From Selaginella moellendorffii (lineage: Eukaryota > Plantae > Lycopodiophyta), in the NCBI RefSeq assembly GCF_000143415.4, contig NW_003314261.1:5296360-5360359 (forward strand): a stretch of 64,000 nt of DNA. The letters run 5' to 3'. The notes below the pieces were generated by a model. That model was not told the origin of the DNA. It saw nothing but the letters and a program-made list of their open reading frames with translations, and did no database searches. A program made the translations under genes and the position numbers. Below are positions 1 through 64,000 of this stretch, piece after piece (positions within the stretch are counted from its first letter, which is position 1; each line of letters starts with the position of its first letter).

Positions 1-921
1 AAAGTAATTGTAAAGGCACTAGTAAGAGCACCAATTTCCACCCAACAAATCAAGTAGTCAGAAGCAATAATAACATACTCATTGCCAACAATTGATTGTG
101 GAAAAGGTCCCATAAGATCAAACGCCACTAACTCAAATAGACGGGAAACTGTAATTGACTCCAACTGTCCTTTCGCAACACAAGGGGGAGTATTATGAGC
201 TTGACACCAAATGCAGCTACGTACATGTTGGATAACATCACGTCCCATCTCCAGTCAATAGAAAGACCTGCGTAGTTACCTAGAACAGGAAAATCATAGT
301 AGGCATGGAGAAACCATGGAATAAAGATTGAAGGCACCACTAGCTCTAAATGATCATCAAGATATGTCCCCACAAAATAAAGAAAGCCATATTCAAGGCA
401 ATATCGTGAATGTAAATGCCTAAATGGCAAGTTATCAGTAAGTGATGCAAGATTCTCAAACCCTTCTCAAAGCCTTCGAATCCATGGCTCAATCTTTTGA
501 GCCTCACAAACCTCATCAAAAGAAAGTAGATCTTTCTCTGTACCTTGTGGATACTGAATGTCAAGTATAGTAACCACCAATAGCACAAAATCCTCGTTTA
601 AGAAATCCATAAATGCTGGAACAATAGGCTCTTCAGAAACATGATAAAAGAGTGAAGAAGGAAGAGGAGCCTGAGAAAGGGCATCAGCATCAGGCATAGA
701 ACTCCCCGAGCAATGAATAATATCAAAATCATATATTTGAAGCTTCAAAGCCCACTGAGTAGTATAACCAATTAAGTTCTTCCGCTTCAAAATGAAGTAA
801 CGGCAGCATAATCACCTTTTAGTAACATCCAAGAACCATGTAGATGTGCATGAAGGTTTTCGAAACCCCAAATTGTTGTTAAATACTCATTCTCTATCAT
901 AGAGTAGTTCACCTCTGCTGG
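1..921 (-). mobile_element. Degenerate Ty3/gypsy pol fragment (RNase H C-terminus and integrase N-terminal part), element A
   Basis: Minus strand reads 'WALKLQIYDFDIIHCSGSSMPDADALS' (RH-INT linker), and near 60-125 'DLMGPFPQSIVGNEYVIIASDY' (integrase core start). Contains stops and frameshifts. Confidence 0.85.
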
Positions 922-2598
922 GGGGAGTCCTGTGATGAAGTCCATCGTAAGACATTTCTACGAATGATCTGGAATTGGGATACTTTGTAACAAACCCCCA
1001 CTAGCCTTAGTCACGGCTTTGACCTACTGACATGTTGTACATGTCTTTACATAGTCTTGGACGTCCTTAGCCATACCTGGCCAGTGATACTTCCTTTTGA
1101 GTAAGCCCATCGTCTTGGGCATTCCACCATATTTTGCAAGAGGTCTGTCATAATACTCTTCTAAGGCTACCTTCCTTAGTTCCCCTTCTAGAATATACAC
1201 CCTCGTTTATTTATAATAGATGAGTCCATTACGTTTTGCATAGCTTGTTTTCTCTTCCATTGGCAGCTCACCTCTTTGGTGAGCTTCCCGCGCCTCTAGA
1301 TTCCTCAGCAACACTTCTTGTGCTAGACCATCGTTCTCATATGCTGTCTGCACATTATCTCAAAAGGTTGCTATCACATTAGATATCGCCAACTTCAAGC
1401 TCACTTTTCGACTTAGAGCATCCGCCACGATATTGCTCTTCCCAGGCTTGTACAAAATCTCACAATTAAACTTGGCCAAAGCATTGGCCCACTGACCCTG
1501 TTTCCCTCTCAGGTCGAGCTGTGACAAGAAGTGTTTCGTTGCCACATTGTCTGTGTAAACCTTGCAATGTCTCCCAAGGTAGTGTCTCCACTCCTTGAGA
1601 GCCTTGACCTAAATGGTTGTTTTGCTTCAACACTACGCCCAATGCAAAATCTGAAGTATCCGTTTTTACCTCAAAGCCCTTACCAAAATTTGGTAACGCC
1701 AACACAGGAGCCTTCCTCAACTTCCCTTTGAGGTGGACAAATGTAGCCTTGCATTTCGCTGTCCATACCATCTTCCTTTTTCCCATTTGGTTCATTAAAG
1801 GTAGGGTTACTCTCAAATAGTGTTTGATAAACTTTCGGTAGTAGTTGCATAGCCCCAAAAATGCCCTTAACTCATGTATATTCGATGGTCATTCCCATTC
1901 CTGAATTGTTTGGACCTTTTCAAGGTCCACCTTGAGCCCATCTTTGCCCACCACAAAGAAACTTTACCTGTTGTTGAGCAAAGTCATATTTGCTTTTTTA
2001 AGCATATAGCTGGTGTTCCCTTAATTTCTTAAACACCTTCGTCAAGTGTTCAGCATGCTCCTCTAGTGTCTTGCTATAGATCAGGATGTCGTCAATATAA
2101 ATGACCACGAAGTGATCCAGATAGGGTACAAAGATATGGTTCATCAACGCCAAAAACGTTGCTGGTGCATTACTAAAAACTCAAAGCTCCTATATCTTGT
2201 TTGACAGGTTGTCTTCTCGACATCTTCCTTTGCTACCCTAATCTGGTAGTATCCTGATATTAAATCAATCCTTGACAAGTATTTTGCCTTTCCCAACATA
2301 TCGAACAAGTCCTCAATCTTTGGCAAAGAGTATTTGTTCTTCTTTGTATACTTATTGAGCAACCAATAGTCTATGCACATGCGTATAGAACCATCTTTCT
2401 TTTTCACAAATAACACCGGCACCCCATACGGTGATTTGCTCAACCTAACATATACCCTTTATCCACCAACTCTTTTAGTTGATGCTTGAGCTCCTCTAGT
2501 TCCTTTTCGTTCAAATGATAAGGTGGACGAACCATTATCTTAACACCCTTGACTAGTTCAATCTTATGTTCTATCAGTTATGTGGGGGGCAACCCCGT

Positions 2599-2983
2599 CG
2601 ATAGCTTCTCTGGCATGGTATCTTGGAATTGGTCCGACACCCACCGAATCACTAAAAGTACTTCTTCTGTTCCCGTCTTTTTGTCACTCTTCACCGAGAG
2701 TAAGCATAAAAATGCTGCTTGGTTCCTTTAGTGAGTTGTCCTCTCGTGGACACCAGGTTTAAGCAGGAGTCTTTTGCCTTACATTGCCCGCCGATAGCTC
2801 CTCCGACATGGTATCTTGGAATTGGTCCAAAACCCACTGGATCACTAAATGTACTTCTTCCGTTCCCGTCTTTTTGTCACTCTTCACTGAGAGTAAGCAT
2901 AAAAATGCTGCCTTGGTTCTTTTAGTGAGTTGTCCTCTCGTGGATACCAGATTCAAGTAGGAGTCTTTTGCCTTACATTGCCC
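2599..2983. repeat. ~190 bp tandem duplication inside element B pol
   Basis: cgatagct...ttacattgccc occurs twice (2599-2789 and 2792-2983) with a few substitutions. Confidence 0.85.
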
Positions 2984-3436
2984 TACCTTTAGATCTTGGG
3001 CTTCCACCCTAGATCGTTCTTCCCGGGCATTCACTAGTACCACAAGGTTCCTACCTTGTCCATGTAGGGCTACTATAAACTGATTGAACCAATCCATCCC
3101 AAAGATTACATCAAATCCTGCCATGTTCAACATGGTGAAATCAATGTCTACTTTCCATGTCTCTACTTCGACTCTCACTTGTCAAAGTATCTCATCGGTG
3201 CTTTGGCTACCTTGAACAAACTCTATCGTCCTTGGTTCACCTAGCCACTGCACCATTAGTCCAGCTTGCCAGACTATGTCTGCAACCACAAAATTATCCG
3301 AAGCACCTGTGCCAATAAGGATCTTAACAAAGCTACCTCCGAGCTCCCTCAGAGGGCTAGTAGATGTCGTGAACGACTCTCTACCAAAGTTGTTCATGTA
3401 ATACATAACTTTAAGCTAGAGATTGGATCATATACT

Positions 3437-5096
3437 TGTGAGACACAAAATCCCTAGGCCCCAAAGTGGAGCCGGAAGGGTGCCATATGGTAGTGGCCGA
3501 AGCGAAAGCCAAACGAGTGTAACACGTTTGGACTAAAAGCTCCGACTTGAAAGGTCAAGAGTGGGAATGGAACTCCCAACAAAGTGCTCGAGGAACTAGC
3601 ACAAAGCGAGCAATAAGCGAGGCTCCAAAAAGGGACCCAAAAAGGACCAACACATGACACATGGAAGTGTCCGAGATGGACCCGAGTTGGAGTCCGAAGT
3701 GGAGTCCGAGATGGACCCAAGTTGGAGTCCGAAGTGGAGTCCGAGATGGACCCGAGTTGGAGTCTAAAGTGGAGTCCGAGATGGACCCGAGTTGGAGTCC
3801 GAAGTGGAGTCCAAGATGGAGTCTGAGGTGGAGTCCGAGGTGGACCCGAGATGGACCCGAAATGGACCCGAGATGGATCCGAGATTGAGTCTGAGACGGA
3901 CCCGAGATGGAGTCCGAGATGGAGTCTGAGATGGGAGTCCGAGATGGACCGAGACAGAGTCCGAGATGGACCCAAGATGGAATCCGAGATGGAGACCAAG
4001 AAGGATCCGAGATGGAGTCCGAGGTCAAGACCAAGACCAGGACTGAGACCGAGACCAAGATCAGGACCGAGACCGAGGCCGAGTCCGAGTCCGAGTCTGA
4101 GAGGGTGAAAGCCCAAAGCGTTCGTCTCCCAAACCCTAGGGGTTTTGGTAAGCTCCAAAAGTATAGTAAGGGGGAGGATTGCAGTGGAGCCAATTTGGCC
4201 AGGAAAGGCCAGTTTGGCCTAGGAAGGCTGTACCCAGTGTTGGGTGATGAGCTGGCCACTGGGAAGTCCAAGACTAGAGTGAACACGGACCGACAAGCGG
4301 GGTAAATTGGTGAAGTGTTCAAAAGCCGGCTTTAGTTCCCCTGGGAGATTGACTGGCTAATGCTCCCAGTCCAAGTGTGGGTGGCACTACCTACTTGGAT
4401 ACCTAGTGTGGCTTAATGGAACCTCGCTCTAAACCCATGGCTAGAGCACCTAAAGGTGGAAGGTGGGGAGAGTACCTATGAGGCCCGTGTAGGGCCACGG
4501 TGTTCCGAAATGTTGTCCCAAAGTCCCAGACTGTGGATAGGAAGGGGAGTAGCCTTCTGGTGTGGTGACCAAGGACATAGTCACACAGTGAGGAAGTCCT
4601 AGAGGACAGTGGGACTTAGTGGTCGGGCCCATGGGCCTTGATCCAGTGGCAATGTTGGCGAACATGGCCAAGGATAGAAAGGGACTTGGTGGGGACCGGA
4701 ACGGAGATATTGGGGAAGGCTATTCCCCATGTCTGTAGGCATCTTAAGGATGCTAGGGAGTGGATCTGGGATGATCACTTGTGGATGGATTGCCTAGTCA
4801 TTGAGAGAGGGACTGTGATGTAGGTGGCGTGAGACCACCAGTGTGACCAAGGTGAAGGGGCATGGCCTTAGCGTAACAGGCCGATATGTCGATGGTACCT
4901 TGGGCTGTCGGTCATAGGATTGGACACATGGAGCACTTGGACCAAGTGCAAAAGCTGAGTGGCAGGGGTGCCATTCTTGGGGATAATAAGCCCCAAGTCC
5001 TGAATGGGACTTATGGAGGTTGTGAATGAGACTCCTCTAAGTGCTCGAAGGTGTGGTTAAGTGACTAAAGTAGAATGGAAAATTTAGTCACTTACA
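3437..5096 (+). mobile_element. Solo LTR (1660 bp), minisatellite-bearing LTR family, copy 1
   Basis: TGTGAG...CTTACA termini. Flanks ATACT/GTACC look like a decayed 5 bp TSD. Homologous to 9320-11092 and 17915-19643. Confidence 0.9.
3668..4100 (+). repeat. GAGATGGAGTCC / GAGATGGACCC / GAGTCC minisatellite within the LTR
   Basis: Directly visible 11-12 bp and 6 bp tandem units. Confidence 0.95.
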
Positions 5097-5957
5097 GTAC
5101 CTCCGTTTGGATTTCACCCGACTTAATGGCGATATTGGCTCTAGCGTTCTTCAGGTAGGGACATTCCCTCAAAAAGTGTCCCTCTTCACCATAGTTGTAG
5201 CATACGTTGTTTTCCACATTGCTAGCACACTTGACCTTTTTATCCGTGGGTTTGTCTCTTTTTGCTTGATTATCCCATGTACTTGCTTGCTGGCCACTGG
5301 ATCTGCCTTTCCAGAACCCCAAGGACTCATTCTTAAAGAAACTCTTCTTGAATTTCCCTTTGCTATATGTTCCCTTTGGTTTGGCCCCTTTGCTAAATGT
5401 GGACCCCAACCCTATCGTGTTCCCCTTTCGTAAGTTATCATTGAAATGCATCTTGATAGCCGCATTCAACGCTTCCTTGTAGTTGGTTGGGTTCTAATGC
5501 ATCACCTTGCCGCGAGCCTAGATTTGCAAGCCTAATATGAAGGTATGGAATGCATCCATATCACCCATATCCGTGACAAGTATCCTCTTTGCCATAAACC
5601 CATTCACATACTCTTGAATGGTTCCGGTTTGCTTCAACCTACTCAGCTCATCCCTTAGGTGCAGAGTAGCATTTAGAGGAATGTAAGTCGTGTGGATCCT
5701 TGCCTTCATTATTTCCCAAGTGGCCACCAGTCTTTCGTTGGCCTCTATTGTTCTCCACCAAGACATGATATTATCTGCCAAGTATGGTTTTGCATATGGG
5801 ACCTCCGAGCTCGGTAACCGCAATGCTCGAAAGTAGTCCTCCATATTGTAAAACCAATCCTCCACCACTTTATAATCATTCACTCCCTTGAAGACCAGTG
5901 GGGGCTTTGGTTTGTACTTGGGAACTACCTGAGGGACTGATTCCACTTCGCATAAAC

Positions 5958-6610
5958 TCAGCATCAGGCATAGAACTCCCTAGGCAATGAATAACATCAA
6001 AATTATATATTTGAAGCTTCAAAACCCACCGAGCAGTATGACCAATTAGGTTCTTCTACTTCAATAATGAAGTAATGGCAGCATGATCACCTTCTAGTAA
6101 CATCCAAGAACCATATAGATGTGCATGAAGTTTTTCGAAACCCCAGACTGCTGTTAAATACTCATTCTCTATCATAGAGTAGTTCACCTCCGCTGGTTTT
6201 AATGTACAGCTGATGTATACAATAGGATGGCACTGACCAAGAACACTCGGGCTCTTTTGCATCAACACACCTCCAAAACCAATATTAAAAGCATCCACGT
6301 GCAAAATGAAAGGTCAAGTGTAGTCAAGATATACCAAAATCGGAGGAGTTGTCAATAGCTCTTTGAGATCCATGAATGCCCACTCACAATTTGCAGACCA
6401 AATAAAAGACGACATTGATGATTTCAGCAATGCTTGCAACGATGCAGTGCAATCAAAAAGGTGATCCACAAAACGACTGAGATACTGCACCTTGCCCAAG
6501 AAGCATTGCACATCATTCACACACTTCAGAGTAAGAAACTTTAGAACATCCACAAATTTTTCAAAATCAACTTGCAAACCCTTACGAGAAATAAGGTACC
6601 TAAGATAGTC
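5958..6610 (-). mobile_element. Element A RT C-terminus and RNase H (degenerate)
   Basis: 'DVQCFLGKVQYLSRFV', 'HVDAFNIGFGGVLMQ', 'PAEVNYS..ENEYLTAVWGF'. 5958-6196 duplicates 684-921. Confidence 0.88.
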
Positions 6611-6730
6611 GTGTCCTTGGATCCAAACACATATTTCAACCACTTTAGCTTTAAACCAACATCTGTAAGCCATAAATTTTTCCTTTCCAATTGGCCAGCT
6701 TAGCTCATCTATCCAATAAACACTGCCTTG

Positions 6731-9700
6731 TCGGATATACCCTTACGGGGGATAAACTGCTTATGTTGCAATATAGTAAGTCAATGTCATAAAAGGAAAT
6801 ACTCATTGTCAAGAAAGCCATCATTGGGACACCCAAACACTCTAGAACACCAGAAGGTGGTGTTTGATGTCGCGAGGGCAATGGATAAAGCCCAAGGGAC
6901 TAAGTCCCTAGCGAATGATGGATAGAAGGTGCTATCCAAATGTCCAAGCTTGCGGAGACAGGAGAGGATTGTCTACCCAAGTTGGACAAAGCCAAAAATG
7001 GAATTTTGGCAAGGCTAGTGATGGGCATGTAAAGGCCCATAAGCAACAATGTAATCCCAGTGTGTGGGATTATAAGCTGAGCATACCCGGATTGAGGAAC
7101 CACTCCCTGGGCTATTGGGTAGGTTCATCCCTAAGAATACTTGCTAAGGCATGATAAAAAGTGCAAAGCTATCCTCCTGGTCTGGAGGAGAATGACCGAA
7201 GAAAAGGTGTGAAGCCAAAGGCAAGTAGTATTGGGATGGAATTGAACCATAGAAATCAAAGGACATATCCAACAGTGGTTATGAAAGTTGGGAGTGGAGA
7301 AGCAAGAGGGTGCTCGAGGATGTTGTTGCTAGCAACCGTGATGCCATGGAGAGTCTAAAATATGGAATTGTCCATGTTAGACTATATGGCAACTATAAAG
7401 CTTGCGAAAGGGGAGGCCTTAGCAAGCTGAGGGACAGAGTTCCTTCAAGGTTCCCAAAGACGATTCTAGGTAGCGTAGTACCTAGAAAGGCCAAGTGTAA
7501 ATGGTTTATGGAACGCGTGAAATCAGAGTGGCACAGCAGAAGCGTGGTCTTGAAGCTTGCCATGAGGCAAGGTTATCAAGGTTAGGGAAGTAGTTCCCGA
7601 GTGTTCAAAGAGAGGGCTTTGAACAAAAGTCGATGGTCAAGGACTTTCACGCTTATGCAGGAACCATGTTACAATGGTCGGAGGACTTGCCAAGTGAGAT
7701 TGGCACGTCGGGGGAACAAAGACCCTAGTTGAAGGTGATAACTTCAAAAGGGGTGGGCCATGGGGCCGAGCATGGAGGAGTCCATGCATGATCACAGACA
7801 TGTCAAGTGAGAGGACTTGGCAGTGTGGAGGAACTAGGTTCCTAAGCTGTGATCTGTAGCGCACTTTAAAAATAGGTTGGTGCACCGGCGTGGGGAGTCA
7901 CGCCAGGCATCTAGTGTGATGCCGTCCGTAGATGCATATACGGAGGTTGGGTTCGAGTCCCGACCCTCTAGTGCTTGGGTTCGAGTCCCAAATCACTAGG
8001 GCGTGGTGATGGTTTGGAATATGAGGACACTCATATTTCGGTGGTCATGGACTCTCAGTGGGGAGACTGGTTTGGGCACACCGCCAAGCGAGGGATGCCT
8101 CGGAGTCGTGATGCACGGTTAGATTGCTTAGTGTGAAAGCTCAGCATATCTAACTTGAACACTTTGGTGCAAGTGGCACCAAGGTCGTGGTGAGTGAGAT
8201 GGGGACACCTAATCTCAGTTGCTATGAACCCTTGGCCGTAAGGGCTAGCTTGGGTGCACCGCCAAGTGTGGGGGATGCCCCCGGGGTTATAGTCAACAAC
8301 TTGGAGGTCTAGAAGACCAGGTACCTCTTGGCAACTCTGTTAAGGTGCCAAGGTGAGATCACTAGGTGATCTTATGGCCAGATAAGGACATGGTCCTTGG
8401 TTGGCTAAGGAATGAAGTTCCTGGTTCAAAATGTTGAAATTGAACTGTTTAAGGTGGTGTGGCTTGGTCATGATAACCAAGTGGGAAGAGCACCTAAGGG
8501 AATTAAACTATGTCCGTGCGATGGCATAGTGAGTCCGAGGAAAGTAGTCTCTATAAAAGACCCATGGGAGGGTCACGAAGTTGGGCCGTGGATAGAGCCC
8601 ATAGCAAAAGATGAGTGGCCAAGATAGGGCCGTGGAATCCATTGGAAGGAATCCAAGTGACAAAGTTAGGCGAGGAACACTAATGTGTTGGACGCTAACG
8701 AGTTGCGGGAAAGGAAGTGTGTTTCCAAGGAGGGATTCCGAAATGCTCCAATTTGGCAAAAGTGGAAGCTCCAAGGGAGGGAGCGGTAAGGTAGCCAAAT
8801 GATAGGGCCATGAACAGCCCTAGCACAAAGCATGATAACTGGAACTTTGGCACGAAATAGAAAAGAGGATGATGGTGCCCTCGAGTAGAGAACTTCCTAG
8901 GATGGGAAGTGGAGTTGCACAAAAGGTGCAAGGCAAGGTGTCGGAGACACCTAGGAAATCGACTCCAAGAAGTCAAAATTCAAAGTTCCAAAGTGCAAAG
9001 GTTATAGCGATGGAAATTGAAACTACTCGAGAAGGAGTAGTGGGATTGACTTAGAGAAGGGTCTCTAAGAGGTTTAGGAAAAAAGAAAAAGAAACCAATA
9101 AAAGGAGAGAACCACTATACGTGGTCCAATCAGTCTCTAAGTTGGAGAGACTACCCTCCTTAGAGGATATGCAAAAGGCATGGTGAGCCTTTGATGTCAA
9201 ACCATAGACAAAGATTGGCTAGGTGCCAAAGATGGAAATGGTAACACATGTGGGTGTTACTTTATGAAAGGGTTTACCGTTCGATGAGGACATTGAACTT
9301 CGTCTATGGGTGGTGGAGTTGTGAGACACAAAATCCCTAGGCCCCAAAGTGGAGCCGGAAGGGCGCCACATGGTAGTGGCCGAAGCGAGAGCCAAACGAG
9401 CGTAACACGTTTGGACCAAAAGCTCCGACTTGAAAAGTCAAGAGCGGGAGTGGAACTCCCAACGAAGTGCTCGAGGAACGAGCACGAAGCGAGCAAAAGG
9501 CAAGGCTCCAAAAAGAGACCCAAAAGGACCAACACATGACACGTGGGAGTGTCCGAGATGGACTCGAGATGGAGTCCGAGATGGAGTCCGAGATGGAGTC
9601 CGAGGTGGACCCGAGATGGACCCGAGTTGGAGTCCAAAGTGGAGTCCGAGATGGACCCGAGATGGAGTCCGAGATGGAGTCTGAGATGGAGTCCGAGGTG

Positions 9701-11092
9701 GACCCGAGATGGACCCGAAATGGAGTCCGAGATGGAGTCCGAGATGGACCCGAGATGGAGTCCGAGATGGAGTTCGAGATGGAGTCCGAGGTGGACCCGA
9801 GATAGACCCGAAATGGAGTCCGAGATGGACCCGAGATGGAGTCCGAGATGGAGTCCGAGATGGACCCGAGATGGACCCGAGATGGAGTCCGAGATGGAGT
9901 CCGAGATGGAGTCCGAGATGGAGTCCGAGATGGAGTCCGAAGTTGAGACCGAGACCGGAACCGAGACCGGGACCGAGACCGAGACCGAGATCGGGACCGA
10001 GACCGAGACCGAGGCCGAGGCCAAGACCGAGCCCGAGCCCGAGTCCGAGTCCGAATCCGAATCCGAGTCCGAGTCCGAGTCCAAGTCCGAGTCCGAGTCC
10101 GAGTCCGGAGCCTGAGAGGGTGAAAGCCCAAAGCGTTCGTCTCCCAGACCCTGGGGGGTTTGGTGAGCTCCAAAAGTATAGTAGGGGGAGGACTGCAGTG
10201 GAGCCAGTTTGGCCCAGGAAGGCCAGACCCAGTGTTGGGTGATGAACTGACCACTGGGAAGTCCAAGACTAGAGTGAATACGGACCGACAAGCGGGGTAG
10301 CTTGGTGAAGTGTTCAAGAGCCGGCTCTAGTTCCCCCGGGAGATCGACTGGCTGATGCTCCCAGTCCAAGTGTGGGTGGCACTACCTACTTGGATACCAG
10401 GCGTGGCTCAACGGAACCTCGCTCTAAGCCCATGGCTAGAGCACCTAAAGACGATAAGTGGGGAGAGTACCCAGGTGGCTCGCGTAAGGCCACGGTGTTC
10501 CGAAATGTCGTCCCAAAGGCCCAGACTGTGGAAAGGAAGAGGAGCAGTCCTCTGGGGTAGTGACCAAGGACACAATCGTGTGGTGAGGAAGTCCCAGAGG
10601 ACCGTGGGACTTAGTGGTCGGGCCTGTGGGCCTCGATCCAGTGGCAGTGTTGGCAAACACGGCCAGGGGCAGAAAGGGACTTGGTAGGAACTGACAAAGG
10701 GACTTTGGGGAAGGCAATTCCCCAGGTCTGTGGGCATCCTAAGGATGCTAAGGAGTGGATCTAGGATGACCCCTCGTAGACAGATGGCCCAGTCTTGGAG
10801 AGACGGGATGGTGATGCAAGTGGTATTGGACCATTTGTGCAGCAAAGGTGAATGGGCATGGCCTTAGCATAATGGGCCGAGATGTCAGTGGTACCTTTGG
10901 GTGTCGGTCATGGGATCGGACACGTGGAGCACTTGGACCAAGTGCAAAGGTTGATTGGCATGGATGCCATTCTCGGGGCTAGCAAGCCCCAAGTCCTAAA
11001 TGGGACTTATGGAGGTTGTGAATGAGACTCCTCCAAGTGGTCGGAGGTGTGGTTAAGTGACTAAAGTAGAATGGAAAATTTAGTCGCTTACA
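6731..11092 (+). mobile_element. 5'-truncated LTR retrotransposon: 3' internal region, PPT and 3' LTR (9320-11092, copy 2 of the 1.7 kb family)
   Basis: LTR TGTGAG...CTTACA at 9320-11092, preceded by purine-rich GGGTGGTGGAG. No 5 bp TSD. The block is flanked by a 283 bp direct duplication. Confidence 0.75.
9551..10107 (+). repeat. GAGATGGAGTCC / GAGACC / GAGTCC minisatellite in LTR copy 2
   Basis: Directly visible tandem units. Confidence 0.95.
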
Positions 11093-12368
11093 TGCAATCA
11101 AAAAAGTGATCCACAAAACGACTGAGATACTGCACCTTGCCCAAGAAGCATTGCACATCATTCACACACTTCAGAGTAAGAAACTTTAGAACATCCACAA
11201 ATTTTTCAAAATCAACTTGCAAACCCTTACGAGAAATAAGGTACCTAAGATAGTCGTGTCCTTGGATCCAAACACATATTTCGACCACTTTAGCTTTAAA
11301 CCAACATCTGTAAGCCATAAATTTTTCCTTTCCAATTGGCCAGCTTAGCTCATCTATCCAATAAACACTGCCTTGGCTTTAGCTAAATTCCCTCACCAAA
11401 GTTCCCGCCTATTGTACCAGCTTCTACTTGGTCTTACTTGGTTTCAGCTACTCACTACACAAGTGTCGCGAATGCGACTTCGGGTATCGAAAGATACTTG
11501 TCGGCCAGTCCTTACAAACACACTCTCCTTACTGCCACGATGGCAGGAGGTTGGTATTGCTGGACCCTTTATTAGTCCCTCTTGTTCAAGTATTAGTAAA
11601 CTGGACTTTGCATCTGTACTTGGCCAGATGAGCATAAGGACGGAATTCTTAAGTGTCTATTTGGCCAAGCATACTTGGCCTGACTTTTTAGTTCTCTTTT
11701 GCTCTGTCTTGCACTGGCTTGGCAAGAACCCTCATGTATTGAGACAAGTCCCTCAATATCGCTAGATGATAGCTTACCGTGTTTGCCAAACACCCCCGCT
11801 ATCACGCCTTTTGTGTTAGTCTCATTTCAGTCCTAAATGCTATTTATGGAAAGTGTCTAAATTCACTCACTTGGCATATCTACAGAATGTAGAGGTCGGC
11901 CTGAACATAATGGTGTTCATCCCGTGTCCAAATTTGCAATCTAGCGCCATTCCATATTTAGTAAGTTTTGAGCTTGCCCAGAAACTAATTCCTGATACTA
12001 AGGGAGGCTTGGGGTGAAAGCCCAAAGCGTGTGTTCCTCAAGGGGGTGGGGGTTCCAATATTAGGGATAGTGGTTGGAATGCATGTTTGACCACCTGAGA
12101 CATTAGTTTGGCTCCCACTGGGCTATGTCGCTCCTTGTTCTGCGTCCAGCTTGGGTTTAAGCCCAAGCTCCATGCTGCTTTAGTCGGTGGGGTACCCTCC
12201 TCCTCGCGTTAGGCCACCAGTATACCAAAATTGTGCTAGACTCCGTCTGACACCATTTTGTGTGCAGGTGTTAGATATGAGGAGCTGGTGCTTGTGGGAT
12301 TGTACTAGACCCTCGTTTTATAGTGCAACAGGCTTAGAGTTCGGCTCCAAATTCAAGTGTGCTACATT

Positions 12369-12379
12369 TGGTATCAGAG
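12369..12379 (+). promoter_or_regulatory. Primer-binding site (initiator tRNA-Met type)
   Basis: TGGTATCAGAG two bases after the LTR-terminal CA. Confidence 0.85.
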
Positions 12380-15096
12380 GAATTGTTTCAGCGATTCCTA
12401 TCCAACTTTTGTCGGATTTTCTGACTCAAGTTGCATACGCAGAGACTTTTCTAGTATGACTTGTGTAAAATTAGTTGGATTGCACCATTTGGTAAGAACG
12501 TTGTATGCATGTTCAGTTACTGACAGAGACTTGCATGCAGCTAGCAGGATGGTGAAGAGGAACTGTGCTGATGACGCTGAAACTTCTAGACAGGCGAATC
12601 AAGAATAGGAAACTCCTGCTAGAGATGCTACGGAAGAGGCTGAGGCTGAATCAGAAGAGGAAGAGCCAGATGCTGCAGCATTGCAGCATACAGCTCAAGA
12701 AGTTGAGATCAAGAATTTGTGAAGGGAGATTTGCAAATTGAAGGAGAACAAGAAGAGGAAGAAAGAAGCTGAGGCAGCTAAACTAGCTAAGCCTAAGCAA
12801 CCGGATTCCTCCTCAAGTTTTGAGGACGATGAAGTTCTGCAGCTGCCCCTAGTTGCATGAGTTTCAAAGTTTAAACTCCGAAACCACCCAACTTCAGAGG
12901 CATGCGGGACTATCAAGTTTTGGAAGATTGGGTCTACGATATGGAAAATTATTTCATAGTGGCAGACGTAGATGATCATACGAAAGTTGCGTGCGTGCAG
13001 TCCTTTCTCACCAATCATGCCAAGACTTGGTGATGCCAGGTGTGTGCTGAAGAAGGGCAGACTAGAAGTTGGACCAAGATGCGGTCTCGTATCCATAAGG
13101 AATACTTGCCGGATGATCTTGGTTTGAGACTTCGCGCGGAGCTGCGGCAGTTAAATCAGCGAGGGGACCTCATGCATTACGTTAATGCGTTTGCTTAGAA
13201 ACACATTATGATTGCAAATATAAGTGACGAAGATGCACAGAGTTATTTTCTGAAGGGTTTAAGTTCACTTTCTTGCAATGAGATTTTGAAGTTTAAGCCG
13301 AAGACATACCTGGAGTGTAAGGAGGTAGCGCAGCAAGTTGCCTTTAGTCACTCACTCATGGAACAATATCAACAACCGTATGCTGGTAACTCGAATAAGA
13401 ATAGGAATTTTGGGAATAAACAAGGTGATCGGAAACAGAGGGTGGAAAGCAGGTTCCACCCTGGAGGCTCACAAGCAACAGTTAACAAAGGTGGTGGTGG
13501 TTGGAGACCACCAGCAGCTTCTTCTGGTCCTAGGCCCTCTATTCCTCCTCCTGGTGGGTACAAGCAGCAGTAACCTGCAAAACCTGGTCCTAGCAGAATA
13601 GGTAGTGTGGGTCATTGCTTCCATTGTGGAGAGTCAGGACATAGGTCCTTGGAATGTCCCAACAAGCATAAGACAAAGTCTCGTGTTAATGTCATGAGGT
13701 GTAGCGCACCTTATCTCTCTCCCCTTAAGCTAACAAGAAAAGGGGCAATTGCTTAATGAGAGAGCCCTTAGTGGTTATTTTATCCCCATTTATCCCCCAA
13801 CATTCTAAAGATCCACGGTGATAGTATATCCAAATCTCATCCCATAATCACATGCATTACATGAGGGAAGATGGTGGTGGTGAAGTTGAAGGGGTTGACG
13901 AGTTGGTCAATGCAGACTATGAGGAAGAGGAGGTGAGTTACTTTCATTGCTTTCCTCAAGTTTTTCTCGCAGTCAATGCAAACATTGATCCGTTAATGTA
14001 TCTAGTAGGCTTTGTCTGCGGACACTGAATCCAAGTGATGATTGATATGGGAGCTATGCACAGTGTGATATCCAAAGACTTAGTTAAGTTGTTAGGATTG
14101 AATGTTGAGCAAATGTCGCCTATGCACTTCCGGTTTACAGAAGGTGGGCAAGTAGCCAGAAAATTTGTGAGTGATGTTCTAATAAAAATATCCAAGTGGA
14201 AAGAAAGAGTGGACTTGGTAGTGTTGAAGATACCAGAGTTTCAGATGGTGTTTGGTATGGACTTCTTCAACAAATATATAAAAGGGATTTATGGTGCTGA
14301 ACAAAGTTGTATCACATTGAAGTCAAAAGGACAACCTAATGTGTCCTTCCAGTTGCAAAAAAGTTCCTCAAAGGATTGGGATGCTAAATTCCTAACTGCA
14401 AGGGCCGCTCAAAAAGCAACTATGAGGGGATGTCGGACCTTTTGGGTTCAAGTGATGGAAGCTGAGAGTGTTGGTGACTCAGTTCGAATCGGTGACAGAG
14501 TTGATCCTATACCAAAGAAGATATTGGAGTTGTTGGCGAGGAATTAGGATATCTTCCCGAAGGATTTACCACCAAGACTACCTCCTAGCTGTGAGGTTGA
14601 TCATTGGATTGAGGTTATTCCGAGTTCTAAACCACCTACGAAAGCTCCATATCAGTTGAACATCAAGGAAATGGCTGAACTCAAGAAGCAATTCATAGAA
14701 CTTTTTGACAAAGGTCATATCCGACCAAGCAAATCACTTTATAGAGCGTCAGTCCTTTTCGTTATGAAAAAGGATGGAACCATGAGAATGTGTATTGACT
14801 ATCAGGCACTTAACAAGGTCACAGTTAAAAACAATTATCCTTTGCCACGCATTGATGACTTGTTTGACCAACTCTTAAAGGTTAAGTATTTTATGCGACT
14901 CGATTTGTAGTTTGGGTATCATTAGATATGGGTGGCGAATCAGGATGTGAAGAAGATAGCCTTTAAGACTCGGTATGAATCTTATGAGTTCTTTGTCATG
15001 CCGTTCGGGTTATGCAATGCTCCAGCAACGTTCAGCACTATGATGGATAGAATATTCGGACATTATTTGGATGCATTTGTTGTCCTATATATCGAC

Positions 15097-17600
15097 CATA
15101 CTTGCATTCAAACGGGTACGATTAATAAAAAATACCGTTTAAAACGTGTGTATAATATGGCATTTAAACACCAAGAATATTTTTTAAAAACCCTAAAGAA
15201 TATGCTTTCTTTACTTAGGATTAGGGTTCATGTAAAATCAAGGTTCGCGGGATCCGGAAGCACTGAGGTAAGTCCGGGATGGGGGGAGGAAGGCAGCCAT
15301 GCTAGAGTTGGGCTCATGTTCTGAAACTGAGGCCAACATCCGAGACAAGCCACAGCGTGAGTCCATGGAAGTGTAAGTATTGCTCGAATACTTACACTAG
15401 CGCGGCTGAACGAGTTCGCGCTCACCTTGGGGGTGTGAAAGGAAGCAATGTAGAGATTTGTACATGACAGGTGCCACTGGAGGTGGTGAACAAGGCTCAG
15501 GCATCTTTTAATCGTGTGGAGCTCACGAAGAGCTCCATGATTGCAACAAGTCCCCAAGAGAGACTTGCCTTAGCTCACAAGACTGAGGTCGGTGAGGTGA
15601 GCGGTGGTGCCAGCTGCGGGGCAAGTGGTGGGGCTACCGGAGGGCTGGGCGAGGAGAGCAGCGGCAGCGTTCCACTTTCCGGGAGCAATAGTCTTAAACG
15701 AAGTGCTGCACCGGTGCTGGATGGTGACATTCGAAAGATGATGAAGTCTGCAAAGGTTCAACGTCTGGATGATGCCATGGCTGAGTTCTTCTACGTTGAA
15801 AATATCCCTTTCAACACCATTCGGAGGCCAAATCTAAGGAAGTTGCTTCAAGCTGCTATTGACTTCGGCCCTGGAGCTCTTGCATAGATGATGGGATATG
15901 AGAAGCTGTGGAGTACATAGCTGAAGAAGCTTTATGATAGTGTCAATGCTTGACTTGATCCAATCCGTGAGGGGTGGAGAAGATATGGAGTTAGCATCGT
16001 CACCGATGGCTGGTCTGACAACTGTAGCCGATCCTTGATCAACTTCATGGCCTCCAATGTCTAGGGTTCAGTTTTCTTGAAGTCTGTAGATTCCGAGGGT
16101 AGGACAAAGACGGGAGAGTGGATTTGGGTCGAGCTAAAGAGAGTGATTCAAGAAGTTGGCAAAGAAAACGTTGTTTAGGTGATCACTGACAATGCATCAA
16201 ATGGGAGAACTCATGACAGCTGAGTATCCTCACATTCTCCACAACCGGTGTGTGTGCCATGTCTTGGACCTTCTCTTTGAAGACATTGGGAGCTTGTCGT
16301 GGGTAAAACCATTGGTGAAAGGCTGCAATGAGGTGGTAACTTTTATCACCAAAAAACCTCGTGTTCTGGCTTTGTTTCGGAAGCTGAGCAATTGGGATCT
16401 CATCAAGCCAGCGAGCACAAGGTTCGCTTACATGTTTCTAGTGATGTCTCAACTCCTGAATCTGACGACCTTGGAGGCATTGAAGGAGATGGTTGTGAGC
16501 TCCGAGTGGTGGTGATTGGACGTCACGAAGACCCAGCGCATTCGAACTCAGATCTTAGAAGAGACTCCGAGACTGCTCCTCAAGGTCTTGAAGCTTGCGG
16601 ACTGGGAGGGGGCAACTTCCGGTCTCATTTTCAAGGCTATGGACCGGATGAATGAGAAGCTTTCAGAGGCTGTTGAGACTGGGATTTTAGCCAAGGAAGA
16701 GGTGAAGGAGATCAATAGGTTTATGATGGAGGATCATGGCGAGGGAGGTTGGAAAGCAGCTTGTTGGTTCCAGATGCATTTGATCTTGCATGGAGCTGCT
16801 TTTTTTCTGAACCCAGCTTTTCTTCATCTCCCTCTCGACCAGGAGGCTCAGGAAGATTTTGTGGAGTACCTAGAGTTGTATTACAAAGGAGATTGAGGAC
16901 TTCAACACAAGCTGCTACACGAGTTTTGGAGTTTCCGTCAACAACTTGGCCATTTGTTCTCTTCGGAGGCAGCAAAGCAGGTGCGTATAAACTGTTTGTT
17001 TGTCAACTTTTTAGACTGATTCTCTTGTATAGATGGAGAACCGAAAACACCCAGTGAGTTGGTGGAGCAACTTTGGTGCAGGCACACCAGAACTTCAAAG
17101 GCTTGCTTTACGGATCTTGAGTCAGCCAGTTTGTGCTTCACCATGCGAGCGAAACTGGACCTCATGGAGCATGATCCAGACAAAGAGGAGGTCTCGACTG
17201 CTCTCCAAAAACTCGGAGAAGCTGGTTTTTGTGCACACAAATATGTGTGTCATATAGAAGATCAAGTCCGGGAGTTTGAGGCTTATCGAGCATGATCTTG
17301 ATAACCTTGAGCTTGAGCCTCAATGGCAAAGGATCCTTGCACTTCAGGAGGTTGTTGAAGAACCTCTTCAACAACCTGATGATGATGGCGTTAGTGGTGA
17401 TGATGTTCTAGATTCGGAGGATAAAGATTAGATTAAACCTATATTATATTATGTTAAACTTTGTTTAGTAATAGTTAATTATTTTTTAATTATATTAAAA
17501 CTAAAAACCATTATACCCGTTCAAAAAAAAGCTAAACGGGTATTAAACGTTCGATACCCATTCGAATCCAGTTGCATTCGAATGTTCCGATGCAAGTATG
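15097..17600 (+). mobile_element. hAT DNA transposon with degenerate transposase (DUF659-type core and C-terminal dimerisation domain)
   Basis: TIR CATACTTGCAT / ATGCAAGTATG and perfect 8 bp TSD ATATCGAC (15089-15096, 17601-17608). Motifs TDGW, 'CVCHVLDL', 'WWSNFG..TPELQRLALRILSQ..CASPCERNWT'. Confidence 0.95.
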
Positions 17601-17914
17601 ATATCGACGATGTTCTAGTCTTCAGTGAAACGTTGGAGGATCATTTGAAACACTTGGAGCTAGTGTTTCAGAAGTTGTGCGAACACAAATTATATGCTAA
17701 GGAAAGTAAATGCACTTTTGGTCAATTGCGCGTAAACTTTCTCGGACATATAGTTGGTGGTGGCGTGTTTGAAGTCGATCCAAAGAAGGTGGAAGCGGTG
17801 AAGTCTTGGGAAGTCCTGACCACTATATCAGATGTTCGTTCCTTTCTTAGTTTGGCAGGATACTATCGCAAGTTTGTCCGCAATTTTGCAAGAATTGCTC
17901 TTCCGTTGACTAAG

Positions 17915-19643
17915 TGTAAGCGACTAAATTTTCCATTCTACTTTAGTCACTTCACCACACCTCTGACCACTTGGAGGAGTCTCATTCACAACCTCCATCA
18001 GTCCAATTCAGGACTTGGGACTTGCTAGCCCCAAGAATGGCATCCATGCCACTCAACACTTGCACCTGGTCCAAGTGCTCCACGTGTCCGGTCCCAAGAC
18101 CGACACCCAAAGGTACCACTAACATCTCGGCCCGTTACGCTAAGGCCATGCCCATTCACCTTTGCTGCACTAGTGGTCCAATACCACTTGCATCACCATC
18201 CCGTCTCTCCAAGACTAGGCCATCTGTCCACGAGTGGTCATCCTAGATCCACTCCTTAGCATCCTTAGCATGCCCATAGACCTGGGGAATCACCTTCCCC
18301 AAAGTCCCTTTTGTCAGTTCCTACCAAGTCCCTTCCTGCCCCTGGCCGTGTTTGCTAACACTGCCACTGGATCGAGGCCTACAGGCCCGACCACTAAGTC
18401 CCACGGTCCTCTGGGACTTCCTCATCACACGACTGTGTCCTTGGCCACTACCCCAGGGGACTGCTCCTCTTCCTTTCCACAGTCTGGGCCTTTGGGACAA
18501 CATTTCGGAACACCGTGGCCTTACGCGAGCCAGCTAGGTACTCTCCCCGCCTTTCGCCTTTAGGTGCTCTAGCCATGGGCTTAGAGCGAGGTTTCGTTGA
18601 GCCACGCCTAGTATCCAAGTAGGTAGTGCCACCCACACTTGGACTGGGAGCATCGGCCAGTCGATCTCCCGGGGGAACTAGAGCCGGCTCTTGAACACTT
18701 CACCAAGCTACCCCGCTTGTCGGTCCGTATTCACTCTAGTCTTGGACTTCCCAGTGGTCAGTTCATCACCCAACACTGGGTCTGGCCTTCCTGGGCCAAA
18801 CTGGCCTTTCCTGGCCAAACTAGCTCCACTGCAGTCCTCCCCCTTACTATACTTTTGGAGCTCACCAAACCCTCCAGGGTCTGGGAGACGAACGCTTTGG
18901 GCTTTCACCCTCTCAAACTCGAACTCGGACTCGGACTCGGACTCGGACTCGGACTCGGACTCGGACTTGGGCTCGGGCTCGGTCTCAGCCTTGGCCTCGG
19001 TCTCGGTCTCGGTCCCAGTCTTGGTCCCGGTCTCGGTCTCGGTCCCGGTCTTGGTCCCGGTCTCGGTCTCGGTCCCGGTCTCGGTCTCGACCTCGGACTC
19101 CATCTCGAGTCCTTCTCGGACTCCATCTCGGACTCCATCTCGGACTCCGTCTCGGTCCATCTCGGACTCCATCTCAGACTCCATCTCGGACTCCGTCTCG
19201 GTCCATCTCAGACTCCATCTCGGGTCCATCTCGGACTCCGTCTCGGTCCACCTCGGACTCCATCTCGGACTCCATCTCGGGTCCATCTCGGAGTCCGTCT
19301 CGGTCCACCTCGGACTCCACTTCGGGTCCATCTCAGACTCCATATCGGACTCCACTTCGGACTCCATATCGGACTCCACTTCAGGTCCATCTCGGACTCC
19401 ATCTCAGACACTTCCACATGTCATGTGTTGGTCCCTTTTGGGTCCCTTTTTGGAGCCTTGCTTATTGCTCGCTTCGTGCTCGCTCCTTGAGCACTTTGTT
19501 GGGAGTTCCACTCCCGCTCTCGACCTTCCAAGTCAGAGCTTTTAGTCCAAACGTGTTACACTCGTTTGGGCTTTCGCTTCGGCCACTACCACGTGGCACC
19601 CTTTCCAGCTCCACTTTGGGGCCTAGGGATTTTGTGTCTCACA
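17915..19643 (-). mobile_element. Solo LTR (1729 bp), copy 3 of the minisatellite LTR family, inverted
   Basis: TGTAAG...CTCACA termini with perfect TSD CTAAG (17910-17914, 19644-19648). It splits element C pol at 'LPLTK|LTKNS'. Confidence 0.96.
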
Positions 19644-20080
19644 CTAAGTTGACAAAGAATAGTATTCCGTTTCATTGGACACTAGCTTGCCAGCGTGCTT
19701 TTGTACAATTGAAGGAGATCTTGACTACGGTTCCTGTCTTAGGATCCCATCTTGATAAACCCTTCGAAGTGCATTGTGATGCATCTGGCTATGCTATCGG
19801 TGCCTTGTTGCAGAAAAATTGTGACAAAGCAGTTGGTGTTACGCTAAGGCAACATGGTTGTCTCGTTGCGTTCTATTCCAAGAAATTAGATGAAACTCAA
19901 CAAAGATGGCCAACGCATGAGAAAGAGATGTTTGCTATAGTGTTGGCCCTGGAACACTAGAGACACTACTTGGGTGGACATACCAAGGTTTATACAGATA
20001 ATAACACACTAAGCTACTTTGCTACGCAGCCTAAGCTTACACTGAAGTAGGCTTGTTGGCAAGAGAAGCTTGCTAGATAT

Positions 20081-20448
20081 TGTTTAATGGAAAAATGTGA
20101 GGCAGATGAAAATACTGCTACCGCTAGAACTCGATCTGAGAGTTGGTGCCTGATCTCCGGAGGTCGCCAGCTGAGGAGGGGTGAAAGAAGTGGTGGATCG
20201 GCGGGGAGAGAGACTCAAGTCAAAGATAATGCAAATAGGGGTGCGATTCAGGAGTCTTGAAGTACAATGGAGTGGGAAAGGAGATGGGGAACCTCGCTGT
20301 GCTGGGGTCTTTCAAAACCACTCCCCTGTTGGCAGTTCTAACCGCCAGCATATGCCTAGAATAGAAATAAACTAGTAGCCGTTTGAACCTGGCTTTCAGT
20401 CGTGAGTGGAGCTGCTCCTGGGCGTGCATGTGTTAGGGGAGGTTTCCA
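20081..20448. mobile_element. Probable solo LTR (368 bp) in the element C RH-INT linker
   Basis: TG...CA termini, flanks GATAT/TATAT. Removal restores 'LARYDIKIIYKPGKDN'. Confidence 0.75.
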
Positions 20449-20520
20449 TATATGATATTAAAATCATATATAAGCCTGGTAAAGACAATATTATTCTAAA
20501 TGCATTGTGTGTTCCTCGGG

Positions 20521-20810
20521 GATGCTTTATTTCGTTAAAGTGGGACTTATTCAGTAAAGTGGGACATTAATTAGCATGTGTCCACATGCCATTTCCTAGT
20601 ACTTAATTAATATTTATTAATATTTCTATCAGTTTTTTAATTTATTTTTTTATATTTCACAATATTATAACACAAAATCATATGAAAAGTTTTTAATTTA
20701 TAGATTATAAAGTTAAAACTTCAATTTTTTATTGTTGTTATAAAAATGGCATGTGGCCACACACCATAAGTGGGATAATGAAAAGTCCCACTTTAACGAA
20801 ATAAAGCATG
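20521..20810. mobile_element. MITE (~290 bp) inserted in the 3' LTR of element C
   Basis: ~27 bp TIR ATGCTTTATTTCGTTAAAGTGGGACTT with its reverse complement, subterminal inverted repeats, AT-rich core. Absent from the 5' LTR. Confidence 0.9.
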
Positions 20811-21457
20811 GGGGGGGGGGGTTCCAAATGTATAGTAGGGATAGAATGCATGTCCGACCACCTGAGACATTAGTTTGGCTCTCGCTGGGCTATGTCGCTC
20901 CTTGTTTTGCATCCGGCTTGGTCTAAGCCCAAGCTCCACACTGCTCTAGTCGGTGGGGTACCCTCCTCCTTGCGTTAGGCCACTGGTATGCCAAAATTGT
21001 GCCAGACTCCGTCTGACACCATTTTGCGTGCAGGTGCTGGATACGGGGAGTTGGTGCTTGTGGGATTGTACCAGACCCTCGTTTCGTAGTGCAACGGGCT
21101 TAGAGTTCTGCTCCAAATTCAGGTGCACTACAACAAGCAACAAAGTATTAGCCATCCATCCACAAATTCCCAAATCTCTCCCAATCTTCCTCCTCTGGTT
21201 GGACTGGACATAAGGTTCGACTACACTCCCCACAAGCACAAGCAGCCAAGCACACCAAGCCCCCAGATTCCTAACATCCCTTGGTATAGCAAGACTTAAT
21301 CATGGGATCCTCTAAATCCTAAGCCTTGGGTGCAACACTTGCTTTGGCACGCCGGGGCAAAACACCGTGGCCTAACGGCCCAGTATGGGTACCTCTAACC
21401 CCCCTTAGAGTCAGAAATGCAGCAACAATTGGGGGATTCCTGACAGCACCCCCTCCT

Positions 21458-24400
21458 CAAGAATGAGTGGAACGAGGATGTGAACGAGAATGAAGAGGAG
21501 GATGAGATGAGCGGCGAGGGATGGGAGATGGAGAAAAAGAATGAGGACTGGGACGAGAAGGATAGCGGCGGTGGAAGTCCTGAACAAGGTCAGGAGAATG
21601 AATCAAGTTGTCCGCAGGTTCCCAAGTGCGTTCTTCAGGCCCGTAACCCTTTCAATCGACCAGATAGTAGAGTTTAGACCGTGAAATTTTGGAATCAAGG
21701 ATGTCCTGAACCTCGTACTCAGACCCATCCTCGAGCTGCAACGGTGGAGGTGGAGGAATGACCCGATTGGGAATAGGACTGAGAATATAAGGCTCAAGGA
21801 GAGAGGAATGAAAAACGGGGTGAATTTGATATGAGGAGGGAAGTGCAAGGCGATAAGTGACAGGATTAATGATGGCAGTGATAGGGAAAGGACCAAGGCG
21901 TTTGAAATCGAGTTTTGGATAGGGCCTGGTGGTGGAGATATTTCGCCTGAGGAGCCAGACTTTATCCTCGATATTGTAAGGGGGACAATCCTGACGATGG
22001 ACATTGGCAAATGTTTTATGAAATTCCTGAGCACGATGGAGGTGGAAGGAGATGGAGTTGTGGATTTCCTGGAGGTTGGAGATAAATGCCTCAGAGCGGG
22101 GATTTGAACGAGAGGATTCAGATGGAGAAGGAAGTGAGAGATTGAATCGGGGATTTCGGCCAGAGTTCGCAAAGAAGGGGGAAACTCGAAGAGAGGAGTG
22201 AACAGAGTTGTTATAGGAGAACTCAGCAAGGGGAAGGATATCGAACCAGTTATCCTAATGATAGTTGATGAAGCACCTCAAGAATTGTTCCAACGTCTGA
22301 ATCGTTCGCTCGGACTGCCCATCAGTTTGAGGATGATATGCCGAAGAGAGGTTGGCCTTCACTCCAAGCAGCTGCAAAAACTGTTGCCAGAAATGAGAGA
22401 TGAACTGAGGCCCCCGATCCGAAACCACATCTGTAGGAATCCCATGAAGTCGGAAAATTTCCCTAAATACCAGTTTTGCCATGTCCTCTCCCAAAAACTC
22501 CTTGGTACATGGCAAGAAGTGCGCCATCTTTGTGAAACGATCCACCACGACTAAAATGCTGTTGAAGCCTCCAGAACTCGGAAGATCACTTAAGAAATCC
22601 ATGGAGATGGATTCCCAAGGACCTGAAGGGACCGGAAGGGAACGAAGCAAACTTGAAGGAAGGTGGCGAGGTACCTTATTCCGGGCACAAGTGTCATAGG
22701 AGGTAACAAAAGCTTTGATGTAGTCGTCCATGTGAGGCCACCAAAAGTCCCGTGCAACTAGCTCATAGGTTTTCACAATGCCAAAGTGACCAGCAGTCGG
22801 GCTATCGTGGCACGCCATCAGGACCAACTTTCGAGCATCACCTTCAGAAACATAAAGCTGCTCCCCACGGTACAATAAGCCATCTAAGAACTCGAACTCG
22901 TCAAATCGCCGGCAATCGGGAGTCACTGGGTGTCCAGCCTGAAGATGGGGGAAAATGTCGCTAGCGAGATCATCGGATTGAAGATTGTTTCTGATTGCAT
23001 CCATCAAGGAGGAGTCCTGAGGGGCCAGGGAAATTGCCATAACTTGAAGCCGATCAGGACTGAGGATAACTTGATCCTGTTGATCGAAGGCAGGATTACT
23101 AGGCCTGAGACTGAGATAGGAGCACCTTGAAAGAGCATCAGGAAGGCCTTGAAACTTTCCAGGTCTGTACTTGATAACAAAGTCAAACCGACTCAGGAAT
23201 TGTGCCCACCTTGCTTGACGACGGCTTAAAACTCGAGAAGTGGCAAAGTACTTGAGATTTTTGTGATCTGTCCAGACTGTTGTTTGATGGCTCGCCCCCT
23301 CCAAGAAATGGCGCCACTCTCCAAAGGAATCCACGATGGCAAGGAGCTCCTTGTCGTGGATTTCGTAATTGATCTCCGCAGGCTGGAATTTCCGAGAATG
23401 GAAAGCAACCGGATGAAGTTCGTGATCCGCTCCGAGTTGAGACAGCACAGCACCAATGGCAAAGTCGGAGGCGTCAGCCTCGATTAAGAAAGGTTGTGAG
23501 GAATCAACATGGATCAAGACAGGAGCAGAACTGAAGGCCGCCTTGAGTGTGTCGAAGGCCTGCTGGGCAGCAACAAACCAAGAGAAAGGAACATCCTTGC
23601 GAGTGAGATGTGTGAGAGGAAGGACAATGTCAGAGTAGTGATCAATGAATTTGCGGTAGAAGTTGGCGAAGCCAAGGAAAACCTGAACGTCCGACATTGA
23701 TTGTGGAGGCTCCCATTCGAGAATAGTCTTGACTTTGGCAGGATCCATCGTGATACCCTCAGGAGTGACAATGTACCCAAGGAACTCCACAGACTGCTGA
23801 TCAAAGGAACATTTCTCAAGCTTCGCGTATAGGCCGTGTTCTCGCAGCTTCACTAGCACCTTGCGAACATGTTCGTCATGCTCCTCCTGAGTTTTTGAGT
23901 AGATAAGGATGTCATCGAGATAGACGATCACCATCTGATCAAGAAACTCCCGAAAGATGTCGTTCGCCATGTGTTGGAAAACTGCTGGAGCATTTGTCAA
24001 GCCAAATGGCATGATAGTGTACTCGAAGTGGCCATAGCGGGTTCGGAACGCAGTCTTCCATTCATCACCAGGCCGGATCCGGATCAGGTTGTATGCTCCA
24101 TGGAGGTCGATCTTGGTGAAGAAGCGGGCACCGCCGAGGTGTTCCAACAGGTCCGAGATCAGGGGCAGCGGATAACAGTTCTGAACAGTCACCTTGTTCA
24201 AACCTCGGTAGTCGATGACTAGCCGCAAGCTCCCATCCTTCTTCTTGACAAAGAAGACAGGCGCTCCAGCCGGGGACTGCGAATGCTGAATGTAGCCCGA
24301 GGCAAGGTTCTCATCCATGTACTCTTTGAGGGCCTTAAGCTCGGATGGGGATAACCCATAGATAGGCCCCCACGGAGGTGACGCTCCTTCCTGTAAATCA

Positions 24401-25215
24401 ATGGGACAATCATAAGGCCGATGAACAGGCAGTACACTAGCTTTTTTCTTGTTAAACACATCCCCAAAATCATGATACTTCTCAGGAAGACTGACAAGAG
24501 AAACATGCAAACCAAAAAGAAAAAGAGGTTCTTCATGAAGAAGTTCTTTCATAGTGATTGTGGAGATAGGAGGAGGCGTACGACTAAATGGAATGATGAG
24601 ATGAGAATACGATCCAGTGTAAGATGGAAGAGAGGAAAAAGAAGAGGGTGAAAACTTTATAGAGTCAGGAACAGAACCCCAATTTGAGTTTAGGGAACTT
24701 TTCCTGATTCGGACTCGATGAACAGCAGGGGAAGCCGTGGGAGAGATGAGCTGTAATTCCTTCCAACAGATCTGAGGCTGATGTAGTTGGAACCAAGGAA
24801 GACCGAGCACCACAGAGGAGGACTTGCTGTTGATGATGCTGAAGGCGATATCGGTGACGGTGGACCCGATGTGTACTCGAATGAGCAACGTTTCCCTAAG
24901 TCCAGAAGATGGAGACACAAAATGTCCGCCGATGCCTTCAACCCTCAAATCCCGTATGGTAGGAGAAAGAGGAACGTGATGTCGGGCAGCAAAGTCCGTG
25001 TCCATGAAGCAGGAAGTTGCACCCGAGTCCAGTAATGCCAGAGCCTTGAGTCCTGATTGTCCGGTGAAAGAAAGGAGACATGGGACGCGAAAGTTGCGGG
25101 AATTGGTGGTGGCTTTGATGAAAGGTGGTGAGGAGCTTGATAAAGAAGAAAAGTGATTTTTATTCGGGGAGTCCAAACAGACAGCTCCTACTCTGTTTGG
25201 ACAGGGTCGTTTCCC
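21458..25215 (-). CDS. Chromovirus pol (PR-RT-RH-INT-chromodomain) in the -1 frame; two premature stops
   Basis: LLDSGA, YLDD, EADASD, HHCC-like region and DDE core in the 1008 aa ORF. The frame continues past the TAG at 22255 through 'KRLGPF' and '[27 protein letters not shown]'. Confidence 0.92.
25171..25215 (-). promoter_or_regulatory. -1 programmed ribosomal frameshift signal (G GGA AAC plus stem-loop)
   Basis: Heptamer at 25209-25215 in correct phase, 6 nt spacer, then an 11 bp perfect stem GTCCAAACAGA / TCTGTTTGGAC. Confidence 0.85.
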
Positions 25216-26159
25216 GACTGCAATAGAGGTGGACTTTGAGGCAGAGTGAACTCGAGCAGTCGAGGAGGCTTCTTCGGACATATAGCTGCTTTGTGATTAG
25301 GATCAGCACAATAGAGGCAAAGATTATGAGATATTCGACGTTGCTTCTCAACAGGACTCAACTTCCCTCTAATGAGTCGGAGAGTACCAGAAATATCCAT
25401 TGGAACCGGAGCAGTAGGTTCAGGAGTATGCCCCGAAGACTCAAGCTGGGATTCCTGAGTCTGGGACGGAAAAACAGCGGTGTGGCGACTTTCCTGACGA
25501 CGTTCAAAGAGATGATTGTCACATCGAACAGCTTTGTTGATGGCATCCGACAGATCCTTGGGATCCTCCATGGTGAGCAACAAATCCTTGACACCGTTTT
25601 TGAGGCTGAAACAAAATTGGTCAATCAGGGCCCGCTCATCCCACTGAGTGTCCAAAGCAAGGAGTTGGAACTCTGCAGCGTAGATCGAGGCAGGACGAGA
25701 CCCCTGAGAGAGACGTCTCATCTTTGTGGTAGCAGCCCGAACCCGATCTGTCTCCCCAAAACATGCTTCGAGCTTCTCTTTGAACAATTGAAGATCCATC
25801 AGCTCTAGAACCACGACCCCTTTCATGCTCTTCTCCAAAAGAGGAGAAAACCATGACAAAGCTGCACCTTTGAGCAACGTCCCAATCGCGCCGATTTGAG
25901 ACTCGGGAGTAGGGTACCGCCGATGTTGAAGTGCGAAGATCAACTCCATCTGGTTCAGGAATCCGCGAAGCTCCGAACGCTTGCCTGAAAATTTCGCCGA
26001 GAAGCTCACCTTCGGTTCAGGAACTTTGCTGGATCCTTGAGCCGAAAGTGAAGCAAGCTCCTGCTGCATGCGAAGAAGGGTCACCTTCAGCTCAGTATTC
26101 TCAGACTGGATTTTTGCAAGGACTTCAGCAAAGAAATCAGGATGGCTTGGAGACTCCAT
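25188..26159 (-). CDS. Chromovirus Gag (PEG10/sushi-like capsid with CCHC knuckle)
   Basis: Open frame with 'KFSGKRSELRGFLNQ', 'LSQGSRPASIYAAEF', 'CLYCADPNHKAAICP'. Start taken at MESPSH. Confidence 0.9.
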   Translation of the reverse strand: MESPSHPDFFAEVLAKIQSENTELKVTLLRMQQELASLSAQGSSKVPEPKVSFSAKFSGKRSELRGFLNQMELIFALQHRRYPTPESQIGAIGTLLKGAALSWFSPLLEKSMKGVVVLELMDLQLFKEKLEACFGETDRVRAATTKMRRLSQGSRPASIYAAEFQLLALDTQWDERALIDQFCFSLKNGVKDLLLTMEDPKDLSDAINKAVRCDNHLFERRQESRHTAVFPSQTQESQLESSGHTPEPTAPVPMDISGTLRLIRGKLSPVEKQRRISHNLCLYCADPNHKAAICPKKPPRLLEFTLPQSPPLLQSGNDPVQTE

Positions 26160-26645
26160 TGGCAAGAAGAAAGGAAAAAGGGGGAAAAAAAGGCAAAGGT
26201 AATCAAACAATCAAAACGAGCTAAATCAAAAAACGAAAAAACACAATCTGAATCAAACTGTCAAGACCCCTGACAAGATCAAGATTGGAAAATGCAAAAA
26301 GACAAAGAGAAAAGCTAGTGGAAACAAAGAAGAGGCCTTAAACTGGCGTTGATTCAGATTGTGGAGAAATGGAACAAGGCTAACCTATATATACTATAGG
26401 TTGATGAAGCTCCACCACTCTTGGATCGAGGACGGCCTAAATATAGCTGAGGTCGAGGAGGTGCCACATCATCATCAGGAATGTGGCTCGAGACTCAGGA
26501 ATCGGGAAGTGTCTCGAGAGTCAGGAATAGGAAAGTGTCTCGAGAGTCAGGAATAGGGAAGTGTCTCGAGAGTCAGGAATGTGGTCTGCAGGTTAGGAAT
26601 CCGGCGAGAGTCAGGAATGTGGCAAGAATTGGGGGATTCCTGACA

Positions 26646-28174
26646 GCAACAGGTCAAGTAATAGAAGATAAACTCAAACCTATATCAACCAACACAGAGA
26701 AAATAATAAAAGACCTCTTGTTATAAAAATGAGCTTGGAAAGTAAATACTAAATGAACTGGTGCTGAGTGAACCCCTTGATAATACTTCTGAAAAAAAAA
26801 TGGAAGGGTCAGTGACTTATTTGCGCAAGGTCCCTTCGTTACTTGCATGACTCCTCATTTCCTAGATGCATCTCAATGTCTAGCATTTCCATTACAACAA
26901 CACCAACAGGACGTTGACGCCAAGATCTCCACCCAAGAAATGGATCACCAATATGAAAAACGCCAATAACGCCGATAAGTGTGACCAACTTCATCACATG
27001 CCTAACAGCGAATATCATGACCATGACCACGTCCACACCTTTGTCCTTGGACTCAAGCAGTAGTAGCATCAACCTCCATTGGAACAGGACCATCACCCAC
27101 ATGAAGTGGAGCTGAAGGACGTGTAGCAAGAAGTGGAAGAGGCGATATCTCATAACATTGTGCCAAGGAAAGAGCATCGTTAAATGTGGTTGGAGTAAGT
27201 GCATACACAAGTCCAGCAAGATCTTGATAAGTGTTGGCCACAACATCCTAGCTTAATCCGCTCCAACATATTTGTCTCCACACGAAGTAGCAGGCTTCAG
27301 AAACGAGCACTAAATTGCATCACTGACTCCGATGGCCCTTGATGAAAACAATGCAATTGTTGAAAGGCATCATCACAATCATCGGCATGTCTAAATACGT
27401 GTTTAAAGACGTCCGGGAAAACACTCCATCCCCACGAGTGGCTACACTCAAACAATTGTACCATTGCAGTGCTGTCCCTTGGAGACACGTGGGAAACTCA
27501 TGCAAAAAGTGAGCATCATCCTAAGAATGATTGTGGCAATCACTGTGAAGTGATCAAACTAATAGTATACATCATCCCCAAGATTCCCATGAAAGAACTT
27601 TGGTCGAAGGCGAAGATTGGCACCAAGAGCAAGAGGAGTTGTGCCACATGCCATGAATGCCGCCATCAACTGAGTTTGATTATTTAATTGCAATCATATA
27701 ACATCAAGCAATTGCATCAATTGCTGCTCCATAGTCAAAGGAGGAAGAGACTATTGCTCTGCCATGAAAATGAATGAAAAGGAAAGAGCAAAAGAAGAGA
27801 AATGAAAAAAAAACTAAAAGGAAAGGGAAATCTAAATAATGGAAAAGCTAGATCTAAACCAAAATCTTAAAAGGAAACAATAAAAGAAAAGAAAATGGAA
27901 AAAATTAGATCTAGACAATGCAAAAGTTAGATTTAAACCAAAATCCCAAATCCAAGCACTCCTCAGGGACATTGAAATGTGCCTTTCACTTCCACCAATG
28001 TGAGTGCATGAAATATGGAAAGAGAATACAAAAAATGTGCATATTAATTAACCAGAAAACCTTAGTTTATATATAGAAGTGAGTGGTCTGGATTGAAACC
28101 AATTTAACAACTACCAAAATCCCACTATGTTAATATTAGTATATGGCATCGTAACTATACACTTGGACCTCATA
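26646..28174 (-). mobile_element. 5' part of a short-LTR gypsy element: 5' LTR 27999-28174, PBS, degenerate gag and protease start
   Basis: The LTR matches 43306-43482. PBS-like TGGTGGAAGTG follows it. Gag 'HQGPSESVMQFSARF' and 'DGPVPMEVDA'; protease remnant 'VLVDIG'. Confidence 0.8.
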
Positions 28175-28619
28175 ATGGGAAATTATATTTTTGGTAAACA
28201 TTAGAAACTATCATTTAGTGATTATTGAGGGAAATGTGTCATATAAATATGTCAAAGGGTTAAAGTGTGCCCATCTTATATAATTATAGTTTTAAACTAA
28301 GTATGATTAATTAGTGATATACCAGCAGTAATCAAAACATTAAACTAAGTGTGCTTAATTAGTGGGGAATTAGTAATAATTTTAGGGTTGTGACCAATTG
28401 AGATCCTTAAACTCTTGAAACTTGTCTTGGGCATAAACTGGTGTCAATGTTCAATCTAGTTCTACTATGACAGCTGACTCATACTCTGAATCATTACTTC
28501 ACTGATAAGGCTTTTATCCCCAAAGTGTGCACTCTTGGGGTGGTTTTCAGATGGAGGCCATTGTATCAATAGTAGGAGACAAAATACAACTTGTGTTAGT
28601 GTTTGTAGAGTTTCTTTCC

Positions 28620-28756
28620 ACATCAAGGTAAATAATGTCCTATTGATTTAATGTTTTATTTTTCTCTGGTTTGTTTGTACGTTTGGATGGGATAAGAGTT
28701 TTAAGCGGAGCCACCAGTGGAGGACCGCTTGCAAGTGGAAAGCAATGGGAAATCCA
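28620..28756 (+). pseudogene. Synaptotagmin gene fragment (C2B exon plus intron)
   Basis: gcggagccaccagtggaggaccgcttgc is identical to the intact SYT gene near 53920. Confidence 0.8.
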
Positions 28757-28864
28757 CCACCTCGGATATAGACTTCAAGCTTGCGGACCGAAAGCTGATC
28801 GACGCAAAATTGAGACAACGGCAGTGACGCAGTTTAGCAATTTTAATTAGGTCGAAGCGGAGCT

Positions 28865-30286
28865 ATGGCGGTGGTGTGGATGAAGTGGGGGGACGAGGCG
28901 CTGTGCTTCCCACTCCAGGACGGCGCCAAGATGATGGTAAGCTCCATCGCTCGCCACTGGGGCCTGGACCCGGACTCCCTCCGCATCGCCGACTGCGCTC
29001 TAGTCCCAGACGCCGACGGCAACTCGGTGCTCTCTCTTGACGACATGGTAGCCTTGCTCCAAGACCAGCCCGACTTGGGCGATGGTAGCAGCCACGACCA
29101 AGCACTCCTCGTCACTGGCCGCCGCTGCTCTGCCACCAGGGATGCGTGCTCGGCTTGCGATCACCCGGCCGTCCAGGATCTCATCCGACAGCGAGACGAG
29201 GAGGATCTGGTCGCAAGGAAGAAGCAAAGGAGAGAGGCCGCAGAGTCGAGGCAGCGCAAGGCATTCCACAACAGTGTCAAAAACCTGTGGCCGTACGTCA
29301 AGGAGCTCAAGGGCGGTGGCCCGTTTAGGCGCTTGAGGCCAGAGCAAGCTCGCGAACTGCTACAGTCCAGGGTCTCCAAGATGGTGGCTCGCTTGCACTT
29401 TGTGGAGGGCGATGACGAGCCGAGCAACGACAACTATAGGGGCATGGCCGCCTTGGTGAAACCCGATGGATCTTGCTTCACCGCCGCCTCTTGCTGCGAC
29501 CGTAGCTCCACCTCTGGCAGGCATGTCCTGGTGTTCTCGGATCCAGCACTGGAGTACGAGTGCGTGGTGTCTTTCAAGGATCCGATCGCCGTTCTGACGC
29601 CGATCGAACCTGGCGTCATCTTCAACTATTGCATCAACTGGAATGACTGGTTCTGCAACTCGGGTAGTCCCTATAGCTGGAAGCGCGACCCAGAGTCCGG
29701 GGACATCAAGTGCGTGTCGGGCATCTTCCTGGACGGTCAAAGCCTTAGCAGTGGCGAGTGCAAGCCTTACCGCAAGGTGATGCTTCCGTTCGAGATGGTG
29801 GAGGTTGGTGCTCCAGTACTTGATAGCCGTGGAAATCTTGGCGGAATTGTGGTGGAATTCGAGGAGATCCCGGCTCGCAATACTCGGTCCAAGAAGAATT
29901 ATGGGCAGAGGAAGTTCGATATGATTAGCATCCGTGACTTCTACAGCAAGATGATCAGCAGGAATCCTGACTTCGCGAAAGGTTTGGTTTCCGGCCTCCC
30001 TTCTTCTTGGCAGTTTTAACTTAACTGTAACTGTCTGATGTCCTCAGCGCTCGGTGCTGCCCTTGAGCACCGGAAAGCAGCCGTTTATGAGGCATGTGGC
30101 GGTACTGGTCTGACGACTCTTTGGAAGGATTGGATGACAACTCATCCCGTCGGAGGTAAGATACATTCTGGAATACGTGACTTTGACTCCGAAGGTTGTG
30201 GTTTTTATCTGACACAGAATTTGACATTGATGAGCCTTGAAGTAAGAGGTGTAGCCCTGTCAAGGCTTTTGGAGATCTATCAATGA
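28865..30286 (+). CDS. Two-exon gene (28865-29981, 30048-30286; ~451 aa): N-terminal header domain, charged helix, degenerate trypsin-like domain, C-terminal tail
   Basis: Long GC-rich ORF. The GT-AG phase-1 intron sits at the same position as in the paralog at 46390-47712. Trypsin-like pattern 'CFTAASCC...IAVL...GAPVLDSRGNLGGIV'. Confidence 0.8.
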
Positions 30287-31169
30287 GGAAGACCTCCATT
30301 CAGGCTACGTAAAATCTTTAGCTATTATAAGATAGGAGTGTTTTGGAGCCGAATCCAAAGCTCTTGGAGACCTGGCATTCATTTGCAATGTTTTTGTTTC
30401 AGCCGAAAAGGAATATTCGGCATCTTCTTGCAGAGATAATTTCTTGGATGGAGCTGGATTGCTGCTATGGCTGCCTGGATCGCTTGCTTGCTTGGCTCAC
30501 GCTGCTCTCTCGTTTTTGTGTGTGTTGGTCTTTCGTTTTTGCAAAGATTTCAAATGAGCTCCTGACCGGAGGAGAAGGAAGAGGAATAGCCACTTGATCT
30601 TGTTCTTTTTCTCTTCCCAAGAGGACTACGAGCTACGCCACCAATATTTACAGGCTTGTCCCAAGGTAAAGTTTCTATGGCTCTTGCAACTCCGACGCAT
30701 CTGGCACGTAAGGGATGATCTCGAGCATCAATCAAGCGCCCACAACTCCACTCCTTTTGTATCTTTGAACACGCTCTTTCTCACTCCCATATGTGGGACG
30801 ACCGCGCACTTCTCACCGCATTGAAGGCAAGGATTGGACCACGCTGTGGTGTGAAGGACGCGAGCATGGATCGCCCAGCCGATGCCGAGAGCTGCACGGC
30901 ACGCGGGGAAGGAGGCAGCACTTGTTCCAGGGGAAGCTCGCACTGCCGCCGCAGCGCCGCTTAACAGGGCCGCCCTCTTGCACACCTACATCATGTCATC
31001 AGCCTCGCGAAATTTCAGAAGTTCTTCTTGACATACTGCATTGCATTTTTAATTCGCCAATTGATGTGGTACGTCTTTTTTACATTTGAAGTTTTTAAAC
31101 CAGCTTGTGCTTTTACTTCTCAGGCTTTTACAGACCGAAGAACTTGGTTTCTGTTTGCTTCTACTCGGT

Positions 31170-31830
31170 TATCTCTCCTGGCAGTACTCTTGCATTCGCA
31201 GCGAGGCACCATGAGAGATTGAAGACTCTAAGCTTCCGGAAAGCTGGCCTGGAAACGCTTCAGTGTTTCCACTAGTGGAGCTTAAGGTAGGAATTTCTAA
31301 ACTTCTATAATGGCTTTGGAACTTTAAATAACAACAAAGGCATAAACTCGATCCGTCCAGTGGTATTCTTGCCGGGGCGAGTGAATGGGCAGTACATTAT
31401 CGAGGGTTTGTCATCGGGATTTATGTTTGTTCTTGGTGGAATGAGGCAAAACAATTCTCTCTGTCCCATGCTCCAGTTCTCACCATTTTCAGACATAAGA
31501 AAAGAAAGAAAACTTTTACACATTTACTGCTTTTCTTCTTTGCCACGCACGAGGTCTCCTAGTCATTTATCCAAGGGTGCACTTACCACTTACAAGAATA
31601 ATTAGTTCTAAGACACTTAGCAAACTGTCCTATCAGCGTTGGATTCTGTGGAATGATGTTGAGCTTGGATCGGAGATCATCTTCGTTATGCCTGGACGAA
31701 TTATGCTAAAACAAGCCCGTGTTGGGGTACTGGACGAGGCCACTGCATCCGTGAACAGTGCTACTGATGGAGTGATTTCCACCATCGCTCGCCTAACTGT
31801 GGTGGACAGCGACTAAGTCCTAAACGATGG
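31170..31830 (+). pseudogene. Mosaic of ABCC/MRP transporter fragments (both strands) and an OSTC/DC2 fragment
   Basis: 'YSCIRSEAP*EIEDSKLPESWP' (+), '[29 protein letters not shown]' (+, OSTC-like), '[16 protein letters not shown]' (-), 'VLDEATASVNSATD' (+). Confidence 0.8.
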
Positions 31831-31952
31831 TATTGTTTTTGTTTTGGTGATAAAAATCTTTTTAATAAAAAAGAGCTCACATTTCTTCTATTTCTGGATC
31901 ATCAACTTAAGTCTTTGTAATTTCAGAGCCTTTTAAGTTCGGTTGGCTCGTG

Positions 31953-32312
31953 TCAGACGCTACAGCGGCAAATCGGGCAAGTGTGTTTCTTGGAGAGCCA
32001 CATCGAGATACAGTCGCGATGGTAGAAGTGCTTGCACTTGGGCAACACATTCACCTCTTGCCCATCGCCAAAATGCCCAAGGCAAATGGCGCACTCCTCT
32101 CTCCCTCGCTCCCTCACGCTGTAGAGCTCCAGGGGAAGTATCACCGAATCCATGCCATTCTCAAGTTTCTTCTCGGCCTCACCATCCCTGGTGGAAGCTC
32201 CAGTGTCATACCCCGCCTCACCAAAGCTGCAATCTCCATCTTTAATGCACAACCAGCAGCTCCAACCCGCAAACCACGCGCCACCCAACAAGCAACAGAT
32301 TTCAGACATCAC
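31953..32312 (-). CDS. ATL-like RING-H2 E3 ligase (possibly partial)
   Basis: 'GMD..ILP' GLD-like motif and 'CAICLGHFGDGQEVNVLPKCKHFYHRDCISMWLSKKHTCPICR'. The 5' end is uncertain. Confidence 0.75.
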   Translation of the reverse strand: MMSEICCLLGGAWFAGWSCWLCIKDGDCSFGEAGYDTGASTRDGEAEKKLENGMDSVILPLELYSVRERGREECAICLGHFGDGQEVNVLPKCKHFYHRDCISMWLSKKHTCPICRCSV

Positions 32313-32869
32313 CCACTATAGTCGGTGTGATAGGGTTTGTCCTTTCACCTCTTTGGGGTTCTTTTATACCGGTCCGCCACCTTTTCCGATGAGCCTTTTG
32401 CTGGCACCGTACCACCGTACAGCGCTATAAACCGGCGGCATGGCACCAAGCTCGCCATGACGGTGTCTCTCCCCGCTTGGATCATGCAAGAGCTTGCGAA
32501 GGTGGCCCTTGTTTTTCAATTCGTTCACGCCACCAATGTACCTGAGGAAGAGAACAAACGAGGACGGACTGTGATGGAGAAACTTATATAGTTTCGAGAT
32601 CGTGGGGGTGGGGACGTACCTTCCATCGATTCGACTGTAGCCATCGCCCAACTCCGGCTCCATCATGGAGACTCCTTTGTTCTCGAACGCAATGCTGTGG
32701 ATCGCTGTGGTGTTGCTGCATTCCTCGTCGTGTGGTTTGAACTGGAGCATGAGCCTGTCCCTGGATCGTCGAGCTCGAGACCTCCGAGATCCAGTCTTCG
32801 TTTCGGATTTGCTCCATCACACTTGGCGGCGTTGTCTCTGGTGGAAGAAGAAGTCACGCATTGAACCTC

Positions 32870-33225
32870 AGCTCCAATTCTCCATCTCCCAGATTTTTCA
32901 AGAAATTCATCTTCAAAACAGATGCTTCTGATGCTGGAGTGGGAGCTATCTTGAAGCAAGTGCATGGATTAATAGCTTTTGAGAGCTGGAATTTCTCGGA
33001 GGTGGAGTCTTGCCAACCAGCAAATGAACAAGAGATGCTGGGAGTTATCCATGCAGTGACAAAGTGGAGGCACTACCTGCTGACGGTGAGACTCATTCTC
33101 TGAATGGATCATTTCAGTTTCTCCTCAAGCCAACAAGAAGCGAAAGAGGTCGATAGAGCGGCTGCAATCACTCGACTTTACTATTGAGTATAAGCGGGAA
33201 AACATTCTTGACAGCGCATCCAGAT
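32870..33225 (+). mobile_element. Isolated gypsy RNase H fragment
   Basis: 'FKTDASDAGVGAILKQ...EQEMLGVIHAVTKWRHYL' and 'LQSLDFTIEYK'. Confidence 0.85.
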
Positions 33226-33933
33226 AGCCACGCGTCAGACAAGCAATAGGGTTGACTTTGACCACCATAGCTTTGAAAAACACATCTGCCCGTTCAAGTT
33301 CCTCGGCACCAAAAAGCCCAGTGTATCGTTTCACCTGCAACCGAGTGAGTCACAATACAAAGCAGTTCAGACGCACAGGTACAGGTACACAGTACTCGCC
33401 ACCTCAAAATATGAGTTAAGTTAGTCGTTTGCAGCAACCTTTCGTCGACCCCGTGACAAGAGAACGCCTGGATGATCTGCTGGCTATTTTCATCAGAGCC
33501 CGGATAGTGGGCAAGCAAAGAGCAGATTCACTATGTCCCTGAGTATCTCGAACGTCAACTCGTGGCCTTCCTTTTCCACCGGCCACTTGTGTTTCACAAC
33601 ATCCTTGGGTATGGTCAGCAAAACAAAGAACTAGATTGACAAAAAGAGAATAAGTCGCCTTGATGGCTTCATCAAAGGAGAAGAAGGCAGCAACCTGAAG
33701 CGGGGTCATACAGTATCAAACTAAACACAAACCCACCTTTCCCCACAGATATTGGGCGCTGCTTCCTAATTCGTCGTCTCCAAGACAGTCGAACTCGTAG
33801 AATCTGAATATCAACTGCAGAAAGACAAAGAGAAGCAACACAACTTAGTTATAAAACACACCTTAACGAGCTTCAACATAGAATCATAGCACTGACTTGT
33901 ATAAACAAGGCAATCACAATTTATCGCCAACTC

Positions 33934-36900
33934 TGTTAGGTGCCAGCTTTGACTACGTGGTCAACGTCGGTCAAAGGGAGACTCAAGGTATATTAAGGCA
34001 TGTTAGGGTAAGGGACTTAACCTACCCTAGCACTCACAGTGGAGCGGTGGCGTAGTGGAGCTTTTGAGGTAGCTCGGGGGTGGTTGGGTGGTGAGGAACC
34101 TCAAGAGGTGGTATAGCATAGTCTAGGGCGACTAGATCTCTGTCTTTTTGCGCCGGATCATAACATTGGTATCAGAGGAGTTGGTTGCGATGGCTGACCA
34201 AGCTGAATGTTGGAATCCTATTGTCGATGGTGGTGCCGATGAAGCTGCAAAGATTTGAACCATTCAAGATGTGGTTCATGAGCTGTGAGCCCTTATGGCC
34301 AATCTTCTTCTCATGATAAGTCAGATACAAAAAAGTTGCAAACTTTGTAGCATGAGGATGACGGAAACGAGGAGGAAGAGACTTTCGATCATTGCTCATC
34401 AGCTCAACTCTGTGTGGAACAAGATGGAGCTCGAGGATACGCATAAATCAACTTTAATGCTGGAGGGCATGTTTCGTGGCGATCCAGTGTGGATTTTACT
34501 GGATAGTGGGAGCGATGACAACTTTGTTTTAGCAAAGTTTGTTGTGGAGCATGGCCTGGTCACACGCGGAGTTCTTCCATACACAGTGGAAGGTGCAGCT
34601 ACCTCTGCTCAGCATTTCGATGCTTGTGTCGAGGGGCTAGAAGTGTTGGTTGGCAAAACCACACTTGTGGAAACTTTTTATCTCGCAGATATCCATTGTG
34701 TAGATCTCATTCTTGGGATGCCATGGTTGGTGAAGGTGGATTCAGAGATAAAGTGGAGTATTAAGCGTATCTCGCTGGAGTATAGTGGCGTTAAAGATGT
34801 GTGGTTTGGCTAGGGCATTTAGCCACCAGTTGTTATGCTCTCTGCTACATCTTTGAAGTGGGTTTGTCGTAATGGAAAAGCACTTTTGAGTTACTTGTTG
34901 TTTGTTTGTGACTTGGGGGACAAAGGCACGTGTGGGGGAGAAGCAACTGTACGGGATGTACTTGATGAGTTTTCTGATGTTTTTCCATCTGAACTTCTTT
35001 ATGGATTGCCTTCGTTATGAGGTGTGGAGCATGGGATTACATTGGAGCCGGGGATGCAGCCAATTTATTGGCGTCTATTTCGGTTAAGTTATACGGAGGA
35101 GCAAGAAGTTCAACGACAAGTCAAGGAGTTACTTGAGTTTGGATTTATTTAGCTAAGTAAGTCTCCATTTGGTGCTTCGATCTTGCTTGTGAAGAAGAAG
35201 GACGGTTCAATGCAAATGTGTATGGACTACCATGCTTTGAACAAGAAGACAGTGAAGGATAAAATGCCGATGCCACGTGTGGATGATATCCTAGACAAGC
35301 TTGATGAAGCACAAGTGTTTACCAAGATTGATCTGAGGAGTGGATATCATCAGATTGCAATGGATGATGCATCTATCTCCAAGACGGCATTCAACACAAG
35401 CTTCGGACATTTTGAGTTTATAGTTATGCCGTTTGGTTTGACGAATGCACCAACCACATTTACTCGGTTGATGACAGAGGTATTTGGGCGTTATCTTCAT
35501 GAGTTTGTGGAGATTTTCCTGGACGATATTCTTGTTTTTAGCAAGAATATGGAGGAGCATAAGGTGCATTTGTGCAAGGTTCTTTTATTACTTTGAGACA
35601 GCAAATTTTATGCAAAGAAGAGCAAATGTGAATTTGCAAAGTTGGAGGTGGAATATCTAGGCCATATTTTGACATCTAAAGGTGTCAAGACAGATCTAAG
35701 GAAGGTAGCTGTGGTGGAAAACTGACGTACACCGACTACAGTGGCTGAGTTGTGCAGTTTTCTTGGTATGGCTAGTTACTACCGACATTTCTAGCATAAG
35801 TTTGCAGAGGTGGCTATTCCTTTGACGCGGTTGTTATGCAAGAATGTGCCATTTGAGTGGAAGAAGCCACAAGAGGAGAGTTTTGTGGCGCTGAAGCGAT
35901 TGTTGAGCGAGACTCCAGTGCTTCGCATTGCTGATCTATCGAAACCTTACGAGATTGAAAACTCCTGCAATCTCTAAACTGGGAGGAAACGTCCACACAA
36001 GATCTTCCTAGGAGTTTCAAATCTAATCTAGTCTCTAAATCTAAAACTACACTACAAGATGAATGCACTTACCTGCTTGTGCCAAGCCAAGTAGAGACTA
36101 TGAACATGTGCTTGAAGGTGTTAGTCCCACGCCTTTGATCCCTTGAAGGCGGTGGGTAAGTAAGACATTGCCATTGCCATGAAGAGCCAAAGAGATAAGC
36201 AGAATGACGATGTATTGCAATGTATTTTGTATTAGGGATAAGTCTAAAAACATTCTAAGTCCTACTTTTATAGTTGCTACTGCTCACGTCAAGGTTAGGA
36301 ATACAGTCCTAACCTTGAACCTCTCAAGTTTACTTTCCTAAGCTTGAATCCTCGAGCTTGTCTTTTTCTCCCTTCTCCAGAGATGACATGCGATGCGAGT
36401 GGTTATGCACTGGGAGGAGTTTTCATGCAAGAGGGACAGCCTATTGCATATGAGAGTCAAACTTTGAATTCCGCAGAGCAACGCTATTCCACATATGAGC
36501 AAGAGTTACTCTCTATTGTTCATGTTTTGCGGATGTGGCGGCACTATCTTTATGGTGCAGTGTTCGTGGTGTTGACAGATCACAAACCACTTGTGTATCT
36601 TTTCACACAAAAGGAGTTGAACACTAGGCAAGCTTGTTAGATGGTCAAACTCATAGAGTTTGGGGAGTTTCCTATTGAGCATCATCCAGGAAAATCAAAT
36701 GTGGTGGTAGATGCTTTATCTCGTGTTCATCATGTGATAACGTTACAAACACGATTTTGTCATCATTTGAGTAAGGTGGTTAGCAAGTTTGGGCAGTTGG
36801 TTGAGCATGCTCAGGCTCAGGATGCTGAGGTGGCCTCTTTGCGAGACCAGATGGAAGCCCTTTTCTCATTGGTGGATGGAATTCTCTACTACAATGGCCG

Positions 36901-38388
36901 TGTATATTTGCCAAGGGTGGATATGTTAATTACTCAAGTTTTATTCCACTATCATGATTGTCCAGAGGCCGGTCATTTTGGGGGGAAGAAGACGTATGAG
37001 TTAATTAAGCACAACTTTTATTGGAGGAATATGAAGACTGATATCCTCAAGTATTGTAAATCATGCGAGCTTTGTCAACGGGTTAAAGTGCCACGGGAGA
37101 AGCCAGGGGGACTCTTACAACCTTTACCTATTCCTCAAAGCCATTGGTGTAGTATCTCTATAGACTTCATCACTTGTTTGCCATAAACACAAAGGCAAAA
37201 GGAGCAAGTATGGGTCATAGTGGATCGGTTGACGAAGTATGTGCGATTGTTGGCTTTTCGGAAGACTGTCACTACCTCAGACTTAGCTGCGGTTTACTTG
37301 GAGAAGGTTTTTCCTGATTTTGGTTTGCCAGAGGATATCATTAGTGATCGAGATTCAAAGTTCACCAGTGGATTTTGGAAAAGCTTTGCAAAGGCTATGC
37401 AAGTGACTTTGAAACTCTCGAGTGGAGATCATCCTCAGGCAGATAGGCAAACTGAGCGTGTGAATCAGGTGGTGGAGGATATGCTACATTGTAGCATTGG
37501 TCAAAGGCAAGGACAATGGGATCTATATTTTCCGTTGATGCAATTTTCTTACAACAATAGCCAACACAGTGGAGCAAGCTAAGTCCTTACTGTGCCATGT
37601 TTGGAAGGCATCCTCGAACAGCGTTGGAGTTAAGATTGCATTTGAGTAAGGACGTTCAAGATAAGCTTGATTTCGAGGCTACTAATCTGGCCACAGAACT
37701 TGATGAGATTCTGGTGGTGTGCAAACATAATTTGCAAGTAGCTCAGAATAGAGCGGAGAAGTTTGCCAATGAGCATTACCAATTCTGGGAATATAAGGTG
37801 GGTGATCTCGTCTTTGTGCAAGTGATCTTTCCGTCAAGTGAGCGGCGGAATACCTTGGTGCCTTTACAAATAGGGAAGAGTGATAAAATTTCCTATCGAT
37901 ATGCTGGTCTATATGAAGTGCTAGAGCGCATTGGTAAAGCGGCTTATCGGGTGCGGCTGCCAGCTGGGGTGAAAATTCATCCGGTATTTTATGTCAGCCA
38001 GTTGAAAGGTGTACTATCTCGGAGTGAAGGGCCCAATGCCTCCTTGATGTATACGGCTGTGGAAGATGGATCAGGAGCTTGAGCAAGGTTCCCCAGAAAG
38101 GGTGATCACCGGTACAACTCGTCCTTGGGACAAGGACTTTGTTAGGGGGGAAGAATTGTTAGGCGCCAGCTTTGACTATGTGGTCAACATTGGTCAAAGG
38201 GAGGCTCAAGGTATATTAAGGCATGTTAGGGTAAGGGACTTAACCTACCCTAGGGCTCACAGTGGAGCGGTGGCGCAGTGGAGCTTTTGAGGTAGCTTGG
38301 GGGTGGTTGGGTGGTGAGGAACCTCAAGAGGTGGTGTAGCATATTCTAGGGCGACTAGATCTCTGTCTTTTTGCGCCGGATCATAGCA
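33934..38388 (+). mobile_element. Complete-ended Ty3/gypsy element D (232 bp LTRs), gag largely absent, pol degenerate
   Basis: LTRs 33934-34165 and 38157-38388 (about 12 mismatches by eye), TSD AACTC, PBS TGGTATCAGAG at 34167, PPT AGGGGGGAAGAA. PR LLDSGS, RT FLDD, RH and INT present. Confidence 0.97.
35956..36379. mobile_element. Solo LTR (424 bp) nested in the RNase H of element D
   Basis: TG...CA termini and perfect TSD GAGAT. Removal restores 'KPYEMTCDASG'. Confidence 0.9.
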
Positions 38389-39704
38389 AACTCGATAATG
38401 TCAAAAGCTCCACAGATCAGCTGGGTCGCGTCGATGGCCATGAGCGCTCTTGCCATTTCAAACGCCTCCTGCAAGTCCAAGCCCATGACTCCGTCCTTAG
38501 CATCCATAGACACTACAAACAAGATGGTTACGGAAAGCAAGAATGAATGAACTGGCCTCACAAAGAAAATCTCTCCCGCAATACACAAGTGCAGAGAAAT
38601 CATTTGGCACTTCATCAAAAGAGACTGTATAAAAGAATCACAAACCTGGATGGAACCGACACAGCAGTTACGATTACCCATCGACCAATAACTGTTTGCA
38701 GCCTGATTAAGGTTCTCGGGCTAGGGTGGCCTTCACCTGCGATGTGATTGTCAATCCTCGAGAATAATAGCTGCATGCAAGCTTACCTGAACATATAGGC
38801 CTTCCATAAACCCTGCAGACACACAAATGGCTATGTTGCACAAATGAGAAAGGAGGAGCTACCAGATGCGCAAAAGGTTTTAACCGCTGGTGAGCAGCTC
38901 AAGGACTTCGCTCTTGGAGCGTGAATCGAAGAGCTCCAAAGTGTCAAGCATCTTATAAGAGATAATCACTGACAACTGCTCCAAAACAACAAAAGAATCT
39001 CTATCTAGCTAACGTATCGTGACCAAGCAGCGTCCGGAAAACTCTACAGCTTGCATCGTAGGCTTTGCCACTGAAAGCTTCTTCAAAGCACTGCAGCAAA
39101 ACCAAAGTCAGCCAGCTCCTCTCTACTAGCGAAGCCTACTGGGATAAGTAAAGGTCAAAGGTCCTTTCCCACATCCCTTAGCTTGATTGCCCCCAATCTC
39201 TTGCTGAACTCTACTCTGCCACTTTCAAACATCTGAGTGAAACCCCAATGGAAGAAAAGGTTTATTATTGAAGAGCATACATTAAGGGATACATGAAGGA
39301 TTCATGGACAGGTCAGAAGTACGTCGGGGATTCAAGCTGTGGCTGGAGGTCAAAATGTGGGAAAGGACCTTTGAATGGAGCATAACTCCCACTCTATTGG
39401 AACATCTGTCTGGCTTGGCAAGATTGTCAATGGCTGAACAGGACGAGCAAACCAACCTCCATGTCATGCTGTGAAGAATCCCTTACATGCATTGAGGACT
39501 TGTTTAGTGAGAATGTAACTAAAAGCATCAATTTAAATTTCATCCACCCCAAAAAAAGTAAACAGGTCTTCCAAAGTAATGGTGAGGCCAGTTCATTCAG
39601 TGCAAGGTAAAAGAAGTGTAGTAGCTAAAGTCAAAAACTACAATATGCTCATGTTCAAAGCTTTCAAGCGTTGGAAGCTTTGAAGGATCTCAAGGAGGAA
39701 TATG

Positions 39705-40667
39705 TGTTAAGCACTAGATTAGGATAATAGAATAAAGAAAAGGCCCTGTGATTACCCTTTTATTCAGTTGGTTTAGGGTGTAAGAGATAGGATTTTAACA
39801 TTGGTATTAGAGATTTTAAACAATGAAAGTAAACAACTTGAGAGACAATTTATAAGGTTTAAATATAAAGGGAAAGGGCCCATGAACAATAATGCATCTC
39901 TTTTTCTAATCAGTTAAGGATTTTGTGATACTTGGGGTTAAATGTCCTTGGGTTTGAATAGTATTAGGTTGGATGACCTCCCAGAAGTCCAAACTCAAGA
40001 GTGTACATTTAGTATTAGAAAGGGTCTCAAGTCTGACTCCCTTGGTTGGTTTAAGGGAATCGCACCACATATTAATTGATATTTGGTAAGTTTAATTTGT
40101 TCTCTCTTGGAAGTCTAGACTTAGGAGCATACATTTAGTGAGAGGGTCTTAAGTCCGATTTTTTTGGTTAGTTAAAGGAATTGCATCACATGTTGATTGA
40201 CATTTGGTAAGTTCAATTTGCTTTGGTTGAACTCAACCCGAGGGGTAGGGTGTCAAGAAAGCAAGGCTCTCGGAAAAGTTGTAGCTCTCAACTTTTGTTC
40301 ATGAGGGCATGAATTTATAGGAAAGCATAGTGGATTGTATGCAACCACAAAGAATGATTTGAGAGATAATCTATAGGGTTCAAATATAAAGGAAAAATAC
40401 CTATAAAAAAGTGATCACCCCTTTAACCAATTGGCTTAGGGTGTAAAGGATAGGATCCTAACATTGGTATTGGAACTCAATTCTCTTGGGGTTTGGTAGA
40501 CCCCAAGAGAAGGACCATGGTGACCAGAAGGTGGCCTAAGTATGATTGTGGATAATCATTCCTTGACAAAAGGAGGATTGTTAAGCATTAGGTCAAGATA
40601 ATAGGATAAAGAAAGGGCTTTGCAATAAAGTGATCACCCCTTTAGCCAATTGGATATGATCTTAACA
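39705..40667 (+). mobile_element. Degenerate TRIM-like tandem array of ~90-100 bp LTRs
   Basis: TGTTAAG...TTAACA units at 39705-39800 and 40579-40667, and a third ending at 40463. PBS-like TGGTATT follows two of them; PPT AAAAGGAGGA precedes the last. No coding sequence. Confidence 0.65.
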
Positions 40668-42609
40668 ACATGGCAATAAGATCTTTTAGCAATTCATGGG
40701 TAACTATTTTCATCCATTGTTTTGATAAGCTAACTAATGACTCAAGATACATGAAAAAATATCATCCCCATAGGCTTGTTAACCAAACCTTTTTCAACTA
40801 CTATAAGATGGTGCCAATGGATAGTAGCAATAAAGATCATAACACTAAGAGGATACTTGTGGACAGCAACAACAAGAATGACGACATCACATGGGCATTC
40901 ATTCCTATATATTGGGATAACAAACAGATTTCATGACTATGATATCTATTTTGGTTTTAGTTGTGGAGAGAACACAAACTTTGGCCAAGTTGGATGGTGG
41001 CAGCCATTTCCTAATTATGTGCTATAATTTTCTAAAAAAAATAAATTGTATTATAAAATTTTACAAATGGTAAAATATAATAAGCAAAATAATATTTCAA
41101 ATTATACTTTCTTATATAAAAATCATTTTATAATATTTATGTTTTGTGTTATTCTATGAATTTATTTCTCCTCATATTTTCACCAAAAAAAGATATAATA
41201 TCAAACTATAAGGCTTATAAATATATGTTTCTTTTGTTTATTCTTCATCTGTAGTATTTCCTTCTCCTAGCACATTAATCATTTATAACTTATATAATTT
41301 TCATTCTTAATTTAATGTTGAGTTGGGTGTTTTTTAATCTTCTTCATACTAATTTAGATGTTGAGCATGTGTATGAAGTTGAGAATATTGCTTTTGTTTC
41401 ATTGGTAGAATCTTTAATCAATTCTAGTGTTCAATATTCCCATGTTAAGTCACTTTAATTAAAGTTTCAAATTGAGTGTATATCCCCACATATGAGTCCC
41501 ATGAAGAGCCTTTATTTTACTATTACTGCTAATAAGTTTATAAATTCCCTTAAGAGTGTGGACATTTTTATTGATTTTCTAATCTTAAATGTTGAGTTAT
41601 ATGTCGAGGAGGTTAAACAATGTGATTTTTTTGCTTATATTGTGGTGACCAAAGTATTTTATGACATCTTATTTTTCAAACTTTAGACATATATCCTTTT
41701 TTTTATTTCCTTATTTCCATATTGCCAACTACTGAAAATTCCTCTTTCGATACTATATTATTTGCTTTTTTTCTTCCATAATGGTTTTTCCATTTTTTCT
41801 CTCTTTTTCCTTTTTGCCCCTGATTCTTTAAACTTTTTTTTCTTCGAAGGGGGTAAAGAGGACAAATGATGGAGTGAGGATGAGTAGATGTAATAATGGA
41901 GTAAGGATAAATAACATGGATTATAGAGTGAGGTGAGTATAGTGAATTCAAACAGAATATCCAACCTTGATGTTTTGAGGTCGAAAAAATATGATAGTGG
42001 AGTGAAGTTAAACATAAATGGTAGAATGAGAATGAATGTAATAAGTCTAAATAAAGTTAATGCTTTATAATGTTTTTTCCTTTGAGAAGGGGATAAAGAG
42101 GATGTGGAAGATAAATAGAGTGAGTTTAATCTCCCATATGTAGTGTTAGACAAAAATAAAGTTGTGAGTCCAAATCAACACAAGTTTAAGATATTGATCA
42201 AAATGAAGATAAAGAGGCAAGTTTTGCTTATGGTTGTGAGTCCAAGTTAACAATTGTCTCAAACGATTGTCAGCAAACAGATTTGGAGATGAAATGTAAC
42301 ATTTGTTGCAATGGTGCTTTATGGACTGCAATGGCTTCAAAGTCTCTTGTTTAAATTCAAATTATGGCTTGAAGGTTGGTTTGGGCATTTAGCAGTTGTA
42401 CATGGAGTTGCCTTTGGTTCATCAGGATTCTCTAGTCAATTGATGTTTATACTATAAATTTGGGTTTTGTTTTATTTATGGTTATTAATGGTGGTTTTAG
42501 GAGCTTTAAATTCTTATAGTAGTCTTCAATTGCCTAGCAGAAGCTCTAGATGTTCCACTTGACTCATCATCATCACTTTCTTCATCTTTTGGACAGGAGG
42601 ATAGTGTTA

Positions 42610-42868
<259 letters not shown>

Positions 42869-43195
42869 TATTTATTTAAGAAATTATTATAAACTCTAAA
42901 TTATTAGTAATGAGGTTTAGATTCCCAAACATATATTACCATTTCTAGCATTACAATTATTATGAATACAAAGATAAGGAGCAACACAATTTGGTTCTGG
43001 TAAACAAAATGTACTAATAGACTAGAGTGTAATATCAAAACTATTATAAAGAACAAGTTTTCCATCAATTTTTACTTAAAATTAGTTTAAGATTAAATAT
43101 TACAAAACTTTTTGAATAAATAATGGTTTTACAATCTCATTGAGAAAAAATAGACTTCTCTAGATACAAACTTTGATTAGGTATTGCAAAATGTT

Positions 43196-43295
43196 NNNNN
43201 NNNNNNNNNNNNNNNNNNNNNNNNNNNNNNNNNNNNNNNNNNNNNNNNNNNNNNNNNNNNNNNNNNNNNNNNNNNNNNNNNNNNNNNNNNNNNNN
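43196..43295. other. Assembly gap (100 N)
   Basis: Run of N. Confidence 0.99.
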
Positions 43296-43305
43296 ATATA
43301 TGCAA

Positions 43306-44254
43306 TGTGAGTGCATGGAATATGGAAAGAGGAATATAAAAAATGTGCATATCAATTAGCCCAAAAACCTTAGCTTATATACAGGAGCGAGTGGTCCAAA
43401 TTGAAACCAATCCAACGGCTACCAAATTCCCACTACACTAATATTAGTATATGGCATTGTAGCCATACACTTAGCCCTCACATCATCCCCTCCTCTCGGA
43501 ATAATAGAAGACTATTAGGGTTCTCTTGTAGATGGATTGGGATTGGGAAGAACGTCAAGAGGAGGCATTAGCAGATCTATAGGTGGTATTAATTGCTCCT
43601 AATCCCTTGGTATTAAGTGTTTCAACCGTTACACATGCATAATCTCTGAAGGATCGGTCTACTATACGTCATGCCAAACTTTATAAACTTGTGGTCCAAC
43701 TTGCCGCAACACCTGATACAGTCCTTTTCACTGAGCAAGGAGCCCCTTAGATAAACCACGTACCGTAAGATGGGGAAAATGGACTAACACCAAATTAGCA
43801 CCATTGTTGTCCCATTTGTACGTGGCCTAAGTGTTTAGCAAACTTTGCTCAGACAAGTGGAAGAATGCTCATCAAATACTGATCCCACAACCTAGCATTA
43901 GTAGCTTGTGGCAATCGCAAAGGTAAACCTAGCTCTATTGGTAATATTGGATCATGACCATATAAGAGTTTATTTAGTGAAGCACCAACAGAACTTTACA
44001 CCCCTGTGATATATGCATACCAAAAAGATGGCAAATAACCATCCCAAACCAAATGCTGAAAGTTCACATACTTCGTAATCATCCCTTTGAACGTCTGAAC
44101 AAATCGTTCCACCAAACCATTTGATTGTGGATGATAAGCACTCATGAAAGTGTGGCATATCCCCAACCGAGATGTCAAAACATGAAATGCCTTAGCCATA
44201 AATACAAGACTATTATCTGAAAGAATCTGCTCTAGACAAGAATGCTGGAACACC
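43306..44254 (-). mobile_element. 3' end of a short-LTR gypsy element (integrase C-terminal part, PPT, 3' LTR 43306-43482)
   Basis: 'SAYHPQSNGLVERFVQT' motif, PPT GAGAGGAGGGGA, LTR homologous to 27999-28174. Confidence 0.85.
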
Positions 44255-44495
44255 TGTCAGGAATCCCCCAATTCTTGCCACATTCCTGACTCTCGCCAGA
44301 TTCCTGACTTGCAACCACATTCCTGACTCTCGAGACACTTCCCTATTCTTGACTCTCTAATTTTCCATACAATTCCTGATTCCCAAATCACATTTCTGAT
44401 GATGATGTGGCACCTCCTCGACCTTAGCTATATTTAAGCCGTCCTCGATCCAAGAATGGTGGAGCTTTATCAACCTATAATATATAGAGGTTAAC
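44255..44495 (+). mobile_element. Partial LTR (U3) of the chromovirus family at 21407-26645
   Basis: Reverse-complement match to 26380-26645 starting TGTCAGGAATCCCCC. Confidence 0.88.
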
Positions 44496-44564
44496 ATATT
44501 TTCAGACCCATAGACTAAACCTCCAAAGCAAGGAAGCTCTTGTAACTCAAATTGGTACATAGGA

Positions 44565-45907
44565 TTAATTCGTTTTGACTTTCTCACTGAACTTTGCCAT
44601 TGTTTCAGGAGGAAGGAACACCGTGACTTCAATGGCTTTCCCACCTCTCGGTGACGGGTCGTAGAAGCAGAAGCCGTTCCACAGCTTCGTAGCGTGTCGA
44701 ACAGCGGCTGGTTTCCCCCATCCAAAGTCCAGACTATACATTGGAAATCTTGGAGAGCTGCCACCCCAGGTATCCACACCATCTGTCACGCCTTTGCTGA
44801 ACGGGTTACTCCCTTTGGTGTTTTCGTTGTAGATGGCAATTGCGGAGCGGATCTCATACTCGTGATTGCCTCGTGGACAACAGCTCCCGTGAATGGAAGG
44901 CCTCCAGTCACAAGTTCCCCGGCTGTGGACTCGGCCAGCGCACAGAACACACAGTTTCCAAAGTAGCCCGCCAGGAGAGGAGTGCTCAGCCGGCTTCTAC
45001 AGTTGAGTGGAAGCTGATGGCTGGTTTTCTGAGATGCTGGAAGATGGCGAGCCTTGCAAAGTGCTATCCAGACCTGTGACGCCACGACCTCGAACGCTGA
45101 GAAACTACCCGACGCCAAGAACTTAAGCCTCTCGATAGTCCCGTCGTCGAACTCGAAGATCTTGGCCTCCATGCCATTGGAAACCTCCTCGAAGACATAT
45201 GAAAGGGAACTGGTCGGGGTTATGCTGGAGAACTGCTCGTGCTGCTGCTCGAAAAACCGGTCGTGAGTTGGAGGCATGGAGATGGAAAGGCCTCGACAGA
45301 TCTCGGACCAGGAACACATGAATTGCCACAACGAGCTGCCGTCCATGACGAGATGATCAAACGACCAAGCAACACACACGCCTCCGCAGCGAAACTCAGT
45401 CACCAGTTCTTCACGAGATCAAACGCGAGAAAAAAGTCTTTTTGCGGGATCTTTACCTGGATAGTGATGAAAGGTATGTTGGTCGACAAGCCACTAAACT
45501 CATAGTTTCCTCTTTTGATCAGCTTGGAGGACCACGGCCGGGGCTGGGAGTAATCGAGCTCCTCCAGGGAGACTTGCATCAGCGACGCAGAACTCAACGC
45601 CGGCTCCGCTGCAAGAGATCACAGGTCTGTCTCCCTCGTTTTGGATCTCTAGCCTTCCAGCTAAGGGATAGAAATCTACCAGGACTTTGGCCAAGCACGC
45701 CTTCATCCTCTCAATCAAGCTCTCGTTACTGCTACTGCTACCGCCTTTGGATTCGAAGAAGCAAACGAGCTGGAGGTAAAGCATGCTGCTTCTCTTTTGC
45801 ATTATGTCGAGAGCCGTGAATGGAAGCTTGGAGCAGTGACCATCTTCCAGTTTCTTCTCGGGAGAGATCTTTGAGACTTGGCGCTCTTGCACTTCAAAGC
45901 TCGCCGT
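44565..45907 (-). pseudogene. BAHD acyltransferase pseudogene
   Basis: 'FYPLAGRL', HXXXD 'HLVMD', 'GYFGN', 'DFGWG'. Frameshift near 45570, stop at 44786, apparent start codon ACG. Confidence 0.9.
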
Positions 45908-46389
45908 GGCCGGAAGTGCGAGACTAGAGAGGGAAGAACAGCACTAGTTTGTGTGTCCCAGCTTTTGGCATCTTTTAGGATATGCATTACTCTGAGAATT
46001 TACCATCAATACATATATATATTCTGGGATTTGAAAACGAACCACCCCAATATTTACCGGCAATCAATGATCACCTCAAAGCAATACAAGCAGTGCATTC
46101 CAAGGTGCAACAACGCTTTAGAAGGTGTGATAATATATTCTAGTGTGTGATTTTATTAGTTTTTTCTAGGCATTGAGAATGCTCTCTAAGGCAAAAGGTT
46201 TGCTTCTTTCTTCTCTTGTTTAAGACTTAACTCGTGGAAGTTATAGGAAGTCATGGTCAAAGCGACGACGTCGTGGAGAAGGCTGCCATTCACAACTCTA
46301 GGTATATTTCTTAAAAATTAGCTGCTCCTATGCCTGGATGAGGCGAAGCGTCCGTTTTGCGAGCATGGCACTCCAATCTCGCTTAAAGC

Positions 46390-47712
46390 TCAAACTCTGT
46401 CAAGAAAACAAAAGAAAAACTCAGAGTTCAATTCCCTGATATCCTTACCTTTCAGAGGATGAGCTTTCGTCCAATCGTAGCAAACAGTCATCAAACCAGC
46501 AATGTCCACACACCCGACGTAAACGACGGCTTTGCGGTGCGTGAGCCCAGCCTCGAGAGCTGAAGACAAAAAGAAACAACAGTTAGACAGTATCAATCCT
46601 CCGCCAAGAATATCCAAACCTTTCCCGAAGTCGGGATCGTCCTCGACTCGTCGTTGGAACTTGTCGCGGATGGCAGTCTGATCGAGCCTCCTCTCTCCCT
46701 TCTTCTTCTTCTTCGTCGATCGAGTATCACGAGCCGGGATCTCCTCGAATTCCACCACCACTCCGCCAAGACTTCCTTCATCGTCAAGGACAGGGGCACC
46801 AACCTCCACCGTGCTCTCCACCGGAAGCATCACCATGCGGTAAGGCACGCACTCACCAGTTGTGAGGGTTCGATCCTCAAGGAAGATGCCCGCCACGCAC
46901 TTGATGTCCCCGGACTCTGGGTCGCGCTTCCAGCTGTAGGCATCCCCCGACCTGGCAACCCAGTCAGTCCAGTTGATGCAATAGTTGAAGCTGACGGGTT
47001 TGGTCGGCGTCAGGATGGCGAGCTGTTCGATCGCTTCCTCGTAAGTCACCACGCACTCGTACACCAGTGGTGGATCCGGAAACACCAGGACGTGCTTGCC
47101 GGAGGTGGAGCTACGGTCGCAGCACACAGCGGCGGTGAAGCAAGATCCATCGGGCTTCACCAAGGCGGCCAGGCCCCTGTAGTTGTCATCGCTCGGCTCG
47201 TCGTCACCCTCCACAAAGTGCAGGCGAGCCACCATCTTGGAGACCCTGGACTGCAACACGCTGCGAACTTGCTCTGGCTTCATGCCCTCTGGCTCCAGCT
47301 CCTTGACGTACGACCACAGGCCCGCGACGTTGCTCATGAACGCCTTGTATCGCCTCGACTCTGCGGCCTCTCTCCTTTGCCTCTTCCTTGCCACCAGATC
47401 CTTCTCGTCTTTCTGCCGGATGAGATCCTGGACGGGAGGGTGCTCGTAAGTAGCGGCAGAGCAGCGGCGGCCGGTGATGAGGAGCGCTTGGTCCCGGCTA
47501 CTACCGTCACCCTGGTCCTGGATCATCGCGGCGATGTCGTCGAGGGAGAGCATCGAGTTGCCGTCGGGGCCTGGGACTAGAGCGCAGTCGCCGATGCGGA
47601 GGGAGTCCGGGTCCAGGCCCCAGTGGCGAGCGATGGCACCCACCATGAGTTTGGAGCCATCCAAAGGGAATCGCAGCGCCTCGTCACCCCGCTTCACCCA
47701 CACCACCGCCAT
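46390..47712 (-). CDS. Paralog of 28865-30286: header domain plus degenerate trypsin-like domain; probable 60 bp intron at 46560-46619
   Basis: Identical blocks 'IARHWGLDPDSLRI', 'LQSRVSKMVARLHFVEGDDEPS', 'YSWKRDPESGDIKCV', and a conserved GT-AG intron position. Confidence 0.82.
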   Translation of the reverse strand: MAVVWVKRGDEALRFPLDGSKLMVGAIARHWGLDPDSLRIGDCALVPGPDGNSMLSLDDIAAMIQDQGDGSSRDQALLITGRRCSAATYEHPPVQDLIRQKDEKDLVARKRQRREAAESRRYKAFMSNVAGLWSYVKELEPEGMKPEQVRSVLQSRVSKMVARLHFVEGDDEPSDDNYRGLAALVKPDGSCFTAAVCCDRSSTSGKHVLVFPDPPLVYECVVTYEEAIEQLAILTPTKPVSFNYCINWTDWVARSGDAYSWKRDPESGDIKCVAGIFLEDRTLTTGECVPYRMVMLPVESTVEVGAPVLDDEGSLGGVVVEFEEIPARDTRSTKKKKKGERRLDQTAIRDKFQRRVEDDPDFGKGLDILGGGLILSNCCFFLSSALEAGLTHRKAVVYVGCVDIAGLMTVCYDWTKAHPLKGKDIRELNSEFFFCFLDRV

Positions 47713-48975
47713 AGCTCGCTTAGATCAGGAACCCTAAATCTGCTCGCGACGGCATTAAGTCCTGAAGCGATCTGGGAATGGGAAAGCGAAGATTTCATTG
47801 ATATGTTTTGTCGCCATCACTCCAACCGAGCAAAACGTCGAGATGTCCATTACCATGCAGGTCATTGACGATTCGTGAAAGTCCATTACCATCCAAGGTT
47901 TAATTTTGCTTCTCCTGTCTTCTGTATGGATTTGGGAAGACACGGACTACATTGGCAATCTTTTTTAAAATGATATTTCTAAATCTTTTGATTTCATGTT
48001 TCATGGTGGGCATATATAAATGAATGAATGATTCAAGGAACTTTCTTCTGGGATTAAAAACGATTGAACAGGACACGCACGCTTTTCGTCACACCAGAGT
48101 TTGCAAACCTTGCTTGGCTACGCTTTCTCTTTGCCTTTTCGGCTGCCACCACTAAGAGGAGCCCCGGGAGGCGGCGGGACCGCCTCGACCCCTGCTGCTA
48201 CTGCCACCTCTGCCGCGGCTGCCACCATCACCCGGCCACGGTTGCTAACTCCCCCATCACCTCAGCGGCTGCTGCCACCGCCGCCATCACCTCGACGGCT
48301 GTTGCCACCTCCACTGTTCCGCTCCCACCAGCTGCTCCACCGCTCGTACTAGCTCCACGTAGAGCGCTCATGCAAGCGTAAGATTTTCCCTACTAGAGCG
48401 CTTCTGATGTCGATCATCTTTTCACGGCCCCAAAATGCTGGAACTTCAATCCCGCTGGAGCCACGCTCCCTAGCTCCTAAACAACGGATCGCTTGCCTGA
48501 CAAGATCCCCAGAAATGTAGCTCCTCCTCGTCAAGAGCCCTAATCTGCGGGTGTAAATATCATCTAAGATATTCCTTAAAGTAAATCTTGCAATTTTATT
48601 ACTTAGACCCCTAACACTTCTACAGTATAAAGAGTACTTTAGTTCCATGCAACACGTTCAGGTTTTTTTTAGGTTGAGGTTATTTGGATTTGTATGAAAG
48701 AGAAAAAAAAGTTCATATTACTGATTTGGCCAAAAAGGCCAGCGTTCATGCTCCAGGTTGTGCTGCAAAAAGAAAAAAAACTAAATTTGAACTAATAGTG
48801 CACAGTTGGCATTATACGCCAATTTCTCCTAGTATCATCCTAAGACTGACAAATGGCTTGAAGTATGTAATACTAATTCTAATTGCAACTTGCTTATGTG
48901 TCACTGACTAGCATCTCTCAGTCTAGCGCCCTGTACCGCTGGGACTTTCTCCGTGTGTCGTTGCTCCTTGATCGG

Positions 48976-49508
48976 TCAGAACTCCTTCAGAGGATACACT
49001 TTGTCCTCCTCGTCCGTCGCGTCTCTCTGCGCGTAGTACTGCTGGTCGACCTCCGGGAGGTATGCCAAGAAGTGATACCGCCTCCCTAGCTTCATCAGCT
49101 CCGTGCTTACTGGGAGAAAAGGCATGTCCTTTTCGATCTGCAGCATCGCGATCTCATGCTCCTCATCCACAGCAACAAACGTAGCGCTCATCCTGGCCGG
49201 ATCCGTGGGGAAAAGAACTGCCCATTTGCACCGGAAAGGGTCGTAGCCGGAGAGAGCAGGGAGTGGCACGAAGCAACGCCTGCAAATCAAGGCGAGGGAG
49301 CAGCATGGATTTCTAGCCAGGAATCAAGAGAAAGTTCTCACCTTGGATCCACCATGACGACAGTCGTGATCGTTGTGACAGAAGAGAGGAAGCTCTCCTC
49401 GTCAGTCTTGAGGTAGAGCCGACCCAGTGCCGATCGTGCATCGCGGAAATCATCGTCTTCCACCTCGAATCTTCCATAGCGCCGAGCCCTCTCGCTGCTG
49501 GAAGCCAT
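48976..49508 (-). pseudogene. Truncated, divergent trypsin-like family member (exons 49508-49342, 49279-48976)
   Basis: Spliced frame MASSSERARRY...ALGRLYLK...VVMVDPRRCFV...WAVLF...AVDEEHEIAMLQI resembles the first barrel of the two paralogs. Confidence 0.5.
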
Positions 49509-49600
49509 CAATTGGTAGAAGACTAGGGTTTAAGGGGGTTTTACTAGAAAGAACTGTTTTTTATGCTCCGGCCAGAGGTTCTTTTCTTTCGCGCGCGGCC

Positions 49601-51030
49601 TTGGGGCTGATCAGCAGCGTGCTTGGCCTTTGTCTTCGGCTATTTCCTCTTCATCTACGTTACGCCCGTGGATGTCAAGGTAGGGATTCTCGCCACGAAT
49701 GTAGCTAGATTTTGAGAAATTTCTGATCACTTGGCTCGCAAGATCCTACAGGGAGCTTGAAGCCAAGCCGCTACGCCGGAGATTCCTTTAGTCCAGAGTA
49801 AGTGCCAATCTTTCTTTCCTCTTTCATGTCGCATTTTTCTAAAACAAGTTCTTAGCGGATCTACCTTGGCATTGCTTACTCTGGCTTGCAAATGTAGGCT
49901 ATTTGCAAAAGACGCTGCTAAACCATACTGGGATACCGGGCGAAGTTCAAGCTACGATGTCAACTTATCGATGGGAATAAAAGGAGCTAGTTCCTACTCG
50001 TAAGTTTTTCGATGGTTTTCTCTTGGATCTTCGCTAAAGGAAGTATCTACAGGTGATAGCACTGGTGGAGCCGATCATTTCCACCATCTTTTTGAGGACC
50101 GAGAACCGTGTGGCTCATCGCTCCTTGAATCACCAGCCAAAGTATAGCCTCGTCACCAGGGCCGGAGAAGGCTACAGCGTGACTGCGCGCTGTCCTCGCT
50201 CGAATTCGAGTCCTCGACATTAATCACGTTTGTAGGTAGTGTTGTTCCTTTGTTCTTGTACGTGCTGTCTTTGACGACTTCGTCTCGCAGGCATCAAAGT
50301 GTTTGATACTCACGTTACGGTCAAGGCGTTTGGCCTCTCCAGCTTGGTAGCTACATCGCTTTTCTGTTCTCTCTCTTCCAGCGTCTGAAATTCTTTCTTG
50401 CATTCGGGAATGCTTCGCAGGATCATAGTCTCTCTAAGGCAAAAGGTTTGCTTCGTTTATCCTTAGCGATCAAGGATTAAAGTATCGGAAATGTACTTGT
50501 GGCCCAGAACAATGGAAATCAACGTCATAGAAGATCCGAGGTAAGACTTAGCGTGGAAGTCGTACATATACTCATGAATACCTCTCAGAGCGCTGTTGCG
50601 GAAAGTCAAGGTTGTCGGGGCGACGGGAAGTCTGCCTGACCCATACGCGAGTGGTGAAAGACCGTTTGCCAAGAAAACCGTGAAAAAGAACACTCTCAAT
50701 CCAAATTGGAACGAAACCTTTAACCTTTGGAATGTCAAGCTCTTGAGCTATTTGTTTAACTGGGCAAAGGTACGTGACGAGGCTTCTGATTCATTGCAAG
50801 CCCATCCAAGCTAGTGTTTACGGGGAGAAGTTGCTAATGCCGTCGAAAAGCTCCAGAAGGAAATGGTTTGGTGCCGAAGACTTGGAAGGCAAGCATCACA
50901 CGAACTGAGGCTCGCGTTTAGAGGCAAAGCAAAGAAAACCAAGGTACGCAGAGTCCTCCCTTGATTTGGTTTTTGTTCTTTCTCTGTTGTCTTTGCTGGT
51001 GGTTTCTCAGGCTATAAAGAAGAACAGAGA
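49601..51030 (+). pseudogene. Degenerate tandem duplicate of the synaptotagmin gene
   Basis: Collinear exon and intron matches to 51895-53880 (e.g. ggatgtcaaggtagggattctcgccacgaatgtagctagatt), with start TTG and many deletions. Confidence 0.92.
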
Positions 51031-51894
51031 TAAAGAACAACCTTCAAGTTCGAAAGATCTCTTAAAGAAAATATAACAAAAGAGGTTTGAATGAGACTGT
51101 ACTTGCGTTATCTTGACATTTGTACTAACTTGGCTGCCTGCGCATACCATTTTCGCTCAAATCTCTCGAGCACTGAGTTTTCTCCTCCAATGGCATTGAA
51201 GCTTACCTCGGGCAATGCTGAAGACTTCCCTGATGAGTTAAGTTCGTCTTTTCTTCGTTTTCACAGGAAGAACTGGTGTTTTCACATGTTGTTCCAGAGG
51301 CAAGATTCAGAGCTTACGCACGAGGAAACTCCGGCTACATCGTGAAGGCAGCCACAAGAAAGAAAGATCCTAGCTCATGGTCTCCTTTCTTTCAGGACAC
51401 TAGCGGACGTAGAAGCAACCTGTCGAAAGCTCAAGTTCAAGCGGTTGATTTTCAAGCCGAGTTTCTAGAGCTCGAAAAGCAAGCTCTCCAATCCAGTTTG
51501 CAGGCATTTGTTTCGTTCAGGGTGACATACACACTTGCCAGAGGAAGCCGCGCGAACGATGGCATCGCATTGTGCTCTCTTCGATTATTGTTAACTCTAT
51601 TATATATTTATTACCAAATTAGAGAGAAAAAGAGAAAGAGAGAGAGAGTGTTTCTCTATATCAAAATGTTAAGAGCGGCTAGTTATGTACTAAGTTCACG
51701 GACACACGACCAAGTGCCCTGCCACTTGTCCTTCGATGGGAATATCCATGTCTTTGTTGACAAAGTGTCGGCGGATATTCCACTATCCAATACTTAGTAA
51801 AGCGCGTTTCAGGGGAGAGAAGTGTGAGGCTTCTACATATGGACACGAGGCGCCGGTGAGAGAATAGGGTTTTTCTTTTCTTTCGCGTGCGGCG

Positions 51895-54180
51895 ATGGGG
51901 TTGATCGGCACCGTGCTGGGCCTTGTTGGGTTCGCCTGGGGAATCGGCTTTGGCGTCGTCATTGGCTACTTCCTCTTCATTTATTTCACGCCTGTGGATG
52001 TCAAGGTAGGGATTCTCGCCACGAATGTAGCTAGATTATGAGGAATTTCTCATGTGCTGATCGCTTGCCTCGCAGGATCCTATAATCCGACCTTTGCAGG
52101 AGCTCGATACCAAGTCGCTGCAGGAGCTATTGCCAGAGATTCCTCTCTGGGTTAAAAATCCAGACTATGATAGAGTGAGTGCCAATCTTTCTGTGATTCC
52201 TTTCTTCGATGGACGATCATGGTCGCATTTTCTTTTGCCAGGTGGACTGGCTAAACAAATTCTTAGCGGATCTTTGGCCTTTCCTTGACAAGGTGTGATG
52301 CTTGAACAATATGGCTAGATTTTATTATATCTTACTTTATGGTTGCATGACTTGCAAATGCAGGCTATTTGCAAGATCATTCGTGACACTGCCAAACCAT
52401 ACATTGATGAATACGGGGCGAAGTACAAGCTACAGTCGTGCGAATTCGAGGCCTTGACATTAGGCACGCTGCCACCGACGTTTGTAGGTAACGTTTTTCA
52501 TTTTTCTTGTTTTTTTTTTTTTTTTTTTGTTTTTACGACTTCTTCTCGCAGGCATCAAAGTGTATGATACTCAAGAGAAGGAGATGATTATCGAGCCGTC
52601 TCTTAAATGGGCTGGAAATCCAAACATTCTCGTTGCTGTCAAGGCGTTTGGTCTCAGAGCGACTGTCCAGGCTAGTAGTTACAGCGCTTTTTTTTCTCTT
52701 CCAGCGTCTGAGCTTTTTCCCTTTCTTCAGGTTGTCGACTTGCAAGTGTTCGCCACCGCACGCGTTACGTTGAAGCCCCTTGTTCCTGCATTCCCATGCT
52801 TTTGCAAGATCATAGTCTCTCTAATGGAAAAGGTTTACTTCTTTTTTTTCTCCTGTTTAAGTTCTTTTGACATAACATTCCTGCCAGCCTCATGTGGATT
52901 TTGGTTTGAAACTTCTCGGTGGCGACTTAATGGCAATTCCAGGGCTTTATGCGTTTGTCCAGGTTTTTTGGAATTCGAAAAAAAAGTTTTACCTCTGTAC
53001 TCACAAAGCTGATTTCTCAGGACCTGATCAAGGATAAAGTCTCAGAAATGTACTTGTGGCCAAGAACACTGGAAATCAACGTCATAGACGATCCGAAGTA
53101 AGAATTTAATTCGGGGACATCATACATATACTTATAATTAACTCTCAGGGCGGTAAAGAAACCTGTTGGAATGCTGGAAGTCAAGGTTGTCAAGGCGATG
53201 GGCCTCAAGAAGAAAGACCTCATGGGGAAGTCTGACCCATACGTGAGGCTGGTGCTCGGTGAAGGACCCTTTGCCAAGAAGAAAACGACCGTGAAAATGA
53301 ACACTCTCAATCCAGAATGGAACGAAAACTTTCACATGCTTGTTCTGGATCCAGAATCTCAAGCTCTTGAGCTATTTGTTTACGACTGGGAAAAGGTACG
53401 TGGTTCTACTACAAGCATTATAACGAACTTAAATGGGCTTGCAGATTGGATCCCATGACAAGATTGGTATGCAAGTTGTTCCATTGAAAGGCATCGTTCC
53501 TGGTGAAACAAAGACTTTGACATTGGACCTGGTTAAGAGTATGGATCCCAATGATCCAGCAAATCAGAAGCCTCGTGGTCAGCTTACAATTGAACTGACT
53601 TACAAAGCGTTCAAGGAGGATCAAGACATTCCAATCGAAGAAGAAGATGCTAATGCCGTCGAAAAAGCTCCCGAAGGTACTCCCGAAGGAGGTGGTTTGC
53701 TTGTTGTGACTCTCCATGGTGCCGAAGACTTGGAAGGCAAGCACCACACGAATCCTTATGTGAGGCTCACGTTTAGAGGCGAAACAAAGAAAACCAAGGT
53801 AAGTAGTGTCCGGTTGATTTGGTTTTTGTTCTTTCTCTGTTTTGTTCATGCGTGGTTTTTGTCAGGCTATAAAGAAGAACCGAGATCCCCGATGGGATCA
53901 AGAGTTCCAGTACCTTTTAGCGGAGCCACCAGTGGAGGACCGCTTGCGAGTGGAAGTCATAAGTAAAGCAATGGGAATTGGAGTCCATCTGCGTGTAAGT
54001 TTTTCTAGCCATGTACTTCCAGGAACAGCCTCTTAGTTACGGCAAATGCAGGAAAATCTGGGATACGCAGACATCAATCTTGCGGACGTGGTGAATAACA
54101 AGCGGATCAACGAAACTTATCAGCTGATCGACTCCAAAAACGGCAAGATTCAAGTCGAGATGGAGTGGAGAGCGAGCTGA
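51895..54180 (+). CDS. SYT: Plant synaptotagmin (SYT1/2-like; TM-SMP-C2A-C2B), multi-exon
   Basis: 'PEIPLWVKNPDYDRVDWLN', 'LTLGTLPPTF', 'KKKDLMGKSDPYV', 'EDLEGKHHTNPYV', 'LIDSKNGKIQVEMEWRAS*', with short introns. Confidence 0.96.
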
Positions 54181-54379
54181 GCCAACACAGCGGGAGACTG
54201 TTCGTGGCAGCTGCTTAAGAGGAATCAAGTCATCCGGGCGTGAGCGAGCGTAAAATAGCGAAACAATAAACAATCCATCATAATCTCTGTACAGTTTGAG
54301 CACTTTTCTGAGCTGTTGTAACTAAAGGTTTGATTGGAACTAGTCCAATGTGATGTTAAGACTTGCCACAAATTATTTT

Positions 54380-55060
54380 CTATAAAGCTTCCCTACTCTT
54401 TTCTGCCTTAGAGTTCACGCAAGCACACGATCCGTCAAACAAGTAGGCAGGATCATACTTGAAGCCCTTGTTCACCTTGACATCACCCACACCATTGATA
54501 GCCTTCCTCGTCTTTACACTCTGCACGTAATGATCGTCGTCCGTCTTGACTACTTTCACACCACCGCTAGCGCACACCTCGTGATCAAAGTCCTCTACCC
54601 TCATGTTGAAGCAAGATCGTTCGCATCTTCTAGACTTGTCTCCCCGGTCTTGCTCGCTCTCAAAGTTGCGTGACAGCAGCAAGTTTGTCATGCCCTCGTC
54701 ATGGGCTTTCTCCTCTCCGGCACCGCTCCACTTGGGTATAGTTCCTCCAAAACGTCTCCTCGCTCATGAGCTTGGGGACGTTGTCCTCAAAGTAGCGCCG
54801 GAAGTGAGGCTTGAGCTGGTGTGGGGCGTGGGCATGTGATCGGCTGACTGCCGGAACTGGACCCTCTGCTTCTTGAACAGCCGGACGGTGATGCCATCTT
54901 GTTCGCTCGTTTCGAGCATCAGGTTTGGGATTTGCCGTGGGTGGCAGCGGACACAAGACTTTTCTACTCCACGCACCATGTTCTTCGTAGTGGTAGTCGT
55001 CGTTCCCAGCATCACTCGTTCTTCTTCATCATCAAGGCTTGCAAGACAGAATGGAATCAA
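54380..55060 (-). pseudogene. Degenerate BSD-domain (TFIIH p62/TFB1-like) fragment
   Basis: 'KPHFRRYFEDNVPKLMSEETFWRNY' resembles a BSD motif; the frames are broken. Confidence 0.45.
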
Positions 55061-55233
55061 GTGCTAGACAAGATGGTAGACCTGTCTCATACAATTGCTA
55101 GAAGTCCCGATGCGTTTTAGCGGCATTGCCCAGCTTGAGAGGCCATCTGTTGAAAGGTTCGAAGACCACCACCTTTTATCACCAGTGTCTGTTTTAAGAA
55201 AATTAAAAGAGCTTAAAGAAAAAAAAAATTACA

Positions 55234-55306
55234 TGGAGATGGGAGGTATCGATCCTCCTACCTGTTATATGCGGAACAACTGCTCTACCATTTGAGCTAC
55301 ATCCCC
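55234..55306 (-). tRNA. tRNA-Ala(CGC), atypical (C33)
   Basis: 73 nt cloverleaf GGGGATG..GCTC AAATGGTA GAGC..GTTGT TCCGCAT ATAAC..GGAGG ATCGATA CCTCC CATCTCC A. Has G3:U70, A73 and a downstream oligo-T terminator. Confidence 0.88.
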
Positions 55307-55491
55307 TAATTGTTATAATACACATATAAACTAAACTAAGTCAAATGAAAATAGTTCGTTTATAATCAAGCTTATGTTTGATCTCTAGCCGCTCAACCAA
55401 GCATATGATCAATACACTCAAAAAAGAAAAATAAGAAAAGGAATTCATTTTTGTTTTCCTTTGCTAAGTTTCTGTCTCTGTGCTGGTTGCC

Positions 55492-56727
55492 ATGGACGAG
55501 CCAGAGGCTAGACTAACAGATGCCAAGATGGCTACTGAGTTACCACCCGGCTGACCAGTGGCTCTTTTTCAACAATTGGACATCTACACAAAGATGGCTT
55601 AGTTTGATGCAGCCAGACATTTACTTCTGTTGCTCATGGTTTGGATATCTAAGCCATTCTAGGTAATAAAACTCTAAATCTCTTTTGATGCTCTCACATT
55701 TTCTATTCTACTTTTTGCAGCGCAAACTTTTGAAAGTGGAGAGGACAAAAGTAAGCTGCACTTAAATGTATACTACTTACCAAGTTACAAATATAGATAC
55801 TTGAAGCAGAGTTTTTACGTATTGCAAGTCTCTCATAGCATCAGGGTCCAGGAATTCCACTTGATTGGAATGGATTTGAGCTTCAACTTCCTTGACGAGT
55901 TGGTTCACTTTTCTTTTAAGAGGAGAATGTAGTCATGGTTCGCATCTACTACTGTGTTCATTAAACCATCTGCTAGCGAGAGAAAAGGTTCCAAAGCGTT
56001 ACTGTGGACAGATTAAAGCCTCGAGATGCAAGGATGTTGGAGGCGCTGGTGATACTCCCAAGCCAAGCATTGGCGCAGCCTTACTCTGAAACCAAGAAAC
56101 ACACTGACTTTCTCATATTTGCTCGCCGCCAAGTCGCCCTCGGCGCTAGAGCATCTCAATTGATCAAATATCTTGTATTTATATGAATCATTGGTAGTAT
56201 TAAGTGTCTCAACAGGCTGGTGTTTTCCTTTGTGCACAGATAAAATTGCTGCACTAATTTGAATTTTATATAAGAAGTTGAATACTTTTTAACCTCTTGG
56301 CTCAACATGTTTCTATAGCTCTCTATGATGCAAATTTAACAAGTCGGAGGAGACCGAAGAGGCAAGTGTTCCTCCTTTTCTTGCATTTGAGTGATGAAAT
56401 TTTAGGCTGGCATAGATGATAGGTGATACTGAAGATCTCACCCACTATTGCTTCTGGTGATCAAAACTGGTCTGGAACTGGCAGGATGACAAGAGAGAGA
56501 GAGGCTGTGGAAGCTCTTGATCTACTATGTACAGAGAAGTTGGAGGCTCTTCTGAGGTTAACACATTGAAAAGAGCTATGGTTGCTTTTAACAAATACAA
56601 GATCATGAAGAGGAAGTTGAGGCGATTTCTCAGCGAGATGCTAAGGAACAATGACATCGAGTGGCTACAAAAGGCGGATGCTGAAGGTTTTCCCCTCAAC
56701 TCCTTAACCTCGTATGATCAACCTTGA
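55492..56727 (+). pseudogene. Possible degenerate multi-exon gene, unidentified
   Basis: Exon/intron-like pattern and a coding-like terminal frame 'REVGGSSEVNTLKRAMVAFNKYKIMKRKLRRF'. Early stop; no family recognised. Confidence 0.25.
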
Positions 56728-57702
56728 ACGTGGAACAATTAGTCTAGAAAGCGTAGAACTTTTAAAAGTGTAATTGACCATTGTTGAACATTCAGCTGAC
56801 TCAAGCTTGACTCCTCCGTCACAACCATGGTTGACTGTTATATCAGTGGCTCAAATTTGACAAGCACTAGTCAACCTTAGTTGACTATCTTCAGAAGACC
56901 CCCTGTGGATAAAAACAGTGTAGAAAGTTCTTTCTTTTACCTTTGTGTACGAGAGTTGTGTCACTCCACCGATTGGGGTGCCGCAAAATCAAATGAGGAT
57001 TGTATGATTCGTGCCAAGACATTGATCCTTGTTTTAACATTTGCAAGATTTTAATCGATGCAATGCAATGCAATGGAAGTGACATACCTTCTTCACCTCT
57101 TTCTCCGCGTTCCTACCGTATACACATGTTTATAGTAACCCTAATTGACGAACATAGAATATTCACTTATGCATCTCTGCATTTCCTGCTTCTGGTTCTT
57201 GGTCTTGATGATCACGTAGGAAGCAGGATCAGCATCATGATCATCGGCAGCAAAGTAGACGGTCTTGACAATCCACTTCATGAAAACATTAGGGCTGTTG
57301 TCACTGTCCAGGGAAATAATCGTTGGGAGCGTTCTGGTTCGGCTGAAAGTTTCTGTATATGTGGCCTACTTCCAAAATAACAACAAAGAAAACGCTAACG
57401 ATTGTCCGTATGTACAGAAATACATTGTTGAAAAATAATGACGAACAAAAACAAAAGAAAGCCAAGTGAACATCATCATCATCAATTAGTCAATCAAACA
57501 AACCAAATAAGTAAACAAACCTGGGATCGTGAACAAAACCAGCCAAGCTGAATATTCTACGTCGTAAAGCGTGATAATATTCCGTCAAGTGACCGTGGAG
57601 CGTGAGAAATCGCGGTCGTACGGACATTCGCGAGCGAGGGAAAGAGAGGAAGAGCTAGACGAAAGAGAGGGAGAGACAGAGGAAAGAAGGAGCGAGCCGG
57701 CA

Positions 57703-60700
57703 ATGGCGAGGAGGAAGAATCGGAGGTGTTCGCCGTCAGCCGATGATCGCGATGCTGCTCCCGCCGCCGCCGCTCCTCCTCCTTCTCCTCCTACTCCACC
57801 TCCGCCTGGAAATTCCTCTCCGCTGGTGTCGCTCGAGATGGAATCCAGCACAATGCAGGAGATCACGCGCGTCGTGGGGAGGATCGTCGTCGACAAGCCA
57901 GCTATCCAAGAAGCGGAGGCGCCGCAGCCGAAGAAAGATCCACCCGGAGAGCCGCAGAAGCAGCAAAATGCACAGATTTCGCAGCCGATCCATCGATCTT
58001 CGCAGCCGGCGGATGGATCCGGCGGGACGAATCTTGCCGCGGCTATGCATGGCGCTCCATCGCGGGCATTGCTTGTCTCTGGGATCCCGCAGCACATCGT
58101 CGACCCTCTGGTGATGCAAGATCTGGAATCTTGGGGTCCCATTCGATCTTTCTTCCTCGGCGCTCGAGCGCAAGGCTGTATTACGGTCTACTACTACGAT
58201 CTTCGCCACGCGCAGGACGCGCTTCTCTCCATCCGGTCGCAGTACTTCTTCCAGCAGTGTAATCCGGCTCGTTTCGCGCAGCATTCTTACCAGAATCCCC
58301 AGAATCACCAGGCTTTGGCTGGCCCCTCGCAGCCGCCACAGCAATCTTGCGGCCCAAAGCCATACGAGCCGGTGAAACACGAGCTGGCCAACATCGGATT
58401 TGTCACCGAGGATCATCTCCATCGCCAGCAGCAGCAGCAGCCCGAGACGATCCCTCCTTCGGCTTCCAAGTTTTCTCCCTTTGCGATTCCCTTCGTCAGC
58501 GATCTCAGCTACAGCGAGGGACGCGGATTGATCGGCGGATACCCAGCATGGGCGGAGTTCGTCACTATCTCTCCCTCGTATCCCTTGATCGATTCGCCCA
58601 ACCAGGGGACCTTGGTCGTGTTCTATCTCCGGATGAACATTACTCACGCCGAACTCGCAAGTATCTTCAAGCAATACGGTAAGCCCATGCATTTTCAAGA
58701 ATTTGAGCATAGAACTAGACCATCGCACTGAATTGCTTCCAAGACTGTAGCTTCATGTTAGTCCAGTTTTGATTTGAGTTTATGCATGAATTCTTTGTGG
58801 CTTGAGTGATTGTTTTTGTGTGTCTAGTTTGGTATTAGTCCAGGTTTGCTCGCGGATTTGCTTTGGATGGTTTTACGTGATTGTTTTTGTGTGTGTCTAG
58901 TTTGGTTTGCTCGCGGATTTGCCTGATATCATAGTGGATTCTTGGATAGCTTATGTATGAATTCTCTTGTAGTTTCTTCGCCAACTATAGTTCTAGTCTA
59001 GCGAAAGCCTCTATTCTAAAGTTTTCAATCTTCTTTTAACGCAGGTGACGTGAGAGAAATCCGCGAAGCCCCCAGCAGGAGGAGCAGATTCGTGGAGTTT
59101 TACGACATACGGGACGCTGCCCGGGCCAAGGAAGCTCTGGACGGGGTCGAGGTATTGGGACGGCGGATTAAGATCGAATTTAGCAGGCCGTGTCAACCAA
59201 GGAACTCCTACAACACCACCCCGGCCTTATATCCTTCCTTCGTCCCGTACTACCCGTACTACTACAACGCAAGCTCCGCCACGCCACCGTACCACCAGCA
59301 CGATCAAACTGCTGAAACGGCATACTACACGTACGGCCCCTCCCCGCAATACGATCACGCCGCCAACACCAGCACTGCAGCAGACACCGCCTACAATTTT
59401 GGAAGAGCCGCCGCATTCCACTATTATGTTCCAGGGGCATACAACCTTAGTTACGCTCTCGGTACCGGGTACTATGGCTATCCAAACTACAGCCACCACC
59501 ACTACCAGCAGCAACAGCTTTACGGATATTACAACCAGCAGCAGCAGCCGCAACAGCAGCAGTACTCCCGGACGTACGCTAGCGCTCCCCCACTGTTGCC
59601 GTCACCACGGTTTAACGCGAGCGTACCTCGTGGATATGGTCGGGCTGGACCAGCGGCGGCCTCGGTCACCACCAGGCGGCGCTTTGAGATCAGCGCTTAC
59701 AATCAGCAGCAGGCAGCGTCGGTCAGAACCCGGGACGAGAGCGCTGCCAGTGCCAGTGGCAACCTTGGCGATGGCAGAGGCTGCATTGTCAGCTTTTCTT
59801 CGGAGCGCATCTACGAAGAATCCAAGTGGACTGGTAGGAAGCACAGGGTGGTGAGAAGGATCGCAAGGGACGAGTCTCAGTACGTTTTCAACACGGGGGA
59901 GGACGAGGAAAGCGGACGTACCACGCTGATGATCAGGAACATTCCCAATAAATACAGGTAGACTTGGTCGGATATATGCTTTCTGATCGTTAGCATTTCA
60001 CCTCTTTTCTTTTGTTGTAGCCTCCGCATAGTGATTCGGGTGCTGGACCAGCACTGTATCACCTACAACAATGGCCTGGGAGAGGACGAAAAGGTTTCTG
60101 CTTACGACTTTGTTTATCTCCCTGTGGATTTCATGTAAGCCACGAAACCTTTACGCTTGCTTTCTTTTCCTTCATATCGATTACTGTCGTCAGCTATGAT
60201 CAATTAATACTGGAGCTATGCGCACGCAGGAACAGATCCAACCTTGGATACGCCTTCGTTAATTTCACCACGGTGGTGGCAACCAAAAGGCTGCACAAAG
60301 ACTTCCACGGCCGACGCTGGGAGGAATTCAAGTCCCGGAAAGTCTGTCAGGTTGCTTATGCCCGGCTCCAGGCGAGTAAAACTCTAGAACCAAACGATCT
60401 CGGTTAGCTGATCTTGTAAACATTGTTTTGCTACAGGGCCGAGAACAACTAGAGGAGCACTTCAAGAACTCCCGATTTGCCTGTGACACCGACGAGTACT
60501 TGCCGCTGGTGTTTAGTCCTCCAAGGACGGGCTTGCAGTGTTCTTCGCCAACGGTGGTGTCCTCCTTGGCCGCGAGAAAGGCCGGGGGCAAGCGTCTGGA
60601 GATTAAGTCACTCGATAATGCATTGCCGACTCCAGATCCATCGCAGGAGGCGACCGAAGCGCCACAGACAAGCATTGATCTCGAGTCGGGATCCGAGCAG

Positions 60701-60838
60701 CCGTGGGAGGGCGATCAGATTGACGACGACGACGACGAGAACTTTGAGTCTGAGGATCTGGAAGAAGAGCTGGACGAAGACGATGACGATGGTGGATCCT
60801 CGCAGGATAATGACGAAGATGGAGAAGGCAACCAGTGA
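57703..60838 (+). CDS. TEL1: TERMINAL EAR1-like / Mei2-like RRM protein (exons 57703-58678, 59045-59957, 60021-60134, 60230-60371, 60437-60838)
   Basis: RRM1 'VYYYDLRHAQDAL', 'NQGTLVVF', RRM2 'FVEFYDIRDAARA', Mei2 RRM3 'RTTLMIRNIPNKY...YDFVYLPVDF..NLGYAFVNF...KVCQVAYARLQG', with the TEL-type insertion after 'LDQHC'. Confidence 0.93.
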
Positions 60839-60918
60839 GAGTGGTGAGCGCTCTCTGGAAGAAGTTAACGCCAATGGAATAAACATTCTTCATTCCAGAT
60901 TTTAGGGTTCTTGGCAGA

Positions 60919-63900
60919 ATGAACGGGAGAACGCGCGGGAGCTCTCGGCCGGGATCAGCAGCCGCCGCGGTGCGCGCCTCCCACACGCCGATCAGGCCGC
61001 CGGCGGTGACGTGCCGGGAGCGCGTCCAGGTTGTGGTGCGATGCCGTCCAATGTCGCATCAGGAGGTCATGGATGGGCGCCAATGCTGCATTGTCGTTGA
61101 TCAGCAGGAGAAAACCATAGAGGTGAGTGCTTGGATTGTCAGATTCCATCGAAATATTTTGGGAATTTGGAGTCTCTGCTTCTCCATTGACACGGTTTCT
61201 TGTGTTTAGGTGTCTGGCGATGGGAGGAGAGGCAGCAGCAACGATTCCAACATCAAAGTCTTTACATTCGATCGTGTGTATGATTCCAAGTGCACACAAA
61301 ACCAGCTCTACCAGGAAGTGGCTCATCCGATCGTCCAGAGCGTCATGCACGGCTACAATGGAACCGTGTTGGCTTATGGCCAGACGGCCTCCGGAAAAAC
61401 ATACACTATGGAAGGATTTGATGACTCTCCAGGTAACAAACTTTCACTAGCTCCAGAGGTTGGGCATAGATCATAGCTTAGAAAAAAATCTAGTAGCTTT
61501 TCTATAGCATATACCAGTTCTAACTGCGAATTTTCCTAGTGGTACAGAGTTACGTGGTATTATTCCTCACGCGTTTGAGGAAATTTTTTCTCACATATCT
61601 CAAAGCCAGAGTTCCGATCGTTTTCTCGTGAGAGCCTCCTACCTGGAGATTTACAACGAAGAAATCCGGGATCTCTTGGCACCAAGTAGTTCGCCAGGGA
61701 CGAGACTGGAGCTGAAAGAGAGCCCGGACGCGGGTGTTTACGTGAGGAATCTCACTTGCCTGACCGTGCATAGCCTCTCGGACATCATTCGACTGCTGAT
61801 GGTGGCTATTTCATCTTTAATCCATTCTTTCTAAGTCACAGTAAGAACGGCAAGCTTGGTAAGATGGTTTTTGTTATTCTGGCTCTTGCTCAATGTTGGT
61901 TAGTAGCTTACAGGTTGGGAAAAAGAACCGATCTGTCGGGGCAACTCTTATGAACCAAGACTCGTCGCGTTCGCATTCCATATTCACCATAACTGTGGAG
62001 ACTAGTGTGGAGGATCCAGAAACTGGCTTGCACATACGAGTTGGGAAACTAAACCTGGTATGCACGTTGAAGATTTCGTTTTCTCATCTTTAGGATTAAC
62101 AACGCTCATTCAGGTCGATCTTGCTGGTAGTGAAAGAATGAGCAAAACTGGAGCTACTGGGGATAGATTGAAAGAGCTCACCAACATAAATTGGTCTCTT
62201 ACAGCTCTTGGAAATGTCATCTCGGCCCTGGTTGATGGAAGGAGTACGCACATTCCCTACCGTGATTCGAAGCTGACCAGGCTCTTGCAAGACTCACTCG
62301 GTGGGAATACAAGGACTGTCATGGTGGCAAACATTGGACCTGCTGATTATAACTATGAAGAGTCCGTCAGCACACTACGGTATGCCAATCGTGCAAAGAG
62401 CATTAAGAACAAACCGCGTATCAACGAGGATCCAAAGGACGCGTTGCTGCGGGAGTTCCAGGCTGAAATTATCAGGTTCATTGGCTTGATATATGTTCTC
62501 AAGCTTATGAACTCTGAAAATTGCGTTAACAGGTTAAAAGCGCAGCTTAGTGGCGATGCTGTTAACGATTTGACCAAGGAAATCTGTACGCTAAAGAACG
62601 AGAAAGAAATGGTGGAAAAGAACTTGAGAAACTTGAGGCAGCAAGCTGGAGTTGATCCTTACCTGTGCCAGTCATTCAGTGAACAAGCCATTGCATACAT
62701 TAAAGCGGATTTAGAGAAAAAGGTAAGCCTCGTCAAAAAACACGCAATGTTGGTCTGAAAGGTCCGTCTTTTGCAGGCGCATTTCGAAATTGAGTGCTTG
62801 CGAGCAGAAAAGGAGCGTTCAGACGAAGAGAAGCAGAAACTGACGGAGCAGCTGCTCAAGCAGTTGAAGGACATGCAACCCCATTATGAGGTATGTGGAA
62901 TGAAACATGGTTGTTTTTATTAAGCTATTGTTTCTCTTGTGCAGTCGTTTGCCAAGGAAAAAGAAGACCGTGATTTCCTAACTAATAAGCTGAGAGCTTT
63001 GGAGGACAAAGTTTTGCATGGTTCCAACAACGATAACGAGAAGCTGGTGGAGAAAGCAAAGCAGCAGGAGGAAGAGCTTGCTCTTTACCAGCATCATATC
63101 CAAGAACGGCAGCAACTGGATGAAGAGCGCCAGCGGAAGATAGCAGAGCTTGAGGTAAAAAAGGAAACACGCTTTTGCATTTTCCACTCACTTACGTCGC
63201 GTGTGACAGGACGCACAACTGATGGCCGAGGTGAAGTGCAGCACAATGGAGGAAGAGTTGGAAATGAAAACTACCAAATTTCGAAAGCTGATGGCGTGTT
63301 ACCAGCAGAGCAAAGCCGACTTAGCCTCGTTGCGGACGGAGCTGCAGGACACAATCCACGAGTTTCATCGGGAGCGCACCGATTTGCTTCTCAGTTTGCG
63401 CTCGCTGGAGCAGCAACATCAGCTCAAGTCTTTAGTGATCGAGGTAAAAAGACAATGAGCTCAAACGATTCTGATTCTTGTTTCTCTTTTTCTTTATACA
63501 GAAGTTTATTCCGTCCGAGGAGCTGGCTAAGATCATGAAGAGAGTGGAGTGGGACGACGAGACGGAAAGATGGGTGTTCCAGAGCATGGTGGCTAATTTC
63601 CAGTCGGGTATAAGTCCGTTCATCGTGGATCCAGCTAACAAGCAGCCACTTCAAAGGCCGGCATCAGCCGTGGGAAGGAGTAGACCGCCAGGATCCAGAT
63701 ACCAGTAAGCTTCTAAGCAACTTTGTTCTTGCAAAGTTCTTACACGCTCTCTCTTCCCAGGATGGACAACGTGCTCAAGATTGGCTTGGACATTCCAAAG
63801 CACACTCTCTACGATTACGAGAATCACCTCGACCGCGCACAGGCTCAAGCTCACATCATGCAAGCTTTCTCCCCGAACTTTGGCGAAGACGACGACCCAT

Positions 63901-63965
63901 ACCTGTCATACGAGCAAAAGACAGGAGCGGCAAAGCCTCTTCGCCCAAGAACAGCAAACAGATAA
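60919..63965 (+). CDS. Kinesin-II (kinesin-2, KIF3/FLA10-like) motor subunit, multi-exon
   Basis: '[11 protein letters not shown]', P-loop 'GQTASGKT', '[12 protein letters not shown]', '[17 protein letters not shown]', '[12 protein letters not shown]', '[20 protein letters not shown]', coiled coil, and a KIF3-type tail 'RPASA...LDIP..TLYDYE...RPRTA'. Confidence 0.93.
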
Positions 63966-64000
63966 GGGATAAAAAGAAGAAGCGTCAAAACTCTGGGACG

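Follow-up and report, generated by a model that had tools for sequence, protein, structure and literature searches.

The window analyzed here, i.e., the whole stretch of 64,000 nucleotides from Selaginella moellendorffii, carries two paralogous genes on opposite strands, referred to below as copy A (28865–30240, + strand) and copy B (47712–46383, − strand), and a tblastn search of the window returned only these two as genes of their family. Both consist of three exons and two short GT-AG introns at matching positions, with the first intron at the same codon and in the same phase. The features of the two genes, a neighboring gene and an assembly gap are as follows.

28865–29981, + strand: copy A exon 1, translation identical to residues 1–372 of database protein P0004
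28865–29128, + strand: copy A ubiquitin-like (Ubl) header, aa 1–88, within exon 1
29129–29380, + strand: copy A basic helical linker, aa 89–172, within exon 1
29381–29878, + strand: copy A dead trypsin/HtrA-like domain, aa 173–338, within exon 1
29489–29491, + strand: copy A codon of Ser209, the His equivalent
29804–29806, + strand: copy A codon of Val314, the Ser equivalent
3′ end of exon 1 into exon 2, + strand: copy A helical tail
29982–30047, + strand: copy A intron 1, 66 nt, GT-AG, phase 1
30048–30155, + strand: copy A exon 2 (helical tail), translation exact in P0004 from residue 374 onward
30218–30240, + strand: copy A exon 3, EFDIDEP and stop, completing the family-wide C-terminal motif W..HPL.EF
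46620–47712, − strand: copy B exon 1, with the Ubl header, the basic helix and the dead trypsin-like domain
46619–46560, − strand: copy B intron 1, 60 nt, GT-AG, in-frame read-through
46449–46559, − strand: copy B exon 2
46383–46396, − strand: copy B exon 3, ending ...KEFEL and a TAA stop; P0001 ends likewise
48976–49508, − strand: SELMODRAFT_402908 (P0019, 156 aa), a separate annotated two-exon gene (exons 49508–49342 and 49279–48976)
43196–43295, no strand: assembly gap in AT-rich non-coding DNA between the copies (GC 0.28–0.32 across 40–44 kb)

Copy A is exactly RefSeq LOC9642649, as verified exon by exon through comparison of the translated exons with P0004; an end previously placed at 30286 is an ORF artifact, the true end being 30240. 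For copy B, the total CDS of 1218 nt is in frame with canonical GT-AG introns, and the 440-aa ORF found there exists only because intron 1, by chance, reads through without breaking the frame. The query for copy B was this unspliced ORF: the exact copy B product was absent from the database matches, while copy B exon 1 was 94% identical to P0001 (SELMODRAFT_440677), located on another scaffold. Overall, the preliminary description had rightly placed two intact paralogs here (69% protein identity, and 77% DNA identity over 28852–30160 vs 47724–46444) and had recognized a second exon after a conserved intron, but it overlooked the third mini-exon in each gene.

Gypsy elements and a broken (truncated) BAHD gene lie in the surrounding region, a transposon-rich setting that had earlier been described as plastic. 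The assembly gap falls outside all three genes, at a distance of 3.1 kb to copy B and 13 kb to copy A, and interrupts no family gene; what hinges on this scaffold join is solely how copies A and B are ordered and oriented relative to each other. SELMODRAFT_402908, which shares the strand of copy B and sits 1.26 kb upstream of it, had been taken for a truncated distant member of the family. That assignment is not borne out: the family HMM gave the P0019 protein −2.9 bits, less than the best shuffled controls obtained, and hhalign gave a probability of 0.2%, with only weak collinear hints between this protein and the family. Judged by these comparisons, SELMODRAFT_402908 is not a demonstrable family member, and no second P0019 copy was found in the window.

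Next, we examined the parts of the encoded proteins. Modeled on their own (pLDDT 86), the first 88 residues are predicted to fold as a ubiquitin-like beta-grasp, with strands at residues 3–8, 11–18 and 81–84 and helices at 25–32 and 58–64. In a VIA search with this header, Ubl domains made up all of the top 50 entries (Z 6.1–4.3), the best being the TBK1 ULD at Z 6.1: the values are moderate and the list of matches is uniform, from which we assign the modeled header to the beta-grasp fold. Foldseek placed ubiquitin, Ubl and TDP-43 N-terminal domain (NTD) structures on top (E 0.05–0.5), and Atlas features pointed to TDP-43_N (0.92), so that three approaches agree with the earlier proposal of a ubiquitin-like N-terminal domain, here of about 88 aa. 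The header is also the most conserved part of the protein across subfamilies, with a mean identity of 45% vs 32% for the trypsin-like domain, 22% for the linker and 20% for the tail. It lacks a C-terminal di-glycine for conjugation, ending instead in ...(V/I)TG(R/K)(R/K) and running on into the linker. The basic helix reported previously is present in both copies (ARKKQRREAAESRQRK in copy A, ARKRQRREAAESRRYK in copy B); read by eye, the protein contains two basic NLS-like clusters and no evident signal or transit peptide.

For the body that follows, structure comparison was consistent across methods. The full-length AlphaFold model, which is of moderate quality (mean pLDDT 65, reached by just one of five models), matches HtrA/DegS-type trypsin-fold proteases: Foldseek returned 481 PDB matches at E ≤ 1e-3, with AlgW, DegS, DegP and HtrA1 on top (best E 1.6e-7, target TM-score up to 0.63). 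VIA, an independent aligner, gave Z 13.9 to DegS-deltaPDZ with 183 of 202 residues aligned, and all of its top 50 entries were PA-clan proteases (112 chains at Z ≥ 8). Language-model look-alikes of the protein were Trypsin_2 clusters (score 0.93–0.94). Given a model of moderate pLDDT, we interpret the body as a predicted PA-clan double beta-barrel, and the trypsin fold proposed from the sequence thus holds up in structure searches. Matches in BFVD were no better than those to cellular HtrA (E 1.2e-6 vs 1.6e-7), and so give no indication that a viral protease was endogenised.

None of the sequence-profile methods tried ties the body to trypsin families. No Pfam family matched any of 18 family members at E ≤ 1, nor the isolated body at E ≤ 10, and scans of both copies were likewise empty. 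Pfam detected no PDZ domain, the body being followed by a short helical tail instead. Sequence and profile searches of the PDB gave only chance matches to a CBS-domain hairpin (E > 0.3). Alignment of the family to E. coli DegS/DegQ with hhalign was not significant, the full-length run aligning the header spuriously; when limited to the body domain, it was collinear with a probability below 1%. Because of this missing profile link, the mapping of the catalytic triad rests on a collinear, statistically weak alignment together with motif spacing.

Under this mapping, the catalytic positions are replaced in both copies, as had been suspected. In the DegS/DegQ domain alignment, H96 corresponds to S209 in copy A, D126 to a gap or Pro, and S201 to V314, while copy B carries Val, Gln and Val at the His, Asp and Ser positions, respectively. 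Across the family, the triad columns lack their respective His, Asp and Ser in all 18 proteins. The nucleophile column varies by subfamily (V, R, T, C, L or P, with Val in copies A and B), and in one subfamily, P0007 and relatives, it holds Cys (IECGAPV). The loop around it is conserved (E-x-G-A-P-V ... G-x-L-x-G-V-V), and the invariant family residues G315, P317, V318, G323 and G327 all lie in this former Ser loop.

These proteins appear confined to a single species. Every relative recovered by local-mode profile searches of 1.84 billion representatives, or by a word search across 5.8 billion clusters, came from S. moellendorffii, as the earlier suggestion of a lineage-specific family implied. 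All relatives found carry one and the same architecture or are fragments of it; the possibility that the header is fused to other C-terminal domains was checked in the same searches, and no module other than this single body was found on it. The family comprises about 10–12 loci in seven subfamilies, which are 22–30% identical to the copy A protein, and includes decayed fragments such as P0010 and P0021, the latter with part of the header and linker. Its C-terminal helical tail ends in the conserved W..HPL.EF motif. The family is low-copy and deeply diverged, i.e., not the product of a recent burst. A literature search on Selaginella and pseudoproteases found nothing relevant.

We then evaluated selection on the two copies. 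For this single pair, dN/dS was 0.51 (bootstrap interval 0.37–0.72), i.e., not near 1, and dropped to 0.21–0.27 in the header. All 8 indels between the copies in exon 1 are multiples of 3 (chance probability 1.5e-4), exon 1 is 82% identical while introns and flanks reach only about 48%, and the ORF stayed open in only 0.4–4% of neutral simulations. Both copies are under purifying selection, as these data support and as the open frames had suggested, albeit of a relaxed kind judging from a dN/dS of ~0.5 for one pair. Between A and B, homology stops where the CDS stops, and no shared terminal repeats were found, which speaks against a transposon ORF.

The copies could in principle be non-functional leftovers, i.e., decaying duplicates or transposon-carried ORFs that happen to be open. 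Retrotransposons and the truncated BAHD gene around the copies would suit such an origin, as would the fragments P0010 and P0021, the relaxed dN/dS and the absence of the exact copy B product from the database matches. We nonetheless regard it as quite improbable: the introns are kept at identical positions, exons are conserved while introns are saturated, indels are in frame where neutral ORFs seldom survive, the homology stops at the CDS, and the low copy number and deep divergence do not resemble a burst. An even more improbable alternative, to which we give very little credence, is that the proteins are still proteases with a non-canonical active site, e.g., with Cys as the nucleophile, in the manner of viral 3C-like enzymes. 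The Cys in the P0007 subfamily, the invariant Gly and Pro residues of the oxyanion loop, and the viral chymotrypsin-like proteases among the structural matches fit this idea, but the nucleophile column changes from one subfamily to the next, the His column never holds His nor the Asp column Asp, and the family as a whole conserves no other residue at the site.

A third explanation draws on conflict systems, and had been raised in the preliminary description: the family would descend from, or be a plant-internal version of, Crinkler/RHS-type (CR) proteins, with a Ubl header and a disarmed trypsin toxin serving as defense or decoy in a fast-evolving, transposon-rich region. In a review of Zhang et al. 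2016, CR headers are described as Ubl, some CR C-termini as trypsin peptidases, and CR proteins as occurring in land plants (PMC5289972). At the fold level, the order of a Ubl header and then an enzyme-derived, trypsin-type module agrees with that account, and the lineage specificity, divergence and decayed copies of the family are compatible with it, as are the gypsy elements and broken BAHD gene nearby. However, Pfam, including its Crinkler N-terminal model, gave no match at E ≤ 1 for any full-length protein among the 18, nor one at E ≤ 10 for the copy A header alone; the LxLFLAK-type motif was not seen in the aligned header by eye; all members have a dead "toxin" domain; and the spikemoss header is tied, unshuffled, to a single body rather than to variable modules. 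Without a Pfam Crinkler match and with an invariant architecture, membership in the Crinkler/RHS group is therefore unsupported and the likeness is one of resemblance only, making this explanation unlikely in our view.

The analyses above show the fold, a triad missing from all members, the integrity of both genes and purifying selection. Beyond these, we favor, with a probability of roughly 0.6, a reading in which copies A and B are functional members of an S. moellendorffii-only family made of a Ubl head, a basic helix, a triad-less trypsin/HtrA body and a helical tail, acting as a non-catalytic binding scaffold. Such a protein would be unable to cleave peptide bonds by the serine-protease mechanism, and its most likely mode of work would be that of an intracellular pseudoprotease scaffold. 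Since no signal peptide is evident and the protein has two NLS-like clusters (as read by eye), it is probably nuclear. The retained former active-site loop would hold a peptide or protein ligand, and through its Ubl head the complex would dock on a partner or self-associate. Elsewhere, Ubl and TDP-43-NTD-type domains dock partners or self-associate.

Comparison with known systems places this scaffold reading in context. The best structural matches to residues ~151–402 are HtrA/DegP/DegS proteases (MEROPS S1C, including plant Deg1/Deg2/Deg5/Deg9), with VIA Z values of 13.9 for DegS-deltaPDZ, 13.8 for HtrA3, 13.4 for plant Deg1 and 13.3 for Deg5, and the spacing of G-x(8)-G-x(3)-T and G-x-P-x(5)-G-x(3)-G exactly matches that in DegS. 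Unlike these enzymes, the spikemoss family has no catalytic His/Asp/Ser, no PDZ domain and no Trypsin_2 match in Pfam, and a Ubl head and basic helix precede its body. Dead trypsin-fold proteins also rank among the top structural matches, namely MamO (Z 13.8), the RsgI9 S1C domain (Z 12.6) and protein Z (Z 11.8). The MamO protease domain, the RsgI9 S1C domain and protein Z are non-catalytic, so that in each a protease fold is reused without catalysis as in the spikemoss family, whereas sequence, organism and partner domains are unrelated and none has a Ubl head. A Ubl head is found in FAM111A and FAM111B, vertebrate nuclear proteins that combine UBL and trypsin-like serine protease domains and take part in replication and antiviral defense. 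The scheme of FAM111A, with ubiquitin-like domain(s) and a C-terminal trypsin-fold domain (PMC10920703), resembles that of the spikemoss proteins, which share basic nuclear-type sequence features (by eye); the match to the FAM111A SPD, among the top structural ones at Z 13.4, is tied with many other proteases and is a likeness at the fold level only. FAM111A is an active enzyme that keeps its triad intact and also has a PIP box and a region that binds ssDNA, whereas the spikemoss family has lost the triad, and searches of PDB chains detected no sequence homology to FAM111.

Beyond the scaffold itself, a defense or decoy role for the family would be a matter of pure inference. A bolder conjecture, for which we see only a slim chance, is that the Ubl-headed dead proteases are one half of a spikemoss-specific two-gene module, the other half being a second, unrelated-looking trypsin-fold family. 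The candidate partner would be the 156-aa gene upstream of copy B, the pair being kept together in a second haplotype or duplicate, and the module would act in intracellular immunity, e.g., by sensing pathogen proteases or protease inhibitors or by serving as decoys for them. If true, this would represent a component of plant innate immunity without counterpart in seed plants.

The work presented here is a structural annotation of genes already catalogued and is of moderate weight as such. Trypsin-fold pseudoproteases are known in animals and bacteria and are little studied in plants. Under the scaffold reading, the spikemoss family would provide a clean, selectively maintained case of a dead protease that arose among lycophytes, or diverged there until it was no longer recognizable, and would parallel, by convergence, the FAM111 layout of UBL plus protease. 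It would explain a group of "hypothetical proteins" annotated in the lycophyte reference genome and offer a tractable case for the repurposing of a protease fold.

The two family genes of the window, a stretch of Selaginella moellendorffii plant DNA, were preliminarily described as intact paralogs; each had a complete exon set, and their proteins share 69% identity:

28865-29981, 30048-30155 and 30218-30240, + strand, exons of copy A, with a translation identical to P0004
47712-46620, 46559-46449 and 46396-46383, - strand, exons of copy B, the inverted paralog, forming a 1218-nt CDS in frame

The RefSeq product of copy A (LOC9642649; P0004, 415 aa) was an exact exon-by-exon translation of the ORF at 28865-30019 and downstream pieces. 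Copy B had introns of 60 and 52 nt, both GT-AG; the paralog itself was confirmed, but the 440-aa ORF assigned to it earlier is an artefact that exists solely because intron 1 happens to read through in frame. DNA similarity between the copies (77%) was confined to 28852-30160 versus 47724-46444, which is in effect the coding part, and tblastn detected no further family members in the window.

Selection on these genes, proposed from their open frames, was supported by several patterns. Exon 1 was 82% identical between copies, while introns and flanks were ~48% identical and effectively unalignable; 8 of 8 exon-1 indels were multiples of three (chance 1.5e-4), and intron positions and phases were the same. 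The dN/dS ratio was 0.51 (NG86; bootstrap interval 0.37-0.72), with regional values (NG86-YN00) of 0.27-0.21 for the N-terminal header and 0.46-0.43 for the beta-rich body, and under random substitution at the observed level the frame stayed open in only 0.4-4% of simulations. Overall, these coding sequences, a single pair, point to relaxed yet clearly purifying selection.

Pfam contained no family for copy A, copy B, any of 18 relatives, or the isolated domains, and the PDB yielded neither a sequence nor a profile match. Sequence methods are thus blind to this protein, and it is structure prediction that resolves the fold. The full-length P0004 model, built on an 18-sequence alignment, had a mean pLDDT of 65 (header 80-87, body mostly 60-80) and matched HtrA-type proteases, with 481 PDB matches at E ≤ 1e-3 in Foldseek, led by AlgW, DegS, DegP and HtrA1 (E 1.6e-7). 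VIA, a structure aligner independent of Foldseek, aligned 183/202 residues of DegS-deltaPDZ to the model (Z 13.9), followed by HtrA3 and MamO (both 13.8), the FAM111A SPD and plant Deg1 (both 13.4), and Deg5 (13.3); all of its best 50 entries were trypsin-fold proteases. Language-model look-alikes were likewise Trypsin_2 clusters, and viral proteases matched the model no better than cellular ones. The trypsin-like domain suspected from sequence is supported by the predicted structure.

The header, folded on its own, gave a model with pLDDT 86 and elements in the order beta-beta-alpha ... alpha ... beta, i.e., a predicted beta-grasp. The best 50 VIA entries were ubiquitin-like domains without exception (including TBK1 ULD at Z 6.1, Rad23, NFATC2IP and the TDP-43 NTD), Foldseek listed ubiquitin, Ubl and TDP-43 NTD structures (E 0.05-0.5), and Atlas features pointed to TDP-43_N. 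Since Z values were only moderate, it is the uniformity of these match lists that argues for a ubiquitin-like (Ubl) domain, in line with the earlier assignment by eye.

We mapped the catalytic triad by aligning E. coli DegS/DegQ to a profile limited to the domain; the alignment was statistically not significant but collinear end to end, with the spacings G-x(8)-G-x(3)-T and G-x-P-x(5)-G-x(3)-G the same as in DegS. H96 corresponded to Ser209 of copy A, D126 to a gap or Pro, and S201 to Val314; copy B carried Val, Gln and Val at the His, Asp and Ser positions. Across 18 family proteins, the place of His was taken by S, A, V, G, R, K or Q and that of Ser by V, R, T, C, L or P, and Asp never occurred at its own position (0/18), so that the loss of catalytic residues noted for two copies extends to the whole set. 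The residues invariant across the family (G315, P317, V318, G323 and G327) belong to the former Ser loop and the hairpin after it, which suggests that cleft geometry was kept while chemistry was lost.

Among 1.84 billion representatives, a profile search returned seven clusters only, all from S. moellendorffii, and word-indexed searches of 5.8 billion clusters (with copy B, then the 18-sequence alignment) also returned this species only, in agreement with the proposed lineage specificity. All matches shared one architecture except for those that were fragments of it, namely P0010 and P0021 (partial header and linker). Mean identity across the seven subfamilies was highest in the header (45%), followed by body (32%), linker (22%) and tail (20%).

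A two-exon annotated gene upstream of copy B had been read as a truncated distant member:

48976-49508, - strand, SELMODRAFT_402908 (P0019, 156 aa)

This reading was not supported, as P0019 reached -2.9 bits with the family HMM, less than the top-scoring shuffled controls, and hhalign gave a probability of 0.2%. Pfam returned nothing on the full protein, and for exon 2 only a Trypsin_2 hint that stayed below threshold (E 0.16); within the window, such a gene lies beside copy B only. Two weak collinear matches to P0001/P0002 (residues 74-110 versus 206-242; terminal YPLKEF versus HPLKEF) and another to the DegS "DLAVL" strand are suggestive, not proof, of kinship. P0019 ends in YPLKEF, and the family has HPL(K)EF at the exon 2/3 junction, a likeness open to distant kinship, exon capture or chance.

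P0001 (94% identical to copy B) and P0020 (92% identical to P0019) lie together on one 2.9-Mb scaffold, which would make that region either the second haplotype or the product of a recent segmental duplication. In the former case, these genes would differ by 6-8% at the protein level between haplotypes, and haplotypes of the S. moellendorffii genome are usually much closer than that; recent segmental duplication is the alternative.

The surroundings of the two copies comprised the following features:

3436-5096, 9319-11092 and 17915-19643, three copies of a ~1.7-kb repeat, 80-88% identical, with internal tandem sub-repeats
21603-26210, - strand, apparently intact Ty3/gypsy retrotransposon (gag ORF 340 aa; pol ORF 1008 aa with protease, RT, RNase H and integrase)
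31953-32312, - strand, RING-H2 finger ORF 1.7 kb downstream of copy A, intact-looking (zf-RING_2, E 3e-14)
33934-38388, degenerate Ty3/gypsy element between copies A and B, pol split into several ORFs
43196-43295, assembly gap within non-coding DNA that is AT-rich and contains microsatellites; distance to copy B 3.1 kb, to copy A 13 kb
44786-45892 and 43996-44253, - strand, BAHD-type acyltransferase pieces (Pfam Transferase), directly downstream of copy B
50468-51031 and 53026-53886, local duplication, 71-84% identical

The assembly gap breaks no family gene, and all that hinges on the scaffold join is how the copies are ordered and oriented relative to each other. An AT-rich island (40000-44000, GC 0.28-0.32) encloses the gap, with long (TA)n-type microsatellite especially at 42550-42879. 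Immediately past the gap, 43303-43480 is a repeat of 27996-28172, and 44254-44493 is a repeat, inverted, of 26381-26646; these are probably transposon fragments flanking the copy A/copy B interval on both sides. A 232-bp direct repeat resembling an LTR pair (33934-34165, 38157-38388; 94.8% identical) flanks the degenerate element. The acyltransferase survives as just two ORF pieces (profile positions 11-100 and 139-333 of 434) and was probably transposon-truncated, since it adjoins an integrase-like fragment; the ~1.7-kb repeats likely form a retrotransposon region, as an RNase H-bearing ORF (19418-19960) adjoins one copy. The duplicate at 53 kb overlaps an ORF (53433-53966) that reads as C2-domain/synaptotagmin-like; the genes after it are ordinary ones, encoding a Mei2-like RRM protein (~57.5-60 kb) and a kinesin motor (62 kb).

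Among known systems, HtrA/Deg proteases are the closest fold relatives of the body, but the family lacks their triad, PDZ domain and matches to their sequence models. MamO, RsgI9 S1C and protein Z, precedents for a dead trypsin fold, were present among the VIA matches to the P0004 model. FAM111A shares the layout of a UBL plus a trypsin-fold domain (PMC10920703), but is an active protease of unrelated sequence. Crinkler/RHS-type effectors, to which the family had been likened, have Ubl headers, in some cases trypsin modules, and include representatives from land plants (PMC5289972); the resemblance is fair on these three points, yet it remains a resemblance, as the family showed no Crinkler sequence match, header shuffling or active module.

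In the family protein, a Ubl head is followed by a basic helix and then by a dead HtrA-like body, the whole retained under selection. By reading, there is no signal peptide; ARKKQRRE... at residues 117-133 and a KK-rich stretch behind the body (~341-350) form two clusters of basic residues, which suggest that the protein is nuclear or cytosolic. We favor a non-catalytic scaffold (probability about 0.6), with a dead cleft that would serve to bind a peptide or protein and a Ubl head that would provide docking to a partner or self-association. Taken together, this is a species-restricted pseudoprotease family, real and selectively maintained, whose genes, already catalogued as hypothetical proteins, now have a structural explanation.
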